DNA of 64,000 nt from assembly GCA_964397195.1 (NCBI GenBank), contig CAYNGY010000001.1, forward strand, positions 376,326-440,325. Reading direction: 5' to 3'. This document shows, piece by piece, positions 1 through 64,000 of this stretch. Each line of letters starts with the position of its first letter. Within the stretch, counting starts at the first letter, position 1. The notes under the pieces are model-generated. The model had not been told where the DNA came from and did not search any database. It saw only the letters and a program-made list of their open reading frames with translations. The translations under genes were made by a program, and so were the position numbers. This stretch comes from an uncultured Gammaproteobacteria bacterium. GTDB taxonomy: Bacteria; Patescibacteriota; Patescibacteriia; SBBC01; CAIJZX01.

Positions 1-8
1 GTGGCCGC

Positions 9-1157
9 TTAGCCATGTCCGTATAAGGTGTAGAGTTTCATGAGTTCGGTGTAGTGACATTCGGGACTGTACTCCGACTCATACAAGTTTCGGGCCGCTC
101 GGGCCATACGCGTACGTAGTTCCACGCTTCCCAAAATCTCTATACATTTCGCTGCAGCTTCATCAGGCTTGGTAAAATCGACAATAAAGCCATTCAGTCC
201 ATGCTGAACGATTTCTGGTATGCCGCCGATGTTATTCCCAATGATTGGAACGCCTGCCGCGAGAGCCTCAATCCCTGTCAGCGGGCTATTTTCAAAGGTA
301 ATGGAAGGGATGGCAATAAGTGCACTACGACGGAGACTCTCGGCGACCACCTGATCGGACACTTTACCCAAAAAAGTCACACTTTCTGTCAGGCCAAGTT
401 CATCGGTCAGGCTCTCTAATTCTTCCCGGATGGGCCCATCACCGATAATCTTTAGGCTGGCGTCCGGTAGCGCTCGTTTAACAAGGGGAAAACAGCGAAG
501 TAATAGGTCGACGCCTTTGATACGACTCAGTCGCCCGAAGAATAATATGGTATGCGGGTGGTCGGGTTGAATTGGCGTGGAAGTGGTGTTAGTAAAGTTG
601 CGGATGGTTAATGGCCGAGTGTAGCCGTTTTCATGTAACAGGTTACCCATTGCATCGGAGGTAGTGACAATCCGCGTTACATTCTTTCGGAGTGTTCGTA
701 GGCGATTTCGTTCAACGTATAGATATGGCCATGTTCGCTGGTACCAGTGTCGGTCGAACGTCCAGCCTTTTTTTACGCAGAACTCGACCGGTAACGCATA
801 CGTGACATCGTGGATGCTATGGACGAATGGAATCTTACGACGTTTTAGGACATTCATGAAGTGGGTATACGCAACCGGGTAGCCATGAAAATGAACAATA
901 TCGGGCTTCACGGCAATCACATACCGCTCGAATTGACGGGTGGTCCATCCGGGTACTAGTGCTTCCCAAAACTGCCCAACAGCGCCCGCTGGTTCGCGGA
1001 CATACCAATCTCCGTCACGGATTTCCTCAACGCGGGGATTTGTCACAAAAACCGATACGTTGACATGATGACGACGCAGGAGCTCAACCGAGTTGAAAAA
1101 AAACGTATCGGTTCCGCCCAGCCGACCAAAGTTATTATTAACTAGTGTGATTTTCAT
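9..1157 (-). CDS. Glycosyltransferase family 4 (GT-B fold)
   Basis: The track ORF is 9..1286. The start is trimmed to the internal Met MKITLVNNNFG (ATG at 1157), which gives a 4-nt ATGA overlap with the upstream GT2 gene. The C-terminal region has the GT4 signature ...GVPIIGNNIGGIPEIVQHGLNGFIV.... Confidence 0.8.
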   Translation of the reverse strand: MKITLVNNNFGRLGGTDTFFFNSVELLRRHHVNVSVFVTNPRVEEIRDGDWYVREPAGAVGQFWEALVPGWTTRQFERYVIAVKPDIVHFHGYPVAYTHFMNVLKRRKIPFVHSIHDVTYALPVEFCVKKGWTFDRHWYQRTWPYLYVERNRLRTLRKNVTRIVTTSDAMGNLLHENGYTRPLTIRNFTNTTSTPIQPDHPHTILFFGRLSRIKGVDLLLRCFPLVKRALPDASLKIIGDGPIREELESLTDELGLTESVTFLGKVSDQVVAESLRRSALIAIPSITFENSPLTGIEALAAGVPIIGNNIGGIPEIVQHGLNGFIVDFTKPDEAAAKCIEILGSVELRTRMARAARNLYESEYSPECHYTELMKLYTLYGHG

Positions 1158-2161
1158 GCGGCGATAGTTACATGGCGGTAGGCTGATCTCCAAATACATA
1201 GTCGCCAGATGCTTCTGACGAAGGTAACACAGTCCTGTCCAAATCCCGACCACGATCGAGAGTGCATGGCGCGTACGCCGAGCCACACAAGTAATTGAGG
1301 AATCATAAATACGGATGCAAGCACGCGATATGCTAGCGCATACCCCAGGCCGTCGTGCTTTCGGTAGTATTCAAAGTCAGTTATAGGGACCTCAATAAAG
1401 TTCTTGGTGGCTAATTTGTTCATGCTGACGCTACGAAGGTGGACTATTTCTGAAGCTGGTTCATAGCGGATGTCCAATCCAGCGTTATGGATTCGTCGAC
1501 ATAGGTCCATATCCTCGCCATTTAAGAAAAAACGGGGGTCAAATAATCCAACACGCGACAGACAATCCCGTGATAATAACATACACGCGCCAGATATCAT
1601 GTCGACGGATCGTGGGGAGCGACGATCGAAATCCGTTAATAAGTGGGCTCGGAATATCCTGCCTCGAAAGAATTTAATCCCGATCGAGGTCAACCACGAG
1701 TAGACGAGGAACTGGTCAAGCAACGTTGGGAACTTGCGCGCACATTCCATTTGGATCGAGCCGTCGCGATTTAGAAGTTTTGGCCCAACTGCGCCGACCA
1801 AATGGTCCGCTTGTATTGCCGCCACCAAAGGCTCAAGGAAGCCTGCGGAAGGAATTGTGTCGTTATTGAGAACTAAAACATACTCCGTGCCGGCGTCAAG
1901 TGCATTGCGGATGCCAACATTGTTTCCCTGGCCGTAGCCGAGATTCCTTTTATTTTCTGTAACGGTTACTTGAGTACCGTAGCGGTGGCGGAACGCCGAT
2001 GGTTCGTCGTTTGTAGAGCCGTTATCCAAAATCACGATCTTTTTGTTTTGATAGGTGACACGTAGGAGTTGATCAACACAAACAATTGTCTCATCATAAC
2101 CGTTCCAGTTTAAAACGAGAATGGTGACGAGGGGCGCGGCGGTGGCGTGGTCAGTTTGCAT
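1154..2161 (-). CDS. Glycosyltransferase family 2
   Basis: The track ORF is 1154..2290. The start is trimmed to MQTDH...PLVTILVLNWNGYDETIVCVDQLL...ILDNGSTND, a typical GT2 N-terminus. This avoids the overlap with the next gene. Confidence 0.8.
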   Translation of the reverse strand: MQTDHATAAPLVTILVLNWNGYDETIVCVDQLLRVTYQNKKIVILDNGSTNDEPSAFRHRYGTQVTVTENKRNLGYGQGNNVGIRNALDAGTEYVLVLNNDTIPSAGFLEPLVAAIQADHLVGAVGPKLLNRDGSIQMECARKFPTLLDQFLVYSWLTSIGIKFFRGRIFRAHLLTDFDRRSPRSVDMISGACMLLSRDCLSRVGLFDPRFFLNGEDMDLCRRIHNAGLDIRYEPASEIVHLRSVSMNKLATKNFIEVPITDFEYYRKHDGLGYALAYRVLASVFMIPQLLVWLGVRAMHSRSWSGFGQDCVTFVRSIWRLCIWRSAYRHVTIAA

Positions 2162-2171
2162 GAAGGCCAAA

Positions 2172-3119
2172 TCAGGCCGCTCTTGTGGTAGGAAAGAGGG
2201 CGGGAATAGTTTCCAGAATCGGGTATTTTGGTCGCCAGGACAGCGAGGTAACCAACGTGCTGTTATCACCGTAGATGTCTGGTACGTCATGAACCCGGAG
2301 GCGTGAAGAATCCTCGGTAAGGGATAGTTTTTTTCCGCTTGCCTGTATCATCGCCCCCAGAATCTCGCCCATGCTCAACGACGAGCCCGAACAGACGTTT
2401 AGGGCGCCAACAAGATTGGGGTCGAGCGCCAAACGCCAATAGGCGTCAATAACGTCATCGATCCACAAATAATCCCGCTTGGAACGCAAATTACCCACGG
2501 CGATTGTGTCTCCATCATGCGCACCGAGTATTTGGTGTAGGAAGGTCCCAATCGCGAGCGAGCGTGAAATACCCGGGCCGATGATATTAAAAGTACGAGC
2601 GACAACAACTGGAAGATGGTGAACCCGGATGAAAAAGTCAGCAAATGCGGATTGGACAACTTTCGAAATGCCGTACGGAGATACGGGGGCGAGCGAGTCA
2701 TTTTCAGAAATTGGCAATCGCGTCGGGATTCCGTACTCCGCGGCCGATCCAATCAGCAAAATCTTACGCACCGGGATTTTCTCGGTGGCCACAATCTGAC
2801 AAATATCCCAACTGACATGCGCGTTGATTGCCAAAAGCTCCGGGAGCGTCTGGTTTCCAAAAATGCCTATGAGATTGATGATGTACTGCGGTTGAATATC
2901 CAATAATGCCGCCCGTAGCTGTGATGTGTCGCGGGCATCAATCTCGCGAATAGGAAACGCCGCCGTACCCTCAGCGCCAACGCCAAAACCAAAAAAATCG
3001 TACTCCGTGGTCAGGTGATGATCGGCAATATACTTTTGAAAATGGGCACCAGAAAAACCAGTGCACCCAAATATGCAGACTCTACTCTTTTGGGAGGAAG
3101 TCGTGGCGGCGTTCATCAA
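2172..3119 (-). CDS. NAD(P)-dependent sugar epimerase/reductase (SDR family)
   Basis: It has an N-terminal Rossmann motif CIFGCTGFSGAHF and a YxxxK active site (PYGISK). It is adjacent to a nucleotidyltransferase and glycosyltransferases. Confidence 0.8.
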   Translation of the reverse strand: MMNAATTSSQKSRVCIFGCTGFSGAHFQKYIADHHLTTEYDFFGFGVGAEGTAAFPIREIDARDTSQLRAALLDIQPQYIINLIGIFGNQTLPELLAINAHVSWDICQIVATEKIPVRKILLIGSAAEYGIPTRLPISENDSLAPVSPYGISKVVQSAFADFFIRVHHLPVVVARTFNIIGPGISRSLAIGTFLHQILGAHDGDTIAVGNLRSKRDYLWIDDVIDAYWRLALDPNLVGALNVCSGSSLSMGEILGAMIQASGKKLSLTEDSSRLRVHDVPDIYGDNSTLVTSLSWRPKYPILETIPALFPTTRAA

Positions 3120-3789
3120 AAATAGAATTAGCAGTTTCGTAGTCTTCCACTCGACCGATATCGAGCCAATAAAAAGGCTCTTGATAGCACGAAATTCTTT
3201 TCCCTTGCTTTTTGAGGGCGAGCATCAAATCGGGCATATCTAGGCGTTCGTTTTTTGGGATAGCCTGAATAATCTCGCGGTTGAGTACGTAGATTCCCGT
3301 ACTAACCTGGTAGGTAACCGTAGGTTTTTCGTGGTAATCAACAAACTCGTCATTCGTGATGTCGAGAACACCCAGATCAATTTTAATCTCCTTGGCGTAA
3401 GTGCAGATGGTTACGTCCGCCTTTTGTTGATGATGGTAAGCTAATAATTTAGAATAGTCGAGCGTGGTCAACAAATCGCCATTCATCACTAAGACGATCT
3501 CATCAAGATCGTTAATCAACGATAGCGGTCCCGCCGTTCCGAGCTCCTTTTCCTCACGAGAATATGAGATGTCGAGGCCAACCTTGGCCCCGGTCCCAAA
3601 AAAAGCGGTCACCAGTTCCGCCAGGTGATTAACGGCGAGTGTGACACGGGTAAACCCGTAGCCCCGTAATTGCCGTAATACTATTTCAAGAATAGGCGAG
3701 CCACCAATCGGAACGAGCGGTTTCGGAAGAAATGTTGTGAACGGACGCAAGCGCGTTCCTTTTCCTCCGGCGAGAATAATCGCTTGCAT
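3082..3789 (-). CDS. Sugar-1-phosphate nucleotidyltransferase
   Basis: The N-terminal motif MQAIILAGGKGTRLRPFT...PKPLVPIGG is the classic NTP_transferase signature. It overlaps the downstream SDR start by about 35 nt. Confidence 0.85.
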   Translation of the reverse strand: MQAIILAGGKGTRLRPFTTFLPKPLVPIGGSPILEIVLRQLRGYGFTRVTLAVNHLAELVTAFFGTGAKVGLDISYSREEKELGTAGPLSLINDLDEIVLVMNGDLLTTLDYSKLLAYHHQQKADVTICTYAKEIKIDLGVLDITNDEFVDYHEKPTVTYQVSTGIYVLNREIIQAIPKNERLDMPDLMLALKKQGKRISCYQEPFYWLDIGRVEDYETANSIFDERRHDFLPKE

Positions 3790-3801
3790 ATCTCGGAGAA
3801 A

Positions 3802-4809
3802 TTAGAGGTTATAAATATTTGGTTTGTATCGCGCGAGGTTGTTGTCGGATTTGAACCAGGCGATAGTTTCATCTAGTCCTTGTTCGAGAGTATACGCTGG
3901 CTTCCAGTTCGTCATCGTAGTAATCTTGGCATTACTGCCGAGGAGTTGATCAACCTCGCTTTTTTCAGGTCGCGTACGTTGTTGGTCAAGTTCAACTGTC
4001 GCGGCTGGATTAATCTTATGAATAATAAGTGCCGCAAGATCACCAACGGAAATATCCCGCTGGGTAGCAATGTTAATTTCCTGGCCAAGAGCTTCTTGAG
4101 AGTTGGAGATTGCGATAAAACCGGAAACCGTATCGCGGACAAAGACCAAATCGCGGGTCGGGTGTGTTGAACCTAGACGTATCGATGTCGCACCGCTCAG
4201 TAACTGGGTAATGATGGTTGGAATAACAGCTCGCGCTGATTGACGAGGTCCATAGGTATTAAAGGGGCGGACAATAGTCGCTGGTACGCCAAAACTACGG
4301 TAGAAGGACTCAGTCAATCTATCGGCGCCAATTTTGGTTGCGGAGTATGGCGACTGTGCTTGAAATGGATGTTTTTCGTCAATCGGTGTGTACTGTGCCG
4401 TACCATAGACCTCTGAGGTCGACGTCACTAATACCCGCGAGACGCTTTCTTTACGCGCCGCTTGGAGCACATTCAGCGTGCCCTTAATATTCGTATCCAC
4501 GTAACTTTCAGGGGCGGCGTAGCTGAAGGGGATGGCAATGAGTGCCGCTAAGTGAAAAATTGTGTCAACGCCTTTTGCGGACTCTTCAACATGGAAGGAA
4601 TCACGAACATCGCTCGGAAAAATTTCAATTGAAGATAAAACGTCTGTAGGAAGTGTGTCGAGCCACCCCCAACTGTTCAAAGAATTGTATTGCACAAACG
4701 CGCGAACCTGGTGTCCGTCTTTCACAAGTTGCTCGGTCAGGTGACTGCCTATAAATCCATCGGCTCCGGTCACGAGAATGCGTTTCTTTGGCTGGTCATT
4801 CATGATCAT
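3802..4809 (-). CDS. NAD-dependent sugar 4,6-dehydratase/decarboxylase-like SDR
   Basis: It has ILVTGADGFIGSHL, TSTSEVYG and YSATK motifs, as in the dTDP-glucose 4,6-dehydratase/UDP-glucuronate decarboxylase group. Confidence 0.8.
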   Translation of the reverse strand: MIMNDQPKKRILVTGADGFIGSHLTEQLVKDGHQVRAFVQYNSLNSWGWLDTLPTDVLSSIEIFPSDVRDSFHVEESAKGVDTIFHLAALIAIPFSYAAPESYVDTNIKGTLNVLQAARKESVSRVLVTSTSEVYGTAQYTPIDEKHPFQAQSPYSATKIGADRLTESFYRSFGVPATIVRPFNTYGPRQSARAVIPTIITQLLSGATSIRLGSTHPTRDLVFVRDTVSGFIAISNSQEALGQEINIATQRDISVGDLAALIIHKINPAATVELDQQRTRPEKSEVDQLLGSNAKITTMTNWKPAYTLEQGLDETIAWFKSDNNLARYKPNIYNL

Positions 4810-4833
4810 AGATGCTAGCGAACGATTAATCGC

Positions 4834-4862
4834 ATTCTATCGAAAAATACGCTCGGTGTCAA
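4834..4862 (-). promoter_or_regulatory. Sigma70-like promoter (minus strand) for the downstream sugar-nucleotide/GT operon
   Basis: On the minus strand the sequence reads TTGACA, a 17-nt spacer (ccgagcgtatttttcga), then TAGAAT. It lies in the 106-nt gap between GT4 (4916..6139) and the SDR gene starting at 4809. Confidence 0.5.
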
Positions 4863-4915
4863 CAAAAAAAGGGGCTAATCTAAGCGGAAAAAAGTCGTAC
4901 ATGTAGCCTCATTCG

Positions 4916-6139
4916 TTACCTTGGCGACGAAGCTACCCGTCGGATCTGATCGGAATAAAGAAGTGCGCAAGATTGCCAACTATAGCGCTCGATTCTTGTG
5001 GCCAGCGCAGGCTGCGAATGGAACGTACCGGCAAGTATTTGGCGAATCGCACGAGAAACTTCCCTTGTATCAAGCGGGTCGATAACGAGTCCCGATTGTG
5101 TCTGCGTGATAATCTCAGCCGCAGCAGTGCCGGCTGTCAATCCAAGGATGGGGCGCTTCGTCCAAAGATATTCAAAAATCTTACCGGTCACAACGCCGCG
5201 CCGACTCGTCGAGGTTAATAACAGCAATGCATCGGCACGTAGCTGGTACGACATCGCTTGTTCACGCGGCATCGCCGGATAGAGACGGATAACATTTCGA
5301 GCGACAAGCGGTGCCATCATCACTTGTTCTGAGACGGAAAATTCGCCAATCATGTGCAACTGAAAAGAGTCTTCGTTCAGGACACCGCTCGACGATAATT
5401 CTTCAAGCGCGCTGAAGAATGGTTGCGGATTACAGGTGGCATCAGAGAGCGTCAATCGGCCGGTAAAGACTACGTGTTTTTGTGTGGATGTGAGCGTAGC
5501 GGGTTTGACGTCAACGAAATCGTCAGGGTCAAAGGCGTTTGTAATCGTTTGTGATCGAGTGCGCGGGTATTTGGACGCATAATATTCGGTAATCGGATCC
5601 GACACGGTCACAATGGCGGACGCGGCATCAGCCGTGCGTCGTTCAAGGTCCATGTAATATGGAGCTAGTGCGCCGCTGGAAATGGCTGGGTTCGTCGGTT
5701 CGAATAAAATACCGTCGCGCAAATCGGCGATGAACGGCGTCGAGTATTTTTTGTGCAATTCCAGGGCGATTTCGAGTACGGCTGCTGAGGGGTAGGTGGC
5801 GATGATGACGTCCGGTGAGGACTCGGTCATGATGCGAGTAGCAACTCGTCGAAAAAGGTAGGACCAGACGTCAAAGGGGCGCTTCCACCAGCCGTGTTGG
5901 TCTGTCCAAACCCGAAACACGCGCCATGGCATGAGCCAAATATTCCGGAGTGACCAACGGCTAACATCGATACGGTACACTCCGTCTGCGACGACGAGTG
6001 GCTGTGAAAGATAGCCGTGCGTGACCACTGACACGGTATGACCCAGCCGGCGAAGATACTTTACTAGTTTCGCTGGACGCTGAACGCCGCCATTATTCAT
6101 CGGCGGGTAGTAGTATGAAATAAGGAGGATGCGCGCCAT
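4916..6139 (-). CDS. Glycosyltransferase family 4
   Basis: The N-terminus MARILLISYYYPPMNNGGVQR and the overall GT-B architecture fit GT4. Confidence 0.8.
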   Translation of the reverse strand: MARILLISYYYPPMNNGGVQRPAKLVKYLRRLGHTVSVVTHGYLSQPLVVADGVYRIDVSRWSLRNIWLMPWRVFRVWTDQHGWWKRPFDVWSYLFRRVATRIMTESSPDVIIATYPSAAVLEIALELHKKYSTPFIADLRDGILFEPTNPAISSGALAPYYMDLERRTADAASAIVTVSDPITEYYASKYPRTRSQTITNAFDPDDFVDVKPATLTSTQKHVVFTGRLTLSDATCNPQPFFSALEELSSSGVLNEDSFQLHMIGEFSVSEQVMMAPLVARNVIRLYPAMPREQAMSYQLRADALLLLTSTSRRGVVTGKIFEYLWTKRPILGLTAGTAAAEIITQTQSGLVIDPLDTREVSRAIRQILAGTFHSQPALATRIERYSWQSCALLYSDQIRRVASSPR

Positions 6140-6145
6140 GGTACG

Positions 6146-7285
6146 TTACCGACGAAAGAGCCGACCGTATACGTGGACGAGAGATTGGAGCCACGTTGTT
6201 GATTCGTAGGACGGGTAATCCCAGAACGTTTTCGGTGATTCTTGCATAATCGCCTCGAATTGAGTTTCGGACAACTCCATCTTGTTCAGGAAGAACGGCA
6301 TGTCTTGGCGGAGATCTTCTTCGCGATAGAGTGGCTGGGCAAGCTCTTGTAAGGCCTGATCGCGCGTCATTTGACCGGCGCAGATGAGGCTAGAGAGGTG
6401 CATGCGGCGCTTATCGTACCCGAACTTTTTCGGGAGAATGTAGCACTGGTAGAATTTCGTGTAAGCGGATTCATGGTGCTTTCCGCCGTAATCTTTCCAA
6501 TCGACGTCGCGGATCAGTGTGGCGACCGCCTCTGACTTAATGTAGGGGATGTAGTCAAGAAAACTAACAAATTCTATGCGCCGAACGGTCTGGTCAAAGT
6601 AGTTCCCAACGAACGATTGATGAGGGTATCCGCGAAGGGATTTCGTGCCAAACTGCTTCTGCAGTGAGTAAATATATTTCCAGTCGCCATGACCATGTGA
6701 CCATCGGCGTGGGAGTATAGTTTCCGTGCTTAAATTTGTACCGGCGAGGATATACCTCACACCGTGTTTTCTGGCCATCTGATGGAGTAAGGCGACGATG
6801 GCGTGGTCGGTTGGAATTTCGGAGTCCGGCGTTGATGCCTTCAGGAACGACAACTGCAGGTCGCGGAATATTTCCCAATCCATGACGTACGTGAAAAGAT
6901 CAATGTCGAGTTTTTTAAGAAAGCCCTCAATGTTTTTCTGAGCCAGCTCAGTATCCCAACCGTTATCAAAGTGGACCGCTAGCGCACGGAGGCCAAGCTT
7001 TTTGACCATATACGCGACGTAGGAGCTGTCGGCGCCGCCACTGACGCCGATTATGCAGTCATATTTTTTTCCGCGGCCTGCAGTTTTGACGCGTTCGACG
7101 AGTGCCGCTAATGCCGCCGCCTTCTGCTCAGCTGGTAAGCTGTACGGTTCGGCTTGCAGCATCCGTAACGCCTTCGTACAGTTTGAGCAAAAGCTATGTT
7201 CGTCAAAGCGAATATCAGGGTCGCTCGTGTCCATCACACAACGCTGGCAGATCCGATAGACGACTGGCGTAGATGAAGAGGTCAT
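6146..7285 (-). CDS. N-acetyl sugar amidotransferase (PP-loop ATP pyrophosphatase, WbuX/WbpG/PseA-like)
   Basis: It has an N-terminal Cys cluster (CQRCVMD...CSNC) and a PP-loop motif IIGVSGGADSSYVAYMV. It lies directly upstream of HisF-like and HisH-like genes, the characteristic trio arrangement. Confidence 0.8.
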   Translation of the reverse strand: MTSSSTPVVYRICQRCVMDTSDPDIRFDEHSFCSNCTKALRMLQAEPYSLPAEQKAAALAALVERVKTAGRGKKYDCIIGVSGGADSSYVAYMVKKLGLRALAVHFDNGWDTELAQKNIEGFLKKLDIDLFTYVMDWEIFRDLQLSFLKASTPDSEIPTDHAIVALLHQMARKHGVRYILAGTNLSTETILPRRWSHGHGDWKYIYSLQKQFGTKSLRGYPHQSFVGNYFDQTVRRIEFVSFLDYIPYIKSEAVATLIRDVDWKDYGGKHHESAYTKFYQCYILPKKFGYDKRRMHLSSLICAGQMTRDQALQELAQPLYREEDLRQDMPFFLNKMELSETQFEAIMQESPKTFWDYPSYESTTWLQSLVHVYGRLFRR

Positions 7286-8049
7286 ACCGTTGAGAACAGA
7301 TGATGAAGGGTTTCTTGGTCTGGGTAGCTAATGAGCACGGCTCGTTGTGTCCCATGAAAGACAAACATGCTCCCGGCTGCGGCCGCCGAAGCGCCACCGT
7401 CAACAACGGCAGCGCGGAGATCATCCGTGGATGCCGCCCCGCCACAGGCGATGACCGGGATTGATAGGTGCGACGACACGGAACGAATCAGCGGCAGGTC
7501 GTAGCCTTGGCCAGTACCATCTCGATCGATGGAGTTAAGCACAATTTCACCGGCGCCGCGTGCCACCGCCATTTTTGCATGCGCCAGTGGATCAGCGCCA
7601 GTACGCGATCGGCCACTGTGCGTACAGGCTACATATTTTCCAAATAGGGTTTTCTTAACATCGATGACCACTACTACGCTCTGACTTCCAAACACCGCAG
7701 CCGCTTGGTCAATTAATTCAGGAGTTTTAAAAGTAATGGAGTTTAGGGCGACTTTTTCTATGCCGATAGCAAAAAGTCGTTTCATTTGGTCGAGCGTGGT
7801 CACGCCCCCGGCATAGGTGACCGGGATAAAACATTCCGTCGTAATCTTATTGAGGAGTTCAAAGTTTGGCTCTCGTTGGGTAGGGGTGGCCTCAATATCG
7901 GCAATAAAAAGTTCATCCACCTCTTTGTCGTTAAAAATGCGAACGATATTGACCGGATCGCCCAGATACGTCGGCTTCTGGAAGCGCACGGTTTTAACAA
8001 AGCCCTGACCGCGCAAGAGGAGGCAAGGAATAACGCGAGTAGCGATCAT
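7282..8049 (-). CDS. Imidazole glycerol phosphate synthase cyclase subunit HisF-like (WbuZ-like)
   Basis: MIATRVIPCLLLRGQGFVKTVRFQ...IDRDGTGQGYDL is a HisF (beta/alpha)8 barrel signature. It sits in a glycan locus rather than a his operon. Confidence 0.8.
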   Translation of the reverse strand: MIATRVIPCLLLRGQGFVKTVRFQKPTYLGDPVNIVRIFNDKEVDELFIADIEATPTQREPNFELLNKITTECFIPVTYAGGVTTLDQMKRLFAIGIEKVALNSITFKTPELIDQAAAVFGSQSVVVVIDVKKTLFGKYVACTHSGRSRTGADPLAHAKMAVARGAGEIVLNSIDRDGTGQGYDLPLIRSVSSHLSIPVIACGGAASTDDLRAAVVDGGASAAAAGSMFVFHGTQRAVLISYPDQETLHHLFSTV

Positions 8050-8672
8050 ACGGGCAACGCCGAAAAGTTTTTGAGAATGGCCATCCCGTAGCGGTGACTC
8101 TTTTCTGGATGGAATTGGACCCCGTACATATTTTCATGACGCAGAACCGAGGGGAACGCGTAGCCATAGGTTGTTTCCCCAAGCGTGTTCGCCGCCGCGA
8201 GAACGAGGTGATAGGAGTGGACAAAGTAGAAACGGCTTGAATCCGGAAGGTTGGCGAAAAGCGGGTCGGTGCGCGTCTGGCGGATCGTGTTCCACCCCAT
8301 GTGTGGTATTTTCAGGCCCTGGGCATCCGCGGCGAACTGAAACTTTTTAACTTCACCCGGAATCCAGCCGAGGCCGGGAAGCGAACCCTCTTCACTGCGC
8401 TCCACTAGTATTTGCATGCCGAGGCATATCCCGAGTAACGGCACACGATCGACTAAAACCCGTTGTCGAAGCGATTCAATAATGCCGCGTCCTTGGATCG
8501 TCCGCATGGCCTCATCAAACGCCCCAACGCCTGGCAGAATCAACCGCTGGGCAGCGGCGATACCATCAGTCGTACTGGTCACCTCGGCCTGGACGCCAAG
8601 ACGACGGAACATGTTGACAATTGAACCGAGGTTCGCCATTCCGGAGTCAACGATAGTTACATCTGGAATCAT
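8046..8672 (-). CDS. Glutamine amidotransferase HisH-like (WbuY-like)
   Basis: The track ORF is 8046..8750. The start is trimmed to MIPDVTIVDSGMANLGSIVNMF. It has the class I GATase motif GICLGMQIL and the catalytic FHPE. Confidence 0.75.
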   Translation of the reverse strand: MIPDVTIVDSGMANLGSIVNMFRRLGVQAEVTSTTDGIAAAQRLILPGVGAFDEAMRTIQGRGIIESLRQRVLVDRVPLLGICLGMQILVERSEEGSLPGLGWIPGEVKKFQFAADAQGLKIPHMGWNTIRQTRTDPLFANLPDSSRFYFVHSYHLVLAAANTLGETTYGYAFPSVLRHENMYGVQFHPEKSHRYGMAILKNFSALPV

Positions 8673-8685
8673 GGGTAGTATCGTA

Positions 8686-9978
8686 TCAAACCGTGTGCCA
8701 CAAGGCCACCGCGGCGCTAAAAAATGATGGACGAGTAACGGCGGCGTCAAAATGAGCCTGCCAAAATGCTCGTGTGTGCTGCCGCAGGGCGCGGAGTGTC
8801 TCTGGATGGTCGATCAGTGGGAGGAGTGTCTTCAGGAGCTCAACGGGCTGGACCGGGGCCTCAAAAAGGCATCCCACCGCCGGGTTGATAATTTCCGGGA
8901 TTCCGCCGACCGCCGGACCGGCCAATGGAATGCCACAGGCTAGCGCTTCCATCATGGTCACCGGCAACCCTTCAGAGGCGCTCGTATTCACAAACAGATG
9001 GATTGGTTCGCGTGCATAGTGGTCCATCACGGCCGCGTTCTCCATCGCCCCCAGGAGTTGCCAGATGACGTTTGGTGGTAATTCACGTTCGGCCTGAGCT
9101 TGAATGTCAGACCGCAAGGAACCGTCACCAATATGCTGCCAACGAAATTGCTGGTTTGGCCGCTCGGCGGCGATGAGCGCGAGGGCAGAAATCCAACGGT
9201 CGACTTGCTTGACCGGAATGAGTGAGCCGCAGGTTACAAAAGTAACGTGCCGATCGTCAGGAACGGGATTACCCACATGCGGGTCGGTGATTCCGAGTCG
9301 GGAGACGTCGACCTTCTGTCGAGCGAACGGATACTTTGTCACAAGATAAGACCGACCATGCTCGGAAATACAGGAGACATGGTCAACCTGATGTAGGCAC
9401 CATCGCCGGGCAGGGAGAAAATCATCCGGATGGCGCCAGCTGTAGAGGTCAATACCATGCGCTCGGGTGATGACACGAAGGTTGTGGTGGCGGCGTTTGA
9501 CGAGTAAAGCGCCGGTCGTGGTAGCCGAAAACCAAAAAGTGTATATCAGAACGGGGGCAGAAGATTGTTGTGTCTTCGTGAACCAGCCCTCAATCCAGTC
9601 AGCAGTAGCGTGGGCATGTGTCAGATGGCCAATAAGTCGGAGCAATGACCTCGGTTTGACGAGTAGTGCTGGAAAATGGATCACATCCTGCCAAAATGGG
9701 GCCGACCACAGAACGCGGGCAAACAGACGCGCCTTCACTACTCGTTGCCGCATTGAGAGCCGCAGAAAATCCGCCAAGCCAGTTTCCACTTGTATGGTTG
9801 ACGGAATCGTCATTCGTGCTCCGCCTGTAGACTCAGGCGCAATCGTGACATTAGGAAATGCGCGGAGCATGGCCGGGATTTCCGGCACGATAAACGACTC
9901 TTCGTGTGTCTCGTTAAACGGAAACGACTCCGGGAGGAAGAGTACGGTTGGTTGTGGCGACGACGGATGTATAGGCAT
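8686..9978 (-). CDS. Glycosyltransferase family 4
   Basis: The track ORF is 8686..10077. The start is trimmed to MPIHPSSPQPTVLFLPESFPF (ATG at 9978), which gives a TAATG 1-nt overlap with the flippase stop. The C-terminus has EGLPVTMMEALACGIPLAGPAVGGIPEII. Confidence 0.75.
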   Translation of the reverse strand: MPIHPSSPQPTVLFLPESFPFNETHEESFIVPEIPAMLRAFPNVTIAPESTGGARMTIPSTIQVETGLADFLRLSMRQRVVKARLFARVLWSAPFWQDVIHFPALLVKPRSLLRLIGHLTHAHATADWIEGWFTKTQQSSAPVLIYTFWFSATTTGALLVKRRHHNLRVITRAHGIDLYSWRHPDDFLPARRWCLHQVDHVSCISEHGRSYLVTKYPFARQKVDVSRLGITDPHVGNPVPDDRHVTFVTCGSLIPVKQVDRWISALALIAAERPNQQFRWQHIGDGSLRSDIQAQAERELPPNVIWQLLGAMENAAVMDHYAREPIHLFVNTSASEGLPVTMMEALACGIPLAGPAVGGIPEIINPAVGCLFEAPVQPVELLKTLLPLIDHPETLRALRQHTRAFWQAHFDAAVTRPSFFSAAVALWHTV

Positions 9979-11459
9979 TAGGATGTTGCCATTGGGGTCG
10001 GCGGCGGGCGGCGTAGGATCTTCCGTACCCCGGCCTTGAGGAATTGTTTTTCCGTGGCATCGATAAAGCCGCTCCACCAGACGACCGCCGCGTAGACGAT
10101 GATCACGCCAGTTTTGATACTCAGGTCAACCACGAGTCGATGACTCATTTCATACTGGCCAATCGAAGCCGCAATATAGCTACCGAGCAGTAGCCACGCG
10201 ACAGATTGAATTCGGTATGGGATATGGAAATACCGTTGTGACATGCGGTAAACGAGGTACGTAAAAACGACATAGGAAAACATTGTCGCGAAGGCAGCGC
10301 CAACCATGCCGTACCGGGGGATGAGCGCAAAGTTCAGGATAACGTTCAGCACGGCGGCGGTCACCGTTGTCCAAGCCGTATGCTTCGTGTTGTGCGTAAT
10401 CGCGATGCCAACGGTCACAATGTAATAGGCGCCGTAGATAATCAAACCGAAGGCGATTGGGATCACCACGCGATACCCGTTGATGAAGGCGGGCGCCGTT
10501 AAGAGGTGGAGAATCGGTTTAGCAAAAATAGAGATGACGACCCCGATGCCGCACGTCAAAAGCATGTAGTAGTTCAGAATCTTCGCATAAAACGGCTTCG
10601 CGTCCGGCTGTTTAGCGATGGAGTAGGCGTACGGACCCCAGGCGAGTTGGAAGGCGTTGACCAAGAGGAGGATGACGGATCCGACTTTAATGCCGACGGC
10701 GTAGAGCCCAACCTCGTTAAGGTCGCGGTAGTGGACGAGGAAAAAACGATCGAGCAGATTGAGCGTAAAGTCGGCAATGCCGGCCGGGATCAAAGGGAGG
10801 CCATAGCGAAGCATCGAACGGAGCTGGGTTCGCGATCCGCTGATTCCGACGGAGGTGCGAATGAAATAGAGGCAAATAAACGCCGCAAAAATGTTTGCGG
10901 CCAAGATGGCGTAAAAATATCCGGGGAGGCTCGCTCGCATTCCGACGACAAAAAAGATCGTCAGGCCAATCGTCAATGTCAGCTTGAGAATGTTAATGAT
11001 CGTATATCGCCACGGTCGGAAGCCGAGTCGCAAAACAACCAGCGAGGCCAAAATAATCAGGCTGAAGGGGAGCGTCACGAAGTTAATTTTGATGACCGCC
11101 GTAAAGTCATTACTTCCAAACACGAGTCCGGCAATTGGTTTTGCAAAAATAATCGCGAGGACGCTCATCACGACTGAAATCCCGACCATGAACATGAATG
11201 CGGTGGTCAGGATAGACTTCTTTTGTTTCGCGTCCTCGGTCTCAAAGAAATGGACAATCATGGCCGAGTCAAGTCCGGCCACGACAAAAATCAAGAGAAT
11301 ATTTGTCAGCGAATTCGTGATATCAATGACCCCATAATCCGCCGGGGTCAGGATCCGGGTCAGAATCGGCGTTAAAAAAACACCGATAAATGTACCGATG
11401 GCACCGCCGAGGCCGTAGATGATTGAATCGGAAGTAAGTTTCTTTAAACGTTCAATCAC
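9978..11459 (-). CDS. Oligosaccharide/polysaccharide flippase (Wzx-like, MOP superfamily)
   Basis: It is a multi-TM protein of about 490 aa. The N-terminus LTSDSIIYGLGGAIGTFIGVFLTPILTRIL is typical of polysaccharide biosynthesis and flippase proteins. Confidence 0.75.
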   Translation of the reverse strand: MIERLKKLTSDSIIYGLGGAIGTFIGVFLTPILTRILTPADYGVIDITNSLTNILLIFVVAGLDSAMIVHFFETEDAKQKKSILTTAFMFMVGISVVMSVLAIIFAKPIAGLVFGSNDFTAVIKINFVTLPFSLIILASLVVLRLGFRPWRYTIINILKLTLTIGLTIFFVVGMRASLPGYFYAILAANIFAAFICLYFIRTSVGISGSRTQLRSMLRYGLPLIPAGIADFTLNLLDRFFLVHYRDLNEVGLYAVGIKVGSVILLLVNAFQLAWGPYAYSIAKQPDAKPFYAKILNYYMLLTCGIGVVISIFAKPILHLLTAPAFINGYRVVIPIAFGLIIYGAYYIVTVGIAITHNTKHTAWTTVTAAVLNVILNFALIPRYGMVGAAFATMFSYVVFTYLVYRMSQRYFHIPYRIQSVAWLLLGSYIAASIGQYEMSHRLVVDLSIKTGVIIVYAAVVWWSGFIDATEKQFLKAGVRKILRRPPPTPMATS

Positions 11460-11499
11460 GGGAAACGGGTCAAAAATTAATCAATCCAAGTCAATAAAT

Positions 11500-11520
11500 T
11501 GGTTCGTGATTATACAAGAA
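11500..11520 (-). promoter_or_regulatory. Extended -10 promoter (minus strand) upstream of flippase operon
   Basis: The minus strand reads cttTGTATAATcacg. An extended -10 TGnTATAAT lies at about 11508-11513, in the gap between the methyltransferase stop and the flippase start. Confidence 0.4.
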
Positions 11521-11566
11521 AAGCGGGCCAAACGCAAGTTCAGCGGACCGGGGCGCGGCCAGTCAG

Positions 11567-12310
11567 TTAGGAGGCCGTCGGGGCTCGAAATGATGCGGTC
11601 AAAACGAGTCCTTCGCGTGAGCTCGGGAAGAATCGGTTGATGAGATAGCGACTGCCCAAGAAACGCTTCCAGCTCCGGATCGGCGGGTAATATTCGCTGA
11701 AGAAAAACTCATCGACATGAAATCCGGCCCGAGTAGCTACTTTCGCCAGCGTGTACGGTGTGAACCAATAGCGGTGGTCGCTGTTAATAAATTCAATGCC
11801 GTGTTGTAACTGACGAATATTGTCCCACGCAAACGCGTTGGGGACGGTAATAACGATTCGGTCAATCACCGATTCGTAAGTGCGGCGGATTGATGACAGG
11901 AAGCGAACCGGGTCATCGATGTGTTCGAGTATTTCACCCAAAATAACGTAGTCCCAACGATCATTCAGCACCTCTGGTAAGGGATTCATGATATCGCCAT
12001 GAAGCACATCGGTATACGGCAACGTTTTGCGAACGTATTCAACCGCTTCGGCATTGGTATCAATCCCGAGGCAACGGGTGGTTTTTTTCGCCAACCGTTC
12101 ATGCATCCACACGCCACGTCGAACTTTATCCTGAATGAGCGGAATATGGTCGGCAAAACCAAGATGGACAATTTTTTTGCCCTCAACAAAACGTTCGAGT
12201 AACGAAAAACGATCATCCACTTCTTCCCAACGTGTGGCAATCGGAACCTTAAGCGCATTCGAAAAGCCTTGGCCGGATAAAAACTCTTGGACGGAATGTG
12301 AGAAGCGCAT
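11567..12310 (-). CDS. Class I SAM-dependent methyltransferase
   Basis: The track ORF is 11567..12655. The start is trimmed to MRFSHS... (ATG at 12310). The core is VHLGFADH...CLGIDTNAEAV...DYVILGEILEHIDDP. Confidence 0.65.
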   Translation of the reverse strand: MRFSHSVQEFLSGQGFSNALKVPIATRWEEVDDRFSLLERFVEGKKIVHLGFADHIPLIQDKVRRGVWMHERLAKKTTRCLGIDTNAEAVEYVRKTLPYTDVLHGDIMNPLPEVLNDRWDYVILGEILEHIDDPVRFLSSIRRTYESVIDRIVITVPNAFAWDNIRQLQHGIEFINSDHRYWFTPYTLAKVATRAGFHVDEFFFSEYYPPIRSWKRFLGSRYLINRFFPSSREGLVLTASFRAPTAS

Positions 12311-12367
12311 ACAGACGAAAGATAAAAAAGCTCTCTCAGCATACCCGAGGAGGCCGAAATGATCAAA

Positions 12368-12396
12368 TGGACAAAAATGCCTGAAAACAGTACAAT
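12368..12396 (+). promoter_or_regulatory. Sigma70-like promoter, apparently leaderless transcript for 12405 gene
   Basis: The sequence is TGGACA, a 17-nt spacer, then TACAAT (12391-12396). The ATG at 12405 lies only about 9 nt past the -10 element. Confidence 0.5.
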
Positions 12397-12404
12397 ACAC
12401 GGGC

Positions 12405-13958
12405 ATGAAAGGGGCATCCACGATCCACACCCAGCCGAAAGTATTCCTCCTGATCAAGGCCATCGCTGTTGCCGCGGCGGTTATTTTTTTCTTGTATTTG
12501 GCCGACGCGCAACTACTGCTCGTCGCCCCGCACCGGATGCGTTTAAACCCAAATGGACGAAGCGGGTACCTGAGCGCAACATCGCTTGGTCTTGTGAGGA
12601 GCGCGGTCACGGGTCCGTACTCATGGCTGATTCGAAAAACACCACTAGTCATCACCGTTTCATTGCCACGAGTAGCGGAAAAACTCCATATTCGGATTAG
12701 CCTTCAAACCAGCGATGCGCCGCTTATAAGTTATTCGCTCGAAAGTGCCGACTCGGTACATCGGAAAGAGCAGATACTCTGGTCACAATTTTTGAACGAC
12801 TTGCAATGGGAACGGATTTCCGACGACGGACTGAGTATTTGGCAGCGGACAAAGACTGTCGCCGGGAAAAAGACGTCGATTACGCGTTACGATACGGTGA
12901 ATGATTTTCGGCGACAACCTCCGCCCGCCACGCAGATCGGAGTCGTCGCATACGACGCGTTCTCGTTTCTCCGTCCTTCGTCGTACACGCCAACCACCGC
13001 GTCACGGAAGTTCCCGGTAGCGCTGCGCGGACCGCAGTCCATTTATTTCTACGCCGGGGATGAGATGATTGACTGGGCGTTTGCAAAAACAGATCTGAAT
13101 TTCTCTGAAGACGCAGACGTGGTTCGGGTGAATCTCGTTCGTCTTGATGCGGTGACAACGCTTGGGACCGGAGTTGTGCGACATCAAGTTATTGCCGACG
13201 ACGGCGTCGTAGCGGCCACACAAACGCCCGGGAGGCCGGCACAGATCCATATCCGTGCACAGGGTCAGCCTGGCATGTACCGACTCGACCTTGATACGAC
13301 CGATGACGTGGTCTTTCAGAATATCACCACCACCCAACATGTGGTGGGGATGCACGGCAGTCTCAATATCGCCGCCGGGCCGGCCTACCGCGGGGTACCC
13401 GATGAAGCAGAATTCAGAGCCGCTACCATTCGTTTGAATAGTCCGAAGTTTACCATCATGGCCAACCATCCGGACGGAAAGCAAATCATCGAGGTTGGTG
13501 GTAAAGATATAAACATTCGACGTACGAAGGCAAAGTTCCCGGTCGCCCTGAGTCAAAATGCCGGCGTCGTAGATTTTGTGGTCGCTAAGCCAGATGTGTC
13601 CATTCAGGCCGGGGATAGCTTGCTCACGTTTAGTTCTTTTACCCTGCCGACCGGAAATATGCCGGGCGCCACAACAATTTCTCTTTACCCAACGGCAGAC
13701 GTGCAAGGGGTGAACTACCTTATTGCCCCGTATGTTCCGCTCCCCGCCGGGAGCATGGTGAGTGTTGACCAAGACATCACGACCGCTGAGTACGGGATTA
13801 TGAACAAAAAGATTCGGTTAGAACTTCAGGTCCCAGGAATTGACGAACATCAGTACGATGTAGGATTGTCCGCCGTCCGGGTTGATGTGACGCCGGGAAA
13901 GTTCCCGTGGGATAAGGTGATATCAAAGATTCGTCGTCTCTTTGGGGGGGACTCCTAA
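12405..13958 (+). CDS. Hypothetical membrane-anchored protein (single N-terminal TM, large extracytoplasmic domain)
   Basis: It is a 517-aa ORF with an N-terminal hydrophobic helix (LLIKAIAVAAAVIFFLYLA). No recognised catalytic motifs were found. It is first in an operon with a GT-C protein. Confidence 0.55.
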   Translation: MKGASTIHTQPKVFLLIKAIAVAAAVIFFLYLADAQLLLVAPHRMRLNPNGRSGYLSATSLGLVRSAVTGPYSWLIRKTPLVITVSLPRVAEKLHIRISLQTSDAPLISYSLESADSVHRKEQILWSQFLNDLQWERISDDGLSIWQRTKTVAGKKTSITRYDTVNDFRRQPPPATQIGVVAYDAFSFLRPSSYTPTTASRKFPVALRGPQSIYFYAGDEMIDWAFAKTDLNFSEDADVVRVNLVRLDAVTTLGTGVVRHQVIADDGVVAATQTPGRPAQIHIRAQGQPGMYRLDLDTTDDVVFQNITTTQHVVGMHGSLNIAAGPAYRGVPDEAEFRAATIRLNSPKFTIMANHPDGKQIIEVGGKDINIRRTKAKFPVALSQNAGVVDFVVAKPDVSIQAGDSLLTFSSFTLPTGNMPGATTISLYPTADVQGVNYLIAPYVPLPAGSMVSVDQDITTAEYGIMNKKIRLELQVPGIDEHQYDVGLSAVRVDVTPGKFPWDKVISKIRRLFGGDS

Positions 13959-14380
13959 TGGCCCGGCATCGAATGACCTTTCAGTTCGCCTGGCCGTGGA
14001 GTGGGACCGAAACGAACGCGCTGTTCGCGTTCCTTTTTCAGATATCCGTCACGACATTCCTTGGTCTCCTGATGCTCGAACGCCTCGTGCCCGGATTTGT
14101 GAGTGACTGGTGGGACGTGAATATTTTGCTGTGGCCAATCGGCATTTTTGGACTAACCGTGGCGTTATGGCCGACGCTCGTTCATGAGCATGGATGGCAG
14201 CGGTCAAAAAAGAGTATCTGGCGCGACGGCATCATTCTCCTCGTCATCGCCGGAGTTATTAGTGGACTAGTCTGGTCCGGTACGGAACCCTATGGTCGAA
14301 TGGGCAAGATTGTCGCTGTTGTGGCCGGCTTGGCCGTGGTCTGTCTTGCATTCATTCTGTATAGCGATGACGACGCGTAA
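13958..14380 (+). CDS. Small integral membrane protein (4 predicted TM)
   Basis: It is 140 aa and hydrophobic. Its start overlaps the stop of the upstream gene. A GtrA-like role is possible but unproven. Confidence 0.5.
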   Translation: MARHRMTFQFAWPWSGTETNALFAFLFQISVTTFLGLLMLERLVPGFVSDWWDVNILLWPIGIFGLTVALWPTLVHEHGWQRSKKSIWRDGIILLVIAGVISGLVWSGTEPYGRMGKIVAVVAGLAVVCLAFILYSDDDA

Positions 14381-14427
14381 TACGCGGGTCGAGTCCCGAT
14401 CACGTTTAATAGCCACGGCCTAATCAT

Positions 14428-15993
14428 ATGGTCACCGTCCCGTCGAACCGACACACTATCTGGATATACACCGGGGTTTGCGTTATCGCCGTGTGGTTGA
14501 CGGCCATTGGAATATCGGCCTGGCGTCATCAACAACCAACTTCGCCTGATGAAGCGGCGAACCGATATATGTCGACGTACGCTGCGGCGCATGGGAGTTT
14601 TTCGATCCCGACGACGATGTCGGCCATGCAGTTGACCGCCTTTCACCCGCGTAGCCTAGCCGCGAAGGATCATAACCTTTTGCCCGGGAGTTTTTTAGGA
14701 TTTATTTTGCTCACGACGGCTCTCCGCTGGGTCGGCGCCGCCGGACCATACATCGGCACAGTATTCATCTTCGGCTTAGCGCTGTATTGCTGGTTTCGAA
14801 TCGCCCGACGGTACTGGGAGATACCGTGGGCAGTATTGAGCACCGTTGGGGTGGCGACGATGCCGGTTATTGCTCGTCACCTCGCGTTACCATACACTCA
14901 ACCGATTCTTGGACTGAGTTTTTTGATCACGAGTAGCTGGGCGTTACTCCGGTACCAAGAGAAGCAAACATGGGGTCGAGCCGCCTGCGTCGGATTTTTG
15001 TACGGAGTCGTAGTGTTCATTCGGCCGATTGATGCCATATTTACGGCGCCGCTGATTATGGTCGCCATGGTCGTTCATCGCGGACATCGGTTGAAGATGC
15101 TTCTGACCGGGACCGTTATTGCCCTGGTACAAGTGCCGTGGATCTATGCCGGGTATGAAACGTTCGGATCATTCTTGGCGAGTGGGTATACGCAGCAAGG
15201 CATTGGCCTCACGAATGCATCAGGGACAGGGCTTGCCTGGTGGACAATCTTTACACGGCCGCCAAGTGGCGAATGGAATTGGCACTGGATTCGATCAGCC
15301 ATCGAGTATCTATTACTCCTCTATCCTGGGTGGTCAATGCTCGCGGTCGCTGGTGCGTGTATTTATCTTCGGCGGAAGCTCGTGTCGTGGGCAAAGATTC
15401 TGAAAATTGGGACGGTCATTGCGTTTCTCGGGTATTACGTAGCCTATTACGGGGCATGGCAACTCTATCCAAACGACCTGGCCGCGCGGATAGGCTCGGC
15501 TGCCTCCTATGCACGGTACTGGATGCCACTGTATGTGGGTATGGTTGCCGGTGCAGTTGTCTTTCTCCGACGAATGACGATATCGCGTCGCTGGGTCGGG
15601 TACGTCTGTTTGGTCAGCCTGGTGGCGATCAATACTTGGGATTTTTGGGCGCATCCGTCTGGCTATGCCGCTACAATCCGTCGTGACGCGGTCGCGGCCG
15701 ACGTCGTGAAAAGTGTCCAGGACGCCACCGAACCGGACAGCCTCCTTCTCGCCGGACAAGATGAGAAGTATTTTGTCGGCGAACGACTCACCAGCTTCTC
15801 GATCCCCACGGGTGATACATCGTGGTCGACACTTGCCAGTATTGCCCATGAACGGCCGGTCTATATGCTCGCCAATGAGGCTTTTTTCCAATCCGTGAAA
15901 ACAAGGGCGGCGCTGGCGATGGCCAATCTAGAGGCGCAGGAATTTTTGCAGACGACTGATGGTCCCTGGTGGAAACTCACACCTCGTCCATGA
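14428..15993 (+). CDS. GT-C family glycosyltransferase (PMT/ArnT-like, GT39/GT83)
   Basis: It is a multi-TM protein with the early loop motif PTSPDEAANRYMS (DE motif of the first periplasmic loop). It has a C-terminal soluble domain. Confidence 0.6.
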   Translation: MVTVPSNRHTIWIYTGVCVIAVWLTAIGISAWRHQQPTSPDEAANRYMSTYAAAHGSFSIPTTMSAMQLTAFHPRSLAAKDHNLLPGSFLGFILLTTALRWVGAAGPYIGTVFIFGLALYCWFRIARRYWEIPWAVLSTVGVATMPVIARHLALPYTQPILGLSFLITSSWALLRYQEKQTWGRAACVGFLYGVVVFIRPIDAIFTAPLIMVAMVVHRGHRLKMLLTGTVIALVQVPWIYAGYETFGSFLASGYTQQGIGLTNASGTGLAWWTIFTRPPSGEWNWHWIRSAIEYLLLLYPGWSMLAVAGACIYLRRKLVSWAKILKIGTVIAFLGYYVAYYGAWQLYPNDLAARIGSAASYARYWMPLYVGMVAGAVVFLRRMTISRRWVGYVCLVSLVAINTWDFWAHPSGYAATIRRDAVAADVVKSVQDATEPDSLLLAGQDEKYFVGERLTSFSIPTGDTSWSTLASIAHERPVYMLANEAFFQSVKTRAALAMANLEAQEFLQTTDGPWWKLTPRP

Positions 15994-16469
15994 ATACCCA
16001 TCGTTGGTTCTTAGGCGTTGGAGTCGTGTTGACCTTGGGTATCTGGGCGGTCCCGCTTTGGCAAACGTTAAAACTCCGCACTGGGTGTTGCGGACCCGTG
16101 ACAGCCCACTGGACGCACCTTGACCGACTCCACGCCTTGGCCGAGTGGCGACCGAGCCTCCATGCGTACGAATTTAATGCGCCCACGTGGCCATGGGCTA
16201 GTCGGGCGATGCTTCTGCGGCCGAGCGAGAAGATTCAGCTACATATTTTCGTTCCGGAAAAATATACGAGAGTGCGAGTGACTCTGCCGAATACTGTCCC
16301 GGGGATTACCATCCAGCGCGTTGATGACCCTGCGCTAGGGCGTTCGGCTTCTATCGCTACGGCCGAATGGGTGCGGGGACGAGCTGGACAATATCCTGAT
16401 TTCTATATTCAAAACACGACTGATGTCACTCAGTCGCTGACAAACATCGATATCGAGTTCATCCCATGA
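15990..16469 (+). CDS. Hypothetical protein with N-terminal TM
   Basis: The start is MNTHRWFLGVGVVLTLGIW. It has an ATGA overlap with the GT-C stop. Confidence 0.5.
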   Translation: MNTHRWFLGVGVVLTLGIWAVPLWQTLKLRTGCCGPVTAHWTHLDRLHALAEWRPSLHAYEFNAPTWPWASRAMLLRPSEKIQLHIFVPEKYTRVRVTLPNTVPGITIQRVDDPALGRSASIATAEWVRGRAGQYPDFYIQNTTDVTQSLTNIDIEFIP

Positions 16470-16687
16470 AAAACGGTTGGCACATCGTACTCGGGGTACA
16501 GATAGCACTCCTTATCTTCTTTCAGGGTCTGACCATCTGGCGCCCAGGGGTTATGGATGTGTTCGGAACTGGGATCGGCTATTGGCTGGGAAGTCTGGCC
16601 GTTACACTGCTGTGTGCGTACGGCTTGCGTCCGGATCAAGACAGCGGGAGCGACCAAGATCGAATGACGGACCCAAGTCGGAAGTAG
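16466..16687 (+). CDS. Small membrane protein
   Basis: It is 73 aa and has an ATGA overlap with the upstream gene. It contains two hydrophobic segments. Confidence 0.4.
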   Translation: MKNGWHIVLGVQIALLIFFQGLTIWRPGVMDVFGTGIGYWLGSLAVTLLCAYGLRPDQDSGSDQDRMTDPSRK

Positions 16688-17919
16688 AATCCGCGCCCGT
16701 CAGAATGCGGGCCAAGAAACTCGGCTGTCACCGGTAGTGTGTCGCGGGCGACCACGCCGAACTGGTCGTTAGCTTGTCGGGTGTAGCCGACTAATTGTCG
16801 ACCATCAGAAACGACCAAACCATTCGATCCTCGATACCACGCGGCCCACAATATACCGCCCACACGGTCAATAAATGGGTGTTGTCCGGCGGACCCGCGG
16901 GTTCGAACCGACACGCCGTCGCTCCAGAGTAATGGGCGAGTGGATAAGATACGGACCGTCGAGCCGAGTGGTTCGAGTTGCCATACCAGTGCGGTTGATC
17001 CGGTCACGCGCCATCCCGCATGAGTAGAGACTTCTTGGGCAATTACCGTATCCCGGTCGACCGGTAGCAAGGTCATGTCCGTCGGGAATGTATGAATGAC
17101 CTGAGCTTTTGCGGCCGGGTAGGGTTCCCAGCGTTGTAATTGGCCCCCGGTATCAGTCGCCGTGATCGTCCACAGGGCGCCCTTAGCCACGACAAGCGAA
17201 TCAGCCGGACCCATCTGCTCAAACGATCCCAAGGCCGCATTCACGACGACGAGTCTGCCCCGAACGATGCCAAACAAGAGCGGATCGCCATCGGGTGACC
17301 AAGCGGCGTAGTCCATCATTGGAACGGATTGGCTGCGTGGTGTCGACGGGTCAGTTATCACCATCGCTGTGTCGCCATTATCCGCATACAGATACTCACC
17401 GTCGTCGGAAACCCGAAGATGTTTTGGACTGAAGGGGAGTGACAACGGGGTCTGCGACCACAACTCGGGATCGAGTAGTTCGACGGTAAACTGGTCGTTG
17501 TTTGGACGAGTCACGAAGGTGATGCGGCTTTCCGAATCATGGAGCACGCGATCGGTTGCGGTAAGTTCGGTTATTGTCGTTATGACCGGGGTTGGCTGGA
17601 GGTGGATATCAACGACATCGGTTGACTTTCCGGCTACTAACGGAATCGAAGATACCCAACTCGTATAGCCGGGTCGGGCCAGGGCGATAGTAACGATGCC
17701 TGCCTCAAGACGCGTCGTTCGATACGGGGTAGTCCCCACCGCCTGCCCATTGATCGTAATCGTTGAACGCGGGTCGCTCTCAATAAAGAGACCGGCCGCC
17801 CGGATGATGCGTCCATGCACGAGTGTCCAGCCGTTGGCTTGAAAAAGAATGTATCCAGATGTCGCGACAAAAAGACACACCGCAAAGCCTAGGGTAAATG
17901 ATCGGAGTCGTGGTGACAT
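16636..17919 (-). CDS. PEGA domain + TolB-like beta-propeller protein
   Basis: It has an N-terminal TM, a PEGA-like segment ITINGQAVGTTPYRTTRLEAGIVTIALARPGY, and propeller-like repeats (YAAWSPDGDPLLFG). Confidence 0.55.
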   Translation of the reverse strand: MSPRLRSFTLGFAVCLFVATSGYILFQANGWTLVHGRIIRAAGLFIESDPRSTITINGQAVGTTPYRTTRLEAGIVTIALARPGYTSWVSSIPLVAGKSTDVVDIHLQPTPVITTITELTATDRVLHDSESRITFVTRPNNDQFTVELLDPELWSQTPLSLPFSPKHLRVSDDGEYLYADNGDTAMVITDPSTPRSQSVPMMDYAAWSPDGDPLLFGIVRGRLVVVNAALGSFEQMGPADSLVVAKGALWTITATDTGGQLQRWEPYPAAKAQVIHTFPTDMTLLPVDRDTVIAQEVSTHAGWRVTGSTALVWQLEPLGSTVRILSTRPLLWSDGVSVRTRGSAGQHPFIDRVGGILWAAWYRGSNGLVVSDGRQLVGYTRQANDQFGVVARDTLPVTAEFLGPHSDGRGFYFRLGSVIRSWSLPLS

Positions 17920-18029
17920 GCCAGGTTGCCGAAAGCAGGGTAAACCGATTATACTATACCGACAGGAGTCTATTCTACCATAATCCGAGTACCCCTGCGA
18001 AATCGTTTATCGTCTTATTTTCTCCGATT

Positions 18030-19235
18030 ATGCCCTCACAAAATACAAACAGAAGCATTATCGGTCTAGCCATAAGTCTGTGTATCGGTATCGCCATTGG
18101 CATAACGGTTCAGCTTCCGTTACCAGCAAAGGACGGGGCGGCGCTTCCTGCCATTATTCGGTCGCTCGCGCCTTCGGCCACCGGAACTTCCACTTTTCAG
18201 GATGTGTGGAAAACCATCCACACAGAGTACGTCAACGCAAATGTTTCCGATGAACAACTTGTGACCGGTGCGATTCGGGGCTTAGTGGCAGCGCTTGGCG
18301 ACCCATACTCGGTATACCTTTCACCGACCGAGGCCAAAGCATTTGCCGAAGAAGTGGCCGGATCGTTTGAAGGCGTCGGGATGGAATTGGGTCTGAAAAA
18401 TAACGTCCTGACCGTTATAGCTCCATTAACCGGCAGTCCGGCGGAACACGCGGGTATGCGCAGTGGTGACGTTGTGATTGCGATTAATGATGCTGACACA
18501 AGCCAGATGACGGTGGATGAAGCAGTGAAACTTATCCGAGGAAAAAAGGGAACGAAAGTCGACCTGACGGTGTCACGGACAGGTTCGGATCCGTTCACGG
18601 TGACTCTTGAGCGTCAAACGATCACCATCGATTCGGTCACGAGCCGAACCATCGACCAAGACGGGAAGAAGATCTCGGTTATTAAAATCAGCAGCTTTAA
18701 CCAAGACACCGAACGTCTCTTTCGGCAGGTCGCACAACGGGCGCTGAACGACCGTGTCTCTGGTTTTGTTATCGATCTCCGGAACAACCCGGGGGGCTAC
18801 TTGGATCAGGCGGTGCGTGTGGCCAGCGTTGCGATTCCTTCGGGCACAATCGTGTCAGAAATCGATCGCGATGGTCAGAAGCGGAACCTGGACGCCCGCG
18901 GCGGCGCAATCCTAAACGGCCAAAAAATGGTAGTCTTGATCAACGGTGGCAGTGCCTCGGCCTCAGAGATTGTGGCCGGCGCCTTTCAAGATACCCACGT
19001 GGCGACCCTAATTGGGGAGAAGTCGTACGGCAAAGGTTCCGTTCAGCAACTCGCCGATCTCCATGACGGGTCGAGTTTAAAGCTAACCGTCGCTAAATGG
19101 TATACGCCATCCGGCCGTTCGATTGCTGATGAGGGCATCGCGCCGGACACGGTGGTCACTATTAGTGATGCCGACGTGACGGCCGGGAAGGACCCACAAA
19201 TGGATGCAGCCGTCACGCATCTCCTTCAGCCATGA
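18030..19235 (+). CDS. ctpA: Carboxyl-terminal processing protease (S41, PDZ-containing)
   Basis: The track ORF is 17898..19235. The start is trimmed to MPSQNTNRSIIGLAISL. It has a PDZ domain (GSPAEHAGMRSGDVVIAIND) and the S41 motif DLRNNPGGYL. Confidence 0.85.
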   Translation: MPSQNTNRSIIGLAISLCIGIAIGITVQLPLPAKDGAALPAIIRSLAPSATGTSTFQDVWKTIHTEYVNANVSDEQLVTGAIRGLVAALGDPYSVYLSPTEAKAFAEEVAGSFEGVGMELGLKNNVLTVIAPLTGSPAEHAGMRSGDVVIAINDADTSQMTVDEAVKLIRGKKGTKVDLTVSRTGSDPFTVTLERQTITIDSVTSRTIDQDGKKISVIKISSFNQDTERLFRQVAQRALNDRVSGFVIDLRNNPGGYLDQAVRVASVAIPSGTIVSEIDRDGQKRNLDARGGAILNGQKMVVLINGGSASASEIVAGAFQDTHVATLIGEKSYGKGSVQQLADLHDGSSLKLTVAKWYTPSGRSIADEGIAPDTVVTISDADVTAGKDPQMDAAVTHLLQP

Positions 19236-19696
19236 AAATCGTTTTACTCAAAAACGTTCCGGCTATTGGTCAGGCCGGCGAGGTCCATGACGTGACCGAC
19301 GCGCATGCTCGAAACTTCCTTATTCCGAAACGTCTCGCCGTCGCGGCGACCCCACAGCAATTAGCCTCGGTGGCGGCCCGTCAACGACAGGAGGATCGGC
19401 ATCGAGAGGCGCTGTTAGCCGAACGTCAAAAACTTCAGTCGACGTTAAATGACGGGATGGTGGAGTTGTCGCGTCCGGGTGTCCCGGAACAAAGTCTCTA
19501 CGCCTCAATCCGCGCCGCGGATATTATCGAGGCGTTAACACGGCAATACGGCCCTGGCGTAGCTGGGGCAGAGGTGGTGCCGGACGTCATCAAAAATCCC
19601 GGGTTGCATCGGGTCACGCTCCGGTGGCCAGACCAAAAAACAGTGGTGATCACCGTAGTGGTGACCGCCATTGATAGCCACCAAAAGAAACGTTAG
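19232..19696 (+). CDS. rplI: 50S ribosomal protein L9
   Basis: [36 protein letters not shown] matches the L9 N-domain. Confidence 0.9.
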
Positions 19697-19965
19697 ACGA
19701 CGCTGACGATTCGACGTCGCACGCGGCTTCCGTCGTAGCGGATGACGGTTTTCGTCTTGAAAACAACCTCACCGCTAGCCACCGCAAACAAGGTGTCGTC
19801 ATGACCGCGTCGGACATTCTTGCCCGGTCGAAACGCCGCGCCACGCTGACGAACGAGGATATAGCCTGAGCGAACCTTTTGCCCTGCAAAACGTTTAACG
19901 CCGAGTCGCTTGCTTTCTGAATCGCGGCCGAGTCGTGTCGAGCCGCCTGCTTTGGTATGGGCCAT
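19693..19965 (-). CDS. rpmA: 50S ribosomal protein L27
   Basis: [29 protein letters not shown]... is the L27 signature. Its 3' end overlaps rplI by 4 nt in convergent orientation. Confidence 0.9.
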
Positions 19966-19991
19966 AGAAAACGATAAAAACTTGCTGGGCC

Positions 19992-20020
19992 AGTATACTA
20001 AGGACTGGAATTGTTGTCAA
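19992..20020 (-). promoter_or_regulatory. Sigma70-like promoter for rpmA (minus strand)
   Basis: The minus strand reads TTGACA, a 17-nt spacer, then TATACT. It lies about 25 nt upstream of the rpmA ATG. Confidence 0.55.
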
Positions 20021-20256
20021 TTCGCGCTGGCCGATCGATAGGCGGTCAGCCGTTGCATGACGCTATTTAAGGTCGCTGTTTCGACGCGGAGCCGCTTCGC
20101 CGCTACCACGTTCTCGGGCAAGGCCTTATCTGGTAACAGATCATAGGATTGCCAGACGACCGAAACTATCGCCCCGGCAATCAGGACAAAGAGAATCCAG
20201 CGAGGTCGATGCAGGATTTCACGAAGATGAATCGTCGGGAGCTGTTTCATTGCCAT
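20017..20256 (-). CDS. Small hypothetical protein (single TM), last gene of pilus operon
   Basis: It is a 79-aa ORF with one hydrophobic segment. It overlaps the pilO start. Whether it is coding is uncertain. Confidence 0.35.
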   Translation of the reverse strand: MAMKQLPTIHLREILHRPRWILFVLIAGAIVSVVWQSYDLLPDKALPENVVAAKRLRVETATLNSVMQRLTAYRSASAN

Positions 20257-20765
20257 AATGTGGTCGCGGTGATTTTAAGCACGCTGGTTGTGTCTCCTGA
20301 GAGCGAAAGCGTTTGAATGGCAAAAACCGGCTGAAGCTTTTGGAGGTCGGCTATCACGAGTTGGACATTCGTCGTCGACCCACGCACGGAAAGCGTTACG
20401 CTGCGACTGAGGACTTTTGATCCTGGTATGGCATCGGAGACAATCGGATCGTCCATGGAACAATCGTGAGCCGCCACGATGCGTGAGAGCTGATCGTAGA
20501 AGGCATCTTCCTTTGTGAACGACCAGACCTCGGCGTCAAGCATCTTGGTATAGGTATCAATTTGGTCGGCCTCTTGTTTGAGCGCCTGAAGGTTCGATTG
20601 TTGTTCCTCGAGCGCCGCAAATGTCGCGCGTTGGTTGTCTAGTTCTTGGCGTAGCTCGTGAAGTCGAGGAAACATCCAAAGATAGAGAAAGGCAAAGGTA
20701 GCGAGGACGAGAAAAGAGAAGAGTGCGAAGGTCGTTAAAATTCGTTGACGCGGTGAGATGGTCAT
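20247..20765 (-). CDS. pilO: Type IV pilus assembly protein PilO-like
   Basis: It has an N-terminal TM followed by a coiled coil. It sits in the PilO position after PilM and PilN. Confidence 0.65.
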   Translation of the reverse strand: MTISPRQRILTTFALFSFLVLATFAFLYLWMFPRLHELRQELDNQRATFAALEEQQSNLQALKQEADQIDTYTKMLDAEVWSFTKEDAFYDQLSRIVAAHDCSMDDPIVSDAIPGSKVLSRSVTLSVRGSTTNVQLVIADLQKLQPVFAIQTLSLSGDTTSVLKITATTLWQ

Positions 20766-21307
20766 GAGGGATCGACGAGAGTTGCGGTGTAGGTGAAGGG
20801 GAGCTGTTCACGTTTTGAGGCGGTGTCAGAGGTAGCGACATTTTTGAGGCGTGGCGAAGCTTTCAACACCGAGTCGAGATCAAGAAATATCGCCCGGGTT
20901 TTTGCGACGCCCTTAATGGTGACGCCGCCGGTCTGGGTAATATCAATTGAGACAATGGAGACATCTTTCGGCATAGCCGAAATGATGGCATGTAAACTGG
21001 CGGCCCAATCACGTGCTTGGGGTAAGGACTGTGACAGTAAGGCCGCTTTTTCGTTAACACGGACTGTGGCTTGGCCGATATCAAGCGCGCCTTGTCGCGA
21101 GTTTAGCTGAATTTTCGTCTTGATGTTTTGTCCGAGCGTGTCGATGCGTTGCTGGAGCCACCACTCCGCCCCAAACAGTGCCCCGATCGAGCAGAGGCCG
21201 ATCACAAACAGATAGACAAGCCCAGGCCGCCATCGCCCCAACATATCACCCAAATCCAGTAATTCTTTTCGCTCGGGCGGAAGTAAATTTAATCCGGGGA
21301 TTTTCAT
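20762..21307 (-). CDS. pilN: Type IV pilus assembly protein PilN-like
   Basis: The short cytoplasmic N-terminus MKIPGLNLLPPERKE is the PilM-binding motif. A TM follows. Confidence 0.7.
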   Translation of the reverse strand: MKIPGLNLLPPERKELLDLGDMLGRWRPGLVYLFVIGLCSIGALFGAEWWLQQRIDTLGQNIKTKIQLNSRQGALDIGQATVRVNEKAALLSQSLPQARDWAASLHAIISAMPKDVSIVSIDITQTGGVTIKGVAKTRAIFLDLDSVLKASPRLKNVATSDTASKREQLPFTYTATLVDPS

Positions 21308-22332
21308 GAGGCGGTAAAAGGTTGCATGGCTAATCCTAACGCGGTTGTATAGGTAAAGGCAATATCATGAACAATTGTCGGATCGGATGACATTTGCTGG
21401 ATAATCCATGACGGTTGGACGATAACTTTTTTGTCTAAACGCGCGCCAAGCTCATGGTCAATAGCGCGAATCAGCGCGCCGGACCCATTGAGAAGAATCG
21501 TTGAAATTTCCGGCTCATTTGGGAAGTGTTCCTGATAATATGATTCGACACCGCGGACCTTCTCTGCAAGCAAATCGAGCTGTGGACTGAGAATTCGTGC
21601 GAGCAGTCCTTTTCCGCGCTCAGGATCGAGTCCAAACATCTCTTTCGCCTTCTGGGCCTGGTCGGTTGAGATGCGGAGGGCGTCGGCAATGTACTGATTT
21701 AAATCTTTCCCAGAATACCGAAGCGTCGTCGAAAACTCAACCACGCCGTCGCTGACGAGGATTAAAGATGCTCTCGTTCGGCCAAGATCTAGGACAATAT
21801 GCGCGCCAGTGCTGTCAGGTGCCAGCATCGCTCGGGCGATGGCAATCGATTCGATTTCCATGCTGACAATCTCGATTCCGGCAGAAGTGAGTGTTTCGAG
21901 ATATTGCGTGACAATGGTCTTCGGTGCGCCGCCAAACAGGATCCGTGTACCGACCTGCTTTGGACTGGCGGGGAGTTTTCGCCAATCAAACGTGACGTCA
22001 GACCAGGCGTAGGGAAGGTGTGGCGTTACCGCCTCTTGAATGGCCGCATCATTTACGGCGGTATCAGGGGGTAAGGTCACAACCTTAATAAAACTGTGCC
22101 GCTCTGGTAGGGTAACTATGGCCTGTTTGCCACGTGGTTTAGCGGCGGTCACGAGTTGTTCGAGAATGTCGCGCACCACGTCACGTTTTATAAAATCACC
22201 GTCGACGATGACGCCCACTGGTACGGGTATTTCACCGCGGACCGGTACGCGGTACCCCTTGTGGTGCCGTTCGAGGGTGACCAAGCGGATCACGGAATCG
22301 CTAATGTCGAGGCCGAATGGATGCATTGCCAT
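21304..22332 (-). CDS. pilM: Type IV pilus assembly ATPase-like protein PilM (actin fold)
   Basis: It has FGLDISDSVIRLV, and GIEIVSMEIESIAIARAM is typical of PilM. Confidence 0.8.
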   Translation of the reverse strand: MAMHPFGLDISDSVIRLVTLERHHKGYRVPVRGEIPVPVGVIVDGDFIKRDVVRDILEQLVTAAKPRGKQAIVTLPERHSFIKVVTLPPDTAVNDAAIQEAVTPHLPYAWSDVTFDWRKLPASPKQVGTRILFGGAPKTIVTQYLETLTSAGIEIVSMEIESIAIARAMLAPDSTGAHIVLDLGRTRASLILVSDGVVEFSTTLRYSGKDLNQYIADALRISTDQAQKAKEMFGLDPERGKGLLARILSPQLDLLAEKVRGVESYYQEHFPNEPEISTILLNGSGALIRAIDHELGARLDKKVIVQPSWIIQQMSSDPTIVHDIAFTYTTALGLAMQPFTAS

Positions 22333-22335
22333 GTA

Positions 22336-23550
22336 TTATACCGCGCTAGAAAGATTATAAATTGGAAGCATAACCGACAAAGCGAAAATGGCCACGGCAA
22401 CCCCAAGGACGAGGAGAATCACCGGCTCGATGATGGCCGAGAGGTTCGTCATGGTCTGGTCAACCTCTTCCTCAAAAAAAGAGGCGAGTTGCCCCGAAAC
22501 TTCGTCAAGCGTACCGCTTTCCTCGCCGACGCTCACCATTTGTTGAACGAGTGGTGGGTAGAGCGACGGGTATTTTTCGAGAACTTTCGCGATTGACTGC
22601 CCGCCGCGCAAGGCGCCGGACGACGCTTCCATCGCTAAGCGGTAGTGAGCACTTCCCAGCGTTCGCCCGATAATTTGAAACGATTCAATAATCGGGATAT
22701 CCGTCGCCAGCATCGAGCTGAGGTTACGGGTAAACCGGGCCAAGTTAATCTTCTTGACGATTTTTCCGGCGATCGGCATCCGGAGTAACACAGCGTCGTA
22801 CACGAGAATGCCGCGACGGGTCTTGCCGATGACAATGTAGGCCACCACCACCACAATAACGCCGATGATGACCAGGAGCCACTGGGATGTCAGGAAACGA
22901 CTAGCACCGATCAGGACTCGTGTCGGGAGCGGCAGGGTGACATTATTTTCCTCGAACACTTTAATTAACTGTGGCATCACGAAAACCATCACCGCGACCG
23001 CCGCACCGATCATGGCGATGATGATGACAATTGGGTAAATCATGGCGCCACGAACCTTGCCGACCAACTGATGATCCTTTTTCATTTGAATCGTCAGGCC
23101 ATGTAAGACATCATCAAGTTTCCCGCTGACTTCACCGGCGGCGATCATATTCACAAACAATTCCGAGAACACACGGGGGTGTTTTTTTAGGGCCACTGAG
23201 AAGGTGGTGCCACTTTCAACATCATTCTGAAGTTCGAGAATAACGCGACGGAAGTAATGGTGCGTCGTTTGGAGGGCCAGGGTGCCCATGGCGCGGCTAA
23301 TCGAAAAGCCGCTCCGTAACATGACGCCGAGATTTTGGGTAAAGAAAATCTTTTGCTCGGTTGGGACGCCTTGCCATGACTCGAATCGGTCGTTAAAAGA
23401 AACTTTTTGTGAGTTCGTTGCGGCGGCCGAGATGAATTGATATCCGCGTTGGGTGAGTGAGGCCTGCAGGCTCGCCGTTGAGTCGGACACTTCCTGGCCA
23501 TGAAGCTTCCGGCCGTGTTCATCGCGAACGTAGTAGGTAAAGATAGGCAT
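22336..23550 (-). CDS. pilC: Type IV pilus inner-membrane platform protein PilC (GspF family)
   Basis: It has two T2SSF repeats and 3 TM segments. It lies directly downstream of pilB. Confidence 0.85.
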   Translation of the reverse strand: MPIFTYYVRDEHGRKLHGQEVSDSTASLQASLTQRGYQFISAAATNSQKVSFNDRFESWQGVPTEQKIFFTQNLGVMLRSGFSISRAMGTLALQTTHHYFRRVILELQNDVESGTTFSVALKKHPRVFSELFVNMIAAGEVSGKLDDVLHGLTIQMKKDHQLVGKVRGAMIYPIVIIIAMIGAAVAVMVFVMPQLIKVFEENNVTLPLPTRVLIGASRFLTSQWLLVIIGVIVVVVAYIVIGKTRRGILVYDAVLLRMPIAGKIVKKINLARFTRNLSSMLATDIPIIESFQIIGRTLGSAHYRLAMEASSGALRGGQSIAKVLEKYPSLYPPLVQQMVSVGEESGTLDEVSGQLASFFEEEVDQTMTNLSAIIEPVILLVLGVAVAIFALSVMLPIYNLSSAV

Positions 23551-23551
23551 C

Positions 23552-25276
23552 TTATTCCTTGGTGACGCGAAGGATCTCCTCGATGGTTGTGAGTCCAGAT
23601 TTCGCTTTTAAAATCCCGTCCTGGAGCATGGTCATCATCCCGTGCTCAATCGCGTACTGTCGGAGGTCGTCGGCATTACGATTCTCGAGAATAATTCGGG
23701 CCACGTCATCGTTCATCCCAAGCGTCTCGTAAATACCAATTCGGCCTTTGTATCCTTCCTGGTTACATTGGCTGCAACCGCGACCGCGGAAGAAGAGAAG
23801 ATCCTGGACCTTCTGTCCTTTGGCGATGGCGCCGTGCTTTTCGAGGGTACGGAGGAGGTACTCAACTTGGATTTGTTTCTCTAATTCAAGGATGGCCCGT
23901 GAACTAAGGGTAAAGCTCTCGATACAATGCTGACAGATCTTTCGGACTAACCGTTGAGCGATGATCAGGTTCGTTGTTGAGGCAATCAGGAAAGCCGGTA
24001 CTTTCATTTCGGTTAAACGGGGGAGGACGGTAACCGCATCATTCGTGTGGATGGTTGAGAGAACCAGGTGGCCAGTTAAGGCGGCATGGGCCGCAATTTC
24101 CGCGGTTTCTTCGTCGCGAATTTCACCGACCATAATGATATTTGGATCCTGACGGAGCAGTGAACGGAGCCCAGCGGCGAAGGTCATACCAATTTTTGGG
24201 TTGACCTGTGTCTGGTTTACACCCGGCATCCGATACTCGATTGGATCCTCGATGGTCGAAACATTGACCTTTGGCGTATTGAGAATGTTGAGCACCGTGT
24301 AGAGGGTCGTGGTTTTTCCGGATCCAGTCGGGCCGCTGACGAAAATCATGCCGTGCGGTTTAGCAATATTTCGTTTCATGTCCTCGAGCGCTTCGGGTTG
24401 GAGTCCAAGCTGTTCGAGAGTGAGGACTTGCGCTGATTCATTCAGTAAGCGCAGGACAATCTTTTCGCCATCATAGACCGGCAGGATACTCACTCGGAAG
24501 GCGACCGCAAATTCATCGGTTTTGACCTTAAAGCGGCCGTCCTGTGGTAGGCGGTGCTCATCAATTTTGAGGTTCGAAAGGATTTTAATGCGCGCCACCA
24601 CCCCAGGGTGTACCTTTTTTGGTAACTTCATGGCTTGCTTTAGCACGCCGTCAATCCGGTACCGGACGATGCTATCAGTTTCGGACGGCTCGATATGAAT
24701 GTCGGAGGCGCTTTCGAAAACCGCATATTCAAGGAGCGAGTCGACCAATTGCACAACCGGAACATCTTGGGCGAGCTGTTGCAGGTCTTCTTTTGAAGCA
24801 TCTGTCGCATCGCCTTTTTGGGTGATGGTCTTAATGTCCGCGCGGAGTCCTTTTCGATACAGGCCGAGAACGTGCTGGATGCTCGAGGGCGTGGTGAGAT
24901 GGATAACCGCATGCAGGCCGGTCTTTTTTTCCGCGAAGTCGATTATTTCAAGATCGTCAGGATCAAGGACGGCAAGCTTAATCTCGTGGTCTGTTTTTTC
25001 GAATGGGACGATATGGTGGGCCTGAATCAGTTGTTCCGGGAGAAGCGTAAAGATATCCCGGCGGAGATTCCGGCCGTTCAGGTCAATAAACGGCAATTTC
25101 ATGCCGTTCGCTAGCGCTTCATACAAGACCGATTCACTGACGATATTCTCACCCAAAAGCACCTGCGTTAGGGGAACGCCTCGGTTTTTTGCGGTTTGAA
25201 TTGCCGTATCGAGCTTCTCAGCTGGTACCAGATTCGTCTCGTGGAGAATTCGCTCAATAACGCGTTGAATGGCCAT
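23552..25276 (-). CDS. pilB: Type IV pilus assembly ATPase PilB (GspE family)
   Basis: It has the Walker A motif GPTGSGKTTT and the GspE motifs. The C-terminus has a tetracysteine (CQHC...CSQC). Confidence 0.9.
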   Translation of the reverse strand: MAIQRVIERILHETNLVPAEKLDTAIQTAKNRGVPLTQVLLGENIVSESVLYEALANGMKLPFIDLNGRNLRRDIFTLLPEQLIQAHHIVPFEKTDHEIKLAVLDPDDLEIIDFAEKKTGLHAVIHLTTPSSIQHVLGLYRKGLRADIKTITQKGDATDASKEDLQQLAQDVPVVQLVDSLLEYAVFESASDIHIEPSETDSIVRYRIDGVLKQAMKLPKKVHPGVVARIKILSNLKIDEHRLPQDGRFKVKTDEFAVAFRVSILPVYDGEKIVLRLLNESAQVLTLEQLGLQPEALEDMKRNIAKPHGMIFVSGPTGSGKTTTLYTVLNILNTPKVNVSTIEDPIEYRMPGVNQTQVNPKIGMTFAAGLRSLLRQDPNIIMVGEIRDEETAEIAAHAALTGHLVLSTIHTNDAVTVLPRLTEMKVPAFLIASTTNLIIAQRLVRKICQHCIESFTLSSRAILELEKQIQVEYLLRTLEKHGAIAKGQKVQDLLFFRGRGCSQCNQEGYKGRIGIYETLGMNDDVARIILENRNADDLRQYAIEHGMMTMLQDGILKAKSGLTTIEEILRVTKE

Positions 25277-25301
25277 GTTTGATGTTTACAATTGCCGTTA
25301 G

Positions 25302-25330
25302 ATTATAGCATAACGGCTAGGCAATTTCAA
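25302..25330 (-). promoter_or_regulatory. Sigma70-like promoter for pilB operon (minus strand)
   Basis: The minus strand reads TTGAAA, a 17-nt spacer, then TATAAT. The -35 element overlaps the stop of the upstream GT-C gene. Confidence 0.6.
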
Positions 25331-27069
25331 CGAAATCGGTATTCGTAGATGGTCGTTCCGACGACGGTAGTCGGCGTCTCATTCCATAACCAATGGAAAG
25401 GATTATTCGTGTCGTATAGCGCGCCGGCACTGATATAGTAGGTGCCGACCGGTCGCTCGCCATGAGCATATTCCTCATCAGTCATCACATAGCCCGCCTC
25501 GTCAAAGAAGAGTTCCTTACGATTTCCGGGAATTGCGAGGCCGTAGGTAGAAATATGGTGCTGCGTCAAATACGAACGCAATCGCCACGTATCCTGATTC
25601 CAATCGAGGTTTGAGTCTTGCAGAATGGTGTGTCCGTGTGCGGTTCCTCCGGCTGCGGCGTTAAAATACCCGAGGGTATGCGGCCACGCCAAGAGGGCGG
25701 TCAGTCCAATCCCAACGACAACGACCGCGGCGATTGGCATTTGCCATGCTCGACGCAACCGCGCCCCAGCCGCGCCAATCCAGAGTGGAATAAAAACGAT
25801 GACCGGCATGACATGTCGTACGCCGATATTAATATGGCCGGTCATACTCCAGAGGAGGAACATGGCGGGGGGGAGGACGAGAATCCAAAAGCCGGAGGCC
25901 GGATTCCAGCGCCATCGAGTGCGACGTAGCAAGAGTCCCAGCGAGAGGAGAAGTCCGCCCCAGGTGAGGAGGGGGAGCTTAACTGCCATCGCGACCGGGA
26001 AGTAGTACCACCAGCCATGGACACGAATTTCACCGAGCAAAAAGGCAGTGTGGCCCCAAAAATTATGATTTGATGTTTCGATCAGACCTTGAAAATAGGA
26101 ATATGCCGGAATGGGGAGATGTCGAGCCTTTTGAATCACATCGCCAAGCATAGTCTGCGGCTTGGCATGATTCACAAGCCACGCGGTCAGTGGCGGTTCA
26201 TCGCCGGCGTTTGGCGCAGTCAGGGCCGCGTCAAGCGCTCGCCGGATGCGGGCGTCACTATCAAATCGTTTCACCTCAAACCCGTAGATGACCCATGTGA
26301 CGAGCGGAACTATGACCAGTAGACTGAGCATCATTCGGCCGGCCCATCGCCAGTCAAGTCGATGCTGATTCGGGAATAGACGGATGAACAGAATCGCTGG
26401 AACAATCAGCCAAAGAATAATTGCCGAGAATTTCGAAACTTGCGTCAGTGCAAAAACCGTACTGACCAGCATCGTCTGACGCCAGGTTGGAGCCTGGAGC
26501 CATCGCTCGAAAAGGACCAAGGTCGCCACAAAGCCGAGAGTAACTGCCATGTCGGTGGTGACCAGGTGGCCGTGTCCAAGCACCGTGGGATCAAAGGAAA
26601 AAAGCCCGGCGGCCATCACCCCGCTCCATCCGCCCCAGCGCTTTGTTGCCCACCAGCCTATCAACCAGCACAGCGTCACGGTGACGGCGATGGGGAAGAG
26701 TCGCCCCAGGAAAAGGATAAATCGGGCCGTGTTCGGGTCACTCCGAGACTCGTACAACAGGGTACTTCCAAGCCCCCATTGCTCCACCTGTTGCCAACTA
26801 TCCGAACGCGTCGAAAAATTGAGGTTTTTTACCATCAGTAACGGCGCCGCCGCCAACAATTTCAACAAGGGCGGGTGTTCCGGGTTAATCCGATGATCAT
26901 TCGTTCGCCAATACGAATACCCGGCCACGAGGTGCACGGCTTCGTCGGTCGTTTGACTATCGGACCAAGCGCCGATACACTGCCATACAGTGGCGACGGT
27001 TAACAGAGCCCACAGGGCTCGTCGCGCCCATTGTGTATGCCAGCGTTCGTCTCGACTATCCAGAAACAT
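25327..27069 (-). CDS. GT-C family glycosyltransferase (GT39 protein-O-mannosyltransferase / ArnT-like)
   Basis: It has the first-loop motif SQTTDEAVHLVAGYSYW...NPEHPPLLKLL and many TM segments. Confidence 0.7.
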   Translation of the reverse strand: MFLDSRDERWHTQWARRALWALLTVATVWQCIGAWSDSQTTDEAVHLVAGYSYWRTNDHRINPEHPPLLKLLAAAPLLMVKNLNFSTRSDSWQQVEQWGLGSTLLYESRSDPNTARFILFLGRLFPIAVTVTLCWLIGWWATKRWGGWSGVMAAGLFSFDPTVLGHGHLVTTDMAVTLGFVATLVLFERWLQAPTWRQTMLVSTVFALTQVSKFSAIILWLIVPAILFIRLFPNQHRLDWRWAGRMMLSLLVIVPLVTWVIYGFEVKRFDSDARIRRALDAALTAPNAGDEPPLTAWLVNHAKPQTMLGDVIQKARHLPIPAYSYFQGLIETSNHNFWGHTAFLLGEIRVHGWWYYFPVAMAVKLPLLTWGGLLLSLGLLLRRTRWRWNPASGFWILVLPPAMFLLWSMTGHINIGVRHVMPVIVFIPLWIGAAGARLRRAWQMPIAAVVVVGIGLTALLAWPHTLGYFNAAAGGTAHGHTILQDSNLDWNQDTWRLRSYLTQHHISTYGLAIPGNRKELFFDEAGYVMTDEEYAHGERPVGTYYISAGALYDTNNPFHWLWNETPTTVVGTTIYEYRFR

Positions 27070-27093
27070 GGTATCTTCGGATTCCGTCAGCCG

Positions 27094-27411
27094 ATGGAAT
27101 GGGTTTTAATCGGCGTGACCGGATTATTGAGTGGAGCGTTTTGGGCGACCACAGGACTGCTCGTGCAGTCGCATGGTGACCTCGCGCCGTTACACTATAC
27201 CATATACTTCGGCATTGATTTGGTCGGAAACGCCAATCGCCTGTATTTTTTACCGGCGGCGGGAACGGTGATGTGGCTGGGGCATCTTGTTGGATCACGC
27301 GCAATCGAACATGACGCCTGGCGTCGGGCGTGGCTCATTCTCGGCCTAACGTTTCAGGTTATTCTCGGCGCGATCTTAGCCGCCATCACTTTTGTCAGTT
27401 TCCAATCATGA
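27094..27411 (+). CDS. Small membrane protein upstream of mraY
   Basis: The track ORF is 27031..27411. The start is trimmed to MEWVLIG to avoid the divergent gene. Its stop TGA overlaps the mraY ATG (ATGA). Confidence 0.45.
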   Translation: MEWVLIGVTGLLSGAFWATTGLLVQSHGDLAPLHYTIYFGIDLVGNANRLYFLPAAGTVMWLGHLVGSRAIEHDAWRRAWLILGLTFQVILGAILAAITFVSFQS

Positions 27412-28451
27412 ACACGACCGCCATCGTCCAACTGCTCACCCTCGTCGTCGTCGCCGCGACGTGTGCGTTTATCGCTACGCCAATTTTGACGAAATACCTC
27501 TATAAATACAAACTCGGGAAGCAAATTCGCGACGCATCCGAAACGCCGATATTTAGTAAGCTCCATGCGCATAAGGCTGGGACACCAACGATGGGCGGGA
27601 TTCTCGTTTGGGGAACCGTCCTGGTGCTCTTGGCGGTGACCTGGGTGATGAGTCGATTTGTGACGGTTGGATTTTTTCACGAACTGAATTTTTGGTCACG
27701 AAGCGAGACGTACTTGCCGGTGGGCATGATGATTCTGGCGGCCATGGTCGGCTTGGTGGACGATATCTATAACATCCAGCGTCGTGGCGCGCATGGTGGC
27801 GGGTTACGCGTCCGGCATCGGCTCCTGCTCTTCGGAGCGATCGCCGCCATCGGGGCTTGGTGGTTTGTGACAAAACTCGATTGGACAACGCTGCATGTTC
27901 CACTCTTCGGAAATATTGATGTCGGCTGGTGGTATATCCCGATTTTCATGTTTGTGATTGTCGCGACCGGGTTCTCGGTTGATATCGCGGACGGACTCGA
28001 CGGCTTAGCGGGCGGGTTGGTTTTAGCGGCGCTGACCGCCTACGCAGGAATTGCCATTTACCAAGGCAATGTGGAGCTCGCCTCATTTATCGCGGTCTTG
28101 ATTGGCGCCCTGGCTGCGTTTCTCTGGTTTAACATTACGCCGGCTCGTTTTTTTATGGGGGATACCGGTGCGATGAGTCTCGGCGTCACCCTTGGCGTGT
28201 TAGCGATGTTGACGAATACCGCGCTCGTCCTTCCGATTATTGGGTTCCCGTTTGTCGTTGAGGCCCTCTCGGTCATCATCCAGGTCCTGTCAAAGCGCCT
28301 CAGGAAGAAAAAGATCTTCATCTCGGCTCCAATCCATCACCACCTTGAGGCGAAGGGGTGGAGCGAGCCAAAAATTGTCATGCGGTTCTGGGTGATCGCT
28401 GCTATGAGTTCATTACTCGGGCTTATCCTTGTTTTGGTCGATAAAACGTAA
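27408..28451 (+). CDS. mraY: Phospho-N-acetylmuramoyl-pentapeptide transferase
   Basis: The start is trimmed to MNTTAIVQLL. It has the MraY motifs (GTPTMGG; DDxxD-like VDDIYN; HHHLE). Confidence 0.9.
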   Translation: MNTTAIVQLLTLVVVAATCAFIATPILTKYLYKYKLGKQIRDASETPIFSKLHAHKAGTPTMGGILVWGTVLVLLAVTWVMSRFVTVGFFHELNFWSRSETYLPVGMMILAAMVGLVDDIYNIQRRGAHGGGLRVRHRLLLFGAIAAIGAWWFVTKLDWTTLHVPLFGNIDVGWWYIPIFMFVIVATGFSVDIADGLDGLAGGLVLAALTAYAGIAIYQGNVELASFIAVLIGALAAFLWFNITPARFFMGDTGAMSLGVTLGVLAMLTNTALVLPIIGFPFVVEALSVIIQVLSKRLRKKKIFISAPIHHHLEAKGWSEPKIVMRFWVIAAMSSLLGLILVLVDKT

Positions 28452-28460
28452 GTTTTCTCG

Positions 28461-28489
28461 TTGCCGAGGAGGAGGTTTCGTGGTATAAT
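28461..28489 (+). promoter_or_regulatory. Promoter with extended -10 upstream of the murD-fusion gene
   Basis: The sequence is TTGCCG, a 17-nt spacer, then TGgTATAAT (28481-28489). Confidence 0.5.
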
Positions 28490-28562
28490 TCGGACAATGC
28501 TTTATTGTACATATAGGTAAAATGGGTTGCGAGATCTGCGCATACGGATATCAGGTAAACAC

Positions 28563-31061
28563 ATGAAACAGCGCCCCGGCCTTTTCCGATTTGTTCGATA
28601 TCGAATGATGGCCGATCGTCGAACAATCGTTTTATCGTATGCAACAGAGGCCGCTGGGCAGACGGTGACGTTCAGTGAGCGCATTGTCCTGCCCTCACCA
28701 ATACCACGCGCCGTTCCACCGCGCCTCCTGCGCATCATACTGGAGTCGGTCCATTTAGCCATCGGCGTCAGTTATTACAAAGCCAGCTGCCCAGGAAAAA
28801 TCGTCCATCCGTATCACTTGACGCAAGCCCAGGCCGCATATTGGACGGATTTGTACCATCATGGCCTCGGTGAGCTATGCTATCGAAATGCTATTAACAT
28901 CAGCGCGCTTGCTGCATTCCCGGTAACTACTACTCGATCCCCGCAACCAGTTGTTTGGCCGCGCGCCCGTCGGGCTCTCGTCGGTATTGGCGGCGGGAAA
29001 GATTCGATCGTGGTCGCCGAGGAATTACGCCGGATGGGGTGGGACTTTTCGACTTTCTCGGTGGGAAATGGGCGCCACACAATTATTGATGAGGTCATGA
29101 AGGTCGTCGGCCGGCCGCGTCTGCATCTGGTACGGCAACTGGATAAAAAAGTTTTAGAACCACCACCGAGTTGGATTACCGGACATGTCCCGGTCTCGGC
29201 TATTTTTGCCTGGCTCGGCGTTCTCTGCGCCGCCGTATACGATTACCAATACTTCTTGGTCGGAAATGAGGCCAGTAGCGATAGCGGGAATGTTCGATGG
29301 CGAGGGCATGAAATTAACCACCAATGGAGCAAATCAACCGCCTTTGAGGTTGCAACGCGGTCCTATCTCCGGTCGTGGGTGACGAGCGACGTTGACTACG
29401 CGTCACCGCTGCGGTCTTTTTCCGAACTTCGGGTGATACAACTTTTTACCGAGTATAAAAAGTATTGGCATGTTTTCAGTAGCTGCAACCGACAATACGT
29501 TCAACAGAAACGGTCGACCAGTACGAGATGGTGTGGTGCGTGCCCAAAGTGCGCCTTCGTTTTCCTGGGGCTAGCGGCGTTTCTGCCGTTGTCCAAGGCG
29601 GTACGTATTATCGGACGGAACATGTTGGATGCGGAGGAGATGATTCCGCTCTACCAAGAGCTCCTTGGGTTTACCGCGGTAAAACCATTTGAATGTGTCG
29701 GGACCTTTGAGGAAACGCGAGTGGCGTTTTCCCGTCTGGCCGCGGCGCACCCACGGCTAGCGGTTATCCGAGCCTTGGCTGGACGGGTCCGGCGTCAGCA
29801 CATAGACGAAAGAAGCACGTTGCGGGCGAAACCAGCGGCGAGTACGCCCCCGCCATTCATCTTACTCGGCATGCGAGAAATAGTGATTGTGGGGTATGCC
29901 GTCGAGGGGCGAGCGACGCACGCGTGGCTTCGCCGGAACTACCCATGGATCCATCTGGCCATCGTTGACCGTCGAGATGGGCCGAAATATCTGGCCCAGC
30001 TTGATCGTTATGATTTGGCCGTAAAAACCGCCGGCATGCGCGACATCATTCCGATTGGATATACGACCGCGACGAATCTCTTCTTTGGGCATGTCACTCA
30101 GCAGGTTGTGGGCGTTACTGGCACCAAAGGAAAAAGCACCACCGCTTCGCTGATTGCTCATATTCTGAAGACCGCCGGACAGCCAACGGCGTTGCTCGGG
30201 AATATCGGGTCCCCGATGTTGGCATGGCTGGACCGCTATCATCGCCCAAGAACCGTTGTCGTGCTGGAACTCTCGAGCTTCCAACTGGCGGAACTGCGCA
30301 CCTCGCCACAGATTGCCGTGTGGCTCAATGTGTTTCCTGAGCACCTCGATGTGCATGGTAGTCTCCAAGCCTATATCGAAGCCAAGCGGCATATTTGTGC
30401 CTTTCAACGGCCACAGGATACGTTTGTCTACAACCCTCGCGATCGTCATGTGCGTGGTGCCCGGTCTCGTACCAATGGCCAGGCTATCCCATTTCCACAC
30501 ACATCGCCCGTGGCACTTGAGAAAACCCAATTACGGGGGGATCACTTTTTGGATGCGATCGGCGCCGCATCAACAGTTGGGCGGCTGCTCGGTGTCAACA
30601 AACAGGCGATCGAGCGCGCCCTGAGAACTTTTCAGCCGCTGCCACACCGGCTTCAAGTCATCGGGACCGTGGCTGGCGTTCAATACGTCGATGACGCCAT
30701 TTCAACAACACCACAGTCAACCATCGCGGCTTTGGCGGCTTTCCCGCAGACCGCCACGCTGTTTCTTGGGGGCACCGATCGCGGGTATGATTTTCGGGAA
30801 CTTGAGCGGGCCATTCACCGTTCGCGGGTGCAACAAGTGGTTCTCTTCCCCGACACCGGGAAGCGCATGCTCAAACAGACATCCGGATTACGCGTGCTAC
30901 ACACCCGTTCAATGCGGCAGGCCGTTGCATTTGCCGCCCGATACGCTCAGCCGGGGACAACCTGCCTCTTGTCGTGCGCTTCCCCGAGTTATTCACTCTG
31001 GAAGAACTTCGAGGTCAAGGGGGATGAGTTTCAACAATGCGTTAAGGCACTTTGTCCATGA
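28563..31061 (+). CDS. murD: Fusion protein: N-terminal PP-loop ATP-pyrophosphatase-like domain + UDP-N-acetylmuramoylalanine-glutamate ligase MurD
   Basis: The track ORF is 28527..31061 from a TTG start. The ATG at 28563 has a good SD (AGGT, 6 nt upstream). The N-terminal part of about 440 aa has VGIGGGKDS (SGGxDS-like PP-loop) and a CGACPKC motif. The C-terminal part starts at MREIVIVGYAVEGRA and has GVTGTKGKSTT. It is clear MurD, in the canonical dcw position between mraY and ftsW. There is no stop or frameshift between the two parts. Confidence 0.8.
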   Translation: MKQRPGLFRFVRYRMMADRRTIVLSYATEAAGQTVTFSERIVLPSPIPRAVPPRLLRIILESVHLAIGVSYYKASCPGKIVHPYHLTQAQAAYWTDLYHHGLGELCYRNAINISALAAFPVTTTRSPQPVVWPRARRALVGIGGGKDSIVVAEELRRMGWDFSTFSVGNGRHTIIDEVMKVVGRPRLHLVRQLDKKVLEPPPSWITGHVPVSAIFAWLGVLCAAVYDYQYFLVGNEASSDSGNVRWRGHEINHQWSKSTAFEVATRSYLRSWVTSDVDYASPLRSFSELRVIQLFTEYKKYWHVFSSCNRQYVQQKRSTSTRWCGACPKCAFVFLGLAAFLPLSKAVRIIGRNMLDAEEMIPLYQELLGFTAVKPFECVGTFEETRVAFSRLAAAHPRLAVIRALAGRVRRQHIDERSTLRAKPAASTPPPFILLGMREIVIVGYAVEGRATHAWLRRNYPWIHLAIVDRRDGPKYLAQLDRYDLAVKTAGMRDIIPIGYTTATNLFFGHVTQQVVGVTGTKGKSTTASLIAHILKTAGQPTALLGNIGSPMLAWLDRYHRPRTVVVLELSSFQLAELRTSPQIAVWLNVFPEHLDVHGSLQAYIEAKRHICAFQRPQDTFVYNPRDRHVRGARSRTNGQAIPFPHTSPVALEKTQLRGDHFLDAIGAASTVGRLLGVNKQAIERALRTFQPLPHRLQVIGTVAGVQYVDDAISTTPQSTIAALAAFPQTATLFLGGTDRGYDFRELERAIHRSRVQQVVLFPDTGKRMLKQTSGLRVLHTRSMRQAVAFAARYAQPGTTCLLSCASPSYSLWKNFEVKGDEFQQCVKALCP

Positions 31062-32161
31062 CCAGATCCCACCGCCAGCCGGACTACGCCCTCGCCGCCT
31101 TGATCGGCATCCTGATTCTTTTTGGGCTCGTCATGCTGGCCAGCGCCGGATCATTCATCGGCATTCAGCGATACGATGACGGCTACTACTTTGTAAAAAA
31201 GCAGGCCATCAGCTTGGTGGTCGGTCTGATTGTCGGTTTTGTGTTGTATCGAATCGACTACCAACGGTGGTGGAAATGGGCGGTACCGTTCTTCATTGCC
31301 TCGCTGGTCGGTTTGTTTATCGTCTTCCTGCCTGGCATCGGTTCTCTCTTCCTCGGTGCACGTCGTTGGATTCATATCGGCCCAGCGGTCTTCCAGCCGA
31401 GCGAAATCATGAAGTTATCACTCATCGTCTATCTCGCGGCCTGGTTTTCCCAGCGCGAGCGTCGGCTGAGTGATTTCCAGGAAGGCCTGATCCCGTTCTT
31501 GGTCACGCTCGGCAGTGTGGCTGGATTAATCATTCTCCAGCCCGACCTCGGGACGACGATGGTTATCGTCCTGGTCGGCACGGTCATGTTCTTCGTGGCC
31601 GGTGGCGCCACTCGTCATTTGGCCTCCATGGTGGTGATTGGCGTTGCCCTGCTGGCAATCATTATCGTCGTCGCGCCATATCGTGCCGACCGTTTTACGG
31701 TCTTCTTAAATCCAAACCTTGATCCGCAAGGAATCGGGTACCATATCAAGCAGTCCGCGCTCGCCATTGGCTCGGGTGGGATGTTTGGGCTCGGACTTGG
31801 TCATTCTCGGCAAAAATACAACTACTTACCAGAGCCGGCCGGGGATTCAATTTTTGCAATCATGGCTGAGGAGCTCGGCTTTATTATGGTCATCTTTTTC
31901 GTCCTCACTTGGTTGGTGGTTATTTTCCGCGGTATAGCCATTGCTCGCGGTGCCCCGGATACGTTCGGGAAATTACTGGCGACTGGGATTACCGCCTGGT
32001 TAGGGCTGCAGGCTTTTGTGAATATGGCCGCGTTGTCGGGGATAGCGCCGTTAACCGGAATCCCGTTGCCGTTCATGAGTCATGGCGGGTCGTCGCTGAT
32101 CATGAACGTCGCCGCGGTTGGTATTCTCCTCAATATTTCTACCCAATCAAAACGCGCATGA
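31052..32161 (+). CDS. ftsW: Peptidoglycan glycosyltransferase / lipid II flippase FtsW (SEDS family)
   Basis: It is a 10-TM SEDS protein in the dcw context. Confidence 0.85.
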   Translation: MSMTRSHRQPDYALAALIGILILFGLVMLASAGSFIGIQRYDDGYYFVKKQAISLVVGLIVGFVLYRIDYQRWWKWAVPFFIASLVGLFIVFLPGIGSLFLGARRWIHIGPAVFQPSEIMKLSLIVYLAAWFSQRERRLSDFQEGLIPFLVTLGSVAGLIILQPDLGTTMVIVLVGTVMFFVAGGATRHLASMVVIGVALLAIIIVVAPYRADRFTVFLNPNLDPQGIGYHIKQSALAIGSGGMFGLGLGHSRQKYNYLPEPAGDSIFAIMAEELGFIMVIFFVLTWLVVIFRGIAIARGAPDTFGKLLATGITAWLGLQAFVNMAALSGIAPLTGIPLPFMSHGGSSLIMNVAAVGILLNISTQSKRA

Positions 32162-33222
32162 ACCAGACCATTCTCTTCGCTGGCGGCGGGACCCTCGGCC
32201 CCGTCACCCCACTCCTCGCCATCAGTAGTGTGCTTCGTTCACGTCGCCCCGATTGGGAACAGATCTGGGTGGGGACACCGGACGGTCCGGAAATCCCGCT
32301 CGTTCGTCCGCGGATGACGTACCTGAGTGTTCCGGTGGTAAAATTACGGCGCTACGCGTCGCTGGAAACACTGCGCGATCTCGGAAAATTTCCCGGCGTA
32401 TTGAAACAAGCTCGGGACATCGTTCAGCGGACGAAACCATCAATTGTGGTTGGGGCGGGGGGATTTGTCAGTGTGCCGATGGGTTGGGCGGCGAAGTGGC
32501 ATCATGCCAAGCTATTGATTCATCAGCAAGACGTCGAACCCGGACTGGCGAATCGTTTGCTCGCACCGTGGGCCGACCAGATTACGACCGTCTTTGGTGC
32601 CCATCGTACATTTCCGCCAAAGAAATGTACCCAAACCGGTAATCCCGTCCGTCAGGAATTCTTGCAGGCCGATGCCGCTCGTGGGCGCAGTCAGTTTGCC
32701 ATCCCGGCTGATCGACCGATGGTGCTCGTGATTGGCGGCGGAACAGGCGCCCAAGCTCTCAATACACTCGTTGAAGCTTCGCGTCCTCGTCTCCAATCAA
32801 CGATGACCATCGTCCACCTGACCGGCGCGCATCGCGGCCATGCCGAGTGTACGGAGGACGGGTATATTCGGCGGGCATTTCTTGACGCTGAGCTTCCCCA
32901 TGTTATGGCGGCGGCGGATCTCGTTGTCACCCGCGCCGGGATGGGGACGCTGACTGAGTTGAGCGCCTTAGCCAAACCGACGATCATTATTCCGATGCCA
33001 AAAACACATCAAGAGTACAACGCCGCCGCGCTCGAGGCGTCGCGGGCCGCGGTCGTACTCTCCCAGACCGAATTAACGCCGGAAATATTTACCGAGTCTG
33101 TTCAAACCCTGATGGCAAATGCTCCCCGCCGACACGAGCTATCTGGGGCCATGGCCGCTTGGAACAAGCCCGACGCGGCCGGAACGATTGCCGGGATGAT
33201 TGAACGATTACTCCTCTCATGA
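32158..33222 (+). CDS. murG: UDP-N-acetylglucosamine--N-acetylmuramyl-(pentapeptide) pyrophosphoryl-undecaprenol N-acetylglucosamine transferase
   Basis: The start is trimmed to MNQTILFAGGGTLGPVTPLLAI. It has an ATGA overlap with ftsW. Confidence 0.9.
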   Translation: MNQTILFAGGGTLGPVTPLLAISSVLRSRRPDWEQIWVGTPDGPEIPLVRPRMTYLSVPVVKLRRYASLETLRDLGKFPGVLKQARDIVQRTKPSIVVGAGGFVSVPMGWAAKWHHAKLLIHQQDVEPGLANRLLAPWADQITTVFGAHRTFPPKKCTQTGNPVRQEFLQADAARGRSQFAIPADRPMVLVIGGGTGAQALNTLVEASRPRLQSTMTIVHLTGAHRGHAECTEDGYIRRAFLDAELPHVMAAADLVVTRAGMGTLTELSALAKPTIIIPMPKTHQEYNAAALEASRAAVVLSQTELTPEIFTESVQTLMANAPRRHELSGAMAAWNKPDAAGTIAGMIERLLLS

Positions 33223-34589
33223 CTAAAAAACATCTCTACGCGATTGGTATCGCCGGTGTCGGTGTTTCGGCCGTTGCCCGATGGTACCTCCAGAAAGGGT
33301 GGCGGGTGAGCGGCTCAGATCCGCGGCCGTCGCCGCTGGTTGATGACCTGCGTAGTCTCGGTGCTGATATCGTGCAAATTCCAATGGCGTCGCGGCTGGC
33401 TGATGTGGATCTCGTCGTCTACACGGACGACGTTCCGGTCGATCAAGTCGAACGGCAGGAGGCAACTCGTCGTGGTATTCCTGCGGCCAGTTTCGCCGAG
33501 GCGCTTGGGACCATCATGCAGGATCGTCCGGAACGACTGACCGTGGCCGGTACGAATGGAAAGAGCACCACCTCAGCATTACTCGGAATTATTGTGGCCT
33601 CGGTCGACCGCGATCCGACAGTCTTCGTCGGTAGCCGCGTGAAAGAGTTTTCCGGGAACATGCGCATCGGTCAGGGCCCACACTTTATCGCCGAGGCCGA
33701 CGAATACCGTGATCACTTTTTGAACTTTTCCCCGACAGCGGCGTTAATTACGAATGTCGAGCTGGATCATGTCGAATATTTTAAAACGGTTGAGCGTATG
33801 GAAGATAGCTACCGTCAGTTCTTGCAGAAACTTCCGCCACAGGCGCCGATCATCTACAATCAGGATGACCCCGGCGCAGTGCGTGTTTGTGCCGAATACT
33901 CGCAAGCCATCTCGTTCGGATTTAGCGATCAGGCGGACGCGCGTATTGTGGCGTACAGCTCAGCCGCCGAGCAGGAAACATTCCAAATCGCCTATGCCGG
34001 TGAAACGAGCCAGAAGTTTACTCTCCACGTTCCGGGTCGGTTTAACGTCTTGAATGCGGTTGGCGCGGTGATGATGGCGCACGCGCATGGTATCCCGATC
34101 AACGACTGCATCGCTGCCGTTGGCGCGTTTCGCGGAATTTGGCGTCGCTTCGAAGTCCTTAACCCCGGCGCGGGGACGCTCGTGATTAACGACTACGCGC
34201 ATCACCCCACCAGCGTTCGGGCCACGATTGGCGGAGCGCGTGTTTTTTACCCGCAGCGCCGGATCATCGCCGTTTTTCAGCCACATCACCGCCATCGCCT
34301 GCAAGCGCTCTTCCACGAATTTGCCACCGCCTTTGAAAGTGCTCATGAAATCATCATCACCGATGTCTATGCGGTACCGGGGCGCGAGGATGATGACCCG
34401 ACCTTACCAACGAGTCGCGACTTGGTGGCGGCGATGACTGCGTCGGGGTGGAATGTCCACTACGCACCGTCACTAACCGATGTCGCTAACACCATCGCTG
34501 CTATCGTTAAACCCGGTGATGCGATAGTACTGATGGGGGCCGGAGACATTTGGACCTTAGCGCAACCACTTATCGACGTCTATGGATAA
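33219..34589 (+). CDS. murC: UDP-N-acetylmuramate--L-alanine ligase
   Basis: It has GTNGKSTTSALL and the Mur ligase middle and C-terminal domains. Confidence 0.9.
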   Translation: MTKKHLYAIGIAGVGVSAVARWYLQKGWRVSGSDPRPSPLVDDLRSLGADIVQIPMASRLADVDLVVYTDDVPVDQVERQEATRRGIPAASFAEALGTIMQDRPERLTVAGTNGKSTTSALLGIIVASVDRDPTVFVGSRVKEFSGNMRIGQGPHFIAEADEYRDHFLNFSPTAALITNVELDHVEYFKTVERMEDSYRQFLQKLPPQAPIIYNQDDPGAVRVCAEYSQAISFGFSDQADARIVAYSSAAEQETFQIAYAGETSQKFTLHVPGRFNVLNAVGAVMMAHAHGIPINDCIAAVGAFRGIWRRFEVLNPGAGTLVINDYAHHPTSVRATIGGARVFYPQRRIIAVFQPHHRHRLQALFHEFATAFESAHEIIITDVYAVPGREDDDPTLPTSRDLVAAMTASGWNVHYAPSLTDVANTIAAIVKPGDAIVLMGAGDIWTLAQPLIDVYG

Positions 34590-35514
34590 CGATCCTTCGT
34601 GCATTGCCCGCGGCGTTCCGCTCGCGCCGCATACGACCATGAACGTCGGTGGTCCGGCCGCCTACTACGCGGCGGTCGTGGCCGATGACGAGCTCCGGGC
34701 GGTTTTAGCCTGGGCAAAAACGAACGGTCAACCGATGGTTGTTCTCGGCGGCGGAAGTAATGTCATCTTCCCAGACGCCGGATTTTCGGGGGTGGTGATT
34801 CATCCGGCCGATGAGCGGTTGGCGTGGCAGGACGAAACGCTGATTGCCGGTGCCGGAATCGACCTCGAGGTGCTCATCCAAGAAGCATTACGCCACGACC
34901 GCGGCGGGCTCTCGAGTCTGGCCGGTATTCCGGGCCACATCGGCGGCATGACAAGACGTAATGCCGGGAGCGAGCGTGGTTGGCTCGGAGAACATGTGCT
35001 CTGGGTCGAAACGATGAGTCGGGACGGGGAACTGCGTCGCTGGGATCATGACGCCTGTCGTTTTGCTGCCCACCGCAGCGTCTTCCAGTCCGGTGATGAA
35101 ATTATCATTCGTGTTGCCTTCAATCTGCCCGCAGTGACTGGTCGTGAAGAACGCGAACGGATCGAGGCTACGAAACAACTGCGCCTCGAGCATCAACCAA
35201 TCGGCGATCCGTCGGCCGGACGGATGTTCCAGAATGTGATACCGCCAGACCCGTGCCCGCCGAACCTACACTCGATGGTTGGGAAAACGAGTGGCACGAT
35301 TGCGGCCTGGAAACTAGTCGCCGCCGTCGAGCTTGGCGGCTATCAACTTGGGGGGATGAAAATTCACGATCAACACCCGAACTTTTTAGTCAATACTGGA
35401 TCGGGGACCGCGGACCAAGCCGTCCAGCTGATGAGTTTGGTGAAGATGCGCGTTCGTGATACGCTTGGGGTACAACTTCACGACGATATTCAACTGATCG
35501 GATTCAACGTATGA
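34582..35514 (+). CDS. murB: UDP-N-acetylenolpyruvoylglucosamine reductase
   Basis: It has the FAD-binding motif PLAPHTTMNVGGPAAY...VLGGGSNV. Confidence 0.85.
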   Translation: MDNDPSCIARGVPLAPHTTMNVGGPAAYYAAVVADDELRAVLAWAKTNGQPMVVLGGGSNVIFPDAGFSGVVIHPADERLAWQDETLIAGAGIDLEVLIQEALRHDRGGLSSLAGIPGHIGGMTRRNAGSERGWLGEHVLWVETMSRDGELRRWDHDACRFAAHRSVFQSGDEIIIRVAFNLPAVTGREERERIEATKQLRLEHQPIGDPSAGRMFQNVIPPDPCPPNLHSMVGKTSGTIAAWKLVAAVELGGYQLGGMKIHDQHPNFLVNTGSGTADQAVQLMSLVKMRVRDTLGVQLHDDIQLIGFNV

Positions 35515-35831
35515 ACATCACCATCTCCGCCAAAGATTTCGACCTGACGCCGTCAATTAAGACGTACGTCGAGGAAAAGATCGGGAAGCTGGCGAAATTC
35601 AGTACGCGCATTAAACGCATCGGCGTTGAACTTGATGTCGACCATTCGGCCAAAAGCGGGCTCCTTAATCGGATTGAAGTCTGGGTTTACCTGCCGGAAA
35701 AGACGCTTCAAGCCGGATTAAAAGCGGAGCAGATGCGTGAAGCAATTGATCTCGTCTATCCGAAGATGGAACGGCAAATCGTTTCGTACGAAGGAAAGCG
35801 ACGCGACAAAAAGCGCGGCGTACGCGTGTAG
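35511..35831 (+). CDS. hpf: Ribosome hibernation promoting factor (HPF/RaiA, short form)
   Basis: MNITISAKDFDLTPSIKTYVEEKIGKLAKF is the sigma54-modulation/RaiA fold signature. Confidence 0.85.
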   Translation: MNITISAKDFDLTPSIKTYVEEKIGKLAKFSTRIKRIGVELDVDHSAKSGLLNRIEVWVYLPEKTLQAGLKAEQMREAIDLVYPKMERQIVSYEGKRRDKKRGVRV

Positions 35832-35906
35832 TGACAACACGCCGGCTGATTTCAGAAGCAGGTACGCGACCAAGGTAACCTTTTAGTATACATAACGAAA
35901 CTGCCC

Positions 35907-35952
35907 CGGATCACGACTCGTAGTCCGGGGTCGCTGAAAAAGCCGTTTTTTT
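35907..35952 (+). terminator. Possible intrinsic terminator after hpf
   Basis: The hairpin is CCCCGGA-13 nt-TCCGGGG, followed by a downstream T-run (gccgttttttt). The geometry is imperfect. Confidence 0.35.
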
Positions 35953-36135
35953 GGCTAACCTACGCAAAAAAATTTTCATGATCCTGCTCGACGCCTGCTT
36001 CTCGATGCGGGCTTCGGCAAGCTTAGTTCTACCTCGAAGGGTATTCATCTCATTATTGCTCGACCCGGGTGGAGAACAGTGGCGTGCTGACAACGCCTTG
36101 ACGTCAGCCTGACCGTGACGTAGGTTCAAGCCATC

Positions 36136-36195
36136 ATTCCCAGGCAGGGGAATGCGTTCCGCTCCGGCGGCCGACGGTGAAACTCCTACGCCCCC
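36136..36195 (+). promoter_or_regulatory. Conserved 5' leader element, copy 1 (shared with 37063)
   Basis: The 32-nt sequence ATTCCCAGGCAGGGGAATGCGTTCCGCTCCGG is identical to copy 2. About 20 more nt are similar (GGCGAYGGTGAAACTCCT). It can form two mutually exclusive hairpins (ATTCCC/GGGAAT versus GGAA-TGCG-TTCC). A possible TTGACG-17-TAGGTT promoter lies just upstream. Confidence 0.55.
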
Positions 36196-36254
36196 GTGAG
36201 ACCGTTCGCACTTTGACGACCATACCTTGCTTCGGCCAGGGATTGGAGGACGCA

Positions 36255-36821
36255 ATGCCGTCCAGTATGAAGACGCAGATGGTGGGCCAGCTCGCTGACT
36301 TACTGCGCACGAAGGTGTTCGTTCGTTTCGACGAACACGCCGTTGCTGTGCAGGTTCCTGGTGTGTCCGCCGGACGGATGAACCGCATCACCGTCGTTCA
36401 TGCATCACAGACGCCTCGCCGCGGCCCCGCTTCCACGCACACCGTCCTGGCGATCGAAGTCACGTTTCCTCGGCCGTGGACAAAGAAGCTTGACGTGGCC
36501 AGCGCTCCCCTTATTCGATACGTCCCAGATCTTGGGAGTGAGGTGTATCAGGAGGAACTCCGGTCTATCGTCACCAAGCTCACCGACGAAAGTGGCCCCG
36601 AGATCATGTGGTACCCGGGGACGTGGGGTGGACTCCACGGTTGCTACGGACTCATTGACGGGCTCAACGCTCACCCGACGCTCGCCACCATATTCGATCT
36701 GGCTCGAGTCTGGGAGATGGTGTGGGCACGGACGCGCGGCATCCATCCGCTCGAGGCTGAAGCCGATACGCTACTCGCGCGGCTGAACGCCATGATCTCC
36801 TCATCGACACGAACCTCGTAG
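36255..36821 (+). CDS. Hypothetical cytoplasmic protein (188 aa), cassette 1
   Basis: GGAGG lies 5 nt before the ATG at 36255. The track ORF is a 36177 GTG-start extension. No recognised domain was found. A terminator follows. Confidence 0.6.
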   Translation: MPSSMKTQMVGQLADLLRTKVFVRFDEHAVAVQVPGVSAGRMNRITVVHASQTPRRGPASTHTVLAIEVTFPRPWTKKLDVASAPLIRYVPDLGSEVYQEELRSIVTKLTDESGPEIMWYPGTWGGLHGCYGLIDGLNAHPTLATIFDLARVWEMVWARTRGIHPLEAEADTLLARLNAMISSSTRTS

Positions 36822-36830
36822 TTCCCTGCA

Positions 36831-36859
36831 CCCGCCGCTGCCCCGGCGGGATTCTTTTT
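36831..36859 (+). terminator. Intrinsic terminator, cassette 1
   Basis: The stem-loop is CCCGCCG-ctgccc-CGGCGGG followed by attcttttt. It is near-identical to the terminator at 37712. Confidence 0.65.
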
Positions 36860-37062
36860 GTGTAAGTTGAAAGAAAATACCCAACGAGTATCCCTGAGGG
36901 AACCGAAGGGTCTCCAAATGACCATGTTTTCGGTTAAGGAGATCCTTCGCCCGGCTCAGGAATTCAGGTAATTGTAAACAGCCACTACCACTACACCACC
37001 CTGAACTTTACGAATGTTAGCTAACTTTACTTCCGGAAAAAAGTAGAGTAAGGTGCGCCTAG

Positions 37063-37122
37063 ATTCCCAGGCAGGGGAATGCGTTCCGCTCCGGAGGGCG
37101 ATGGTGAAACTCCTTACCCCGC
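37063..37122 (+). promoter_or_regulatory. Conserved 5' leader element, copy 2
   Basis: It has the same 32-nt core as 36136 and a similar extension. It is preceded by a possible TTTACT-17-TAAGGT promoter. Confidence 0.55.
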
Positions 37123-37183
37123 CGCGAGTTCGTACTTACCACATTCGTTCACTACCGCTGGTGCGGTCGGTGACGGAGGCAGT

Positions 37184-37699
37184 ATGGCTGATCAGTTGGA
37201 TGCTGAATGGATGGAGCGGGTGCTGCAGTCACAGTTGATCATCCGCGGCACCGAGTTCCAGAGTGGGCTCGTTCGGATCGTTGTGCTCGGCGCCCACGCG
37301 GTCGACGATGATCATCGGGTTCTGCTAACGGCCAGCCTTGATAGCAAGTGGCCCGACGAAGACGACAGCCGTCCCTTTTTCCCGACCTTCTCCTGCAGTG
37401 GAGAAATCCCGGTCACATATTTCCGTGGGCTCCTGGAACGGAAGTGTGCGGCCTGGAGCGCGTTGCACAACCCATGGCTGGCGCGCCAGCAGTCGTTCTT
37501 CGTTGCCGACGGAGGGCATGAATCCAACGGTGTGTTCATGCCGCACATCGGTCGGCTCGAGCTTGGGATGCAGTACAATGCGCGGTTCGCGACTGACCGA
37601 TCGACGGTGAAGGCGCTCGAGTGGATGATCCCACGCTTCAACGCATTCGCCTCGGCCAGTCGGCGTGAGCATCTGGATCGTCGTCCGGTCGAGTCGTAA
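37184..37699 (+). CDS. Hypothetical cytoplasmic protein (171 aa), cassette 2
   Basis: GGAGG lies 4 nt before the ATG at 37184 (MADQLDAEW...). The track ORF from 37079 begins inside the leader. It is at most distantly similar to the cassette 1 protein. Confidence 0.6.
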   Translation: MADQLDAEWMERVLQSQLIIRGTEFQSGLVRIVVLGAHAVDDDHRVLLTASLDSKWPDEDDSRPFFPTFSCSGEIPVTYFRGLLERKCAAWSALHNPWLARQQSFFVADGGHESNGVFMPHIGRLELGMQYNARFATDRSTVKALEWMIPRFNAFASASRREHLDRRPVES

Positions 37700-37711
37700 C
37701 GACCATCGTTC

Positions 37712-37740
37712 CCCGCCGCTGCCTCGGCGGGAACTTTTTA
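37712..37740 (+). terminator. Intrinsic terminator, cassette 2
   Basis: The stem-loop is CCCGCCG-ctgcct-CGGCGGG followed by aacttttt. Confidence 0.65.
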
Positions 37741-37790
37741 TACAAAATCGACTTGCTTTGACGTTCCATTTGTGGTAGCGTGCGGGGGCT

Positions 37791-40490
37791 ATGAGCATCC
37801 TCGGGAAACTCTTTGGAGACGCAAATACGAAGGCCGTCAAAGATCTTCAGCCACTGGTTGATGCAATCAACGCCGAAAAAGCGGCCGCGGCCGCCCGCAG
37901 CCTCGATCAGATCAAGGCGCGGATGCTCGAACTGCGCACCCAGGTGGGCGGCGATTCGAAGCACCTCGACGCGATCCTGCCGGAGGTTTTTGCCTTAACG
38001 CGTGAAGCCTCGAAGCGCACCATCGGTCTCGAGCATTTTGATGTCCAAATGATCGGCGGGATTACGCTCCACCGCGGTCAAATTTCGGAAATGCGAACTG
38101 GCGAAGGAAAAACTCTTGTCGCCACGACTGCCGTGGCGCTCAACGCCCTAACCGGGCTCGGCGTGCACGTCGTGACGGTCAACGATTACCTCGCCCGGCG
38201 CGACGCTGGCTGGATGGGCGCGGTCTACAATGCGCTCGGTCTAACGGTCGGGATAATCATTCATGAGCAGGCGTTCCAATACGATGCCGACTTTACGAAT
38301 CCTGATGCCCTCGAAGAACGCACACTCCATCTGCGCCCGATTGAACGACAACAAGCCTACGCCTGCGATATCACCTACGGGACGAATAACGAGTTTGGTT
38401 TCGACTACCTCCGCGACAACATGATTCCGGACCAGAAATATATGGTCCAACGGCCGTTTTATTACGCCATTGTCGATGAAGTAGACTCCATTTTAATCGA
38501 CGAAGCGCGAACGCCATTAATTATTTCCGCGCCAGCTGAAGAATCAACCGAACGATACCGACAATTCGCCCAAATTGTGACCACGCTCGATGCGGCGACC
38601 GACTATGCCATTGACGAAAAGCTACGCGCCGCAACGCTGACCGAGTCCGGGATCACCAAAGTTGAGAAGGCGCTTCATCTCGATAACTTGTATGCCGCCG
38701 GGGGCGTTGAGCTCGTTCATCATCTCGAGCAGGCGCTCAAAGCGCGCACCTTGTTCACCCTTGATAAAGATTATGTCGTCAAAGACGGAGAAGTTATCAT
38801 CGTTGATGAATTTACCGGCCGCTTGATGCATGGGCGACGCTACTCCGAAGGGCTCCACCAGGCGATCGAAGCGAAAGAAGGGCTCGACGTCAAACAAGAA
38901 AATTTGACCATGGCCACGGTTACCTTGCAAAACCTGTTTCGGATGTACCCGAAATTAGCTGGCATGACCGGGACCGCTGCCTCTGAAGCCGAAGAATTCC
39001 ACAAAATTTACAACCTTGACGTGACAGTCATCCCGACGAATCGGCCCATGGTGCGCAAAGACGCGCAGGATAGCGTCTACAAAAACGAGCAGGGGAAATT
39101 CATGGCCGTCGTCCGGGAAATCAAACGTCGTCAGGAATCCGGTCAGCCGGTACTCGTCGGCACGATTTCGATTGAGAAGAATGAACTGTTGTCTGAACTA
39201 TTGACCCGTGAGGGCGTGACCCACGAAGTCCTGAACGCCAAGAACCACGAACGCGAAGCGCAGATTATCGCCCAAGCTGGTCGCCCGGGTGCGGTCACCT
39301 TGGCCACGAACATCGCCGGTCGCGGCGTTGACATCATCCTCGGCGGGACGCCTCCCACGCCCGAGGCGGCGGAAAAAGCCAAGCAGGCCGGCGGTCTCCA
39401 CGTCCTCGGTACCGAGCGACATGAGTCACGACGTATCGATAACCAACTTCGTGGACGTTCCGGACGGCAAGGTGACCCGGGGTCAAGTCAGTTCTTTGTG
39501 TCGATGGAAGATGACCTGATGCGCATCTTCGGGTCTGATCGGATGAAATCGCTGATGGATCGGATGGGTGTGCCGGATGATATGCCAATTGAATCGGGGA
39601 TCGTTAGCCGCTCGATTGAGCAAGCCCAGAAAAAAGTCGAAGGTCACAACTTTGATACTCGGAAGCATCTCGTCGAATACGATGACGTCATGAATAAACA
39701 CCGCGAGGTCATCTACAAACGGCGACGGGAGATTCTCGTCGGGCCCGCGGCGGACATGATTCCGAAAGTGAAAGAGATAGTCGAAAAAGAAATTCATCAC
39801 GTCGTGGCCTTCCACACCGCCGCCGAGCACGTCCACGACTGGGACCTCGACGCGGTCTACAACGCTATCAACGCCATGTGCGTCTTGGAAGTGAAGGATC
39901 GGTTAGCGCTGGAGGAGCTGAAAGGTGGTGACGGCCTGTCCGACGCGGCGGCCCGAACGAAAATTATCGAACGCCTCGTCGCCCACGCCAATGCCTCGCT
40001 TGATGATCTTGCTAGCCAGGCCCCAGACCCGGCAGTTTTCCCCGAGGTGGTGCGGAATGTGATGTTACGAACGATCGATCAGCTCTGGGTCGAGCACCTC
40101 GAGCACGTCGATCGTTTGCGTGAGGGGATTGGGCTTCGTGGCTACGCCCAGCGCGAACCGCTGGTGGAATACAAGAAAGAAGCCTACGAACTCTTCTCCC
40201 GCTTAATTCACTCGATCAATACCCAGATCGCCAACACGATCTTTAAGGTCACCATTGCCCCAGCCTCACAAATGGCCGCCCAACCGAAACAGAATCTGCA
40301 ACTCTCCGCCCCGCAGAAAGAAGCGACGGAAAACCGCTCGTCCATCGGACTCAAATTCGACAACCCGATCGTGCATGGCGTCGATATTTCGAAAGTTGGC
40401 CGAAATGACGAGTGCCCGTGCGGTTCAGGCAAGAAGTTCAAGAAATGCTACTTAGCAAACGACCCCGGCTGTAAACTGCGCCAGGGCTAA
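37791..40490 (+). CDS. secA: Preprotein translocase ATPase SecA
   Basis: It is 899 aa with the DEAD motor motifs. The C-terminal zinc finger is CPCGSGKKFKKCY. Confidence 0.95.
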   Translation: MSILGKLFGDANTKAVKDLQPLVDAINAEKAAAAARSLDQIKARMLELRTQVGGDSKHLDAILPEVFALTREASKRTIGLEHFDVQMIGGITLHRGQISEMRTGEGKTLVATTAVALNALTGLGVHVVTVNDYLARRDAGWMGAVYNALGLTVGIIIHEQAFQYDADFTNPDALEERTLHLRPIERQQAYACDITYGTNNEFGFDYLRDNMIPDQKYMVQRPFYYAIVDEVDSILIDEARTPLIISAPAEESTERYRQFAQIVTTLDAATDYAIDEKLRAATLTESGITKVEKALHLDNLYAAGGVELVHHLEQALKARTLFTLDKDYVVKDGEVIIVDEFTGRLMHGRRYSEGLHQAIEAKEGLDVKQENLTMATVTLQNLFRMYPKLAGMTGTAASEAEEFHKIYNLDVTVIPTNRPMVRKDAQDSVYKNEQGKFMAVVREIKRRQESGQPVLVGTISIEKNELLSELLTREGVTHEVLNAKNHEREAQIIAQAGRPGAVTLATNIAGRGVDIILGGTPPTPEAAEKAKQAGGLHVLGTERHESRRIDNQLRGRSGRQGDPGSSQFFVSMEDDLMRIFGSDRMKSLMDRMGVPDDMPIESGIVSRSIEQAQKKVEGHNFDTRKHLVEYDDVMNKHREVIYKRRREILVGPAADMIPKVKEIVEKEIHHVVAFHTAAEHVHDWDLDAVYNAINAMCVLEVKDRLALEELKGGDGLSDAAARTKIIERLVAHANASLDDLASQAPDPAVFPEVVRNVMLRTIDQLWVEHLEHVDRLREGIGLRGYAQREPLVEYKKEAYELFSRLIHSINTQIANTIFKVTIAPASQMAAQPKQNLQLSAPQKEATENRSSIGLKFDNPIVHGVDISKVGRNDECPCGSGKKFKKCYLANDPGCKLRQG

Positions 40491-40502
40491 GATTCAACAG
40501 TG

Positions 40503-40529
40503 GTCACGGTATTGGTCGTGACTTTTTTT
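40503..40529 (+). terminator. Intrinsic terminator after secA
   Basis: The hairpin is GTCACG-8 nt-CGTGAC followed by TTTTTTT. Confidence 0.7.
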
Positions 40530-40571
40530 CGTACTTCGAGTAGGATGGTGAGGAACTAACACATATTACGT

Positions 40572-41213
40572 ATGCGCATTCTCCTCGGTTTTCTCATCGT
40601 CCTGATCGGGCTGCAGATGTTTTTTGGCTCGGTCGGATTTCATAATTTCCCAACCATCGACATCTGGTGGCCGGTGATTTTGATTGCCATCGGCTTCCTA
40701 AGCTGGCGCTCAAATCCACGCCTCTACACCTGGCCGTTTTTCATGATCGCGATTGGGATCATCTTCCTGCTGACGAATCTGAATGTCATTCCGGGGAATG
40801 GCTGGAGCTATCTCTGGCCGGTGGTCCTGATTCTCGGTGGCGCACAGATTATGTTTGGTCGATCCGGTGGTATGCAGTCAGACGCGCACCAGGGAAACGG
40901 GCGCCATATTTTCGCGGCCTTCAGCGGCCGGAACGAAACGGTGGTTGGTCAGTTCAGCGCCGGTCAGGTCTCAGCTTGGTTTGGTGGGGTCAAATATGAT
41001 CTCCGACAGGCCGATCTCGCCGCGCAATCAACACTGGAAATTATGGCCGCCTTCGGTGGTGTCGAAATTCTCGTGCCGAGCAATGTGCAGGTGATTGTGA
41101 ATGTCACGCCGCTCTTTGGTGGGACGGATAACAAATCCCATGCGGATCCTACGAGTGCAAAAACGATTACCATTTCCGGGACCGCGCTGTTCGGAGGCGT
41201 TGATATCAAATAA
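40572..41213 (+). CDS. LiaF-like / DUF2154-type membrane protein (putative cell-envelope stress module)
   Basis: It has an N-terminal 4-TM region and a C-terminal repetitive beta-rich domain with FGGV repeats (AAFGGVEIL, PLFGGTD, ALFGGVDIK). Confidence 0.55.
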   Translation: MRILLGFLIVLIGLQMFFGSVGFHNFPTIDIWWPVILIAIGFLSWRSNPRLYTWPFFMIAIGIIFLLTNLNVIPGNGWSYLWPVVLILGGAQIMFGRSGGMQSDAHQGNGRHIFAAFSGRNETVVGQFSAGQVSAWFGGVKYDLRQADLAAQSTLEIMAAFGGVEILVPSNVQVIVNVTPLFGGTDNKSHADPTSAKTITISGTALFGGVDIK

Positions 41214-41230
41214 TTCATTCGTTGTCTCTG

Positions 41231-41262
41231 ACGCGTGGCCCGCTGGGCCGCGCGTTTTGTTG
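41231..41262 (+). terminator. Possible intrinsic terminator
   Basis: An 11-bp stem (ACGCGTGGCCC / GGGCCGCGCGT, one mismatch) with loop gct is followed by ttttgttg. Confidence 0.45.
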
Positions 41263-41315
41263 TCCACTTGCGCCCGCGTCGGGGAGTGGTATCGTAGAGA
41301 AGAAAGGAACGTGAT

Positions 41316-41825
41316 ATGAAACCATTCACACCGTATCTCGAAAAACTCCCGAAACGAGTCGTGCTGCAAATCACGACACACGGCGACCCAAACATCATCA
41401 CCGGTCCGGCCATGCAAGCATTGTACGGGACGGCCTATGGCACGAAGTTCAAAATCTACAAACCGAAAAAAATGAAAATGGACATCGGCCCGGTTTCAGC
41501 CTATTGGCCGGATGCGCATCTCAAGCCGAAGTCAAAATGGACCGGGATTTGGAATCTACAAATTTCTGATTTTGTGACCGCCAAGGATTTGATCCAAAAA
41601 AACCCGGACACGCCGGTCAAACGCGTCGCGGTACGGGCCGGAACATATGCGTGCATTTTGCATATCGGCACCTACGCGTCTGAGACGAAGACGATTAAAG
41701 CGCTCCATGAGTACATGAAAGCGGAGAAGTTAAAAATTGTTGGTGAGCACGAAGAGGTATACCTGAGTCGACCCGGTCCGAAGGCTAAAACAATTATTCG
41801 ATACGCCGTCAGCAAGAAAACATAG
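41316..41825 (+). CDS. GyrI-like small-molecule-binding domain protein
   Basis: It is about 170 aa. The C-terminus EEVYLSRPGPKAKTIIRYAV resembles GyrI/AraC effector-binding domains. Confidence 0.5.
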   Translation: MKPFTPYLEKLPKRVVLQITTHGDPNIITGPAMQALYGTAYGTKFKIYKPKKMKMDIGPVSAYWPDAHLKPKSKWTGIWNLQISDFVTAKDLIQKNPDTPVKRVAVRAGTYACILHIGTYASETKTIKALHEYMKAEKLKIVGEHEEVYLSRPGPKAKTIIRYAVSKKT

Positions 41826-41979
41826 CCTCGCCGTGATGTAGCCATCTCTTCTTCGAGCTCAGTGGAGAAGGGGACAGCGTGTGCAGGGGAAGACGTGGCG
41901 GCCGCCGAAAACGGACCAGTCTTGAGTGAATATTTCTAGTTCCTATCGATCGAGTCTGAGTCTATATTCCGACATGACG

Positions 41980-42008
41980 TTGACAAAAGCGCAATTTTCT
42001 GATACAAT
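41980..42008 (+). promoter_or_regulatory. Consensus sigma70 promoter
   Basis: The sequence is TTGACA, a 17-nt spacer (aaagcgcaattttctga), then TACAAT. It lies about 190 nt upstream of the 42200 ATG. Confidence 0.65.
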
Positions 42009-42080
42009 ACAATATGTTTAGGCCTACATTAGCCTAAAAACGCCCCTTCGGAAAACGCAAAAAGCAAAAATAAAACGCAA

Positions 42081-42184
42081 GCAGAGGGCATGGGAACTTC
42101 GTGTGGTGGTGAGATCACGACCATAGGAAGTTCCCACGCATCTTCAACGGAAATATCCATTTTCAATGGAGTGCGGCCCTCTGC
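42081..42184 (+). ncRNA. Structured 5' leader RNA (three-way junction), candidate cis-regulatory element
   Basis: An outer stem pairs GCAGAGGGC (42081-89) with GCCCTCTGC (42176-84). It encloses hairpin GGGAACTTC/GAAGTTCCC (42092-100/42127-35), which has a 26-nt loop. It also encloses a second hairpin CCATT-ttca-ATGG closed by CGCA/TGCG. It ends 15 nt before the start codon, which lacks an SD. Confidence 0.45.
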
Positions 42185-42199
42185 TTCCACTCTTTCAAT

Positions 42200-43582
42200 A
42201 TGAAACATTCAATCTGGGCTATCGCGGCTGTGGTCGCGATCTGTGCTGTGGTTCGTATACCACACGCCTCTGCGGCGACGTATAGTCGTACCTCGGAGCT
42301 TGTTATTCCCGCGACCGGAACCTCGGTCACGCTTTTTGATGGACGATTCACCGGGGGTGCATCGATCGCCGCGGCAGATATTACCGGTGATGGGGTTGAT
42401 GAATATATTGTTGGAGCCGGGCAGGGCAGTACGCCGATTGTCCAAGTCCTCGATGCGAATGGCGAGGTAATAACGTCATGGATGCCCTACAAAGAAAATT
42501 TTCGTGGCGGGGTGAATGTTGCCGCCGGCGATCTTGATGGTGACGGCCAAGCCGAGATCGTCACCGCGCCGCTGAGTGATGCCCCGGCCACTATTCGCGT
42601 CTTCAAAAATACCGGTGGAATTATTAGTTCATTTCGGGCTTTTGACAGTCGCTATCATGAAGGGGCGAACATCGCCGTGCTCGAGGCCATGCCTGATTCG
42701 CCGGGGCGAATTATTGTCAGCACCCGAGGCTTGCGAAAGAATGAGGCGCTCGTCTATGCGACGAACGGAAATTTGGTGCGCCGAATTTCCACCGACGTCG
42801 GGCGTGATCACCAAACCGGAGTGACGGTTGCCGCGGGATGGAGCGATGCCTGGCACGAACGAATCATTGTCTTCGGTGCGGGACGTGATAGTGCGCCGCG
42901 GGTTATGGTCTACGGACTAGATTCAAAAAAAGTCTTGCTGACCTGGATGGCATTTAAAGGAACGATGACCACTGGCGTCTCGATTAGCTATCGAAACAAT
43001 GTCGTGGCAGTCGCTCCGCTCGGCCTTGGTGTTCCGACTATTCGAACGTTCACCGCGATCGGGGATCGGATCGGCGATGTGGACGTCTTCGAGTCGACCT
43101 TCCGTGGCGGGGTGAACGTGGCCCTGTCTGCCGCTGGGTCTGGGGTGACGGTGGCGGCGGTCCCGAACAAAGCCAATCCAAGCCAGGCGAAAGTCAATGG
43201 CAAGAAAATCCTGGTTAACCTCAAGAAACAAGAATTATACCTCGTGGAAAATGGGACGGTCATTTCCACCCGACGCATCTCATCTGGCAAGTGGGGAACC
43301 CCGACGCCGGTCGGAACATTTAAGACGCGAAATAAAATAACGGTCGCGTATTCGAAACCATACAAGTTGTACATGGAATACTGGATGGCCATTACCGCCG
43401 ACGGGAAGTACGGGTTGCATTCGTTACCATATTGGAAAACAAAGAACGGAAAACTTTACGAAGGCGCCGCCCATATTGGAACACCCGTATCGCATGGGTG
43501 TATCCGCCAAACGGTGGCCGAGGCCAAGTCACTCTATGATTGGGCGCCGGTTGGCACCCCCGTCGTCATCAGCAAGGGGTAG
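42200..43582 (+). CDS. Secreted FG-GAP repeat protein with C-terminal L,D-transpeptidase (YkuD) domain
   Basis: It has a signal peptide MKHSIWAIAAVVAICAVV...ASA and FG-GAP/VCBS-like repeats (GDLDGDGQAEIV, DITGDGVDEYIV). The C-terminal catalytic region has SHGCIRQ (the HGC of LDTs). Confidence 0.8.
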   Translation: MKHSIWAIAAVVAICAVVRIPHASAATYSRTSELVIPATGTSVTLFDGRFTGGASIAAADITGDGVDEYIVGAGQGSTPIVQVLDANGEVITSWMPYKENFRGGVNVAAGDLDGDGQAEIVTAPLSDAPATIRVFKNTGGIISSFRAFDSRYHEGANIAVLEAMPDSPGRIIVSTRGLRKNEALVYATNGNLVRRISTDVGRDHQTGVTVAAGWSDAWHERIIVFGAGRDSAPRVMVYGLDSKKVLLTWMAFKGTMTTGVSISYRNNVVAVAPLGLGVPTIRTFTAIGDRIGDVDVFESTFRGGVNVALSAAGSGVTVAAVPNKANPSQAKVNGKKILVNLKKQELYLVENGTVISTRRISSGKWGTPTPVGTFKTRNKITVAYSKPYKLYMEYWMAITADGKYGLHSLPYWKTKNGKLYEGAAHIGTPVSHGCIRQTVAEAKSLYDWAPVGTPVVISKG

Positions 43583-43643
43583 CCTTGCCTGAGGGCGCCC
43601 TGCACGCTATACTGGGGACTCTGAATGTCTCGATATTTTTCGC

Positions 43644-45281
43644 ATGCGTCGTCGTAATGTATGGCTGGCCATGGCTGGCATCGTCCTCCTGACCGCCACT
43701 GTCGGATTCGTCGATTGGCCACACAGTTGGTCTTTAAACTGGGGGCCGCTCAAGCGTGATTTGAACTTGCGGCTTGGTTTAGACCTGCGAGGCGGGACGA
43801 GTTTGGTGTATCAGGCTGATGTGACGAATGTGCCCGATGCTGACCGCGGATCGGCCCTCGATGGCGTCCGCGATGTTATTGAGCGACGCGTGAACGCCTT
43901 TGGAGTCTCCGAGCCGGTTGTGCAGACGAGCCAGGTCGGTAGTCAGTATCGTGTCAGCGTTGACCTCGCCGGAATCACCGATATCTCCCAAGCAATTAAA
44001 TTGATCGGGGAAACGCCACTCCTTGAGTTCCGTGAAGCGAAGGGACTGAGTGATACTGAGGCCAAGACGAAGGCCGATGATGTTTTAAAGAAGGTCAACA
44101 CACCAAAAGCGGACTTTGGCGCCTTAGCCAAGGAATTTTCCGATGACGCCGGTTCGAAGTCGAACGGCGGTGACTTGGGGTGGGCGAAAAAAGGCACCTT
44201 TGTGACCGAGTTCGATGCGGCCCTCTTTGATCAGTTGAAGGACGGACAAGTGACGAGAGCGCCGATCAAGACGCAATTCGGCTACCATATCATCAAACGA
44301 ATTGCGACGCGGGAAACCGATCAAGATGGGACGAAGGTGACCGAGATTCACGCCGCCCATATTTTAATCATGACCGCGGATGGTGCGGCTGCGGCCGGGC
44401 AGTACACAACGACCGAATTAACCGGTAAGCAACTGAAGCGGGCCGATGTGAGCTTCGACCAACAAACCGGTCAGCCGGAAGTCGCCCTGACCTTTAGTAG
44501 CGAAGGGGCTAAGTTGTTCCAGGACATTACGAAGCGGAACATCGGAAAGATCCTCGCGATTTACCTTGATGGGTCGCCGATCAGTACACCCCAAGTGAAC
44601 CAGGAGATTGTTGGTGGCCAGGCCGTAATCAATGGGAACTTTACAGTTCAAGAAGTGAAGCAGTTGGCTCAGCGCCTGAATGCCGGGGCCTTACCCGTGC
44701 CGATCACCTTGATGAGCCAGCAAAATATCGGAGCCAGTCTCGGCAAAGAATCCGTCGAGCGGAGTGTTGCGGCCGGAATTATCGGTCTGGCGCTGGTTGC
44801 CCTCTTCATGATCTTAATGTACCGACTCCCGGGCGTAATCGCGGTAGTAGCGCTTGGCGTCTATTCCTTGTTAGTCTTAGCCATATTCAAGCTCTGGCCG
44901 GTCACCCTGACCTTGGCTGGGATCGCCGGGTATGTGCTGTCGATCGGTATGGCAGTTGATGCCAACATCCTCGTCTTTGAACGGACGAAAGAGGAATTGC
45001 GGGATGGCCGGCCGCTATTAAGTGCGATTGAAGAGGGCTTCCGACGTGCCTGGCTTTCGATTCGCGACTCGAATGTATCGAGTCTCATCACCTGTCTGAT
45101 TCTGATTTGGTTTGGTTCGAGTTTGATTAAAGGATTCGCCGTCACACTCGCCCTCGGTATTTTGGTTTCGATGTTCACCGCCTTGACTGTCAGTCGGACA
45201 TTCTTGCGAGTATCGGTTAGCCACTGGATGGAGAAGCATCTCTGGTTATTCGGACATGGGCTGACCAAGAAGGAATACTAG
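43644..45281 (+). CDS. secD: Protein translocase subunit SecD with embedded parvulin-type PPIase module
   Basis: SecD motifs (LGLDLRGGTSLVYQ) and the C-terminal 6-TM core are present. Between them lies ADFGALAKEFSDDAGSKSNGGDLGWAKKGTFVTEFDAALF...PIKTQFGYHIIKR, a clear PpiC/parvulin signature, followed by HAAHILI. Confidence 0.85.
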   Translation: MRRRNVWLAMAGIVLLTATVGFVDWPHSWSLNWGPLKRDLNLRLGLDLRGGTSLVYQADVTNVPDADRGSALDGVRDVIERRVNAFGVSEPVVQTSQVGSQYRVSVDLAGITDISQAIKLIGETPLLEFREAKGLSDTEAKTKADDVLKKVNTPKADFGALAKEFSDDAGSKSNGGDLGWAKKGTFVTEFDAALFDQLKDGQVTRAPIKTQFGYHIIKRIATRETDQDGTKVTEIHAAHILIMTADGAAAAGQYTTTELTGKQLKRADVSFDQQTGQPEVALTFSSEGAKLFQDITKRNIGKILAIYLDGSPISTPQVNQEIVGGQAVINGNFTVQEVKQLAQRLNAGALPVPITLMSQQNIGASLGKESVERSVAAGIIGLALVALFMILMYRLPGVIAVVALGVYSLLVLAIFKLWPVTLTLAGIAGYVLSIGMAVDANILVFERTKEELRDGRPLLSAIEEGFRRAWLSIRDSNVSSLITCLILIWFGSSLIKGFAVTLALGILVSMFTALTVSRTFLRVSVSHWMEKHLWLFGHGLTKKEY

Positions 45282-45282
45282 T

Positions 45283-46191
45283 ATGCTGCGAATTATTCAA
45301 AAGCGAAACTGGCTCTTCGGCTTCTCGGCGGTAGTCCTCATCCCGGGAATCGTCGCCTTGGCCGTTTTCGGTCTTAAGCTTGGGCTCGACTTCACCGGTG
45401 GCACAAAGCTGACGGCTACCTTCAGCCAAATCCGTCCAGATGGTCCGGCGGTGGCGGAAAAAATCAAGACCCTGAATATTGGCGGCGTCACCGCGCAGAC
45501 AGCAGGGGAGAAGGAGATGATTATCCGGCTGGCCACCATCACGGATGAACAGCGACAGCAAGTAAATTCGACCCTCTCGAGCGCCTATCCTGGCTACAGC
45601 GAAACAGCCTTTGATTCCGTTGGACCAACGATTGGTGCGGAGCTCCTCCGCCGCGCCATGTACGCCATCATTCTTGTGCTGGCCGCGATCGTGTTGTATA
45701 TCAGCTGGGCATTCCGAAAAGTCGGAATTGGTCCGGTGCCGGCGTGGGTCTATGGTGTATCGGCGATCATCGCCCTTGTCCACGACCTCTTCGTCGTTAT
45801 TGGCATCTTCGCTATCCTCGGTCACTACGCCGGGATCGAAGTTGATTCGTTATTCGTGACTGCGCTCTTAACCGTCCTCGGGTTCTCGGTTCATGATACC
45901 ATCGTCGTTTTCGATCGCGTTCGCGAGCGTCTCATTCGTGGGCAGGAGTCGTCCTTTGAGGAAACCGTCAACGTCAGCTTAAACCAAACGCTTGTTCGTT
46001 CGCTGGCGACGTCGTTTACCACACTTTTGGTTCTAGCGGCGCTCTATTTCTTCGGCGGTCAGTCAATCCAGAACTTTACGCTCGCCTTGTTGGTCGGTAT
46101 TGCTAGCGGGACGTATTCGTCAATCTTCGTGGCGACCCCATTATTGGTGGTTTACGATGAGTGGCGAAAACGACGTCATGGGCGTCGATAG
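45283..46191 (+). CDS. secF: Protein translocase subunit SecF
   Basis: It has the SecF architecture and motifs (FSVHDTIVVFDRVRE). Confidence 0.9.
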   Translation: MLRIIQKRNWLFGFSAVVLIPGIVALAVFGLKLGLDFTGGTKLTATFSQIRPDGPAVAEKIKTLNIGGVTAQTAGEKEMIIRLATITDEQRQQVNSTLSSAYPGYSETAFDSVGPTIGAELLRRAMYAIILVLAAIVLYISWAFRKVGIGPVPAWVYGVSAIIALVHDLFVVIGIFAILGHYAGIEVDSLFVTALLTVLGFSVHDTIVVFDRVRERLIRGQESSFEETVNVSLNQTLVRSLATSFTTLLVLAALYFFGGQSIQNFTLALLVGIASGTYSSIFVATPLLVVYDEWRKRRHGRR

Positions 46192-46253
46192 GGTTGGGGC
46201 GTAGGGCTGGCCGGGCACCGATTTCGGCCGTTATTTTATTTCACCCCAGATTC

Positions 46254-46282
46254 TTGACACCCCGGCAAATATGTGCTATATT
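46254..46282 (+). promoter_or_regulatory. Consensus sigma70 promoter
   Basis: The sequence is TTGACA, a 17-nt spacer, then TATATT. It lies about 20 nt upstream of the ATG at 46305. Confidence 0.6.
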
Positions 46283-46304
46283 ATGGATGTACGTAGATCC
46301 GGAT

Positions 46305-47459
46305 ATGGAAGACACTTCAACTAGCGGATCGATCCTCGATCGGATCATTAGCAGCCAACAGACCGAAACCCTCGAACATTTCGACCCGGTTGCGGTTGTG
46401 GCTGAATTACTGAAAACGCTGACCACGAAGGAGGCGGACATTGTTCGTCGTCGGTTTGGTTTGGGCCAGCAACCGGCCGAGACCCTCGAGACGATTGGTG
46501 CGTCATATAACGTCACCCGCGAACGGGTCCGTCAGATTCAACGTTGGGCGGTTGATCGATTACGTAAATCAGATGCGGCTAAGCGCCATTTACGGAGCGT
46601 CGACATGTTGCTTCAACAGTTATTCGAAGAGCACGGTGGCCTGATGCCGGACGATGAATTATTCGCCGCGTTGACCGCGCACGCTAATCGAGATTCACAA
46701 ACGCAAGCGGCCACGACGTTCATTTTAGAAGAATTGTTAGCGGATAAGTTCACGAAGGTTGAAACGAAAGAGTATCAGCCGTTTTGGAAACCGACCTACG
46801 TCACGATTGCCAATCTCCCGCTCGTCATTAATGTCGCGGTTCAGCTCCTCTCAACGGCCGGTAAGCCGCTGCCGAGTGCTGATGTGATTGATCAGTTATT
46901 GCATGCTTCGGAACTCAGTACACAATCCCTGACCTCGACGATTGTCCAAACATATTTAAATGTTTCTACGGCGATTGATAAAAATCCGTACGGCGAGTAC
47001 GGACTTCGGTCATGGGGGAGTATTGTCCCGAAACGGATGAACGATAAGATACTGATGATACTGCGAAAGGCTGGTCAGCCGATGCACTTTGTTGAGATTA
47101 CAAAAAAGATTAATGAGATTGGCTTCGATCGCCGCAAAGCCTATCCGCCGACGGTCCATAATGAGTTGATTTTGAACCCCGAGTACGTTTTGGTCGGTCG
47201 CGGAATCTACGCCCTGAAGGAATGGGGATACAAACCAGGTGTGGTCGCGGATGTGATTGCGGCCTTAATTACCGAACGTGGACCGATGGATCGCGACGCG
47301 ATCGTTGATGAAGTGTTAAAACAGCGAATGGTGAAAAAAAATACAATTCACCTCGCTCTCACAAACAAACAGCGGTTTGCCCGATTACCGGATGGCCGGT
47401 ACGCGTTGGCGAGTGACCGTCCGGCTCAGCCGGCGGAAACCGCGCCAAGCGCCCAATGA
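46305..47459 (+). CDS. DNA-binding protein with sigma-70 region 4 HTH (N-terminal) and HARE-HTH-like domain (C-terminal)
   Basis: The track ORF is 46161..47459. The start is trimmed to MEDTSTS, downstream of the promoter. EADIVRRRFGLGQQPAETLETIGASYNVTRERVRQIQRWAVDRLRK is sigma70 region 4.2-like. The C-terminal YVLVGRGIYALKEWGY resembles the HARE-HTH (RNAP delta N-domain) motif. Confidence 0.6.
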   Translation: MEDTSTSGSILDRIISSQQTETLEHFDPVAVVAELLKTLTTKEADIVRRRFGLGQQPAETLETIGASYNVTRERVRQIQRWAVDRLRKSDAAKRHLRSVDMLLQQLFEEHGGLMPDDELFAALTAHANRDSQTQAATTFILEELLADKFTKVETKEYQPFWKPTYVTIANLPLVINVAVQLLSTAGKPLPSADVIDQLLHASELSTQSLTSTIVQTYLNVSTAIDKNPYGEYGLRSWGSIVPKRMNDKILMILRKAGQPMHFVEITKKINEIGFDRRKAYPPTVHNELILNPEYVLVGRGIYALKEWGYKPGVVADVIAALITERGPMDRDAIVDEVLKQRMVKKNTIHLALTNKQRFARLPDGRYALASDRPAQPAETAPSAQ

Positions 47460-48814
47460 CGGATTTTCTCGTTATACCCACCTTCGATAATCCGCTCGCG
47501 TCCATGTGGTGGATCCTAAGCCATGGCGGTTTTATTATTCTCCTCTGGGCGATCGGGTACGGCATTTGGCTTGTCTATCTCGACTATATCCAGACCGAGT
47601 TCGCAAAAAAAACAAAATACACCTTGCTGGCCATTGATGTGCCGAAAGAAAACGAACAAACGCCAAAAGCGGTTGAACACATCTTCAGCCATTTTCATGG
47701 GATTCAGAAAAATCCGAATGCGAAAGCGAAGTACCTCGAAGGGTTTGTTCAGCCGACAATCTCGGTCGAGCTCATCTCGATTGACGGCTACATTCAATAT
47801 CTGGTGCGGACGCCAACCGCCAGCCGGGACCTCGTTGAGGCGGCGATCTATGCCCAATACCCGAACGCTGAATTAACGGAAGTTGAAGACTACACGGAGG
47901 GTTTCAAGTCAGTTTTCCCAAATCCAGATTACAATATGTGGGGTGGGGAAATTGTTTTTACGAATGCTGATGCGTATCCGATCCGGACCTATCCTTCCTG
48001 GGAGCACAGCCTGACCCAAACCTTTCTCGACCCGATGGCGTCCCTCTTGGAAATCATGAACCGCTTACAGGCCGGTGAACAAATTTGGCTCCAGTTCGTG
48101 TTGGCCCCAACATCCGGATCTGACTTTAAGAAAAAGGGGTTAGAGGTCATTAATAAACTGATCGGCGCCAAAGCCAAGAAGAAAGTCAGCAAGCTCGAAG
48201 AATTCATGCAAGTGCCTGGAAATATTGCCCTCGGGACCTGGAATACATTGACGAACACCCTGATTACCCCGGTGGAAGCTGGCCCAGCGGCAAAAAAAGA
48301 TACCAAAGACGTCCCGAACCAGTTACAATACACGCCGCCACACGTCCGGGCGGTCGTCGAGGCGATTGGGGTTAAAATCTCGAAACTCGCTTTTGAAACC
48401 AAGTTTCGCTTCGTCTACATGGCCAAACCGGATATCTTCAACGGCAATCGGATCGCGGGCGTCCTTGGTGCGATGAAGCAGTTCGGCACCATGGATATGA
48501 ACGGCTTTAAGCCGCATAAGACCATGAAAACCGCTCGCGACTACGGATTTGTGGAGCGTCGGGTGAACCAGTTGCGTCGACTCATTCTCGCCCAATATAA
48601 ACACCGTTCCATGTCTGGTGGTAACCCAATTACCATGAACATTGAAGAGCTCGCGTCGATCTGGCACTTCCCGGTCATCACGGTCAAGGCGCCGTTGGTC
48701 CAAAAGATGGACGCCAAGCGCGGTGAGCCGCCAACATCGCTCCCGATCGGTGATTACAACCCACCGGAGTTACAAGAAGAATCTAACTTGCCGCCGAATC
48801 TACCGGTTGCCTAA
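47456..48814 (+). CDS. Hypothetical membrane-anchored protein (N-terminal TM, large cytoplasmic domain)
   Basis: It is 452 aa with a single hydrophobic helix (MWWILSHGGFIILLWAIGYGIWLVYL). No recognised domain was found. It overlaps its neighbours' starts and stops, so it is cotranscribed. Confidence 0.55.
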   Translation: MTDFLVIPTFDNPLASMWWILSHGGFIILLWAIGYGIWLVYLDYIQTEFAKKTKYTLLAIDVPKENEQTPKAVEHIFSHFHGIQKNPNAKAKYLEGFVQPTISVELISIDGYIQYLVRTPTASRDLVEAAIYAQYPNAELTEVEDYTEGFKSVFPNPDYNMWGGEIVFTNADAYPIRTYPSWEHSLTQTFLDPMASLLEIMNRLQAGEQIWLQFVLAPTSGSDFKKKGLEVINKLIGAKAKKKVSKLEEFMQVPGNIALGTWNTLTNTLITPVEAGPAAKKDTKDVPNQLQYTPPHVRAVVEAIGVKISKLAFETKFRFVYMAKPDIFNGNRIAGVLGAMKQFGTMDMNGFKPHKTMKTARDYGFVERRVNQLRRLILAQYKHRSMSGGNPITMNIEELASIWHFPVITVKAPLVQKMDAKRGEPPTSLPIGDYNPPELQEESNLPPNLPVA

Positions 48815-48816
48815 TT

Positions 48817-50553
48817 ATGCCTACGCTGACGCCACCACCACCAACCGACATTGCGGTCTTCGGCCGCACGAATTTTCGTGGGCAGTTACGACCATTTGGT
48901 ATCAAAACCGATGACCGGCGGCGTCACATGTATGTGATTGGGAAAACCGGGATGGGTAAATCGACCCTTTTAGAAAACATGATCGTCCAAGATATCCGCG
49001 CTGGTCGCGGGCTCGCGTTTGTTGATCCGCACGGCGATACCGTCGAAAAACTGTTAGACTATATCCCTTCGTACCGGATGAATGACGTGGTCTATTTTAA
49101 CCCGTCGGACGTGGACTTTCCAATCGCCTTCAACGTTTTAGAATCGATTAACGCCACGCAGCGCGCCCTGACCGCGTCCGGGCTCGTTTCTATTTTTAAG
49201 AAGATTTGGGCCGACTCGTGGGGGCCGCGATTAGAGTACATTCTCCGCAATACGATCTTGGCGCTCGTTGAGTACCCGGGCTCAACATTGCTCGGCGTGA
49301 CCCGCATGCTCGTTGATCGTGATTACCAACGGAAGGTCGTGGCGAGTCTCTCCGACCCGATCGTCAAAGCCTTTTGGCAAACAGAATTCAACGGGTACGA
49401 ACAGAAATTTCGAACGGAAGCGGTCGCACCGATTCAAAACAAAATTGGTCAATTCCTTTCCAGCTCAGTTATTCGGAATATCGTTGGTCAGCCGAAATCA
49501 ACGATCGATATGCGCGAGATTATGGATAGCGGGAAGATCTTACTCCTCAACCTGTCAAAAGGACGCATCGGTGAGGATAATGCCGCTTTACTCGGCGCCA
49601 TGATGATCACGAAAATTCAGTTGGCAGCCATGAGTCGCATCGATATTCCAGAAAAGGAACGTCGGGACTTCTTCTTGTATGTTGACGAATTCCAAAACTT
49701 TGCGACGGAATCATTTGCCAACATTTTATCCGAGGCCCGAAAATACCACCTCGATCTGATCATGGCTCACCAGTATATCGAACAGCTGGACGAGACGGTT
49801 CGCGCCGCGGTATTCGGCAACGTCGGGACGATCATTACCTTCCGTGTCGGCGCAACGGACGCCGAATTCTTGGCAAAAGAATACATGCCGATCTTTACGG
49901 AAACAGATCTCGTCAATCTGACAAAATTCGATATGTATCTGAAGCTGATGATTGATGGGGTTGCGTCCGAACCGTTTTCCGCCAGCGGGCTGCCGCCGGT
50001 ACTGGCGCAGGCGCCCGAAGGTCTTGCAGAAACGGTCGCCAAGGTATCTCGTGAACGGTATGCGAAAACCCGAGAAATAGTCGAAGAAAAAATTACCCGC
50101 TGGTCAGGCGTCGAGGAAACGATGATGGCCACAGCGGCTGCGGAAAATCGTTTCCAGCGTCGTTCCGATCAGACTCGTGACGAAGAGCCCGTTGTGTACG
50201 AACGCGCCGCACCAGTAGTAACGGAAAATATTCCCGAGCCAATCTCCCTCTCGCAGGCACTTCAAGCGGAGACGCCACGCGCCCCGCGGCCAAACAATGA
50301 TCGATCACCGCGACCACCACAGCGTCCGGACAGTAGTGGGCGCCCGCGACGTCATCGTTCTCGATCCGCCGGAAACCGCCGCCCACCACCATCAGGAGCA
50401 CCGTCACCCGACTCGCGCATGTCTTTGTCATCGTTGCCGCCGCGCCCGGAAAAACGGGTTGAGCCGCCAGTCCAAACCCCGCCACCCATTACACCTCCGC
50501 CAGCGCCAACTACCGGTACGACACTAACGCCCGGACAGGTCGTCAAGATATAA
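48817..50553 (+). CDS. FtsK/HerA/VirD4-superfamily P-loop ATPase with disordered Pro/Arg-rich C-tail
   Basis: It has Walker A YVIGKTGMGKST, Walker B FLYVDEFQNF, and the downstream ARKYHLDLIMAHQYIEQLDETVRAAVFGNVGTIITF motif typical of DUF87/TraG-D_C ATPases. The C-terminal roughly 120 aa are low complexity (PRPPQRP..., PPPITPPPAP). Confidence 0.65.
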   Translation: MPTLTPPPPTDIAVFGRTNFRGQLRPFGIKTDDRRRHMYVIGKTGMGKSTLLENMIVQDIRAGRGLAFVDPHGDTVEKLLDYIPSYRMNDVVYFNPSDVDFPIAFNVLESINATQRALTASGLVSIFKKIWADSWGPRLEYILRNTILALVEYPGSTLLGVTRMLVDRDYQRKVVASLSDPIVKAFWQTEFNGYEQKFRTEAVAPIQNKIGQFLSSSVIRNIVGQPKSTIDMREIMDSGKILLLNLSKGRIGEDNAALLGAMMITKIQLAAMSRIDIPEKERRDFFLYVDEFQNFATESFANILSEARKYHLDLIMAHQYIEQLDETVRAAVFGNVGTIITFRVGATDAEFLAKEYMPIFTETDLVNLTKFDMYLKLMIDGVASEPFSASGLPPVLAQAPEGLAETVAKVSRERYAKTREIVEEKITRWSGVEETMMATAAAENRFQRRSDQTRDEEPVVYERAAPVVTENIPEPISLSQALQAETPRAPRPNNDRSPRPPQRPDSSGRPRRHRSRSAGNRRPPPSGAPSPDSRMSLSSLPPRPEKRVEPPVQTPPPITPPPAPTTGTTLTPGQVVKI

Positions 50554-50598
50554 GTCGGCGGTAGACGAATAGAATCGGAGCTGGTATACTACGACCGT

Positions 50599-51489
50599 AT
50601 GTCGGGTATTTCGTTTATTGTCCCAGCCTTTAACGAGGAGGAGAGTCTGCCGAAACTGTGGGAGCGTTTGCGACCCATCGTCAATCGGTACCCAACTTGG
50701 GAAGTGATCGTCGTCAACGATGGGAGCACCGATGGAACACATCAGGCGATTTCGGCTATCACCGCCACTGACGCGAGGGTGCGTGAGATAGCCTTGTCTA
50801 TGAACCGCGGGAAATCAGCGGTGCTGATGGCGGGCTTTCGAGCTGCCGTCGGGGACGTAATTGTCACGCTCGATGCAGATTTGCAAGACGATCCGGACGA
50901 AATTCCGCGGATGATTGAAATGCTTGATACCGCGCCGGCCGATATGGTCGGAGGATGGAAAAAAGATCGCCACGATCCGTTCACGAAGCTTGTGTCATCG
51001 AAGGTATTCAACTGGCTGGCAAACCGAATCATGCGGACAGCGTTTCGGGACCTGAACTGCGGATTAAAAGTGTATCGTCGGTCCGTTATTGAGGCACTTG
51101 ATCTGTACGGCGACTTATATCGTTTCATTCCAATTCTCGCCGTCTCCCGCGGATTTAAAGCGATTGAAACGCCAGTGGTCCACCATGCCCGCCAATGGGG
51201 AAAATCGAAGTTTGGTTTACGCTTAAACGGGATCTTTGATTTGGTCAGCCTATTAATGCTGACACGGTATCGGTTCCGACCGCTCCATTTTTTTGGTCGG
51301 TGGGGAGCGCTATTTATCCTCGTCGGGTTTGCGGCCATGGTCTATCTGACGGTTGAACACTTCCGGGGGTTGGCTATCGGGAATCGACCACTGCTTACCT
51401 TTGCCATGTTGTTCATCGTCACTGGCGTCCAGTTCTTTTTCACCGGATTACTCGCTGACTTAGTGATCAACCGTCAATCACGTTCATGA
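50599..51489 (+). CDS. GT2 polyprenyl-phosphate sugar synthase (DPM1/GtrB/ArnC-like) with C-terminal TM helices
   Basis: It has ISFIVPAFNEEESLP...VIVVNDGSTDGT...DADLQDDP and two C-terminal TM segments. Confidence 0.8.
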   Translation: MSGISFIVPAFNEEESLPKLWERLRPIVNRYPTWEVIVVNDGSTDGTHQAISAITATDARVREIALSMNRGKSAVLMAGFRAAVGDVIVTLDADLQDDPDEIPRMIEMLDTAPADMVGGWKKDRHDPFTKLVSSKVFNWLANRIMRTAFRDLNCGLKVYRRSVIEALDLYGDLYRFIPILAVSRGFKAIETPVVHHARQWGKSKFGLRLNGIFDLVSLLMLTRYRFRPLHFFGRWGALFILVGFAAMVYLTVEHFRGLAIGNRPLLTFAMLFIVTGVQFFFTGLLADLVINRQSRS

Positions 51490-52070
51490 CCTCAACCAAC
51501 CAAGCTAAATATACCGACCGCTGGAAGATTCGAAATCTTTTTTTGGCTCCATTTCAGCAGAAGTTTCTAGATGTCTTTGATTCGATCAGTCCCACCGATT
51601 GTCTGGAGGTTGGCGCGGGCGAAGGGTATCTCCTTTCAGCCATGAAAAAGCGCCAGCCGCAGGCGCGTTTTGTTGGTCTTGATGTTGACCAGGGAATAAT
51701 TAATGAAGGTAAGCGGGTTTTTCCCGATCTCGACCTTCGGGTCGGGGACGCCTACCGATTAGCCGAACCAGATCACAGCTGGGACGTGGTTGTTGCGAGC
51801 GAGGTGTTAGAGCACCTTGATCGCCCAAACGAGGGTTTGGCGGAAATAGCTCGTGTCGCGAAACGGTACGTCCTCGTTTCGGTGCCGTGGGAGCCGTGGT
51901 TTCGGTTGATGAATTTCGCCCGCGGCAAGCATCTGCGTCGATTCGGGAATCATCCGGAGCATGTTAATAATTGGACGCAAAAAAGCTTTACCACGTTCAT
52001 CGGTACTCGGCTAAAAGTCGAAAAAGTCATTCCCGCGTTCCCATGGACAATCATCCTCGCGCGCGTGTAG
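51486..52070 (+). CDS. Class I SAM-dependent methyltransferase
   Basis: It has the LEVGAGEGYL motif I and the ASEVLEHL motif. Confidence 0.7.
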   Translation: MTSTNQAKYTDRWKIRNLFLAPFQQKFLDVFDSISPTDCLEVGAGEGYLLSAMKKRQPQARFVGLDVDQGIINEGKRVFPDLDLRVGDAYRLAEPDHSWDVVVASEVLEHLDRPNEGLAEIARVAKRYVLVSVPWEPWFRLMNFARGKHLRRFGNHPEHVNNWTQKSFTTFIGTRLKVEKVIPAFPWTIILARV

Positions 52071-52927
52071 CGATCTGGCGAGTCGCTGGCTGGATCCTCA
52101 GTCTGGCGGCCTTAGGGTTCCTGGGGAAATGGCTCCTGAACGTCGATCCGGCGGCCTGGCGAACACTCCTGCACTTACAGCCGGCCTGGGTAGTGTTGTC
52201 TATCGGACTTTTTCAGCTCTGGTTTTGGTTACGCTACCGGGGGTGGGAGATGATTAGTCGCTCCCAAGGTGCAGTCATTGAACGTCGACAGAATATGCGG
52301 ATGTGGACGTTGAGTGAGATTATGCGCTACATCCCGGGGAACGTCTGGTCATTTGCGGCGCGATATAAAGGAGCTCGTACCGGTGGCGCGGAAAAAAGTG
52401 CGTCTGTCCTAGCGCTGGCGGCTGAGGCCGGGGGGTTAGTAGCCGGCGCCGCGGTGGTCACCGTCCTGACCCTCCCGATTGGTCGATTACTGTGGATTGG
52501 GATTGTGGTGGCCGTCGGGGCCAGTGTTGGATTGGCAGTCTTGCCGTCCATCATCCATCGTTTTCGCCCGACCCTTGCATTTCAGTCGCTCCCGCGTTGG
52601 TGGCGACTGGTTGGATGGTACGCCATGGTCTGGCTTGTGTATGCGCTCGGATCGGCCGCGCTCTGGCGCGCATTCCCCGAGCACGACATGATGACATGGT
52701 CACAAGCGATGAGCGTCAATGTCGCGTCGTGGCTCGTTGGCTACCTGAGCCTGATTACGCCCATGGGGCTCGGTGTTCGCGAAGTGACGTTTGTAACTCT
52801 CTTACCGGCGACGATTACCCGTTCGTTTGGGAGCCTGATTGCGCTTGTGACGCGGCTCTGGCTGGTGGTCTGCGAAATAGTATTTTTAGGAATCGTCATC
52901 ATATGGACACATCGCCGGGACCGATAA
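52043..52927 (+). CDS. YbhN/UPF0104-family (LPG-synthase-TM-like) membrane protein, putative flippase
   Basis: The track ORF is 51971..52927. The start is trimmed to MDNHPRARVAIWRV. It is a polytopic membrane protein of about 290 aa. Confidence 0.5.
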   Translation: MDNHPRARVAIWRVAGWILSLAALGFLGKWLLNVDPAAWRTLLHLQPAWVVLSIGLFQLWFWLRYRGWEMISRSQGAVIERRQNMRMWTLSEIMRYIPGNVWSFAARYKGARTGGAEKSASVLALAAEAGGLVAGAAVVTVLTLPIGRLLWIGIVVAVGASVGLAVLPSIIHRFRPTLAFQSLPRWWRLVGWYAMVWLVYALGSAALWRAFPEHDMMTWSQAMSVNVASWLVGYLSLITPMGLGVREVTFVTLLPATITRSFGSLIALVTRLWLVVCEIVFLGIVIIWTHRRDR

Positions 52928-54345
52928 GCCGTCGCGCGCGATTCATGGTAAGCGCCCTGACGTTGGTGTTTGTGATGGCCACGACCTGGTTCACGTGGCG
53001 TGCCTACGATCGGCTTAGCGTCCACCGATTTGATCTCGGAAATGTTGAGCAAGTTGTGTGGAACGTTACCCACGGCCACGGGTTCGTCATGACCGATCCG
53101 TACGGCACGGCGACGGTCTCTCGTTTTGCCTTCCACATCGACCCGCTGTTGCTCGTCTTTGTCCCGCCATACGCCGTGTTTCCTTTTGCCAAGACCATTA
53201 TTCTCGTCCAAATACTTTTTGTGGCCTCGGGAATCTGGGCCACATACCTTTTGGGGCGTTTGATTCTGAGCGAGCGGCTCGGTTTATTGATGGCCGCCTC
53301 CTACGCCGTTCTTCCGTCGGTACTTTGGGCGACGATCTTTCCTGTTCACGCCGTAACCGTGGCGATGCCATTAGTCATGTGGCTAATGTACACAGCGATG
53401 ACGAGACGGTGGTGGTGGATGCTCGCGTTGCTAGTGCTTGTGTTATCCGCTAAAGAACAGGTGGGCTTTTCGTTGGTTGTATTTGGGGCGTGGCTGTGGC
53501 GGTCGCGTCGTGAATTCCGAATGGGGTTGTTGGTGATGATCGTATCCGTTTGTTGGGCGAGCATTGCCACCTTCGTGGTCTTGCCTCAATATCGACCGCA
53601 GACACAAAGCGCCGCCGAGGTGTATTCATCAGTCCTCGGCGCATCGGGCAGTGAAATTATCGCCAGCGCTGTCGCCGACCCGGTTCGTGCCGCCCATGTC
53701 CTCGTCAATAAGCGAACGATTACGACCAACGTAAAACTATTTCTCGGAAATGGCGGACTCGCCGTACTCAATCCGCTGAGCCTCGCCGCGGTTCCGGATA
53801 TCATTATCAACGGAATCAGTAACAAGGTTCAACAACATGACCTAAAGTTCCACTATCAAAGCATGATGGTGCCATGGTTGCTAGTGGCGGCGATGTTGTC
53901 GTGGGTGTGGATTGAGCGTCGTACGCCGAGTTCAATGCGTCGCTGGGCGCGGGCTATCCTCGTTATCTGGTGGTGCGCGTGCTCGGTGGCAAGCCTCTAC
54001 GCCTTTGGTCCATTGCCCGGCACACCGAATGACCGTTTACGTTTCGCGACATGGCGAAATCGGTACACCGATATGGTCCGCGACTGGTCGCGGCGTATCC
54101 CGTCGACCGCTCGCGTTTCAGCGACCAATAGTGTCGGGGCCTGGTTTGCTGGTCGAGAACATCTGTATTTGTTTGCTCTCGAGGTTAGTGATGCCGAGTA
54201 TGTGGTCTCCTTGGCCAACAGCGGACCGAACCCGGATCAGACGCAAGTCGCAATTCAAGCGCGAATCACTGAGCTGCAAAGCAGTGGCGCTTGGGAGACG
54301 TTGGCGAGCGACGGAGACTTCACGGTCCTGCGGCGCCGACCTTGA
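52903..54345 (+). CDS. DUF2079-like large integral membrane protein (putative GT-C glycosyltransferase)
   Basis: The track ORF is 52492..54345. The start is trimmed to MDTSPGPISRRARFMVSALTLVFV. It has about 12 TM segments in an N-terminal region followed by a C-terminal soluble domain. Its context is a GT2 polyprenyl-P sugar synthase. Confidence 0.5.
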   Translation: MDTSPGPISRRARFMVSALTLVFVMATTWFTWRAYDRLSVHRFDLGNVEQVVWNVTHGHGFVMTDPYGTATVSRFAFHIDPLLLVFVPPYAVFPFAKTIILVQILFVASGIWATYLLGRLILSERLGLLMAASYAVLPSVLWATIFPVHAVTVAMPLVMWLMYTAMTRRWWWMLALLVLVLSAKEQVGFSLVVFGAWLWRSRREFRMGLLVMIVSVCWASIATFVVLPQYRPQTQSAAEVYSSVLGASGSEIIASAVADPVRAAHVLVNKRTITTNVKLFLGNGGLAVLNPLSLAAVPDIIINGISNKVQQHDLKFHYQSMMVPWLLVAAMLSWVWIERRTPSSMRRWARAILVIWWCACSVASLYAFGPLPGTPNDRLRFATWRNRYTDMVRDWSRRIPSTARVSATNSVGAWFAGREHLYLFALEVSDAEYVVSLANSGPNPDQTQVAIQARITELQSSGAWETLASDGDFTVLRRRP

Positions 54346-54379
54346 TAGCAAGCCAAAAGTATGGTAGTGTGCGCCCGCT

Positions 54380-55459
54380 ATGACAACTCCTGCGCGGGTC
54401 ACTATTGGTCTTTCCGGCGGCGTCGATAGCGCGGTCGCCGCGTTCGTGCTGCAACGCGCCGGCTACGACGTTCGCGCGGTGTTTATGAAGAATTGGTCGG
54501 AAGAGGATTTTGGCGGCCCGTGTCCATGGGCCGAGGATCAGGCCAGCGCGATCGCCGTCGCCAACCATCTCGGCATACCGCTCGAAACGTGGAATTTCGA
54601 ACGTGAATACCGTCAGCGCGTCTTTGAAACCATGATTGCTGAGTATCGTCACGGTCGGACGCCAAATCCGGATATTCTTTGTAATCAAGAAATTAAGTTT
54701 CGTCTGTTTTTTGAACGGGCCCTGACCACGTGCGATCTGATCGCCACCGGACATTACGCCCAGACCGAGGCCGGGAAACTCCTGCGGGCGACTGATGAAC
54801 AGAAAGATCAATCGTATTTTTTGTCGCGTGTGTCCAGCCAAGCCCTCAAGAAAACGCTTTTTCCGATCGGCCACCTCAAAAAAACAGAGGTTCGCGAGAT
54901 GGCCCGTGAAGCCGGGCTGCCGAATTGGGATCGTCCGGACAGTGTCGGGATCTGTTTTGTTGGCGAAAAAGACATGGACCGGTTTCTTGAACAGTATCTG
55001 CCAAAGCAGCCCGGTGAGATTCAGCTAATCGACGGTCGGGTGGTCGGGATGCATCGCGGACTCCAGTTCTACACCATTGGTCAACGACACGGCTTTGGTC
55101 GCGACCTCGACCAGTCGAAAGTGGCGGCCGCGCTTGGTTCAATGCAGCCGATGGTCGTGACCGAGAAGCGGGTGGCGTCAAATACCTTGGTGATCGCGCC
55201 GCGCCACGACACCGCCCAGACGGAGCAAAAAGAGTTTTTGGTTCGCGATATGCACTGGATTTCATATGCCTGTTCATTTCCATGGTCTGGGACGGCTAAA
55301 CTGCGCTACCGACAGCCGGATGTGGCCGTGACCGTCTTGCCGGAGGGCGACGCCTTCCGGGTCATCTGCCAAGCGCCACAGCGAGCAATTACCCCGGGAC
55401 AATACGCGGTGTTTTACCGCGACCAAGAATGCCTTGGTTCGGCGGTCATCAGCGAATAA
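54380..55459 (+). CDS. mnmA: tRNA-specific 2-thiouridylase
   Basis: It has the PP-loop motif IGLSGGVDSAVAA and the MnmA catalytic Cys context. Confidence 0.9.
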   Translation: MTTPARVTIGLSGGVDSAVAAFVLQRAGYDVRAVFMKNWSEEDFGGPCPWAEDQASAIAVANHLGIPLETWNFEREYRQRVFETMIAEYRHGRTPNPDILCNQEIKFRLFFERALTTCDLIATGHYAQTEAGKLLRATDEQKDQSYFLSRVSSQALKKTLFPIGHLKKTEVREMAREAGLPNWDRPDSVGICFVGEKDMDRFLEQYLPKQPGEIQLIDGRVVGMHRGLQFYTIGQRHGFGRDLDQSKVAAALGSMQPMVVTEKRVASNTLVIAPRHDTAQTEQKEFLVRDMHWISYACSFPWSGTAKLRYRQPDVAVTVLPEGDAFRVICQAPQRAITPGQYAVFYRDQECLGSAVISE

Positions 55460-55522
55460 CCGCTAACCTTAGCGCAGAAAAGTCTTCAGCAAAAATTCAG
55501 TTTCGCGTTCTACACTTAAGCC

Positions 55523-56203
55523 ATGCGAATTCTCCTCATCGAAGACGAGCAAAAGATTGCTAATGCCCTAAAAATGGGGTTAGAAATGGAATCGTACGCG
55601 GTCGACGTCGCCTATGATGGTGTTGAAGGATACGGGCGCGCCCTCGTCGGCAAGTTTGATTTATTGATACTCGATCGGATGTTGCCGGGGCTGAAAGATG
55701 GATTAGAGATCCTGAAGGCCATGCGGGAGAAAGGGCTGATCCAGCCAGTTCTAGTACTTACAGCACGAGACACCACCAAAGATCGGGTCGACGGGCTCGA
55801 TACTGGTGCCGATGACTATCTCGTTAAGCCATTTTCATTTGAGGAACTTTTAGCTCGCGTCCGTGCTCTCTTGCGTCGTCCCTCGGCCACCACTGAGCCA
55901 GTTCTGCTCTATGACGAATTGGCGCTCGATCCGCGCACCCGTGCGATTACGCGGGCCGGAAAGCTCGTTGAATTGTCCCGAAAAGAGTCGGCCGTGGTCG
56001 AATACTTCCTGCGGCACCCAGAGCGGTACATTTCAAAGGAAGAATTAATTGCCCATGTCTGGGATTTCGACGCCGATATTCTCCCGAATACGGTGGAAGC
56101 CTTTATGAAAGCGATTCGGGAGAAAATCGATCGACCCCACAAGAAAAAGCCGCTCTTTCATACGAAACGGCAACTCGGCTACATTTTATCACTTCAGCCA
56201 TGA
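55523..56203 (+). CDS. OmpR-family response regulator
   Basis: It has a receiver domain (ILLIEDE...LLILDRMLPG...K) and a winged-helix output domain. Confidence 0.9.
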   Translation: MRILLIEDEQKIANALKMGLEMESYAVDVAYDGVEGYGRALVGKFDLLILDRMLPGLKDGLEILKAMREKGLIQPVLVLTARDTTKDRVDGLDTGADDYLVKPFSFEELLARVRALLRRPSATTEPVLLYDELALDPRTRAITRAGKLVELSRKESAVVEYFLRHPERYISKEELIAHVWDFDADILPNTVEAFMKAIREKIDRPHKKKPLFHTKRQLGYILSLQP

Positions 56204-57237
56204 ACGCTTCCCGTCGCGCCATTCTTCGTCTGACCGGTTGGTATGTTTGTATTTTGATGGTCTTGAGTGTTGGATTTAGTACGGTCATTTACCAAATCGC
56301 CAATCAAAACATCCGGCGGGGATTACCGCCCCGTGTCCGGTTTACCCAAGATTTTGAGGACCGCTTTGGTCGGACTCCGAATGATCAGTGGGCCGAGTTG
56401 ATTGAAGAGAGTTACCGGGACGCCATGACGCGTTTGCGCTGGTCGCTCCTCGTATTAAACCTCGTCGTCCTAGCCGGCGGCGCCTACGTGAGTTATCTCT
56501 TAGCTCGCCGAACATTACGTCCGGTCGAGCAGGCGCTCGAAGATCAACGTCGGTTCGCCTCGGATGCATCCCATGAGTTGCGGACGCCATTGGCGGCGAT
56601 GAAAACGGAAATTGAGGTGGCGCTACGTGCCCGTGATACTCCTTCGCACACGGCGGTCTTGCGCAGTAATCTCGAAGAGATTAACCGACTGGAAAAACTT
56701 TCATCCGATTTGCTTCGATTGGCCCGTCATGACGACCAACCAACCAAACCGCCGCTCGTCCCGACCAGCATCACTGCCATAACGAAGGCCGCCATCGATC
56801 GTGTCATGGACAGCGCCAAAAAAAAGGAGATGACGATTCGGGTTGAAGGTGAAGCCGGGACGATTCTGGCAGAACCATCCGGCTTGACGGAATCGCTCGT
56901 CACCATCCTCGATAACGCAATCAAGTATAGCCCAGCCCGGTCCGTAGTTGTCATCACGTCGACTCGGGATGTCGCCAGCGTTATGATCGCGGTTCGCGAT
57001 CAGGGCGTCGGTATCCCGCCAGAAGATTTACCTCATATTTTTGAACGATTTTATCGCGCTGACCCGTCACGTACAAAACTTCATACCGACGGTCATGGTC
57101 TCGGCCTCGCGATTGCGAAAGCCATGGTTGAGCGAATGGGCGGAACAATTCGTGCGACGAGTGACTTCGGTCACGGCGCGGACGTCACCATCACGCTTCC
57201 AGTTTCAAGAACATCAGTCACTCCTCACTCATCCTAA
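56200..57237 (+). CDS. Sensor histidine kinase
   Basis: It has two TM segments, an H-box HELRTPLAAM, and the G-boxes DQGVGIP and GHGLGLAIAK. Confidence 0.9.
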   Translation: MNASRRAILRLTGWYVCILMVLSVGFSTVIYQIANQNIRRGLPPRVRFTQDFEDRFGRTPNDQWAELIEESYRDAMTRLRWSLLVLNLVVLAGGAYVSYLLARRTLRPVEQALEDQRRFASDASHELRTPLAAMKTEIEVALRARDTPSHTAVLRSNLEEINRLEKLSSDLLRLARHDDQPTKPPLVPTSITAITKAAIDRVMDSAKKKEMTIRVEGEAGTILAEPSGLTESLVTILDNAIKYSPARSVVVITSTRDVASVMIAVRDQGVGIPPEDLPHIFERFYRADPSRTKLHTDGHGLGLAIAKAMVERMGGTIRATSDFGHGADVTITLPVSRTSVTPHSS

Positions 57238-57241
57238 TCAT

Positions 57242-58654
57242 ATGCGGAAACGAACCATACTTATCTCGATTGCAGCCATCGCTTTGGCGGTCGTCGGGTA
57301 CTTCGTATTTTTTAAGAAAGATGCAAGCGGCGTAACCTACCAAACCGGGACGGTTGAAAAAGGGACATTAGTTGTATCGATCTCTACATCGGGGACAACG
57401 ACCGCGGTTAACCGCATTGGCATTACCACCGGTGTGACCGGCAAAATTACCAGCGTCCTCGTCAAAGACGGCGACACGGTAAAGGTGGGCCAAACTATTA
57501 TGCGGGTGGATTTGGATGATACTGGTGACGCGGCCCTGCTCAAAGCAAAATCAACGCTGCTTGCGGCCCAGCAGGCCGTGACGACTGCCCAGCAGGCCGT
57601 GACGAATTTAAGTTCCGACGTCACGACCGCCCAAGACGGAGTTACACAAGCGAAGCAGAATAAGGTCCAGTTACACCGCGAGGTGTTGAACGCGGAGAAT
57701 GCGGTAATCAAGGCCCAGGAAGAATACGACGCTGCGGTATCTGGTGGGCAATCCACGACGACAATTTCGACGAAACTGAACGATCTGGACGCGGCCAAAG
57801 ATTCCTTGACGATTGCCAAGTCTAAGTACGCGTCCGCTGATGCGAGCATCAGTAAAGCGAAGACGAATGTCACGACTGTCAAAAGCCGCTCCGTATCGCT
57901 CAACGACGCTGTCACCAAAGCGAAAAATGACCTAACGACCGCCCAGGAAGGATACAACGATGCGACTGGCACGATTCGCGCGCCGGTTGCTGGAACCGTG
58001 GCGGATCTAACGTATGCCACGGGCATGACGATTCTAGCTTCGACTCCATCAGGAGCGGGCGCCGCGGCAGCGACAAAGGTTGCGAGCATCGTCACCGACA
58101 CGCTACCAACAGCATCGTTTTCTGTCGCTGAGGCCGATGCGCCGAAGATTAAGGCTGGGCAAAAAGCCACACTGACGTTTGATTCGATTACGGACAAAAC
58201 GTTTACCGGGACGGTCATCGGCATCGACCGTAGTGGGAGTGTGTCATCTGGTGTGACGAGCTACCCGATGACGATTCGACTTGATGATGCAAATGACGAA
58301 ATCTTGCCGAACATGGCCGTGACGGCGAACGTTATCACCAAAACCATTGCGGACGTACTTCTTGTTCCAAATAGTGCCGTAAAAACTTCCGGAACCGCGC
58401 ATACAGTGGAAGTCATGACCGATGGGAAGGTATCGTCAGTCGCGGTCGAGATCGGCGAGGCGTCAGAGGCTCAAACGGTTATCACCAGTGGCCTGACCGC
58501 CGGTCAGACCGTTGTCACGGCGACGATTACGGCGGCGACGACTAACGCCGCGAGATCATCATCGGCGTCTTCGCTCTTCGGTGGCACGACTACCCGCGGT
58601 GGAGCGGGCACGACCGTTATCTCCGGTGGCTTCCCGGGTGGTCCACCAAACTAG
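57242..58654 (+). CDS. Efflux adaptor subunit (HlyD/MacA family) with long coiled coil
   Basis: The start is trimmed to MRKRTILISIAAIALAV. It has biotinyl/lipoyl-like hairpin flanks and a long alpha-helical hairpin. Confidence 0.8.
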   Translation: MRKRTILISIAAIALAVVGYFVFFKKDASGVTYQTGTVEKGTLVVSISTSGTTTAVNRIGITTGVTGKITSVLVKDGDTVKVGQTIMRVDLDDTGDAALLKAKSTLLAAQQAVTTAQQAVTNLSSDVTTAQDGVTQAKQNKVQLHREVLNAENAVIKAQEEYDAAVSGGQSTTTISTKLNDLDAAKDSLTIAKSKYASADASISKAKTNVTTVKSRSVSLNDAVTKAKNDLTTAQEGYNDATGTIRAPVAGTVADLTYATGMTILASTPSGAGAAAATKVASIVTDTLPTASFSVAEADAPKIKAGQKATLTFDSITDKTFTGTVIGIDRSGSVSSGVTSYPMTIRLDDANDEILPNMAVTANVITKTIADVLLVPNSAVKTSGTAHTVEVMTDGKVSSVAVEIGEASEAQTVITSGLTAGQTVVTATITAATTNAARSSSASSLFGGTTTRGGAGTTVISGGFPGGPPN

Positions 58655-58658
58655 GTTT

Positions 58659-59348
58659 ATGATGATTGAAACTGACAAACTGTCGAAGGTCTACGAGATA
58701 GGTGATGTTCGGACGGTCGCCCTTGATGCGGTCTCGTTCACCGTTGATGCTGGTGAGTTCGTGGCTATCATGGGACCATCGGGCAGTGGCAAATCAACCC
58801 TGATGCACATGCTCGGGGCACTCGATACACCGACCTCGGGGACATATCGGTTGAACGGGCACGACGTCAGCCGAATGGATGACGATCAACTCGCCGATAT
58901 TCGCAATCGCCAAATAGGATTTGTTTTTCAAGCCTACAACCTCCTTCCGCGCACGACGGCCGCGAAGAACGTGATGTTACCCATGGCCTACGCGGGGGTG
59001 AAACGATCCGAGCGACTGGGCCGGGCCAAGGCGCTCCTCAAAAAAGTTGGACTGGCGGATCGGACTGAGCACGCCTCAAATCAACTCTCCGGCGGCCAAC
59101 AGCAACGGGTAGCCATTGCCAGGGCGATGGCGCTTGACCCAGCCATCATCCTCGCCGACGAGCCGACGGGGAACCTCGCCACCGCCCAAAGTGACGAAAT
59201 CATGCGCGTCTTTAGTGACTTGAATGCGGCCGGGCACACCATCGTCATGATTACCCACGAGCCAAGTGTCGCCCGGTATGCGAAGCGGGTTATGACGCTC
59301 CGTGACGGGAAGATTGTTTCTGATATTCGTCAAAAACCCCATGCTTGA
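58659..59348 (+). CDS. ABC transporter ATP-binding protein (MacB/LolD-like)
   Basis: It has Walker A GPSGSGKST, the signature LSGGQQQRVAIARA, and Walker B ILADEPTG. Confidence 0.9.
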   Translation: MMIETDKLSKVYEIGDVRTVALDAVSFTVDAGEFVAIMGPSGSGKSTLMHMLGALDTPTSGTYRLNGHDVSRMDDDQLADIRNRQIGFVFQAYNLLPRTTAAKNVMLPMAYAGVKRSERLGRAKALLKKVGLADRTEHASNQLSGGQQQRVAIARAMALDPAIILADEPTGNLATAQSDEIMRVFSDLNAAGHTIVMITHEPSVARYAKRVMTLRDGKIVSDIRQKPHA

Positions 59349-60567
59349 TTCACGTGAACTCCTGACGACATCCGTCGATGCCTTAGCCCGGAACAAAACC
59401 CGGACCGCGTTGGCTGGGCTCGGCATCGTCATTGGTATTGGCGCTGTGATTGGGCTAATGTCACTCGGCGAGGCCAGTAAAAACTCGGTGGCGTCACAAA
59501 TCGAGACCCTCGGTTCAAACCTGTTGACCGTCTCACCTGGGGCGACACGGAGCTCGGGGAATGTTCGGGGCGGATTTGGGAGCGCGACCACCTTGACCAC
59601 CGAAAATGCGCAGACCATTTCCGCCGAACATATCGCCGGCATTGAATATGTTTCGCCAGAGCTGAGTAGTCGGTACCAAGTGACGGCCGGAAGTAACAAC
59701 ACGAACACGCAGGTGGTAGGCGGGACGGATGTTTATGCATCGGTCCATGCAGTTACCTTGTCCTCTGGCGTATTCTTTACTGCGCGTGATGTGGAATCAA
59801 ACGGTCGCGTCGCCGTGATCGGCCCACAAGTCGCTTCGGATTTGTTTGGTGATACCGCTAGCGGTGTGGGGAGCACCATCCGCATTAATCGGCTAGCGTT
59901 TACGGTCGTCGGGATAACAACGGCCAAGGGCGGATCCGGTTTCCAGAATCAAGATGACATCATTTACATTCCGCTGGGGACCATGCAGAAGCAATTAGTT
60001 GGGAAGTCGTATCTCAGTTCCATCGCCATTAAAGTGGCGGACAAAACGGACATGACAACGACGGCGAATACGGTCGGGTACGTCCTCTTACGGGAACATA
60101 ATTTGACCGACACGACCGCGGCCGATTTCCGGATCGTTTCTCAAGAAGACATTCTCGGAGCGGCGACGCAAGTGACCGGTACGATGACGACGCTCTTATC
60201 CGGTATCGCGGCTATTTCACTCCTCGTTGGCGGGATCGGCATCATGAACATCATGCTCGTGACCGTCATCGAGCGGACCCGGGAAATCGGACTACGCAAA
60301 GCATTGGGTGCCCGACGAAAAACCATTATCGCCCAGTTCCTGACCGAAGCCATTCTCCTGACCTTCGCCGGTGGCATTCTCGGCATTGTCCTCGGACTGA
60401 TTATCTCCGCGGTCGCGGCCAAGCTACTGTCGTTGCCAGTGACCTTGTCGAGTTTTGGGGTGATGCTCTCGGTTGGTGTTTCGGTCGGGATCGGCGTGCT
60501 CTTTGGTTGGTATCCCGCCCAAAAAGCTTCTCGACTCGCACCAATCGAAGCGCTTCGTTATGAATAA
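59341..60567 (+). CDS. ABC transporter permease (MacB/FtsX family)
   Basis: The start is trimmed to MLDSRELL. It has the MacB periplasmic domain and an FtsX 4-TM C-terminus. Confidence 0.85.
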   Translation: MLDSRELLTTSVDALARNKTRTALAGLGIVIGIGAVIGLMSLGEASKNSVASQIETLGSNLLTVSPGATRSSGNVRGGFGSATTLTTENAQTISAEHIAGIEYVSPELSSRYQVTAGSNNTNTQVVGGTDVYASVHAVTLSSGVFFTARDVESNGRVAVIGPQVASDLFGDTASGVGSTIRINRLAFTVVGITTAKGGSGFQNQDDIIYIPLGTMQKQLVGKSYLSSIAIKVADKTDMTTTANTVGYVLLREHNLTDTTAADFRIVSQEDILGAATQVTGTMTTLLSGIAAISLLVGGIGIMNIMLVTVIERTREIGLRKALGARRKTIIAQFLTEAILLTFAGGILGIVLGLIISAVAAKLLSLPVTLSSFGVMLSVGVSVGIGVLFGWYPAQKASRLAPIEALRYE

Positions 60568-60585
60568 TCATTAATCTGAAATCGT

Positions 60586-61032
60586 ATGAGTAAATCGACC
60601 GCAATCATCTGCATCGTGCTAACCCTGCTCATCGCTGGCGGCGGCGGGTTCTACGGCGGGATGACCTACCAAAAGGGGAAGCAGCCCCAGCTCCCGGGCG
60701 GCGGGACATTCACCCGCGGGAACTTTAATGTCAACGGGCGCGCACGTGGCGTTGGGTTCCCGGGCGGCGGCAATGCTGTTCGGGGGGAGATTACCGCAAC
60801 GGACGGTAGCACCATGACCGTCAAGGCAACTGACGGGAGCAGCAAAATCGTGCTCGTTACGTCGAGCACCACCTTTGAAAAGAATACCACCGCTGCGGCC
60901 AGCGAGGTCCAAGTTGGTTCAGAGATTATGGCGACCGGGACCGCTAATAGCGACGGCAGCGTGACGGCCTCGTCCATTCAGCTGAATCCGACGCAAATTG
61001 TTGGCGGCGGACAAACGCCACCCGGACTATAA
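60586..61032 (+). CDS. Secreted/membrane-anchored Gly-rich protein (DUF5666-like)
   Basis: It has an N-terminal TM, a Gly-rich linker and a small beta domain (TVKATDGSSKIVLVTSSTTF). Confidence 0.5.
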   Translation: MSKSTAIICIVLTLLIAGGGGFYGGMTYQKGKQPQLPGGGTFTRGNFNVNGRARGVGFPGGGNAVRGEITATDGSTMTVKATDGSSKIVLVTSSTTFEKNTTAAASEVQVGSEIMATGTANSDGSVTASSIQLNPTQIVGGGQTPPGL

Positions 61033-61046
61033 ATGGATGGACGGAA

Positions 61047-61076
61047 AGCCACCCAGCCCCCTGGGTGGCTTTTTGT
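61047..61076 (+). terminator. Intrinsic terminator
   Basis: The hairpin is AGCCACCCAG-cccc-CTGGGTGGCT followed by TTTTTG. Confidence 0.7.
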
Positions 61077-61113
61077 TGCATTCGGTTCAAAAAAGTGGTA
61101 TGGTATTTTCACC

Positions 61114-62928
61114 ATGAAGTCCGACCAGATTCGCGACAGCTTCCTGAAGTTCTTCGAGCGCCACGGGCACATCCGTCGACCGTCGTCCTCGCTACTTCCT
61201 GACAATGATCCGTCCGTCCTCCTGACGACGGCGGGCATGCAACAATTTAAACCATATTTCCTCGGGGAACGCGACCCAGAGGCTGATTTTGGGGGCACGA
61301 AGGCGACGACCGCCCAAAAATGCTTCCGCACATCCGATATCGACCAAGTCGGGGACGCCTCCCACCTGACTTTTTTTGAAATGATGGGAAATTTCAGTTT
61401 TGGCGACTATTCGAAAGTCGGGGCGATCGATTTGGCATGGGAATACATGACGAAAGTACTACACCTGCCAAAAGAACGCTTGTGGGTAACTATCTTCGCC
61501 GGGGACGAACATACCCCGCGTGATTCAGAGGCGGAAGCGGCCTGGCTAAAATATGTGCCGCCGGAGCGAATTTTCCCGGCCCCGCGCGAAGATAATTTTT
61601 GGGGCCCACCCGGAAAAACCGGTCCCTGTGGTCCGTGCTCCGAAATCTATGTCCAGCTCGTCGATACGCCGCGGGGCGACGTCAATCGTTCCGCCGATTT
61701 CCTTGAGGTCTGGAATCTGGTCTTCATGGAATTACTGAAAGACGAGGCCGGGCACTACGGCCCGCTCCCGAAGAAAAATGTCGACACCGGCATGGGTCTC
61801 GAACGAATGGCGCTCGTTTTACAGCAAAAGCAGAGTCCGTACGAAACGGATGTCTATGCGTCCATCATTGCCGCCGCGCAAAAGATTGCAGCCTTTGGCC
61901 CCGACGAGGATGCGGAGATTACCGGCCGTCGACTGCGGATTATCGCCGATCATATTCGGGGCGCCACATTTCTGCTCGCTGACGGCGTTGACTTTTCGAA
62001 TAAAGACCAAGGATACATCCTGCGGCGGATTGTTCGACGGGCGGCTGATCAGCTCCTGGTGAGCGAGTTTAGCTTTGATCCGCTGATCGACTGCGTTGTC
62101 GACCAATTTTCGCCCTGGTACCCGGAGTTAGAAGCTCAGCGACAGATGGTGAAAGAGAAAATGAACGCCGAACTTGAGCAATACCGAAAGGTACTCAGTC
62201 TCGATGTCGCGGCGGTTGTCAAAAAGATGCGTAAAGAATCCGCGACCGAACTCCCGGATGACAGCGGACCGTCCCATACCTTATTAACGCCGGATGAGGC
62301 CTTTACCCTCTATTCAACCCACGGCGTCTCACTCGAGCGGCTCGGGCGTCTTGGATTTGCATTTGAACGAACTGCGGTGGAAGAGCGGATCACCCAACAT
62401 CAGGAACTGTCACGTTCCGGGGTCGAGAAAAAGTTTGGTGGTCACGGGTTAACGGCGGAGAATATCGACGCCTCGTCGATTCCAGCAGCCGACAAAGAAA
62501 AAATTACGCGCTTGCACTCGGCCACCCACTTGCTTCACGCCGCCTTGCGAAAAATTCTTGGTCCGGAGGTAAAGCAGATGGGGTCTGACATTAATCCAGA
62601 ACGACTTCGCTTCGACTTTTCCTTCCACCGCAAACTGACCGACGAAGAAAAATTAGCCGTCGAAATGCTCGTCAACGAGAAAGTCGCGGCCGATTTGCCG
62701 GTGACGGCAACGGTTATGCCGTTCCAACAGGCTATCGATGGCGGCGCGCTCGCGTTTTTTAAGGAGAAGTACCCCGATCAGGTCAAAGTCTACGCGATGG
62801 GTGATTTCTCGAAGGAGCTTTGTGGCGGCCCGCACGTTACACACACAGCTGAAGTCGGGAAATTTAAGATAACTGCTGAACAGAGCGTCGGGAGTGGCGT
62901 TCGGCGGGTGAAGGGAGTGGTGGGGTGA
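61114..62928 (+). CDS. alaS: Alanine--tRNA ligase, short form lacking C-terminal (C-Ala) domain
   Basis: The start is trimmed to MKSDQIRDSFLKFFERHGH. It has the class II core motifs and the editing-domain metal motifs HSATHLLHAAL and ELCGGPHV. The ORF ends about 30 aa after the latter, giving about 604 aa against about 870 typical. Confidence 0.85.
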   Translation: MKSDQIRDSFLKFFERHGHIRRPSSSLLPDNDPSVLLTTAGMQQFKPYFLGERDPEADFGGTKATTAQKCFRTSDIDQVGDASHLTFFEMMGNFSFGDYSKVGAIDLAWEYMTKVLHLPKERLWVTIFAGDEHTPRDSEAEAAWLKYVPPERIFPAPREDNFWGPPGKTGPCGPCSEIYVQLVDTPRGDVNRSADFLEVWNLVFMELLKDEAGHYGPLPKKNVDTGMGLERMALVLQQKQSPYETDVYASIIAAAQKIAAFGPDEDAEITGRRLRIIADHIRGATFLLADGVDFSNKDQGYILRRIVRRAADQLLVSEFSFDPLIDCVVDQFSPWYPELEAQRQMVKEKMNAELEQYRKVLSLDVAAVVKKMRKESATELPDDSGPSHTLLTPDEAFTLYSTHGVSLERLGRLGFAFERTAVEERITQHQELSRSGVEKKFGGHGLTAENIDASSIPAADKEKITRLHSATHLLHAALRKILGPEVKQMGSDINPERLRFDFSFHRKLTDEEKLAVEMLVNEKVAADLPVTATVMPFQQAIDGGALAFFKEKYPDQVKVYAMGDFSKELCGGPHVTHTAEVGKFKITAEQSVGSGVRRVKGVVG

Positions 62929-63584
62929 TGGGGTATTTACTCGCCACGATTGCAATTGGCGAGCTGATTTTTGGCCTATATTTCATATTAAAGAGTAACT
63001 ACAGGCAGTCAGCTTGGTGGTTGGGATTGTTTATGATCAGTACTTCCATTTATGTGGCAGGTAATGCATTTGGGTACTTAAATTTTTGGACGTCCGACTT
63101 GAACGAACAAATCGCATGGTCAGGTGGGATACTCGCAACGGCCAGCTTTTTACCCTTTAGCTTTTCTTACCCATACCAAAAACACGCATTCTCGGAGATG
63201 CTGATATTAATTTTGTGGCCGGCGGTGATTTTTATTCCCGGGATTTTCTTTTCAAACTCATTTTTGCGGCTTAATGCCGATGTAAGCTTTGGGGCCGGGT
63301 ATCGAACGGCTTCCGGCGAGTTATTCTTTCTGGTGTTAATATTTTTTGCTAGTTATTGGTTCATCGGTATTTACGAGTTAGCAAGACTGTTGTTGAAATC
63401 GGATGGATCCATAAGAATGAATACAAAGATTATGTTGGCAGGCATACTTACTTCTCTAGCAATTGTCTCATTCTTTGATATTTACCTCCCACTAAAAACA
63501 GTGACGTCGCTTGGTTTTCTGGGGTCACTTGCTACCTCAATTTGGTTGGGGGCAACAACATATATTATTACCTCAAAAAAATGA
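62928..63584 (+). CDS. Polytopic membrane protein (7TM-like), AT-rich gene
   Basis: The ATG at 62928 overlaps the alaS stop. It has about 7 hydrophobic helices. GC is much lower than in the rest of the window. Confidence 0.55.
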   Translation: MGYLLATIAIGELIFGLYFILKSNYRQSAWWLGLFMISTSIYVAGNAFGYLNFWTSDLNEQIAWSGGILATASFLPFSFSYPYQKHAFSEMLILILWPAVIFIPGIFFSNSFLRLNADVSFGAGYRTASGELFFLVLIFFASYWFIGIYELARLLLKSDGSIRMNTKIMLAGILTSLAIVSFFDIYLPLKTVTSLGFLGSLATSIWLGATTYIITSKK

Positions 63585-64000
63585 AATACAGGATATTTCG
63601 TAAGTTAAGAAATGCATACAATAGCATTAACTTCTTTTTAAACTACAAAAATATTTTTGACAACTTTGATTTTTATATTAATAAAACTAACAGCGCCTCT
63701 GAATTAGAGGAGTTGTATAGACTGAGATACAAAGTATACTGTGAAGAATACAAATACATCGATCAAGATAAGCATCCCAATAAATTTGAAACTGATGAAT
63801 ATGATCAGTATTCCGATCATTTTGTCATGCGGGATAAGACACACGAGATAGCGGCAATGGTAAGGGTCATCAAGTACTCTCGGGAAGGTTTTCCATTGGA
63901 GAAATTTTTTCAACGCAATGTTCAGCTAAGTCAAGATGATCAAGAAAAAACAGTAGAAATATCAAGATTAATAGTTGCACAAAAATATAGAAAAAAGGGA
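63581..64000 (+). CDS. GNAT-fold N-acyltransferase, LuxI/FeeM-like N-acyl amino acid synthase (partial, runs off window end)
   Basis: This ORF is not in the supplied track because no stop occurs before the window end. The ATG at 63581 (ATGA overlap) gives MKYRIFRKLRNAYNS...ELYRLRYKVYCEEYKYIDQDKHPNKFETDEYDQYSDHFVMRDKTHEIAAMVRVI...EISRLIVAQKYRKKG. The E.D.YD....H.V pattern and the basic N-terminus fit the autoinducer-synthase-like GNAT family. Confidence 0.55.
   Translation, partial: MKYRIFRKLRNAYNSINFFLNYKNIFDNFDFYINKTNSASELEELYRLRYKVYCEEYKYIDQDKHPNKFETDEYDQYSDHFVMRDKTHEIAAMVRVIKYSREGFPLEKFFQRNVQLSQDDQEKTVEISRLIVAQKYRKKG

What the first reader, a model, noticed from the sequence alone, without database searches (positions are those of the whole stretch)
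28563..31061. MurD carries a 440-aa N-terminal PP-loop ATP-pyrophosphatase-like domain in frame (possible MurL-MurD2-type epimerase-ligase)
This ORF sits in the exact murD slot of the dcw cluster (mraY - X - ftsW - murG - murC - murB). It is 833 aa. The MurD ligase region begins only at about residue 445, with MREIVIVGYAVEGRA and GVTGTKGKSTT. The upstream 440 aa contain a PP-loop-like motif ALVGIGGGKDS (SGGxDS class) and a cysteine motif RWCGACPKC. The fusion is continuous. No stop or frameshift separates the two parts. PP-loop enzymes adenylate carboxylates, releasing AMP and PPi. That is the chemistry reported for MurL, the ATP-dependent UDP-MurNAc-L-Ala-L-Glu epimerase. MurL works with an L-Glu-specific MurD2 in organisms that lack glutamate racemase. 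If this is MurL fused to MurD2, the organism would make the D-Glu of its peptidoglycan on the nucleotide precursor. Alternatively the domain could amidate or otherwise modify the stem peptide.
Basis: partly seen in the sequence, partly recalled or inferred. Interest (0 to 1): 0.7.

Follow-up and report, generated by a model that had tools for sequence, protein, structure and literature searches.

The report
Fused MurL–MurD2 cell-wall enzyme
This gene in an uncultured ultra-small (CPR/Patescibacteria) bacterium most likely fuses two known enzymes, one adding ordinary L-glutamate to the cell-wall precursor and one flipping it to the D-form, and the same gene pair, fused or side by side, occurs in hundreds of CPR species, which suggests this "alternative" route is common there.

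The parts
28563..31061 (+). Whole fused murL-murD2 gene (832 codons plus TGA)
   Evidence: Continuous ORF. MurL and murD models hit the two halves. 120 full-length fused homologues.
28563..29822 (+). [quoted passage not shown]
   Evidence: NF041275 at E = 4e-94, residues 7-395. 38.5% identity to Plantactinospora MurL, with 32 of 32 invariant residues shared. AF2 pLDDT 94.9.
28563..28952 (+). N-terminal beta-sheet plus helical subdomain of MurL (residues 1-130). It lies outside the QueC-like core. Its role is inferred to be substrate binding.
28965..29582 (+). QueC-like PP-loop ATP-pyrophosphatase core (about residues 135-340)
28983..29006 (+). PP-loop motif GIGGGKDS (residues 141-148). G144, G145, K146 and S148 are invariant.
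   Evidence: Invariant columns. Aligned to SGGKDS of TtuA at E = 3.6e-4 and to SGGQDS of E. coli QueC.
29316..29336 (+). Invariant MurL signature NHQWSKS (residues 252-258)
   Evidence: Invariant in 120 fusions and in Plantactinospora MurL. It was one of the two peptide patterns used in the genome scan that confirmed 584 relatives.
29484..29552 (+). Four-cysteine cluster C308...C324-x2-C327-x2-C330, a putative QueC-type metal (Zn) site
   Evidence: All four Cys are invariant. The layout matches E. coli QueC C188...C197-x2-C200-x2-C203. Metal binding is inferred, not tested.
29682..29702 (+). Invariant KPFECVG motif with C378, a candidate catalytic acid/base or thioester residue (speculative)
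   Evidence: K374, P375, C378 and G380 are invariant in the CPR proteins and in the actinobacterial MurL.
29823..29870 (+). Ordered linker (residues 421-436, RAKPAASTPPPFILLG) joining the two enzymes
   Evidence: P429 and G436 are nearly invariant. pLDDT is above 90 in the full-length model, which has pTM 0.89.
29871..31058 (+). MurD2-type ligase half (residues 437-832): short N-domain 437-512, central ATP-binding domain, C-terminal domain
   Evidence: TIGR01087 at 257.8 bits. Pfam Mur_ligase_M and Mur_ligase_C. PDB MurD hits at E = 3e-45. K524, N547, E569, H594 and K608 are invariant.
30339..30341 (+). E593, equivalent to E. coli MurD D182 and X. oryzae MurD2 E197 (an L-Glu determinant)
   Evidence: Alignments. 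Role of the residue from PMC8788868, section 5.
30780..30782 (+). R740, equivalent to E. coli MurD K348 and MurD2 R358 (an L-Glu determinant)
   Evidence: Arg in 120 of 120 fusions. Role.
30984..30992 (+). P808-S809-Y810, equivalent to E. coli A414-S415-L416 and MurD2 P433/F435
   Evidence: Pro in 120 of 120; Tyr or Phe in 119 of 120. The same PxY is found in the Plantactinospora MurD2.
28461..28489 (+). Promoter-like site TTGCCG-17-TATAAT with a TG extension, in the 111-nt gap between mraY and this gene (possible internal promoter)
   Evidence: Consensus scan, 10 of 12 matches plus TG. The number of such sites in the region is not above chance, so this is only suggestive.
31058..31061 (+). 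ATGA overlap: the stop codon of the fusion overlaps the ATG of ftsW (translational coupling)
   Evidence: Sequence read directly.

Best explanation
The gene encodes a bifunctional enzyme that carries out two consecutive steps of the 'alternative' D-glutamate route of peptidoglycan synthesis. The C-terminal half (residues 437-832) is a MurD2-type Mur ligase. It activates UDP-MurNAc-L-Ala as an acyl phosphate (ATP to ADP + Pi) and adds L-glutamate instead of D-glutamate. The N-terminal half (residues 1-420) is MurL. Its QueC-like PP-loop core adenylates the alpha-carboxylate of that terminal L-Glu (ATP to AMP + PPi). [quoted passage not shown] Shown here: family membership of both halves, the PP-loop fold, conservation of the catalytic and specificity residues, and the prevalence and gene order of the pair. 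Inferred: the actual substrates and stereochemistry, the metal site formed by C308/C324/C327/C330, any catalytic role for C378, H208 or H253, and intermediate hand-over between the two halves. The fusion most likely arose when the stop codon was lost between abutting or overlapping murL-then-murD genes. That split arrangement is seen in other CPR lineages.
Against: No activity data exist for any CPR member. The MurL score (315 bits) is below the curated cutoff of 700, although the control explains this. About 16% of the fusions (19 of 120, not this one) have Asp at the D182 position, so L-Glu specificity may not be uniform. The specificity rules come from mutagenesis of one enzyme plus homology modelling. 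Absence of murI was tested only within 64 kb of a contig of about 477 kb. QueC-type enzymes normally pass the adenylate to a nitrogen nucleophile, so other chemistry after adenylation is conceivable. The D-Glu content of CPR peptidoglycan has not been shown here.
Confidence: 0.82

Rival explanations
1. The ligase half is an ordinary D-Glu-adding MurD. The MurL-like half uses its QueC-like adenylation chemistry for another modification of the stem peptide, such as amidating the Glu alpha-carboxylate to iso-glutamine, which is the job MurT/GatD does in Gram-positive bacteria.
For: QueC, the closest structural relative, adenylates a carboxylate and passes it to ammonia. The generic murD model is passed (257.8 bits against a cutoff of 212). 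19 of 120 fusions keep Asp at the D182 position.
Against: The domain is a specific MurL homologue, not a generic QueC. All 32 invariant residues are shared with the clade whose members were assayed as epimerases. hhalign to QueC gives only 9.6% probability. The ligase carries the MurD2 signature in full, which would be unexplained if it used D-Glu. The murD model also accepts a MurD2 from the validated clade at 292 bits, so passing it says nothing about stereochemistry. No glutaminase partner lies next to the gene.
Confidence: 0.07
2. The fusion is an artefact: two separate genes, murL and murD, were joined by a sequencing or assembly error in this MAG, as in the CPR lineages where they really are separate.
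For: 40 of 77 related loci have separate, abutting murL and murD genes. Read coverage could not be inspected.
Against: The 120 best database hits are all full-length fusions from many independent assemblies and sources. 37 species-representative genomes have the fused form. In the NJ tree the window's protein falls inside the large fused clade. The linker is conserved (P429, G436) and is predicted to be ordered. There is no long homopolymer run at the junction.
Confidence: 0.02
3. The protein is a true MurL-MurD2 fusion but redundant. The organism also has MurI and/or takes D-Glu or muropeptides from its host, so the fusion is a back-up or salvage route and not the main source of D-Glu.
For: Glutamate racemase activity has been reported for a Saccharibacteria (CPR) enzyme (a reference cited in PMC11974145). 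Only 64 kb of the genome could be searched.
Against: The gene sits in the only murD position of the dcw operon and is translationally coupled to ftsW. No other murD-like gene and no murI is in the window or in the roughly 16-kb neighbourhoods of 80 related loci. A MurD2 that is specific for L-Glu could not use free D-Glu made by MurI.
Confidence: 0.09

Closest known systems
MurL (XOO_1319) and MurD2 (XOO_1320) of Xanthomonas oryzae, with the orthologues of Micromonospora and Salinispora (Feng et al. 2017, as reviewed in PMC5808125 and PMC8788868)
   Same: The same two enzyme families. The same invariant residues in MurL. The same E/R/P/aromatic specificity signature in the ligase. The two genes are genomically linked. 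The inferred chemistry is the same: L-Glu ligation, then ATP-dependent, AMP-forming epimerisation.
   Different: Here the two enzymes form one polypeptide, MurL at the N-terminus and MurD2 at the C-terminus, joined by an ordered linker of about 16 residues. The gene sits in the murD slot of the dcw cluster. The host is a CPR/Patescibacteria bacterium, a group not listed among the known carriers. In Plantactinospora the two genes are adjacent but divergent. The ligase N-domain is shorter: about 80 residues precede the P-loop, against about 108 in E. coli.
QueC (7-cyano-7-deazaguanine synthase) and QueC-like Cap9/QatC, within the PP-loop ATP pyrophosphatases
   Different: Similar at fold level only: 14-19% identity, hhalign probability 9.6%, and no Pfam QueC hit. 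The first Ser of SGGxDS is Gly. MurL adds an N-terminal domain of about 130 residues and a C-terminal helical domain of about 90. After adenylation the outcome is epimerisation and hydrolysis, not transfer to nitrogen.
[quoted passage not shown] E. coli, PDB 1e0d/5a5f)
   Same: Three-domain Mur ligase. All ATP, Mg and carbamyl-lysine residues are conserved. The position in the dcw operon is the same.
   Different: The Glu-pocket residues D182, K348, A414 and L416 are replaced by E, R, P and Y, and K319 by Ile. It is fused to MurL.
Other fused Mur enzymes (MurE-MurF PRK11929; MurC-Ddl PRK14573)
   Same: Enzymes of the same pathway fused into one polypeptide, as indexed by NCBIfam.
   Different: Those fusions join two ligases. 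This one joins a ligase to an epimerase of an unrelated fold. NCBIfam gave no single model covering the MurL-MurD architecture in this scan.

Membership tests
[quoted passage not shown] | End-to-end sequence homology to characterised MurL | tested here: met
   NF041275 at E = 4e-94, 315 bits, residues 7-395 against profile positions 9-396 of 447. This is below the curated 700-bit cutoff, but a Micromonosporaceae MurL is too (415 bits). 38.5% identity to it.
[quoted passage not shown] | Conservation of the family's invariant residues | tested here: met
   All 32 residues invariant across 120 CPR sequences are identical in Plantactinospora MurL.
[quoted passage not shown] | Genomic linkage to a MurD2-type ligase | tested here: met
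   Fused in this window. Fused in 37 and adjacent in 40 of 77 related loci.
[quoted passage not shown] | ATP/Mg2+-dependent, unidirectional L-to-D epimerisation with AMP release | not testable with these tools
   Needs an enzyme assay. The PP-loop fold is consistent with AMP-forming adenylation.
[quoted passage not shown] | Host genome lacks glutamate racemase and D-amino-acid aminotransferase | tested here: inconclusive
   No MurI homologue among the window ORFs of 60 aa or more (best E = 0.83). None was named in the NCBIfam scans of 49 window ORFs.
MurD2 (L-Glu-adding MurD paralogue) | Mur ligase of MurD type with intact catalytic residues | tested here: met
   TIGR01087 at 257.8 bits. PDB MurD at E = 3e-45. 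The K115, N138, E157, H183 and K198 equivalents are invariant.
MurD2 (L-Glu-adding MurD paralogue) | Glu at the D182 position and Arg at the K348 position (X. oryzae E197/R358), the pair whose mutation switches stereospecificity | tested here: met
   E593 and R740. Rule taken from PMC8788868.
MurD2 (L-Glu-adding MurD paralogue) | Pro and an aromatic residue at the A414 and L416 positions (P433/F435) | tested here: met
   P808 and Y810. Tyr rather than Phe, as in the Plantactinospora MurD2.
MurD2 (L-Glu-adding MurD paralogue) | [quoted passage not shown] | not testable with these tools
   Needs an enzyme assay.
Canonical MurD (D-Glu ligase) | D-Glu pocket residues of E. coli MurD (D182, K348, A414, L416) and Lys at position 319 | tested here: not met
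   E, R, P, Y and Ile713 instead. The four solved D-Glu MurDs have D or T at 182 and A at 414.
PP-loop ATP pyrophosphatase superfamily (adenine nucleotide alpha-hydrolases) | Rossmann-like alpha/beta fold shared with QueC, TtuA, NAD synthetase, TilS and others | tested here: met
PP-loop ATP pyrophosphatase superfamily (adenine nucleotide alpha-hydrolases) | SGGxDS PP-loop motif | tested here: met
   GGGKDS, with Gly in place of the first Ser, aligned to SGGKDS of TtuA at E = 3.6e-4. G144, G145, K146 and S148 are invariant.
QueC family proper | Sequence-level membership (Pfam/HMM) | tested here: not met
   No Pfam hit on residues 1-441 at E <= 1. hhalign against E. coli QueC gives 9.6% probability, over the PP-loop region only.
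QueC family proper | Four-Cys Zn site near the C-terminus of the core | tested here: inconclusive
   The same C...CxxCxxC layout is present and invariant. Metal binding and structural superposition of the site were not examined.

The most novel reading that the evidence does not exclude
In much of the CPR/Patescibacteria radiation the MurD2/MurL route, not glutamate racemase, is the normal source of the D-Glu in peptidoglycan. These cells would then need no free D-Glu pool. [quoted passage not shown] MurL itself would be a QueC-derived, metal-containing PP-loop enzyme that epimerises through an acyl-adenylate, possibly using the invariant C378 as base or as a thioester carrier. That would supply the mechanistic framework the published reviews say is missing.
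Probability: 0.4. Interest if true: 0.65.

Novelty: new variant of a known kind. Interest (0 to 1): 0.52.

Why it matters
The MurD2/MurL pathway is presented in the literature as a curiosity of Xanthomonadales, a few Alphaproteobacteria and Micromonosporaceae, and mainly as a narrow-spectrum drug target.

These results place it in at least 584 species-level genomes, nearly all from CPR lineages. About 1,000-2,400 sequence clusters (at 50% identity) match the MurL domain. It often occurs as a single fused gene that public annotation labels as plain "MurD (D-glutamate ligase)" or "hypothetical".

This has several consequences:
- It changes how CPR cell-wall metabolism should be reconstructed. 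A missing murI need not mean dependence on the host for D-Glu.
- It flags a systematic annotation error.
- It offers a naturally fused, well-predicted protein (pLDDT 93) for solving the first MurL structure and for testing substrate hand-over between the two halves.
- Recognising MurL as a QueC-like PP-loop enzyme with a conserved four-Cys site and a fifth invariant Cys gives concrete residues to mutate. The published reviews describe the enzyme's mechanism as unclear.

Tried and rejected
- **Local Pfam-A** on residues 1-441 found no family, even at E <= 1. The database hits carry PF26298 and PF26299, which the local copy lacks, so I could not read what those families are.
- **PDB sequence search** with the whole protein found nothing for the N-terminal half. 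No MurL structure has been solved.
- **hhalign** of the MurL profile against E. coli QueC was weak (probability 9.6%) and covered only the PP-loop region. The link to QueC therefore rests on fold.
- **The afdb50 fold library** was unavailable.
- **Source organism:** The look-up of encoding contigs and the listing of cluster members gave no accession or organism for the source contig. Rfam found no rRNA or other RNA in the window. The lineage within CPR is unresolved.
- **X. oryzae MurL and MurD2 sequences** could not be retrieved. A Micromonosporaceae pair (locus L078) served as the reference instead.
- **Peñalver et al. 2024**, on a CPR glutamate racemase, is not held in the library.
- **Literature:** seven searches found only two reviews on MurL/MurD2. 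None mentions a fusion, CPR or a PP-loop fold. One search was swamped by "Constant-Murley" hits.
- **Assembly artefact** was considered and rejected. See the rival explanations.
- **A tRNA-modifying PP-loop enzyme (TtuA or MnmA type)** was considered and rejected. Those are only fold-level relatives, and a genuine mnmA is present elsewhere in the window at 54380..55459.
Full report
**1. The observation**

Translating window 28563..31061 (+) gives 832 codons and a stop, with no interruption. The longest ORF in that frame begins at a TTG at 28527.

The neighbours are as described:
- mraY, 27330..28451
- this ORF
- ftsW, 31052..32161
- murG, ending at 33222
- murC, 33219..34589
- murB, 34582..35514

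The stop codon overlaps an in-frame ATG of ftsW in an ATGA. A gap of 111 nt separates mraY from the ATG at 28563. It holds the best promoter-like match of the region, TTGCCG-17-TGgTATAAT, although the number of such matches there is not above chance.

NCBI's own gene call (P0001, 818 aa) starts at Met15. Homologues conserve the upstream F-x-F-x-x-Y segment, so 28563 is the better start.

**2. What the two halves are**

The local Pfam copy sees only Mur_ligase_M (residues 518-650) and Mur_ligase_C (695-804), and nothing in residues 1-441.

NCBIfam gives two hits:
[quoted passage not shown] E = 4e-94, 315.6 bits, profile positions 9-396 of 447.
- Residues 502-828 match TIGR01087 (murD) at 257.8 bits, above its cutoff of 212.

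The MurL score is below that model's cutoff of 700, so I ran a control. The genome scan returned a Plantactinospora locus, L078. Plantactinospora belongs to the Micromonosporaceae, the family in which Micromonospora and Salinispora MurD2/MurL were confirmed in vitro (PMC8788868).
- Its MurL also scores below the cutoff (415 bits).
- Its MurD2 passes the generic murD model (292 bits).

So the MurL cutoff is tuned to Xanthomonadales, and the murD model cannot tell MurD from MurD2.

The window's MurL half is 38.5% identical to the Plantactinospora MurL. All 32 residues that are invariant across 120 CPR sequences are identical in it.

**3. Is the ligase a MurD2?**

The review of the X. oryzae work (PMC8788868 section 5) names four pocket residues that differ between MurD2 and E. 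coli MurD. The E197D/R358K double mutant switches MurD2 completely to D-Glu. K319T lets E. coli MurD accept L-Glu.

| E. coli MurD position | X. oryzae MurD2 | Window protein | 120 fusions |
|---|---|---|---|
| D182 | E197 | E593 | Glu 101, Asp 19 |
| K348 | R358 | R740 | Arg 120 |
| A414 | P433 | P808 | Pro 120 |
| L416 | F435 | Y810 | Tyr 117, Phe 2, His 1 |
| K319 | not given | I713 | never Lys |

The window residues come from the alignment to E. coli MurD. The catalytic residues K115, N138, E157, H183 and K198 are invariant across the 120 sequences (119 database fusions plus the window's own).

The Plantactinospora MurD2 reads KEHKLRPY at the eight positions tested. The window reads KEHKIRPY and E. 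coli KDHKKKAL. Four solved D-Glu MurDs have D or T at position 182 and A at 414. The ligase half therefore meets every sequence criterion available for MurD2 and fails those for canonical MurD.

**4. The PP-loop claim**

An AlphaFold2 model of residues 1-436, built on a 120-sequence alignment, is very confident: pLDDT 94.9, pTM 0.94.

- Then nitrile synthetase ArtA, TtuA, LarE, ThiI, NcsA, NAD synthetases, TilS, argininosuccinate synthetase, GMP synthase and asparagine synthetase. From general knowledge, this is essentially the membership list of the PP-loop ATP pyrophosphatases.

Foldseek agrees: QueC at E = 1.3e-5, then TtuA and Cap9.

At sequence level, a MurL profile aligns LVGIGGGKDSIV onto the PP-loop LVAVSGGKDSAV of TtuA at E = 3.6e-4.

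The four invariant cysteines, C308...C324-x2-C327-x2-C330, copy the layout C188...C197-x2-C200-x2-C203 of E. coli QueC. I recall that this cluster forms the Zn site of QueC. Metal binding was not tested here.

Direct profile comparison to QueC is weak: hhalign probability 9.6%. The domain is therefore a fold-level relative of QueC, not a member of that family.

The core spans roughly residues 135-340. It is flanked by an N-terminal beta/helical domain (residues 1-130) and a C-terminal helical domain.

A PP-loop core explains the published observation that MurL needs ATP and Mg2+ and releases AMP. The same reviews state that it "lacks known conserved domains" (PMC5808125, PMC8788868).

**5. Distribution and origin of the fusion**

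- **Protein database.** All 120 best hits (of 593 at E <= 1e-10) are proteins of 781-881 aa. 119 of them are 41-59% identical to the query and cover 96-100% of it; the other is the source record's own copy (P0001). Where named, they come from Patescibacteria, Paceibacterota, Parcubacteria, Uhrbacteria, Staskawiczbacteria or Gracilibacteria. They are labelled "MurD", "Mur ligase family protein" or "hypothetical". One JGI record is labelled as the epimerase.
- **The 80 loci kept.** 37 are fused. 40 have separate murL and murD genes; in 39 of these murL is followed at once by murD on the same strand. Plantactinospora has the pair adjacent but divergent.
- **Tree.** A neighbour-joining tree without bootstrap, rooted on Plantactinospora, places the split loci (Peribacteria, Roizmanbacteria, Woesebacteria and others) basally. 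The fusions form one large clade, in which the window branches early, and one small clade. Fusion by loss of the intervening stop codon, probably more than once, is the simplest reading.
- **Family size.** An exhaustive search of 1.84 billion cluster representatives with the MurL half finds 2,420 at E <= 1e-3 and 1,082 at E <= 1e-30. About 18 of the best 150 are fusion-length.
- **Whole-protein model.** The 832-residue model has pLDDT 93.0 and pTM 0.89. The linker is ordered, with pLDDT above 90. This suggests a fixed arrangement of the two enzymes. I could not measure the distance between the active sites.

**6. Genome context and the murI question**

A phmmer search with E. coli MurI against every window ORF of 60 aa or more found nothing (best E = 0.83). 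HMMs built from the CPR alignment found no second MurL or MurD in the window.

NCBIfam scans of 49 window ORFs found no racemase, no D-amino-acid aminotransferase, and no murE, murF or ddl.

The window is only 64 kb of a contig of about 477 kb, so absence from the whole genome remains untested. A glutamate racemase from a Saccharibacteria (CPR) genome has been shown to be active (a reference cited in PMC11974145), so CPR lineages are not uniform in this respect.

**7. Mechanism, with shown and inferred steps marked**

Shown:
- Both halves belong to the MurL and MurD2 families.
- The catalytic and specificity residues are intact.
- The MurL core has a PP-loop fold.
- The gene replaces murD in the dcw operon.

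Inferred from the published enzymology of the orthologues:
- MurD2 ligates L-Glu (ATP to ADP + Pi).
- MurL adenylates the alpha-carboxylate of that Glu (ATP to AMP + PPi), inverts C-alpha and hydrolyses the adenylate. [quoted passage not shown]

Speculative:
- The four-Cys site binds Zn, as in QueC.
- The invariant C378 (KPFECVG), H208 or H253 acts in proton exchange or in forming a thioester.
- The fused architecture channels the L,L-dipeptide intermediate.

**8. Comparison with what is known, and novelty**

The pathway and both enzyme families have been known since 2017, and automated resources already recognise the MurL domain: an NCBIfam model, newer Pfam families on the database hits, and one JGI annotation.

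Seven full-text searches found no description of three things:
- the fused MurL-MurD2 architecture;
- its prevalence in CPR bacteria. The reviews list only Xanthomonadales, some Alphaproteobacteria and rare actinobacteria, plus low-similarity hits in cyanobacteria, a fungus and an amoeba;
- the QueC-like PP-loop fold of MurL.

The library does not hold most subscription-journal papers, including the original 2017 and 2019 research papers, so prior mention cannot be excluded.

I class this as a new variant of a known kind.

Noticed in passing
window 43644..45281 (+): The SecD protein (545 aa) also matches PpiC/PrsA/SurA-type peptidyl-prolyl isomerase models at about residues 135-228. This suggests a parvulin-type PPIase domain inserted in the periplasmic part of SecD.
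   Followed up: no
window 46161..47459 (+): A 432-aa protein whose only recognisable part is a sigma-70 region-4-like stretch at residues 51-145. The next two ORFs, 47456..48814 and 48817..50553, have no confident family.
   Followed up: no
window 1..12655 (- strand): A glycan-modification cluster: GT4 and GT2 glycosyltransferases, two LegB-like NAD-dependent 4,6-dehydratases, a sugar-1-phosphate nucleotidyltransferase, and the WbuX (6146..7285, itself a PP-loop amidotransferase) / WbuZ / HisH acetamidino-sugar trio. This is elaborate surface-sugar chemistry for a small CPR genome.
   Followed up: no
window 28461..28489 (+): The best promoter-like site of the dcw region (TTGCCG-17-TATAAT with a TG extension, 10 of 12 matches) lies in the 111-nt gap between mraY and the fused gene. 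The number of such sites in the region is not above chance.
   Followed up: partly
window 20247..36000: The dcw block here contains only mraY, murL-murD2, ftsW, murG, murC and murB. There is no murE, murF, ddl or ftsQAZ in the window. On the opposite strand it is flanked by type IV pilus genes (pilM 21304..22332, pilC 22336..23550, pilB 23552..25276) and an unassigned 580-aa ORF at 25327..27069.
   Followed up: partly
window 28563..28604: The public (NCBI) gene call for this protein (P0001, 818 aa) starts at Met15. It omits 14 N-terminal residues that are conserved in homologues.
   Followed up: yes
loci L015, L030, L031, L038, L040, L042, L045, L047, L048: MAGs labelled Gammaproteobacteria, Weeksellaceae or Bacillota carry CPR-type murL-murD genes that nest among the CPR sequences in the tree. 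The taxonomic labels or the binning of these records are probably unreliable.
   Followed up: no
database fusions P0002-P0120: 19 of 120 fusions, P0007 among them, have Asp rather than Glu at the E. coli D182 position while keeping Arg, Pro and Tyr. Their Glu stereospecificity may differ or be relaxed.
   Followed up: partly
locus L078, 6570..9320 (Plantactinospora): In this actinobacterium murD2 (minus strand, 6570..7955) and murL (plus strand, from about 7956) are adjacent but transcribed divergently. In the split CPR loci the two genes are co-directional.
   Followed up: partly

What the first reader, a model, noticed from the sequence alone, without database searches (positions are those of the whole stretch)
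36100..37745. Two tandem gene cassettes with identical leader RNA and identical terminators inserted between hpf and secA
In many bacteria hpf is followed directly by secA. Here 1.9 kb intervenes. It carries two small ORFs of 188 aa and 171 aa with no recognisable domains and no signal peptides. Each ORF sits behind its own weak promoter and has a GGAGG SD. Each is preceded by the same 32-nt sequence ATTCCCAGGCAGGGGAATGCGTTCCGCTCCGG, identical in both copies, plus about 20 nt of a similar extension GGCGAYGGTGAAACTCCT. Each is followed by the same terminator hairpin CCCGCCGCTGCCYCGGCGGG. The coding parts are at best remotely similar to each other. The pair looks like a conserved-flank, variable-cargo arrangement. 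The leader can fold into two mutually exclusive hairpins (ATTCCC/GGGAAT versus GGAA/TTCC) that share the GGGAAT segment. That is the logic of a riboswitch or attenuator. It is equally the logic of a 6-N6-6 palindromic operator for a dimeric regulator. I could not match it to any riboswitch class I know. This is the least explained and most system-like region of the window.
Basis: seen in the sequence. Interest (0 to 1): 0.75.

Follow-up and report, generated by a model that had tools for sequence, protein, structure and literature searches.

The report
mRNA leader paired to its terminator
Two small genes of unknown function between hpf and secA in an uncultured Patescibacteria genome share a strongly conserved, folded 5' leader RNA, and the loop of its first hairpin is the exact complement of the loop of the gene's own terminator, which suggests that the two ends of the mRNA pair with each other.

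Summary
A 52-nt leader repeat (first 32 nt identical) and a 20-nt terminator repeat each occur exactly twice in the window, flanking ORF1 (188 aa) and ORF2 (171 aa). No Rfam, Pfam, PADLOC, PHROGs or NCBIfam family matches.

- **ORF1:** it has no homolog anywhere.
- **ORF2:** it has three distant homologs (25-38% aa) in metagenomic contigs. All sit directly upstream of secA.
- **Conservation:** each homolog carries the same ~120-nt leader at 73-86% nt identity. The adjacent secA coding DNA is 66-74% identical and the ORF2 coding DNA 37-45%. The leader is therefore a selected element, not a passive duplication.
- **Structure:** a 5'-terminal hairpin P1, a bulged stem P2 and a hairpin P3 next to a masked Shine-Dalgarno. 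Three base pairs show compensatory changes.
- **New finding:** the P1 loop AGGCAG is the exact complement of the terminator loop CUGCCU. In one lineage both changed together, to AGACAG and CUGUCU.

I read this as a kissing contact between the 5' and 3' ends of the mRNA that controls stability or translation. It resembles the icaR and hbs 5'/3'-UTR pairings but uses the terminator loop. The function is inferred, the family is tiny (5 leader copies, 4 organisms), and the effector and the protein function are unknown.

The parts
35511..35831 (+). hpf (short hibernation-promoting factor), upstream neighbour
   Evidence: Pfam Ribosomal_S30AE, E 1.2e-17
36098..36126 (+). Promoter of unit 1: TTGACG, 17-nt spacer, TAGGTT; the -10 hexamer ends 9 nt before P1
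   Evidence: Read from the sequence. The same geometry, TTGACA-17-TAGGNT followed by 8 nt, is seen in L082 and L083. The strict sigma-70 scan does not call it.
36136..36153 (+). P1 of leader 1: 5'-terminal hairpin ATTCCC/GGGAAT with loop AGGCAG
36162..36200 (+). P2 of leader 1: bulged stem CUCCGG.GGC ... GCC.CCG.GAG
   Evidence: The GGC/GCC version is compensatory relative to GGG/CCC in leader 2.
36220..36249 (+). Leader 1, diverged 3' part: P3-like hairpin with a UUCG loop, then SD GGAGG (36245-36249)
36255..36821 (+). ORF1, 188 aa; no homolog found (ORFan)
   Evidence: Only a self hit among 5.8 billion proteins. Coding signal in its frame. AlphaFold2 single-sequence model has pLDDT 39.
36831..36858 (+). 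Terminator 1: stem CCCGCCG/CGGCGGG, loop CTGCCC (pairs with 5 of the 6 P1 loop bases), T-run
36893..36960 (+). 68-nt hairpin in the spacer between the units; role unknown and possibly unrelated
   Evidence: MFE -38.4 kcal/mol, z -4.4
37026..37054 (+). Promoter of unit 2: TTTACT, 17-nt spacer, TAAGGT; the -10 hexamer ends 8 nt before P1
   Evidence: Read from the sequence
37063..37080 (+). P1 of leader 2: hairpin ATTCCC/GGGAAT with loop AGGCAG
37084..37088 (+). UUCCG tract, complementary to CGGAG of the SD (proposed helix P0)
   Evidence: RNAalifold. Paired in 95% of cells but invariant.
37089..37128 (+). P2 of leader 2: bulged stem CUCCGG.GGG ... CCC.CCG.GAG
   Evidence: 100% of cells paired, 1 compensatory pair
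37149..37173 (+). P3 hairpin directly upstream of the SD
   Evidence: 2 compensatory pairs across orthologs
37174..37179 (+). SD region CGGAGG; predicted mostly paired
   Evidence: P(unpaired) 0.01-0.17 in the full-length fold
37184..37699 (+). ORF2, 171 aa; member of a very small, fast-evolving family with no known fold
37712..37739 (+). Terminator 2: stem CCCGCCG/CGGCGGG, loop CTGCCT (exact complement of the P1 loop), T-run
37791..40490 (+). secA, downstream neighbour
   Evidence: Pfam SecA_DEAD, E 4.5e-116

Best explanation
Each unit is a monocistronic gene. Its mRNA starts at, or within about 2 nt of, a 6-bp hairpin with a 6-nt loop (P1). The rest of the ~120-nt 5' UTR follows: a conserved bulged stem P2, a conserved 20-nt junction, and a hairpin P3 next to the Shine-Dalgarno. 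The SD itself can pair with a UUCCG tract located between P1 and P2. The mRNA ends in an intrinsic terminator whose 6-nt loop is the Watson-Crick complement of the P1 loop.

I propose that the two loops form a 6-bp kissing complex that links the 5' and 3' ends of the finished transcript, and that this sets mRNA stability and/or access to the masked SD. The leader and terminator together would then be one RNA-level cis-regulatory device. Unit 2 (ORF2) is the ancestral unit of a small Patescibacteria clade. Unit 1 (ORF1) is a tandem paralogous copy that kept P1, P2 and the terminator while the rest diverged.

Shown: the repeats, cross-species conservation above that of secA, compensatory pairs in P2, P3 and the terminator stem, and loop complementarity with one covariation. 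Inferred: the transcription start, that the loops actually pair in RNA, and the direction of the effect.
For: 1. **Conservation.** Leader nt identity is 73-86% between organisms whose SecA is 72-78% identical at the aa level. The secA coding DNA is 66-74% identical, the ORF2 coding DNA 37-45%, and the ORF2 protein 25-38%.
2. **Conserved position.** The unit lies immediately upstream of secA in L081, L082 and L083/L084.
3. **Structure.** 97.6% of cells are paired, against 42-58% when the partners are slid by 1-3 columns. There are 3 compensatory pairs: P2 pair 36-56, and P3 pairs 89-109 and 95-102. The P2 change GGC/GCC versus GGG/CCC is also seen between the two window copies.
4. **Loop complementarity.** The P1 loop / terminator loop pairs are AGGCAG/CTGCCT in W2, L081 and L082, AGACAG/CTGTCT in L083 and L084, and AGGCAG/CTGCCC in W1. 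The kissing helix is paired in 96.7% of cells with one compensatory pair. Duplex energies are -8.4, -6.3 and -7.8 kcal/mol for the cognate pairs, against -1.2 for the non-cognate AGACAG/CUGCCU.
5. **Uniqueness.** These are the only hairpins in the 64-kb window with these loops.
6. **Promoter geometry.** The -35, 17-nt spacer, TANNNT -10 and 8-9 nt gap put P1 at the 5' end of the transcript in all copies.
7. **Not coding.** There is no conserved uORF and no coding signal in the leader.
8. **SD masking.** The SD is predicted mostly paired in all five mRNAs.
9. **Precedents.** 5'/3'-UTR pairing within one bacterial mRNA is documented for icaR (PMC3868564), hbs (PMC5737220) and in a review (PMC7821165).
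Against: - There are only five leader copies from four organisms, so each covariation is a single evolutionary event.
- I noticed the loop complementarity post hoc. With 3 leader loops as candidates the chance of an exact 6-mer match is roughly 3/4096, and the L083 covariation adds roughly 1/18.
- A loose scan finds about ten chance loop-complementary hairpin pairs in the window, so complementarity alone is not rare. The case rests on position, conservation and covariation.
- W1 has one mismatch in the kissing helix.
- L081 has a U-U mismatch and a G-U pair in the P1 stem.
- P0 (UUCCG with the SD) is invariant, so it is untested by covariation.
- The leader folds are not more stable than shuffled sequences (z -0.8 to +0.8).
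- No transcript ends were mapped.
- A dsDNA reading of the same complementarity, as an inverted repeat, is not formally excluded.
- The effect on expression is unknown. A coaxial P1-kiss-terminator stack of about 19 bp could equally be an RNase III target.
Confidence: 0.5

Rival explanations
1. The leader is a ligand-sensing or protein-binding translational switch, in effect an orphan riboswitch or an RNA-binding-protein site. P2, the junction and P3 would form a three-way junction whose closing helix (UUCCG/CGGAG) masks the SD. P1 would only be a 5' stabiliser, and its match to the terminator loop would be incidental. This is partly compatible with the best explanation.
For: Sequence conservation is highest in the P2 internal loops and the junction, while the P2 apical loop varies (UGAAACU, UGAAAAU, CCUAGCU). 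RNAalifold predicts the SD-masking helix. The SD is predicted paired. The P2 loop GUGAA can alternatively pair with UUCAC of P3 in 3 of 4 orthologs. The same P1-P2 module sits in front of two different proteins in the window.
Against: No Rfam class matches, even at E <= 10. The regulated genes give no hint of a ligand. It does not explain why the terminator loop is conserved while its stem covaries, nor why that loop co-varies with the P1 loop. The family is too small for a covariation test of the junction.
Confidence: 0.25
2. ATTCCC-N6-GGGAAT is a DNA operator at about +1 for a dimeric repressor that co-regulates both genes. The RNA folds would be by-products.
For: It is a perfect 6-N6-6 palindrome directly downstream of the -10 hexamer in both window copies and in L082 and L083.
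Against: Conservation extends about 100 nt beyond the palindrome, with compensatory pairs that only make sense in RNA. In L081 the arms become ATTCTC/GGGATT, which are no longer symmetric. The central N6, normally free in such operators, is conserved and covaries with the terminator loop. No candidate regulator was identified.
Confidence: 0.08
3. The units are mobile or recombination cassettes whose ends, P1 and the terminator, are inverted repeats recognised at the DNA level. This is the conserved-flank, variable-cargo reading.
For: The two ends read as inverted copies. In W2 the reverse complement of the terminator is TTCCC-GCCG-AGGCAG-CGGC-GGGGAA, against ATTCCC-AGGCAG-GGGAAT for P1. Two different cargos are present in the window. 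The hpf-secA slot differs in the relative L001, which holds an AdoMet decarboxylase gene.
Against: The promoter lies outside the supposed element. The unit is at the same place, directly upstream of secA, in four organisms. There are no further copies in the window, in 25 related loci, or in the viral, metagenome and genome scans. Only one cargo family is seen outside the window. There is no phage link. The outer TTCCC/GGGAA similarity is not conserved in L081 or L082.
Confidence: 0.05
4. A recent neutral tandem duplication of a promoter and terminator region with no special function.
For: There are only two copies in the window, and they are adjacent.
Against: The leader is conserved across organisms more strongly than the secA coding sequence. 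The coding parts between the repeats have diverged beyond recognition while 32 nt stay identical.
Confidence: 0.02

Closest known systems
icaR mRNA 5'UTR-3'UTR pairing in Staphylococcus aureus (PMC3868564; review PMC7821165)
   Same: A sequence at the 3' end of an mRNA is complementary to its own 5' UTR. In W2 and L081 the terminator loop CUGCCUC is also complementary to the SD region GAGGCAG, which resembles the icaR anti-SD UCCCC motif.
   Different: icaR uses a long (>100 nt) 3' UTR and a linear anti-SD stretch that pairs with the SD. Here the 3' UTR is only 10-30 nt. The conserved partner is the loop of the intrinsic terminator, and its conserved target is the loop of the 5'-terminal hairpin, not the SD. 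The organisms are Patescibacteria and there is no experimental data.
hbs mRNA 5'/3'-UTR interaction in Bacillus subtilis (PMC5737220)
   Same: A long-range pairing between the two UTRs of a short monocistronic mRNA with a highly structured leader, affecting ribonuclease access.
   Different: In hbs it is a 14-bp linear duplex that overlaps an RNase Y site. Here it is a 6-bp loop-loop contact between two stable hairpins.
Loop-loop (kissing) complexes of antisense RNAs and of S. aureus RNAIII with its targets (general knowledge; review PMC8383071 lists sRNA loop-loop pairing)
   Same: GC-rich 6-7-nt hairpin loops that are fully complementary. Such complexes are fast to form and are often RNase III substrates.
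   Different: Those act in trans between two RNAs. Here both loops are on the same transcript, and could also act between the two paralogous transcripts.
Riboswitches and other structured 5' leaders (Rfam)
   Same: A conserved, structured ~120-nt 5' UTR with compensatory base pairs and a masked SD.
   Different: No Rfam 15 family matches. No ligand is known and there is no transcription terminator in the leader. The distribution is limited to four metagenomic organisms.

Membership tests
Any described riboswitch or cis-regulatory RNA family (Rfam 15) | Covariance-model score at or above the family's gathering threshold | tested here: not met
   cmscan at E <= 10 on 35800-37900, on each leader alone, and on L081-L084. 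Only noise was found, 10-17 bits against gathering scores of 38-75.
Riboswitch (generic) | Direct, specific ligand binding by the leader RNA | not testable with these tools
   Needs in-line probing or ITC. The gene context gives no candidate ligand.
Riboswitch (generic) | Conserved structured aptamer with covariation plus an expression platform | tested here: inconclusive
   Structure is supported (97.6% paired, 3 compensatory pairs) and the SD-masking helix is predicted. With only 4-5 sequences and an invariant P0 helix, this cannot be settled.
Transcription attenuator | Intrinsic terminator (GC hairpin plus U-tract) inside the leader, with an alternative antiterminator | tested here: not met
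   The terminator scan finds sites only after the ORFs (36831, 37712) and none within 36136-36254 or 37063-37183.
5'UTR-3'UTR pairing mRNAs (icaR / hbs type) | Complementarity between the 5' UTR and the 3' end of the same mRNA | tested here: met
   6 of 6 complementary loop bases in W2, L081, L082 and L083, and 5 of 6 in W1.
5'UTR-3'UTR pairing mRNAs (icaR / hbs type) | Pairing maintained in evolution (covariation) | tested here: met
   L083/L084 have G to A in the P1 loop and C to T at the pairing position of the terminator loop. This is a single event.
5'UTR-3'UTR pairing mRNAs (icaR / hbs type) | Demonstrated physical interaction and an effect on translation or decay | not testable with these tools
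   Requires probing and compensatory mutagenesis.
5'UTR-3'UTR pairing mRNAs (icaR / hbs type) | Long 3' UTR carrying a linear pairing stretch (icaR >100 nt; hbs 14 bp) | tested here: not met
   The distance from stop codon to terminator stem is 9-25 nt, and the pairing element is the terminator loop itself.
Palindromic repressor operator | Symmetric half-sites conserved, central spacer free to vary | tested here: not met
   The half-sites lose symmetry in L081 (ATTCTC/GGGATT), while the central 6 nt are conserved and covary with the terminator loop.
Palindromic repressor operator | Cognate DNA-binding regulator | not tested
   No regulator was searched for in the window. L083/L084 carry an extra 101-aa gene with no Pfam hit next to the unit.
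Integron-type or mobile gene cassette | The same flanks around different cargos at several sites, with recombination sites (attC, or TIR plus target duplication) | tested here: not met
   There are no further copies in the window, in 25 related loci, or in the public scans. The position next to secA is fixed in four organisms. Each unit has its own promoter outside the repeat.
Integron-type or mobile gene cassette | Associated integrase or transposase | not tested
   The window's ORFs were not all scanned against Pfam.

The most novel reading that the evidence does not exclude
A built-in closed-loop bacterial mRNA. The loop of the intrinsic terminator kisses the loop of the 5'-terminal hairpin, so only a completed transcript acquires its stable or translatable conformation. 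This would be a 5'-3' communication device maintained by compensatory evolution in Patescibacteria, attached to a previously undescribed structured leader that gates a fast-evolving protein family next to secA.
Probability: 0.4. Interest if true: 0.75.

Novelty: new variant of a known kind. Interest (0 to 1): 0.6.

Why it matters
Pairing between the two ends of a bacterial mRNA is documented for only a handful of genes (hld/RNAIII, icaR, hbs), all in Firmicutes and all as linear duplexes. A loop-loop contact that uses the terminator hairpin itself would show that a terminator can carry regulatory information in its loop. It would also give a minimal, easily engineered 5'-3' coupling module: two 18-20-nt hairpins.

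It would also be one of the very few cis-regulatory RNAs described for the Patescibacteria/CPR. Their post-transcriptional control is essentially unknown and they cannot be grown alone.

The hypothesis is directly testable with compensatory loop mutations in vitro or in a heterologous host. The limits are a very narrow distribution and cargo proteins of unknown function.

Tried and rejected
**RNA family and motif checks**
- Known RNA families: four Rfam runs found nothing. From memory I considered the cobalamin (GGGAA...GGUGAAAnUCC) and fluoride (GAUGG) motifs. The resemblances are superficial and the covariance models do not match.
- uORF or leader peptide: ATG 37079 is in frame with ORF2 in W2 only. 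W1 stops after 15 codons, L081 and L082 have no ATG there, and L083 has a 6-codon ORF in another register. Rejected.
- The 13-nt complementarity between P1 plus linker and the ORF2 3' coding region (I1/I2) is not conserved in L081. I treat it as chance.
- Long-range partner for the P2 apical loop: only GUGAA/UUCAC with P3 in 3 of 4 orthologs, which is inconclusive.

**Searches for more leader copies**
- A 21-mer in genome contigs found 0.
- A gapped pattern in viral and metagenome contigs found 0.
- A degenerate 30-mer found one metagenome hit, a chance match inside a lipoprotein gene (L085), and 0 viral hits.
- Covariance model R1 found nothing beyond the training set in the window and 25 Patescibacteria loci.

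**Protein function**
- Pfam, PADLOC, PHROGs and NCBIfam found nothing.
- The ORF1 single-sequence AlphaFold2 model is unusable (pLDDT 39).
- No phage relatives were found.
- P0005 and P0006 from the HMMER search are repeat-driven false positives.
- SecM-like arrest peptide upstream of secA: rejected. There is no signal peptide, the C-terminus is not conserved among homologs, and a terminator separates ORF2 from secA.

**Other**
- ORF1 as a paralog of ORF2: hhalign gives only a weak C-terminal match (E 0.057). Shuffle tests give z 1.3-3.9. Left open.
Full report
**1. The observation**

The region between hpf (35511-35831; Pfam Ribosomal_S30AE) and secA (37791-40490) is 1,959 nt long. It holds two same-strand ORFs, 36255-36821 (188 aa) and 37184-37699 (171 aa).

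- The repeat finder reports a 52-nt direct repeat at 36136-36187 and 37063-37114 (94% identity) and a 28-nt repeat covering the two terminators.
- The 32-mer and the 20-nt terminator hairpin each occur exactly twice in the 64-kb window, against 0.00 and 0.01 expected.
- Both hairpins score as intrinsic terminators.
- MAFFT shows similarity for about 75 nt, and the two leaders are 119 and 121 nt long.
- Both ORFs show coding-type codon usage in their own frame. The in-frame 5' extension of ORF2, used by the NCBI protein P0002, does not.
- The proteins are not similar to each other. They match nothing in Pfam, PADLOC, PHROGs or NCBIfam.

**2. Who else has it**

A SecA-based scan places the organism in the Patescibacteria. 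The nearest species representative is L001, at 72% SecA identity. In L001 the hpf-secA slot holds an AdoMet decarboxylase gene instead, so the slot is variable in this clade.

ORF1 has only a self hit among 5.8 billion proteins. ORF2 also had only a self hit in the word-indexed search. An exhaustive HMMER scan then found three genuine distant homologs, P0003, P0004 and P0007 (E 5e-15 to 1.5e-5), sharing an N-terminal motif IDxEWMxxVLxSQ(L/V)IIRG. Two other hits were repeat artefacts.

The contigs encoding these homologs are L081, L082 and L083/L084. All show the gene immediately upstream of secA, and in L084 it is downstream of hpf. Every one carries the same leader and the same kind of terminator.

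**3. The leader is under selection**

| Sequence compared | Identity between organisms |
|---|---|
| SecA protein | 72-78% aa |
| secA coding DNA | 66-74% nt |
| ORF2 coding DNA | 37-45% nt |
| ORF2 protein | 25-38% aa |
| Leader | 73-86% nt |

A non-coding stretch that is better conserved than the neighbouring secA gene is a functional element.

- There is no conserved uORF. The ATG inside the repeat is absent in L081 and L082 and out of register in L083.
- No Rfam 15 family matches any of the leaders, even at E <= 10.
- A covariance model of P1 plus P2 finds no further copy in the window or in 25 related loci.
- DNA pattern scans of the genome, metagenome and viral collections find nothing real.

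The family is therefore very small.

**4. Anatomy**

The promoter has the same geometry in all copies: TTGAC(A/G) (TTTACT in W2), a 17-nt spacer, TAGGNT or TAAGGT, then 8-9 nt before ATTCCC. The strict E. coli-type scan does not call it. By inference from this geometry, P1 sits at the very 5' end of the transcript.

The leader structure runs as follows:
- P1, ATTCCC/GGGAAT with a 6-nt loop.
- A linker containing UUCCG.
- P2, CUCCGG.GGS ... SCC.CCG.GAG, with conserved internal loops and a variable apex.
- A conserved 20-nt junction.
- P3, UCACUACC.../...GGUCGGUGA, abutting the SD.
- RNAalifold additionally pairs UUCCG with CGGAG of the SD.

On the four ORF2-type leaders, 97.6% of cells are paired, against 42-58% when partners are slid by 1-3 columns. 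Three pairs carry compensatory changes. The P2 change GGC/GCC versus GGG/CCC also separates the two window copies. The SD is predicted mostly paired in all five full-length mRNAs. Neither leader contains a terminator, so this is not an attenuator.

**5. The new point: the two ends match**

The P1 loop and the terminator loop are reverse complements:

| Copy | P1 loop | Terminator loop | Complementary bases |
|---|---|---|---|
| W2, L081, L082 | AGGCAG | CTGCCT | 6 of 6 |
| L083/L084 | AGACAG | CTGTCT | 6 of 6 |
| W1 | AGGCAG | CTGCCC | 5 of 6 |

- The terminator stem covaries freely (CCGCCG, CCACCG, CCCGCG) while its loop is held constant or changes only together with P1.
- The cognate duplexes are -8.4, -6.3 and -7.8 kcal/mol. 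The non-cognate AGACAG/CUGCCU is -1.2.
- No other hairpin in the window carries these loops.
- For a pre-specified pair of loops, an exact 6-mer match has probability 1/4096, or roughly 3/4096 allowing for the three leader loops. The compensating substitution adds about 1/18.

Caveats apply. I noticed this post hoc. A loose scan shows about ten chance loop-complementary hairpin pairs in the window. The covariation is a single event.

Secondary complementarities that are not conserved: the SD region GAGGCAG against the terminator loop in W2 and L081 only, and TTCCCTGC in the W1 3' UTR against P1.

**6. Interpretation**

The most economical reading is a 6-bp kissing complex between the 5'-terminal hairpin and the terminator hairpin of the same mRNA. 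Because the window has two paralogous mRNAs with the same P1 loop, the contact could also form between them.

This would tie stability and/or unmasking of the SD to completion of the transcript. The direction of the effect is not determined. One possibility is protection of both ends. The other is creation of a ~19-bp coaxial stack that RNase III could cut.

Documented relatives are the icaR and hbs 5'/3'-UTR pairings (PMC3868564, PMC5737220, PMC7821165). They use linear duplexes and, for icaR, a long 3' UTR. Here the partner is the terminator loop itself. My literature searches did not turn up a described case of a terminator loop kissing a 5' hairpin, but they were not exhaustive.

**7. Rivals**

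- A ligand- or protein-responsive leader remains plausible and is compatible with end pairing. It fails to explain the terminator loop.
- A DNA operator is disfavoured: the arms are asymmetric in L081, the central 6 nt are conserved and covarying, and RNA-type compensatory pairs lie far beyond the palindrome.
- A mobile cassette is disfavoured: the position next to secA is fixed, the promoter lies outside the repeat, there are no other copies, and outside the window there is only one cargo family.
- A neutral duplication is contradicted by the cross-species conservation.

**8. The two units and their proteins**

Leader 1 has the same length and the same order of elements as leader 2 (P1, P2, junction, a hairpin, SD), but its 3' half has diverged. 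This points to duplication of the whole unit.

ORF1 may be a diverged paralog of ORF2:
- hhalign gives only a weak C-terminal match, ARLNAMISS against RLNA(F/Y) (E 0.057).
- Global alignment z scores are 1.3-3.9.
- The order of predicted secondary-structure elements is similar.

This remains unproven.

The ORF2 family model (pLDDT 77.5, pTM 0.75) has no convincing match in the PDB. There are no phage relatives. The function is unknown. The family evolves very fast for a gene kept at a fixed position.

**9. Verdict**

This is a real, selected and previously undescribed RNA element, consisting of a leader plus its terminator. There is good but thin evidence for pairing between the 5' and 3' ends. 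I class it as a new variant of a known kind. Interest is moderate to high because the hypothesis is sharp and testable. It is limited by the tiny distribution and the unknown cargo function.

Noticed in passing
window 36893-36960: A 68-nt near-perfect hairpin lies in the AT-richer spacer between the two units (MFE -38.4 kcal/mol, z -4.4; also stable on the minus strand, z -3.6). There is no Rfam hit and its role is unknown.
   Followed up: partly
L001 5467-5919 and its leader 5345-5466: In the closest species representative, the hpf-secA slot holds an AdoMet decarboxylase gene (Pfam AdoMet_dc, 7e-26). A GC-rich, visibly self-complementary leader precedes it and is unrelated to the one studied here. 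It could be a separate cis-regulatory RNA.
   Followed up: no
L001 5275-5330; L082 33-140: Long hairpins built on CCAGCCCCACTTT / AAAGTGGGGCTGG lie just downstream of hpf in two related organisms (z -5.9 and -3.7). This is possibly a conserved clade-specific element. It is not present at that place in the window.
   Followed up: partly
window 37079-37183 and 36255-36266: The public annotation appears to have the wrong start codons. P0002 (206 aa) starts at an ATG inside the leader, whereas the homologs, the SD and the codon statistics support 37184. P0001 (184 aa) starts at 36267, whereas the SD favours 36255.
   Followed up: yes
L083 78-383 / L084 546-851: An extra 101-aa gene with its own promoter-like TTGACA and no Pfam hit sits between hpf and the leader-ORF2 unit. 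By eye it looks like a small winged-helix protein and could be a regulator.
   Followed up: partly
window 37176-37182 with 37719-37725; L081 145-151 with 701-707: In W2 and L081 only, the SD region GAGGCAG is complementary over 7 nt to the terminator loop plus one base (CTGCCTC). This is an icaR-like anti-SD possibility that is not conserved in L082 or L083.
   Followed up: partly
window 36823-36830 with 36144-36152: The 3' UTR of unit 1 contains TTCCCTGC, complementary to GCAGGG(G)AA of its own P1. This is a second 5'-3' complementarity in the copy whose kissing helix has a mismatch.
   Followed up: partly
window 37640-37652: A 13-nt stretch, AACGCATTCGCCT, near the 3' end of the ORF2 coding region is 92% complementary to AGGGGAATGCGTT of both leaders (repeat finder I1/I2). 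It is not conserved in L081, so it is probably chance.
   Followed up: partly

What the first reader, a model, noticed from the sequence alone, without database searches (positions are those of the whole stretch)
41980..42199. Consensus promoter plus 104-nt three-way-junction leader RNA in front of a secreted FG-GAP/L,D-transpeptidase gene
A textbook TTGACA-17-TACAAT promoter is followed by an untranslated region of about 185 nt. Within it, GCAGAGGGC (42081-89) pairs with GCCCTCTGC (42176-84) around two internal hairpins, GGGAACTTC/GAAGTTCCC and CCATT/ATGG. The structure ends 15 nt before a start codon that has no Shine-Dalgarno. The gene encodes a signal-peptide protein combining FG-GAP repeats with a YkuD L,D-transpeptidase domain, which is a cell-wall remodelling function. 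In other phyla cell-wall remodelling genes are often under second-messenger riboswitch control, for example the c-di-AMP ydaO class. I could not confirm a known class by eye.
Basis: seen in the sequence. Interest (0 to 1): 0.5.

Follow-up and report, generated by a model that had tools for sequence, protein, structure and literature searches.

The report
Conserved structured leader RNA before transpeptidase
A strong promoter drives a roughly 185-base untranslated leader whose five helices are kept by compensatory mutations in front of the same cell-wall cross-linking gene in eleven related uncultured Patescibacteria; it matches no catalogued RNA family and does not look like a small-molecule riboswitch.

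Summary
TTGACA-17-(TG)n-TACAAT at 41980-42008 is followed by about 185 nt of non-coding RNA. It ends 13 nt before the ATG at 42200 of a signal-peptide FG-GAP/YkuD L,D-transpeptidase.

The core, 42079-42186, is a three-way junction (-65.6 kcal/mol, z = -10). The same promoter and leader precede the orthologous gene in 10 of 12 relatives examined, 11 distinct sequences at 45-72% protein identity.

Covariation is strong: 95% of cells paired, and 39 of 45 pairs changed on both sides, against 8-12 in slid controls.

The layout is a 5'-terminal hairpin, a small hairpin, an A-rich linker, the junction P1/P2/P3, then a C/U-rich tail. P2 is always 20-21 layers long.

Rfam 15 gives no hit for the window or for 10 homologues, including ydaO and c-di-GMP.

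Only three unpaired positions inside the junction are conserved. There is no alternative fold, no start-codon sequestration and no conserved ORF.

The genome does not use Shine-Dalgarno sequences at all, so "no SD" is not special.

Best reading: a new, lineage-restricted cis-acting mRNA leader that gives stability, helps SD-independent translation, or is bound by a protein. It is probably not a metabolite riboswitch. Its function is inferred.

The parts
41980..41985 (+). -35 hexamer TTGACA
   Evidence: TTGACA (TTGACG in L154) lies at the same place in all 11 orthologous loci.
42000..42008 (+). Extended -10: TG-a-TACAAT, with the -10 hexamer at 42003-42008
   Evidence: 11 of 12, TG present. The conserved form is T-rich spacer + TGcTAnAAT/TAAACT in the relatives.
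42017..42038 (+). H0: 5'-terminal hairpin UUUAGGC / GCCUAAA with an 8-nt loop. It starts about 1-3 nt after the predicted transcription start.
   Evidence: Every relative has a hairpin here with a different sequence, always starting 3-8 nt after the -10 box.
42041..42057 (+). H1: small hairpin around CCUUCGG (a UUCG-type loop)
   Evidence: The stem covaries, GCGUU/AACGC versus GUGUU/AACAC (helix 1: 2 of 3 pairs changed on both sides).
42059..42075 (+). Conserved A-rich single-stranded linker AAAAAGCAAAAAUAAAA
   Evidence: alignments. It occurs once in the window. It is unpaired in the folds.
42079..42089 (+). P1 5' arm AAGCAGAGGGC (purine-rich)
   Evidence: I5, 11 nt, 100% complementary. helix 2: 7 of 11 pairs changed on both sides, 97.5% paired.
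42091..42136 (+). P2 long hairpin: 10 bp, G.G, 6 bp, G.G, 3 bp, loop AGAU. It has 21 layers.
   Evidence: helix 3: 17 of 18 pairs changed on both sides. The length is 20-21 layers in all 11 sequences. The G.G mismatch is conserved.
42137..42175 (+). P3 hairpin: CGCA/UGCG, bulged U, CUUCA/UGGAG, a 2x2 loop, GGAAAU/AUUUUC, loop AUCC
   Evidence: helices 4-5: 13 of 13 pairs changed on both sides. P3 is the most variable arm.
42176..42186 (+). P1 3' arm GCCCUCUGCUU (pyrimidine-rich)
42187..42199 (+). C/U-rich single-stranded tail CCACUCUUUCAAU, with no SD. It is the probable translation-initiation region.
   Evidence: A CCAC motif follows P1 in 9 of 11 sequences. A U-rich run before the start codon is also seen in the conserved SecD leaders. 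The tail is mostly unpaired in partition-function folds.
42200..43582 (+). Gene for a secreted FG-GAP + YkuD L,D-transpeptidase (460 aa)

Best explanation
This is the 5' untranslated leader of the L,D-transpeptidase mRNA.

A near-consensus sigma-70-type promoter starts transcription at about 42014-42016. The first roughly 185 nt fold into a fixed architecture:
- a hairpin at the very 5' end (H0);
- a small hairpin (H1);
- a single-stranded A-rich linker;
- a compact three-way junction, made of P1, a two-turn arm P2 and a variable arm P3;
- a single-stranded C/U-rich tail that runs into the start codon.

Shown: the RNA structure is under selection on the + strand, it is tied to this gene, and it is a family not yet catalogued.

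Inferred: it acts in cis after transcription and is not a metabolite sensor. The 5'-terminal hairpin and the very stable, self-contained junction would protect a highly expressed mRNA from 5'-end-dependent decay. They would also lock up the long leader, so that the A-rich and U/C-rich single strands held together at the base of P1 stay open as the landing site for ribosomes. This organism does not use Shine-Dalgarno pairing.

The fixed length of P2, its conserved purine-purine mismatches and the bulged U in P3 make it likely that a protein (a regulator, a double-strand RNase or the ribosome itself) reads the shape.
For: Structure:
- Real in the window: z = -10.
- Eight homologous cores fold on their own into the same junction, z = -5.8 to -9.5.

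Conservation:
- Promoter plus leader are found before the orthologue in 10 of 12 relatives looked up.

Covariation over 11 sequences:
- 95.1% of cells are paired.
- 39 of 45 pairs changed on both sides, against 8-12 when partners are slid.
- 0 of 500 shuffles reach this.

Strand: 34 G-U cells against 9 A-C cells.

Non-coding: stops in all frames in several homologues.

Tied to the gene:
- Single copy in the window with filters off.
- None in 30 distant-LDT loci or in viral contigs.
- The metagenome pattern scan found it only before this gene.

H0 starts 3-8 nt after the -10 box in every sequence.

The start codon and tail are mostly unpaired.

The genome lacks SD, and its other strong promoters have leaders of 30 nt or less.

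Against an aptamer: 3 conserved unpaired positions, and junction strands of 0-5 nt.
Against: No transcript data exist. The transcription start, the read-through into the gene and the absence of processing are all predicted.

A pure stabiliser would not obviously need a three-way junction, an arm of fixed length, or the strongly conserved sequences of P1, the linker and the tail.

The distance from P1 to the start codon varies from 11 to 30 nt. This argues against a rigid docking geometry on the ribosome.

Two orthologues do without the leader: L155, where the gene sits 37 nt after secA, and L085, with a 66-nt spacer.

Only 11 sequences from one clade were available, and the counted alignment was fitted to the model.
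Confidence: 0.45

Rival explanations
1. The leader is a regulatory switch read by a protein or processed by a ribonuclease. The two-turn P2 helix with its mismatches would be a site for an RNase III-type enzyme or an RNA-binding repressor. Alternatively, P1 plus the N-CCAC tail would be an RNase P-like substrate. Cleavage or binding would set the translation or decay rate of the transpeptidase mRNA.
For: - P2 has 20-21 layers in all 11 sequences although its sequence changes almost completely.
- A G.G mismatch at layer 11, a purine-purine mismatch 3 bp below the loop and a bulged U in P3 are conserved.
- P1, the linker and the tail are conserved in sequence, with CCAC 0-4 nt after an 11-12 bp P1 in 9 of 11 sequences.
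Against: - No binding protein or cleavage site is known.
- No candidate regulator gene is conserved next to the element. The genes between secA and the promoter differ in every genome.
- ARAGORN finds nothing tRNA-like.
- This reading overlaps with the best explanation rather than excluding it.
Confidence: 0.27
2. It is a riboswitch of a new class, for example for a cell-wall precursor or a second messenger. The three-way junction would be the aptamer.
For: - The position, a long structured 5' UTR before a cell-wall gene, fits.
- There is strong covariation.
- Several known aptamers are three-way junctions (established knowledge).
Against: - No Rfam hit.
- Junction strands vary from 0 to 5 nt, and only three unpaired positions are conserved.
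- The helices are long and nearly perfect.
- No conserved alternative pairing, terminator or start-codon masking was found.
- Linker-to-tail pairing is no better than in shuffles.
- Alternative pairings with the P1 arm are broken in L154, where P1 covaried.
Confidence: 0.07
3. It is an independent small RNA of about 190 nt, or a 5'-UTR-derived sRNA, that acts in trans. Its link to the downstream gene would be only positional.
For: - It has its own consensus promoter.
- The fold is very stable.
- A U-rich stretch follows P1.
Against: - No intrinsic terminator is present. The U run is 8 or more nt from the stem, and P1 closes a junction rather than a hairpin.
- There is no room and no -10 box for a separate promoter in the 11-30 nt before the start codon.
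- The element is lost exactly where the gene is fused behind secA or has a short promoter.
Confidence: 0.08
4. There is no functional RNA. The features would be chance inverted repeats, DNA-level palindromes such as an operator, or a small ORF on either strand.
For: The window has a 59-codon ORF on the minus strand at 42029-42208, and the DNA is palindromic.
Against: - z = -10.
- Compensatory changes occur in 39 of 45 pairs.
- The G-U excess marks the + strand.
- Stops occur in all six frames in L081, L084 and L148.
- Sequences differ while the shape is kept.
Confidence: 0.02

Closest known systems
   Same: Both are long structured 5' UTRs in front of a cell-wall-related gene.
   Different: - The model gives no match in the window or in 10 homologues.
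- ydaO is a pseudo-symmetric double junction with many invariant unpaired nucleotides (established knowledge).
- This element is a single junction with almost none.
5'-UTR stabilisers with a 5'-terminal stem-loop (E. coli ompA leader, B. subtilis aprE leader, long leaders of S-layer genes); from established knowledge
   Same: - A strong promoter.
- A hairpin within a few nucleotides of the predicted 5' end.
- A long structured leader before a secreted envelope protein.
- The start region is left open.
   Different: - Those leaders are simple hairpins with an SD.
- This one adds a covarying three-way junction with an arm of fixed length, plus conserved flanking single strands, in an organism without SD.
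- No half-life data exist for it.
Structured SD-less or protein-read leaders (E. coli rpsA leader; three-way-junction rpsO/S15 leaders; RNase III-cleaved rnc and pnp leaders); from established knowledge
   Same: - Shape, not sequence, is conserved.
- Non-canonical pairs lie in long helices.
- There is a three-way junction, and translation proceeds without an SD.
   Different: - The downstream gene is not a ribosomal protein or an RNase.
- No autoregulatory logic is evident.
- Rfam models give no similarity.
Orphan RNA motifs upstream of peptidoglycan-related genes found by comparative genomics (for example the lysM-TM7 and NLPC_P60 motifs); recalled from memory as being in Rfam
   Same: - A candidate cis-regulatory RNA defined only by covariation.
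- It is associated with a cell-wall enzyme gene, in one case in the same superphylum.
   Different: - No Rfam family, which would include these motifs if they are catalogued there, matches.
- The gene family and the architecture are different.

Membership tests
c-di-AMP riboswitch (ydaO-yuaA) | Match to the Rfam covariance model | tested here: not met
   There is no hit at gathering score in the 64-kb window, none at E <= 10 in 41830-42300, and none at E <= 5 in 10 homologous loci.
c-di-AMP riboswitch (ydaO-yuaA) | Pseudo-two-fold architecture with many invariant unpaired nucleotides | tested here: not met
   The element is a single three-way junction, and only 3 unpaired columns are conserved.
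c-di-AMP riboswitch (ydaO-yuaA) | Binds c-di-AMP | not testable with these tools
   This needs in-line probing or ITC.
c-di-GMP-I / c-di-GMP-II riboswitches | Match to the Rfam covariance models | tested here: not met
   Searches gave no hit.
Metabolite riboswitch (generic) | Conserved unpaired nucleotides forming a pocket in a junction or in loops | tested here: not met
   Junction strands are 0-5 nt long and not conserved. The only conserved unpaired positions are the G.G mismatch in P2 and one bulged U.
Metabolite riboswitch (generic) | An expression platform: a mutually exclusive terminator, or masking of the start site | tested here: not met
   - No terminator is present.
- The start codon is mostly open.
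- No further conserved helix was found.
- Linker-to-tail pairing equals that of shuffles.
Conserved structured cis-acting mRNA leader (RNA motif) | Base pairs maintained by compensatory changes across orthologous upstream regions | tested here: met
   39 of 45 pairs changed on both sides and 95.1% of cells are paired. Controls gave 0 of 500 shuffles and 8-12 for slid partners. The sequences also fold independently into the same structure.
Conserved structured cis-acting mRNA leader (RNA motif) | Fixed position and orientation relative to one gene family, between the promoter and the start codon | tested here: met
   All 11 instances lie between TTGAC[A/G]-17-TAnAAT/TAAACT and the transpeptidase start codon. 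None was found elsewhere.
5'-terminal stem-loop mRNA stabiliser | A hairpin within a few nucleotides of the transcript's 5' end | tested here: inconclusive
   H0 starts 3-8 nt after the -10 box in all sequences, but the transcription start is predicted, not mapped.
5'-terminal stem-loop mRNA stabiliser | Increases mRNA half-life | not testable with these tools
   This needs decay assays.
Intrinsic terminator / transcription attenuator | A G+C-rich hairpin followed directly by a U run | tested here: not met
   The scan finds no + strand terminator in 41980-42199. The U run lies 8 or more nt after P1.
tRNA / tmRNA-like element | Recognised by ARAGORN, or has a T-arm | tested here: not met
   ARAGORN finds no gene in the window, and there are no Rfam tRNA or tmRNA hits.

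The most novel reading that the evidence does not exclude
The element could be a structure-based ribosome-recruiting or regulator-read control RNA, functionally IRES-like or an undiscovered riboswitch class. It would govern the main peptidoglycan L,D-cross-linking enzyme in a bacterial lineage that has given up Shine-Dalgarno initiation and mostly uses leaderless mRNAs. In that reading, the three-way junction and its flanking A-rich and C/U-rich strands, not base pairing to 16S rRNA, bring the ribosome to an internal start codon or gate its access.
Probability: 0.12. Interest if true: 0.8.

Novelty: new member of a known kind. Interest (0 to 1): 0.45.

Why it matters
Hardly any regulatory RNAs are known in the Candidate Phyla Radiation. 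How these reduced, uncultured bacteria control cell-wall synthesis is also unknown, as is how they translate leadered mRNAs without Shine-Dalgarno pairing.

This is a clean, well-covarying RNA of about 165-190 nt with a defined gene association. It could be synthesised and tested in vitro for ribosome binding, RNase cleavage and ligand probing.

If it is only an mRNA stabiliser it is a modest addition to the catalogue. If it recruits ribosomes or senses a signal, it would be a new mechanism in a poorly understood third of bacterial diversity.

Tried and rejected
1. Known RNA families. Rfam was run at gathering score on the whole window, at E <= 10 on the region, and at E <= 5 on 10 homologous loci. 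Only chance snoRNA and miRNA fragments appeared.

2. Repeat or mobile element. The window holds no second copy by pattern, by CM with default filters, or by CM with filters off.

3. Protein-based scan of GTDB genomes. The patterns were too generic.

4. Metagenome pattern scan. Of 68 hits only 5 were true, and all lay before the same gene. The rest were low-complexity noise. The viral scan gave 2 hits, both noise.

5. A P0 helix between the A-rich linker and the U-rich tail, masking the initiation region. Some minimum-energy folds predict it. The summed duplex energy, -35.5, equals that of composition-matched shuffles, -35.6 +/- 5.7, so this was rejected.

6. Alternative pairing of the H1 loop or the tail with the P1 5' arm. 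This is possible by composition but is broken in L154, where P1 covaried to GAGCC/GGCUC, so it was rejected.

7. Loop-loop kissing between P2 and P3. By inspection it is complementary in the window and in L077 only, so it is not conserved.

8. Coding potential. A 37-codon + strand ORF (42090-42203) and a 59-codon minus-strand ORF are interrupted in relatives.

9. The MAFFT alignment of all leaders mis-aligned P2 and P3. It was replaced by a CM-guided alignment.

10. Literature searches for a described motif found nothing relevant.

Full report
**What is in the sequence**

TTGACA (41980-85), a 17-nt spacer ending in TG-a, and TACAAT (42003-08) form an 11-of-12 sigma-70-type promoter with an extended -10. 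The next gene starts with the ATG at 42200. No in-frame upstream start exists.

The product is 460 aa long. It has an evident signal peptide (by eye), FG-GAP repeats and a YkuD L,D-transpeptidase domain, E = 8e-24.

Between promoter and gene lie about 185 nt with no conserved reading frame. The segment 42078-42187 folds into a three-way junction of -65.6 kcal/mol. Dinucleotide shuffles give -29.9 +/- 3.6, so z = -10. The full leader gives z = -8.

P3 (42137-42175) pairs CGCA/UGCG, CUUCA/UGGAG and GGAAAU/AUUUUC.

**Organism and context**

The transpeptidase has several hundred homologues (639 at E <= 0.001). Where they carry a name, it is Patescibacteria or Candidatus Kerfeldbacteria.

The gene order secA - variable genes - transpeptidase - secD - secF - sigma factor is conserved.

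The window's genes do not use Shine-Dalgarno sequences. Only 4 of 46 long ORFs have an SD-like 4-mer at -4 to -20, against a 12% background. Other strong promoters in the window sit 6-30 nt before their start codons. So "no SD" is normal here, and a 185-nt leader is the exception.

secD has its own conserved promoter, TTGCCn-17-TATACT, directly after the transpeptidase stop codon. Its short leader is U-rich before the ATG. The leader therefore serves primarily the transpeptidase gene. A U-rich stretch before the start codon also seems to be the usual initiation context in this clade.

**Relatives**

I looked up the contigs of 12 homologous proteins (36-72% identity). Ten of them carry the promoter and leader at the same place:
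- L076, L077, L078, L079, L081, L082, L084, L154 and L156, plus the window's own contig L075;
- L148, which came from the metagenome pattern scan.

This gives 11 distinct sequences. Two orthologues lack the leader. In L155 the gene follows secA after 37 nt. In L085, at 36% identity, the spacer is 66 nt with a plain promoter.

A covariance model built from four close sequences found the more distant ones at E = 1e-9 to 1e-14. A second model built from all 11 sequences found:
- nothing else in the window, even with filters off;
- nothing in 30 loci of distant FG-GAP/YkuD genes;

In its own search the only other hits were low-complexity sequences that my own search pattern had selected.

**Anatomy common to all 11 sequences**

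1. TTGAC[A/G], a 17-nt T-rich spacer, then TGcTAnAAT (TAAACT in three).
2. H0, a hairpin of 7-10 bp that starts 3-8 nt after the -10 box, that is, at the predicted 5' end. Its sequence differs in every lineage.
3. H1, a small hairpin around UUCCUUCGGAAAC.
4. A conserved A-rich linker (AAAAAGAAAAACAAAAG).
5. P1, 11-14 bp, purine-rich on the 5' side (GGGGAGAGGG) and pyrimidine-rich on the 3' side.
6. P2, always 20-21 layers long, with a conserved G.G mismatch (or a 2x2 loop) near layer 11 and a purine-purine mismatch 3 bp below a loop that is 3-5 nt in ten of the eleven (13 nt in L156).
7. P3, of variable length and sequence, usually with a bulged U after the third or fourth pair.
8. A C/U-rich tail, typically N-CCAC-CUUUU, 11-30 nt long, which runs into the start codon.

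The junction strands are 0-5 nt long and are not conserved.

**Is the structure selected?**

On the model-guided alignment of 11 sequences, 95.1% of 474 cells form standard pairs, and 39 of 45 pairs show changes on both sides. When the 3' partners are slid by 1-3 columns, the figures are 8-12 pairs and 42-44% paired. None of 500 column shuffles reaches the observed values.

Examples in P1:
- GAGGGC/GCCCUC becomes GAGAGC/GCUCUC in L077.
- It becomes GAGCCC/GGGCUC in L154.
- GGGAGA/UCUCCC becomes GACAGA/UCUGUC in L156.

The alignment was fitted to the model, which favours the structure. However, each core also folds by itself into the same junction, with z = -5.8 to -9.5.

G-U cells outnumber A-C cells 34 to 9, so the + strand is the functional one. 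Several homologues have stop codons in all six frames, and the + strand ORF visible in the window is interrupted in L076.

**What it is not**

No Rfam 15 family matches. This includes ydaO, the c-di-GMP classes, T-box, tRNA, tmRNA, SRP, 6S, 5S and the self-cleaving ribozymes.

Inside the junction only three unpaired columns are conserved: the G.G mismatch and the bulged U.

There is no terminator. The start codon and tail are mostly unpaired in partition-function folds. A search of all column pairs found no further conserved helix.

Two candidate switches were tested and rejected:
- Pairing of the A-rich linker with the U-rich tail is no stronger than in composition-matched shuffles, -35.5 against -35.6 +/- 5.7 kcal/mol summed.
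- Pairing of the H1 loop or the tail with the P1 5' arm is lost in L154, where P1 itself covaried.

This is not what a metabolite aptamer with an expression platform looks like.

**How it most likely works (inferred)**

The near-consensus promoter, conserved in all members, points to high expression.

A hairpin at the very 5' end is the classical protection against 5'-end-dependent decay. This is established knowledge from the ompA and aprE leaders.

The junction is extremely stable and self-contained. It would prevent the long leader from interfering with the initiation region. It would also bring the conserved A-rich linker and the C/U-rich tail together at the foot of P1, next to an accessible start codon. 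In an SD-less organism these single strands are the plausible ribosome (S1-type) landing site.

Three features suggest that a protein reads the shape: the constant two-turn length of P2, its conserved non-canonical pairs, and the conserved sequence of P1 and its flanks.

I therefore rank the readings as follows:
- a constitutive or protein-read cis-acting stability and translation leader, 0.45;
- a dedicated protein- or RNase-controlled switch, 0.27;
- an independent sRNA, 0.08;
- a new riboswitch, 0.07;
- an artefact, 0.02.

None of this is shown experimentally.

**Comparison and novelty**

Functionally, the element resembles 5'-UTR stabilisers and structured SD-less leaders. It is not a member of any tested family.

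It is a new RNA motif of a familiar kind, an orphan cis-acting leader. It is restricted to one Kerfeldbacteria-like clade of Patescibacteria and tied to an FG-GAP/YkuD transpeptidase.

Literature searches found no description of it.

Interest is moderate. The covariation is unusually clean, and the host lineage is poorly understood. But orphan motifs are common, the clade is narrow, and the function is unknown.

Noticed in passing
window 43644-45281 (also L077, L082, L084, L154-L156): SecD carries a parvulin/PpiC-type peptidyl-prolyl isomerase domain (Rotamase_3, residues about 128-219, E = 1e-24) inserted in its periplasmic P1 region. The fusion is conserved in all orthologous loci.
   Followed up: no
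window 43585-43613: secD has its own promoter, TTGCCT-17-TATACT, starting 3 nt after the transpeptidase stop codon. It is conserved as TTGCC/TTGTC-17-TATACT in most of the related loci checked (TACACT in L155, TATAGT in L085). A leader of about 30 nt follows, U-rich before the ATG and without an SD.
   Followed up: partly
whole window (for example 12368-12405 +, 25330-25276 -, 4862-4809 -): The genome essentially lacks Shine-Dalgarno motifs: 4 of 46 ORFs have one, against a 12% background. Several -10 boxes lie only about 7-10 nt before the start codon, which implies many leaderless or very short-leader mRNAs.
   Followed up: partly
window 40572-41825, and the equivalent spacers in L077, L081, L082, L084, L085, L156: The genes between secA and the transpeptidase promoter differ in every genome. 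Here they are LiaF-like and GyrI-like. Elsewhere they are acetyltransferase, NUDIX, CYTH, DUF3800 and DUF559. This is a variable slot inside otherwise fixed synteny.
   Followed up: no
window 42014-42037: An ATG lies 6 nt after the -10 box and would open a 7-codon ORF (MFRPTLA*) at the predicted 5' end, inside H0. It could be translated as a leaderless mini-ORF. It is present in L076, L079 (3 codons) and L081 (long), but absent from L077, L078, L082 and L084.
   Followed up: partly
window 42187-42190, and the equivalent position in 9 of 11 relatives: CCAC follows the 11-12 bp P1 helix after 0-4 nt. This resembles an acceptor-type helix plus N-CCA, and so a possible RNase P-type substrate. There is no T-arm and ARAGORN is negative, so this is speculative.
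   Followed up: partly
L082 4447-4723 and L156 4417-4725: Two relatives carry an insertion of about 210-250 nt between the transpeptidase gene and secD. It is bounded by the inverted repeat GTCATGACCCCGTTAGAA...TTCTAACGGGG and looks like a miniature mobile element. In L156 a 54-codon ORF is called there.
   Followed up: no
L082 3001-3033: The deposited gene call for the L082/L083 transpeptidase starts at a TTG inside the 3' arm of P1. Alignment with the other leaders indicates that the true start is the TTG at 3031.
   Followed up: yes
L149 1069-1231 (-): This is a low-coverage metagenome contig. It contains the first two-thirds of a leader and then unrelated G+C-rich DNA, so it is probably an assembly chimera. 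It was excluded from the alignment.
   Followed up: partly
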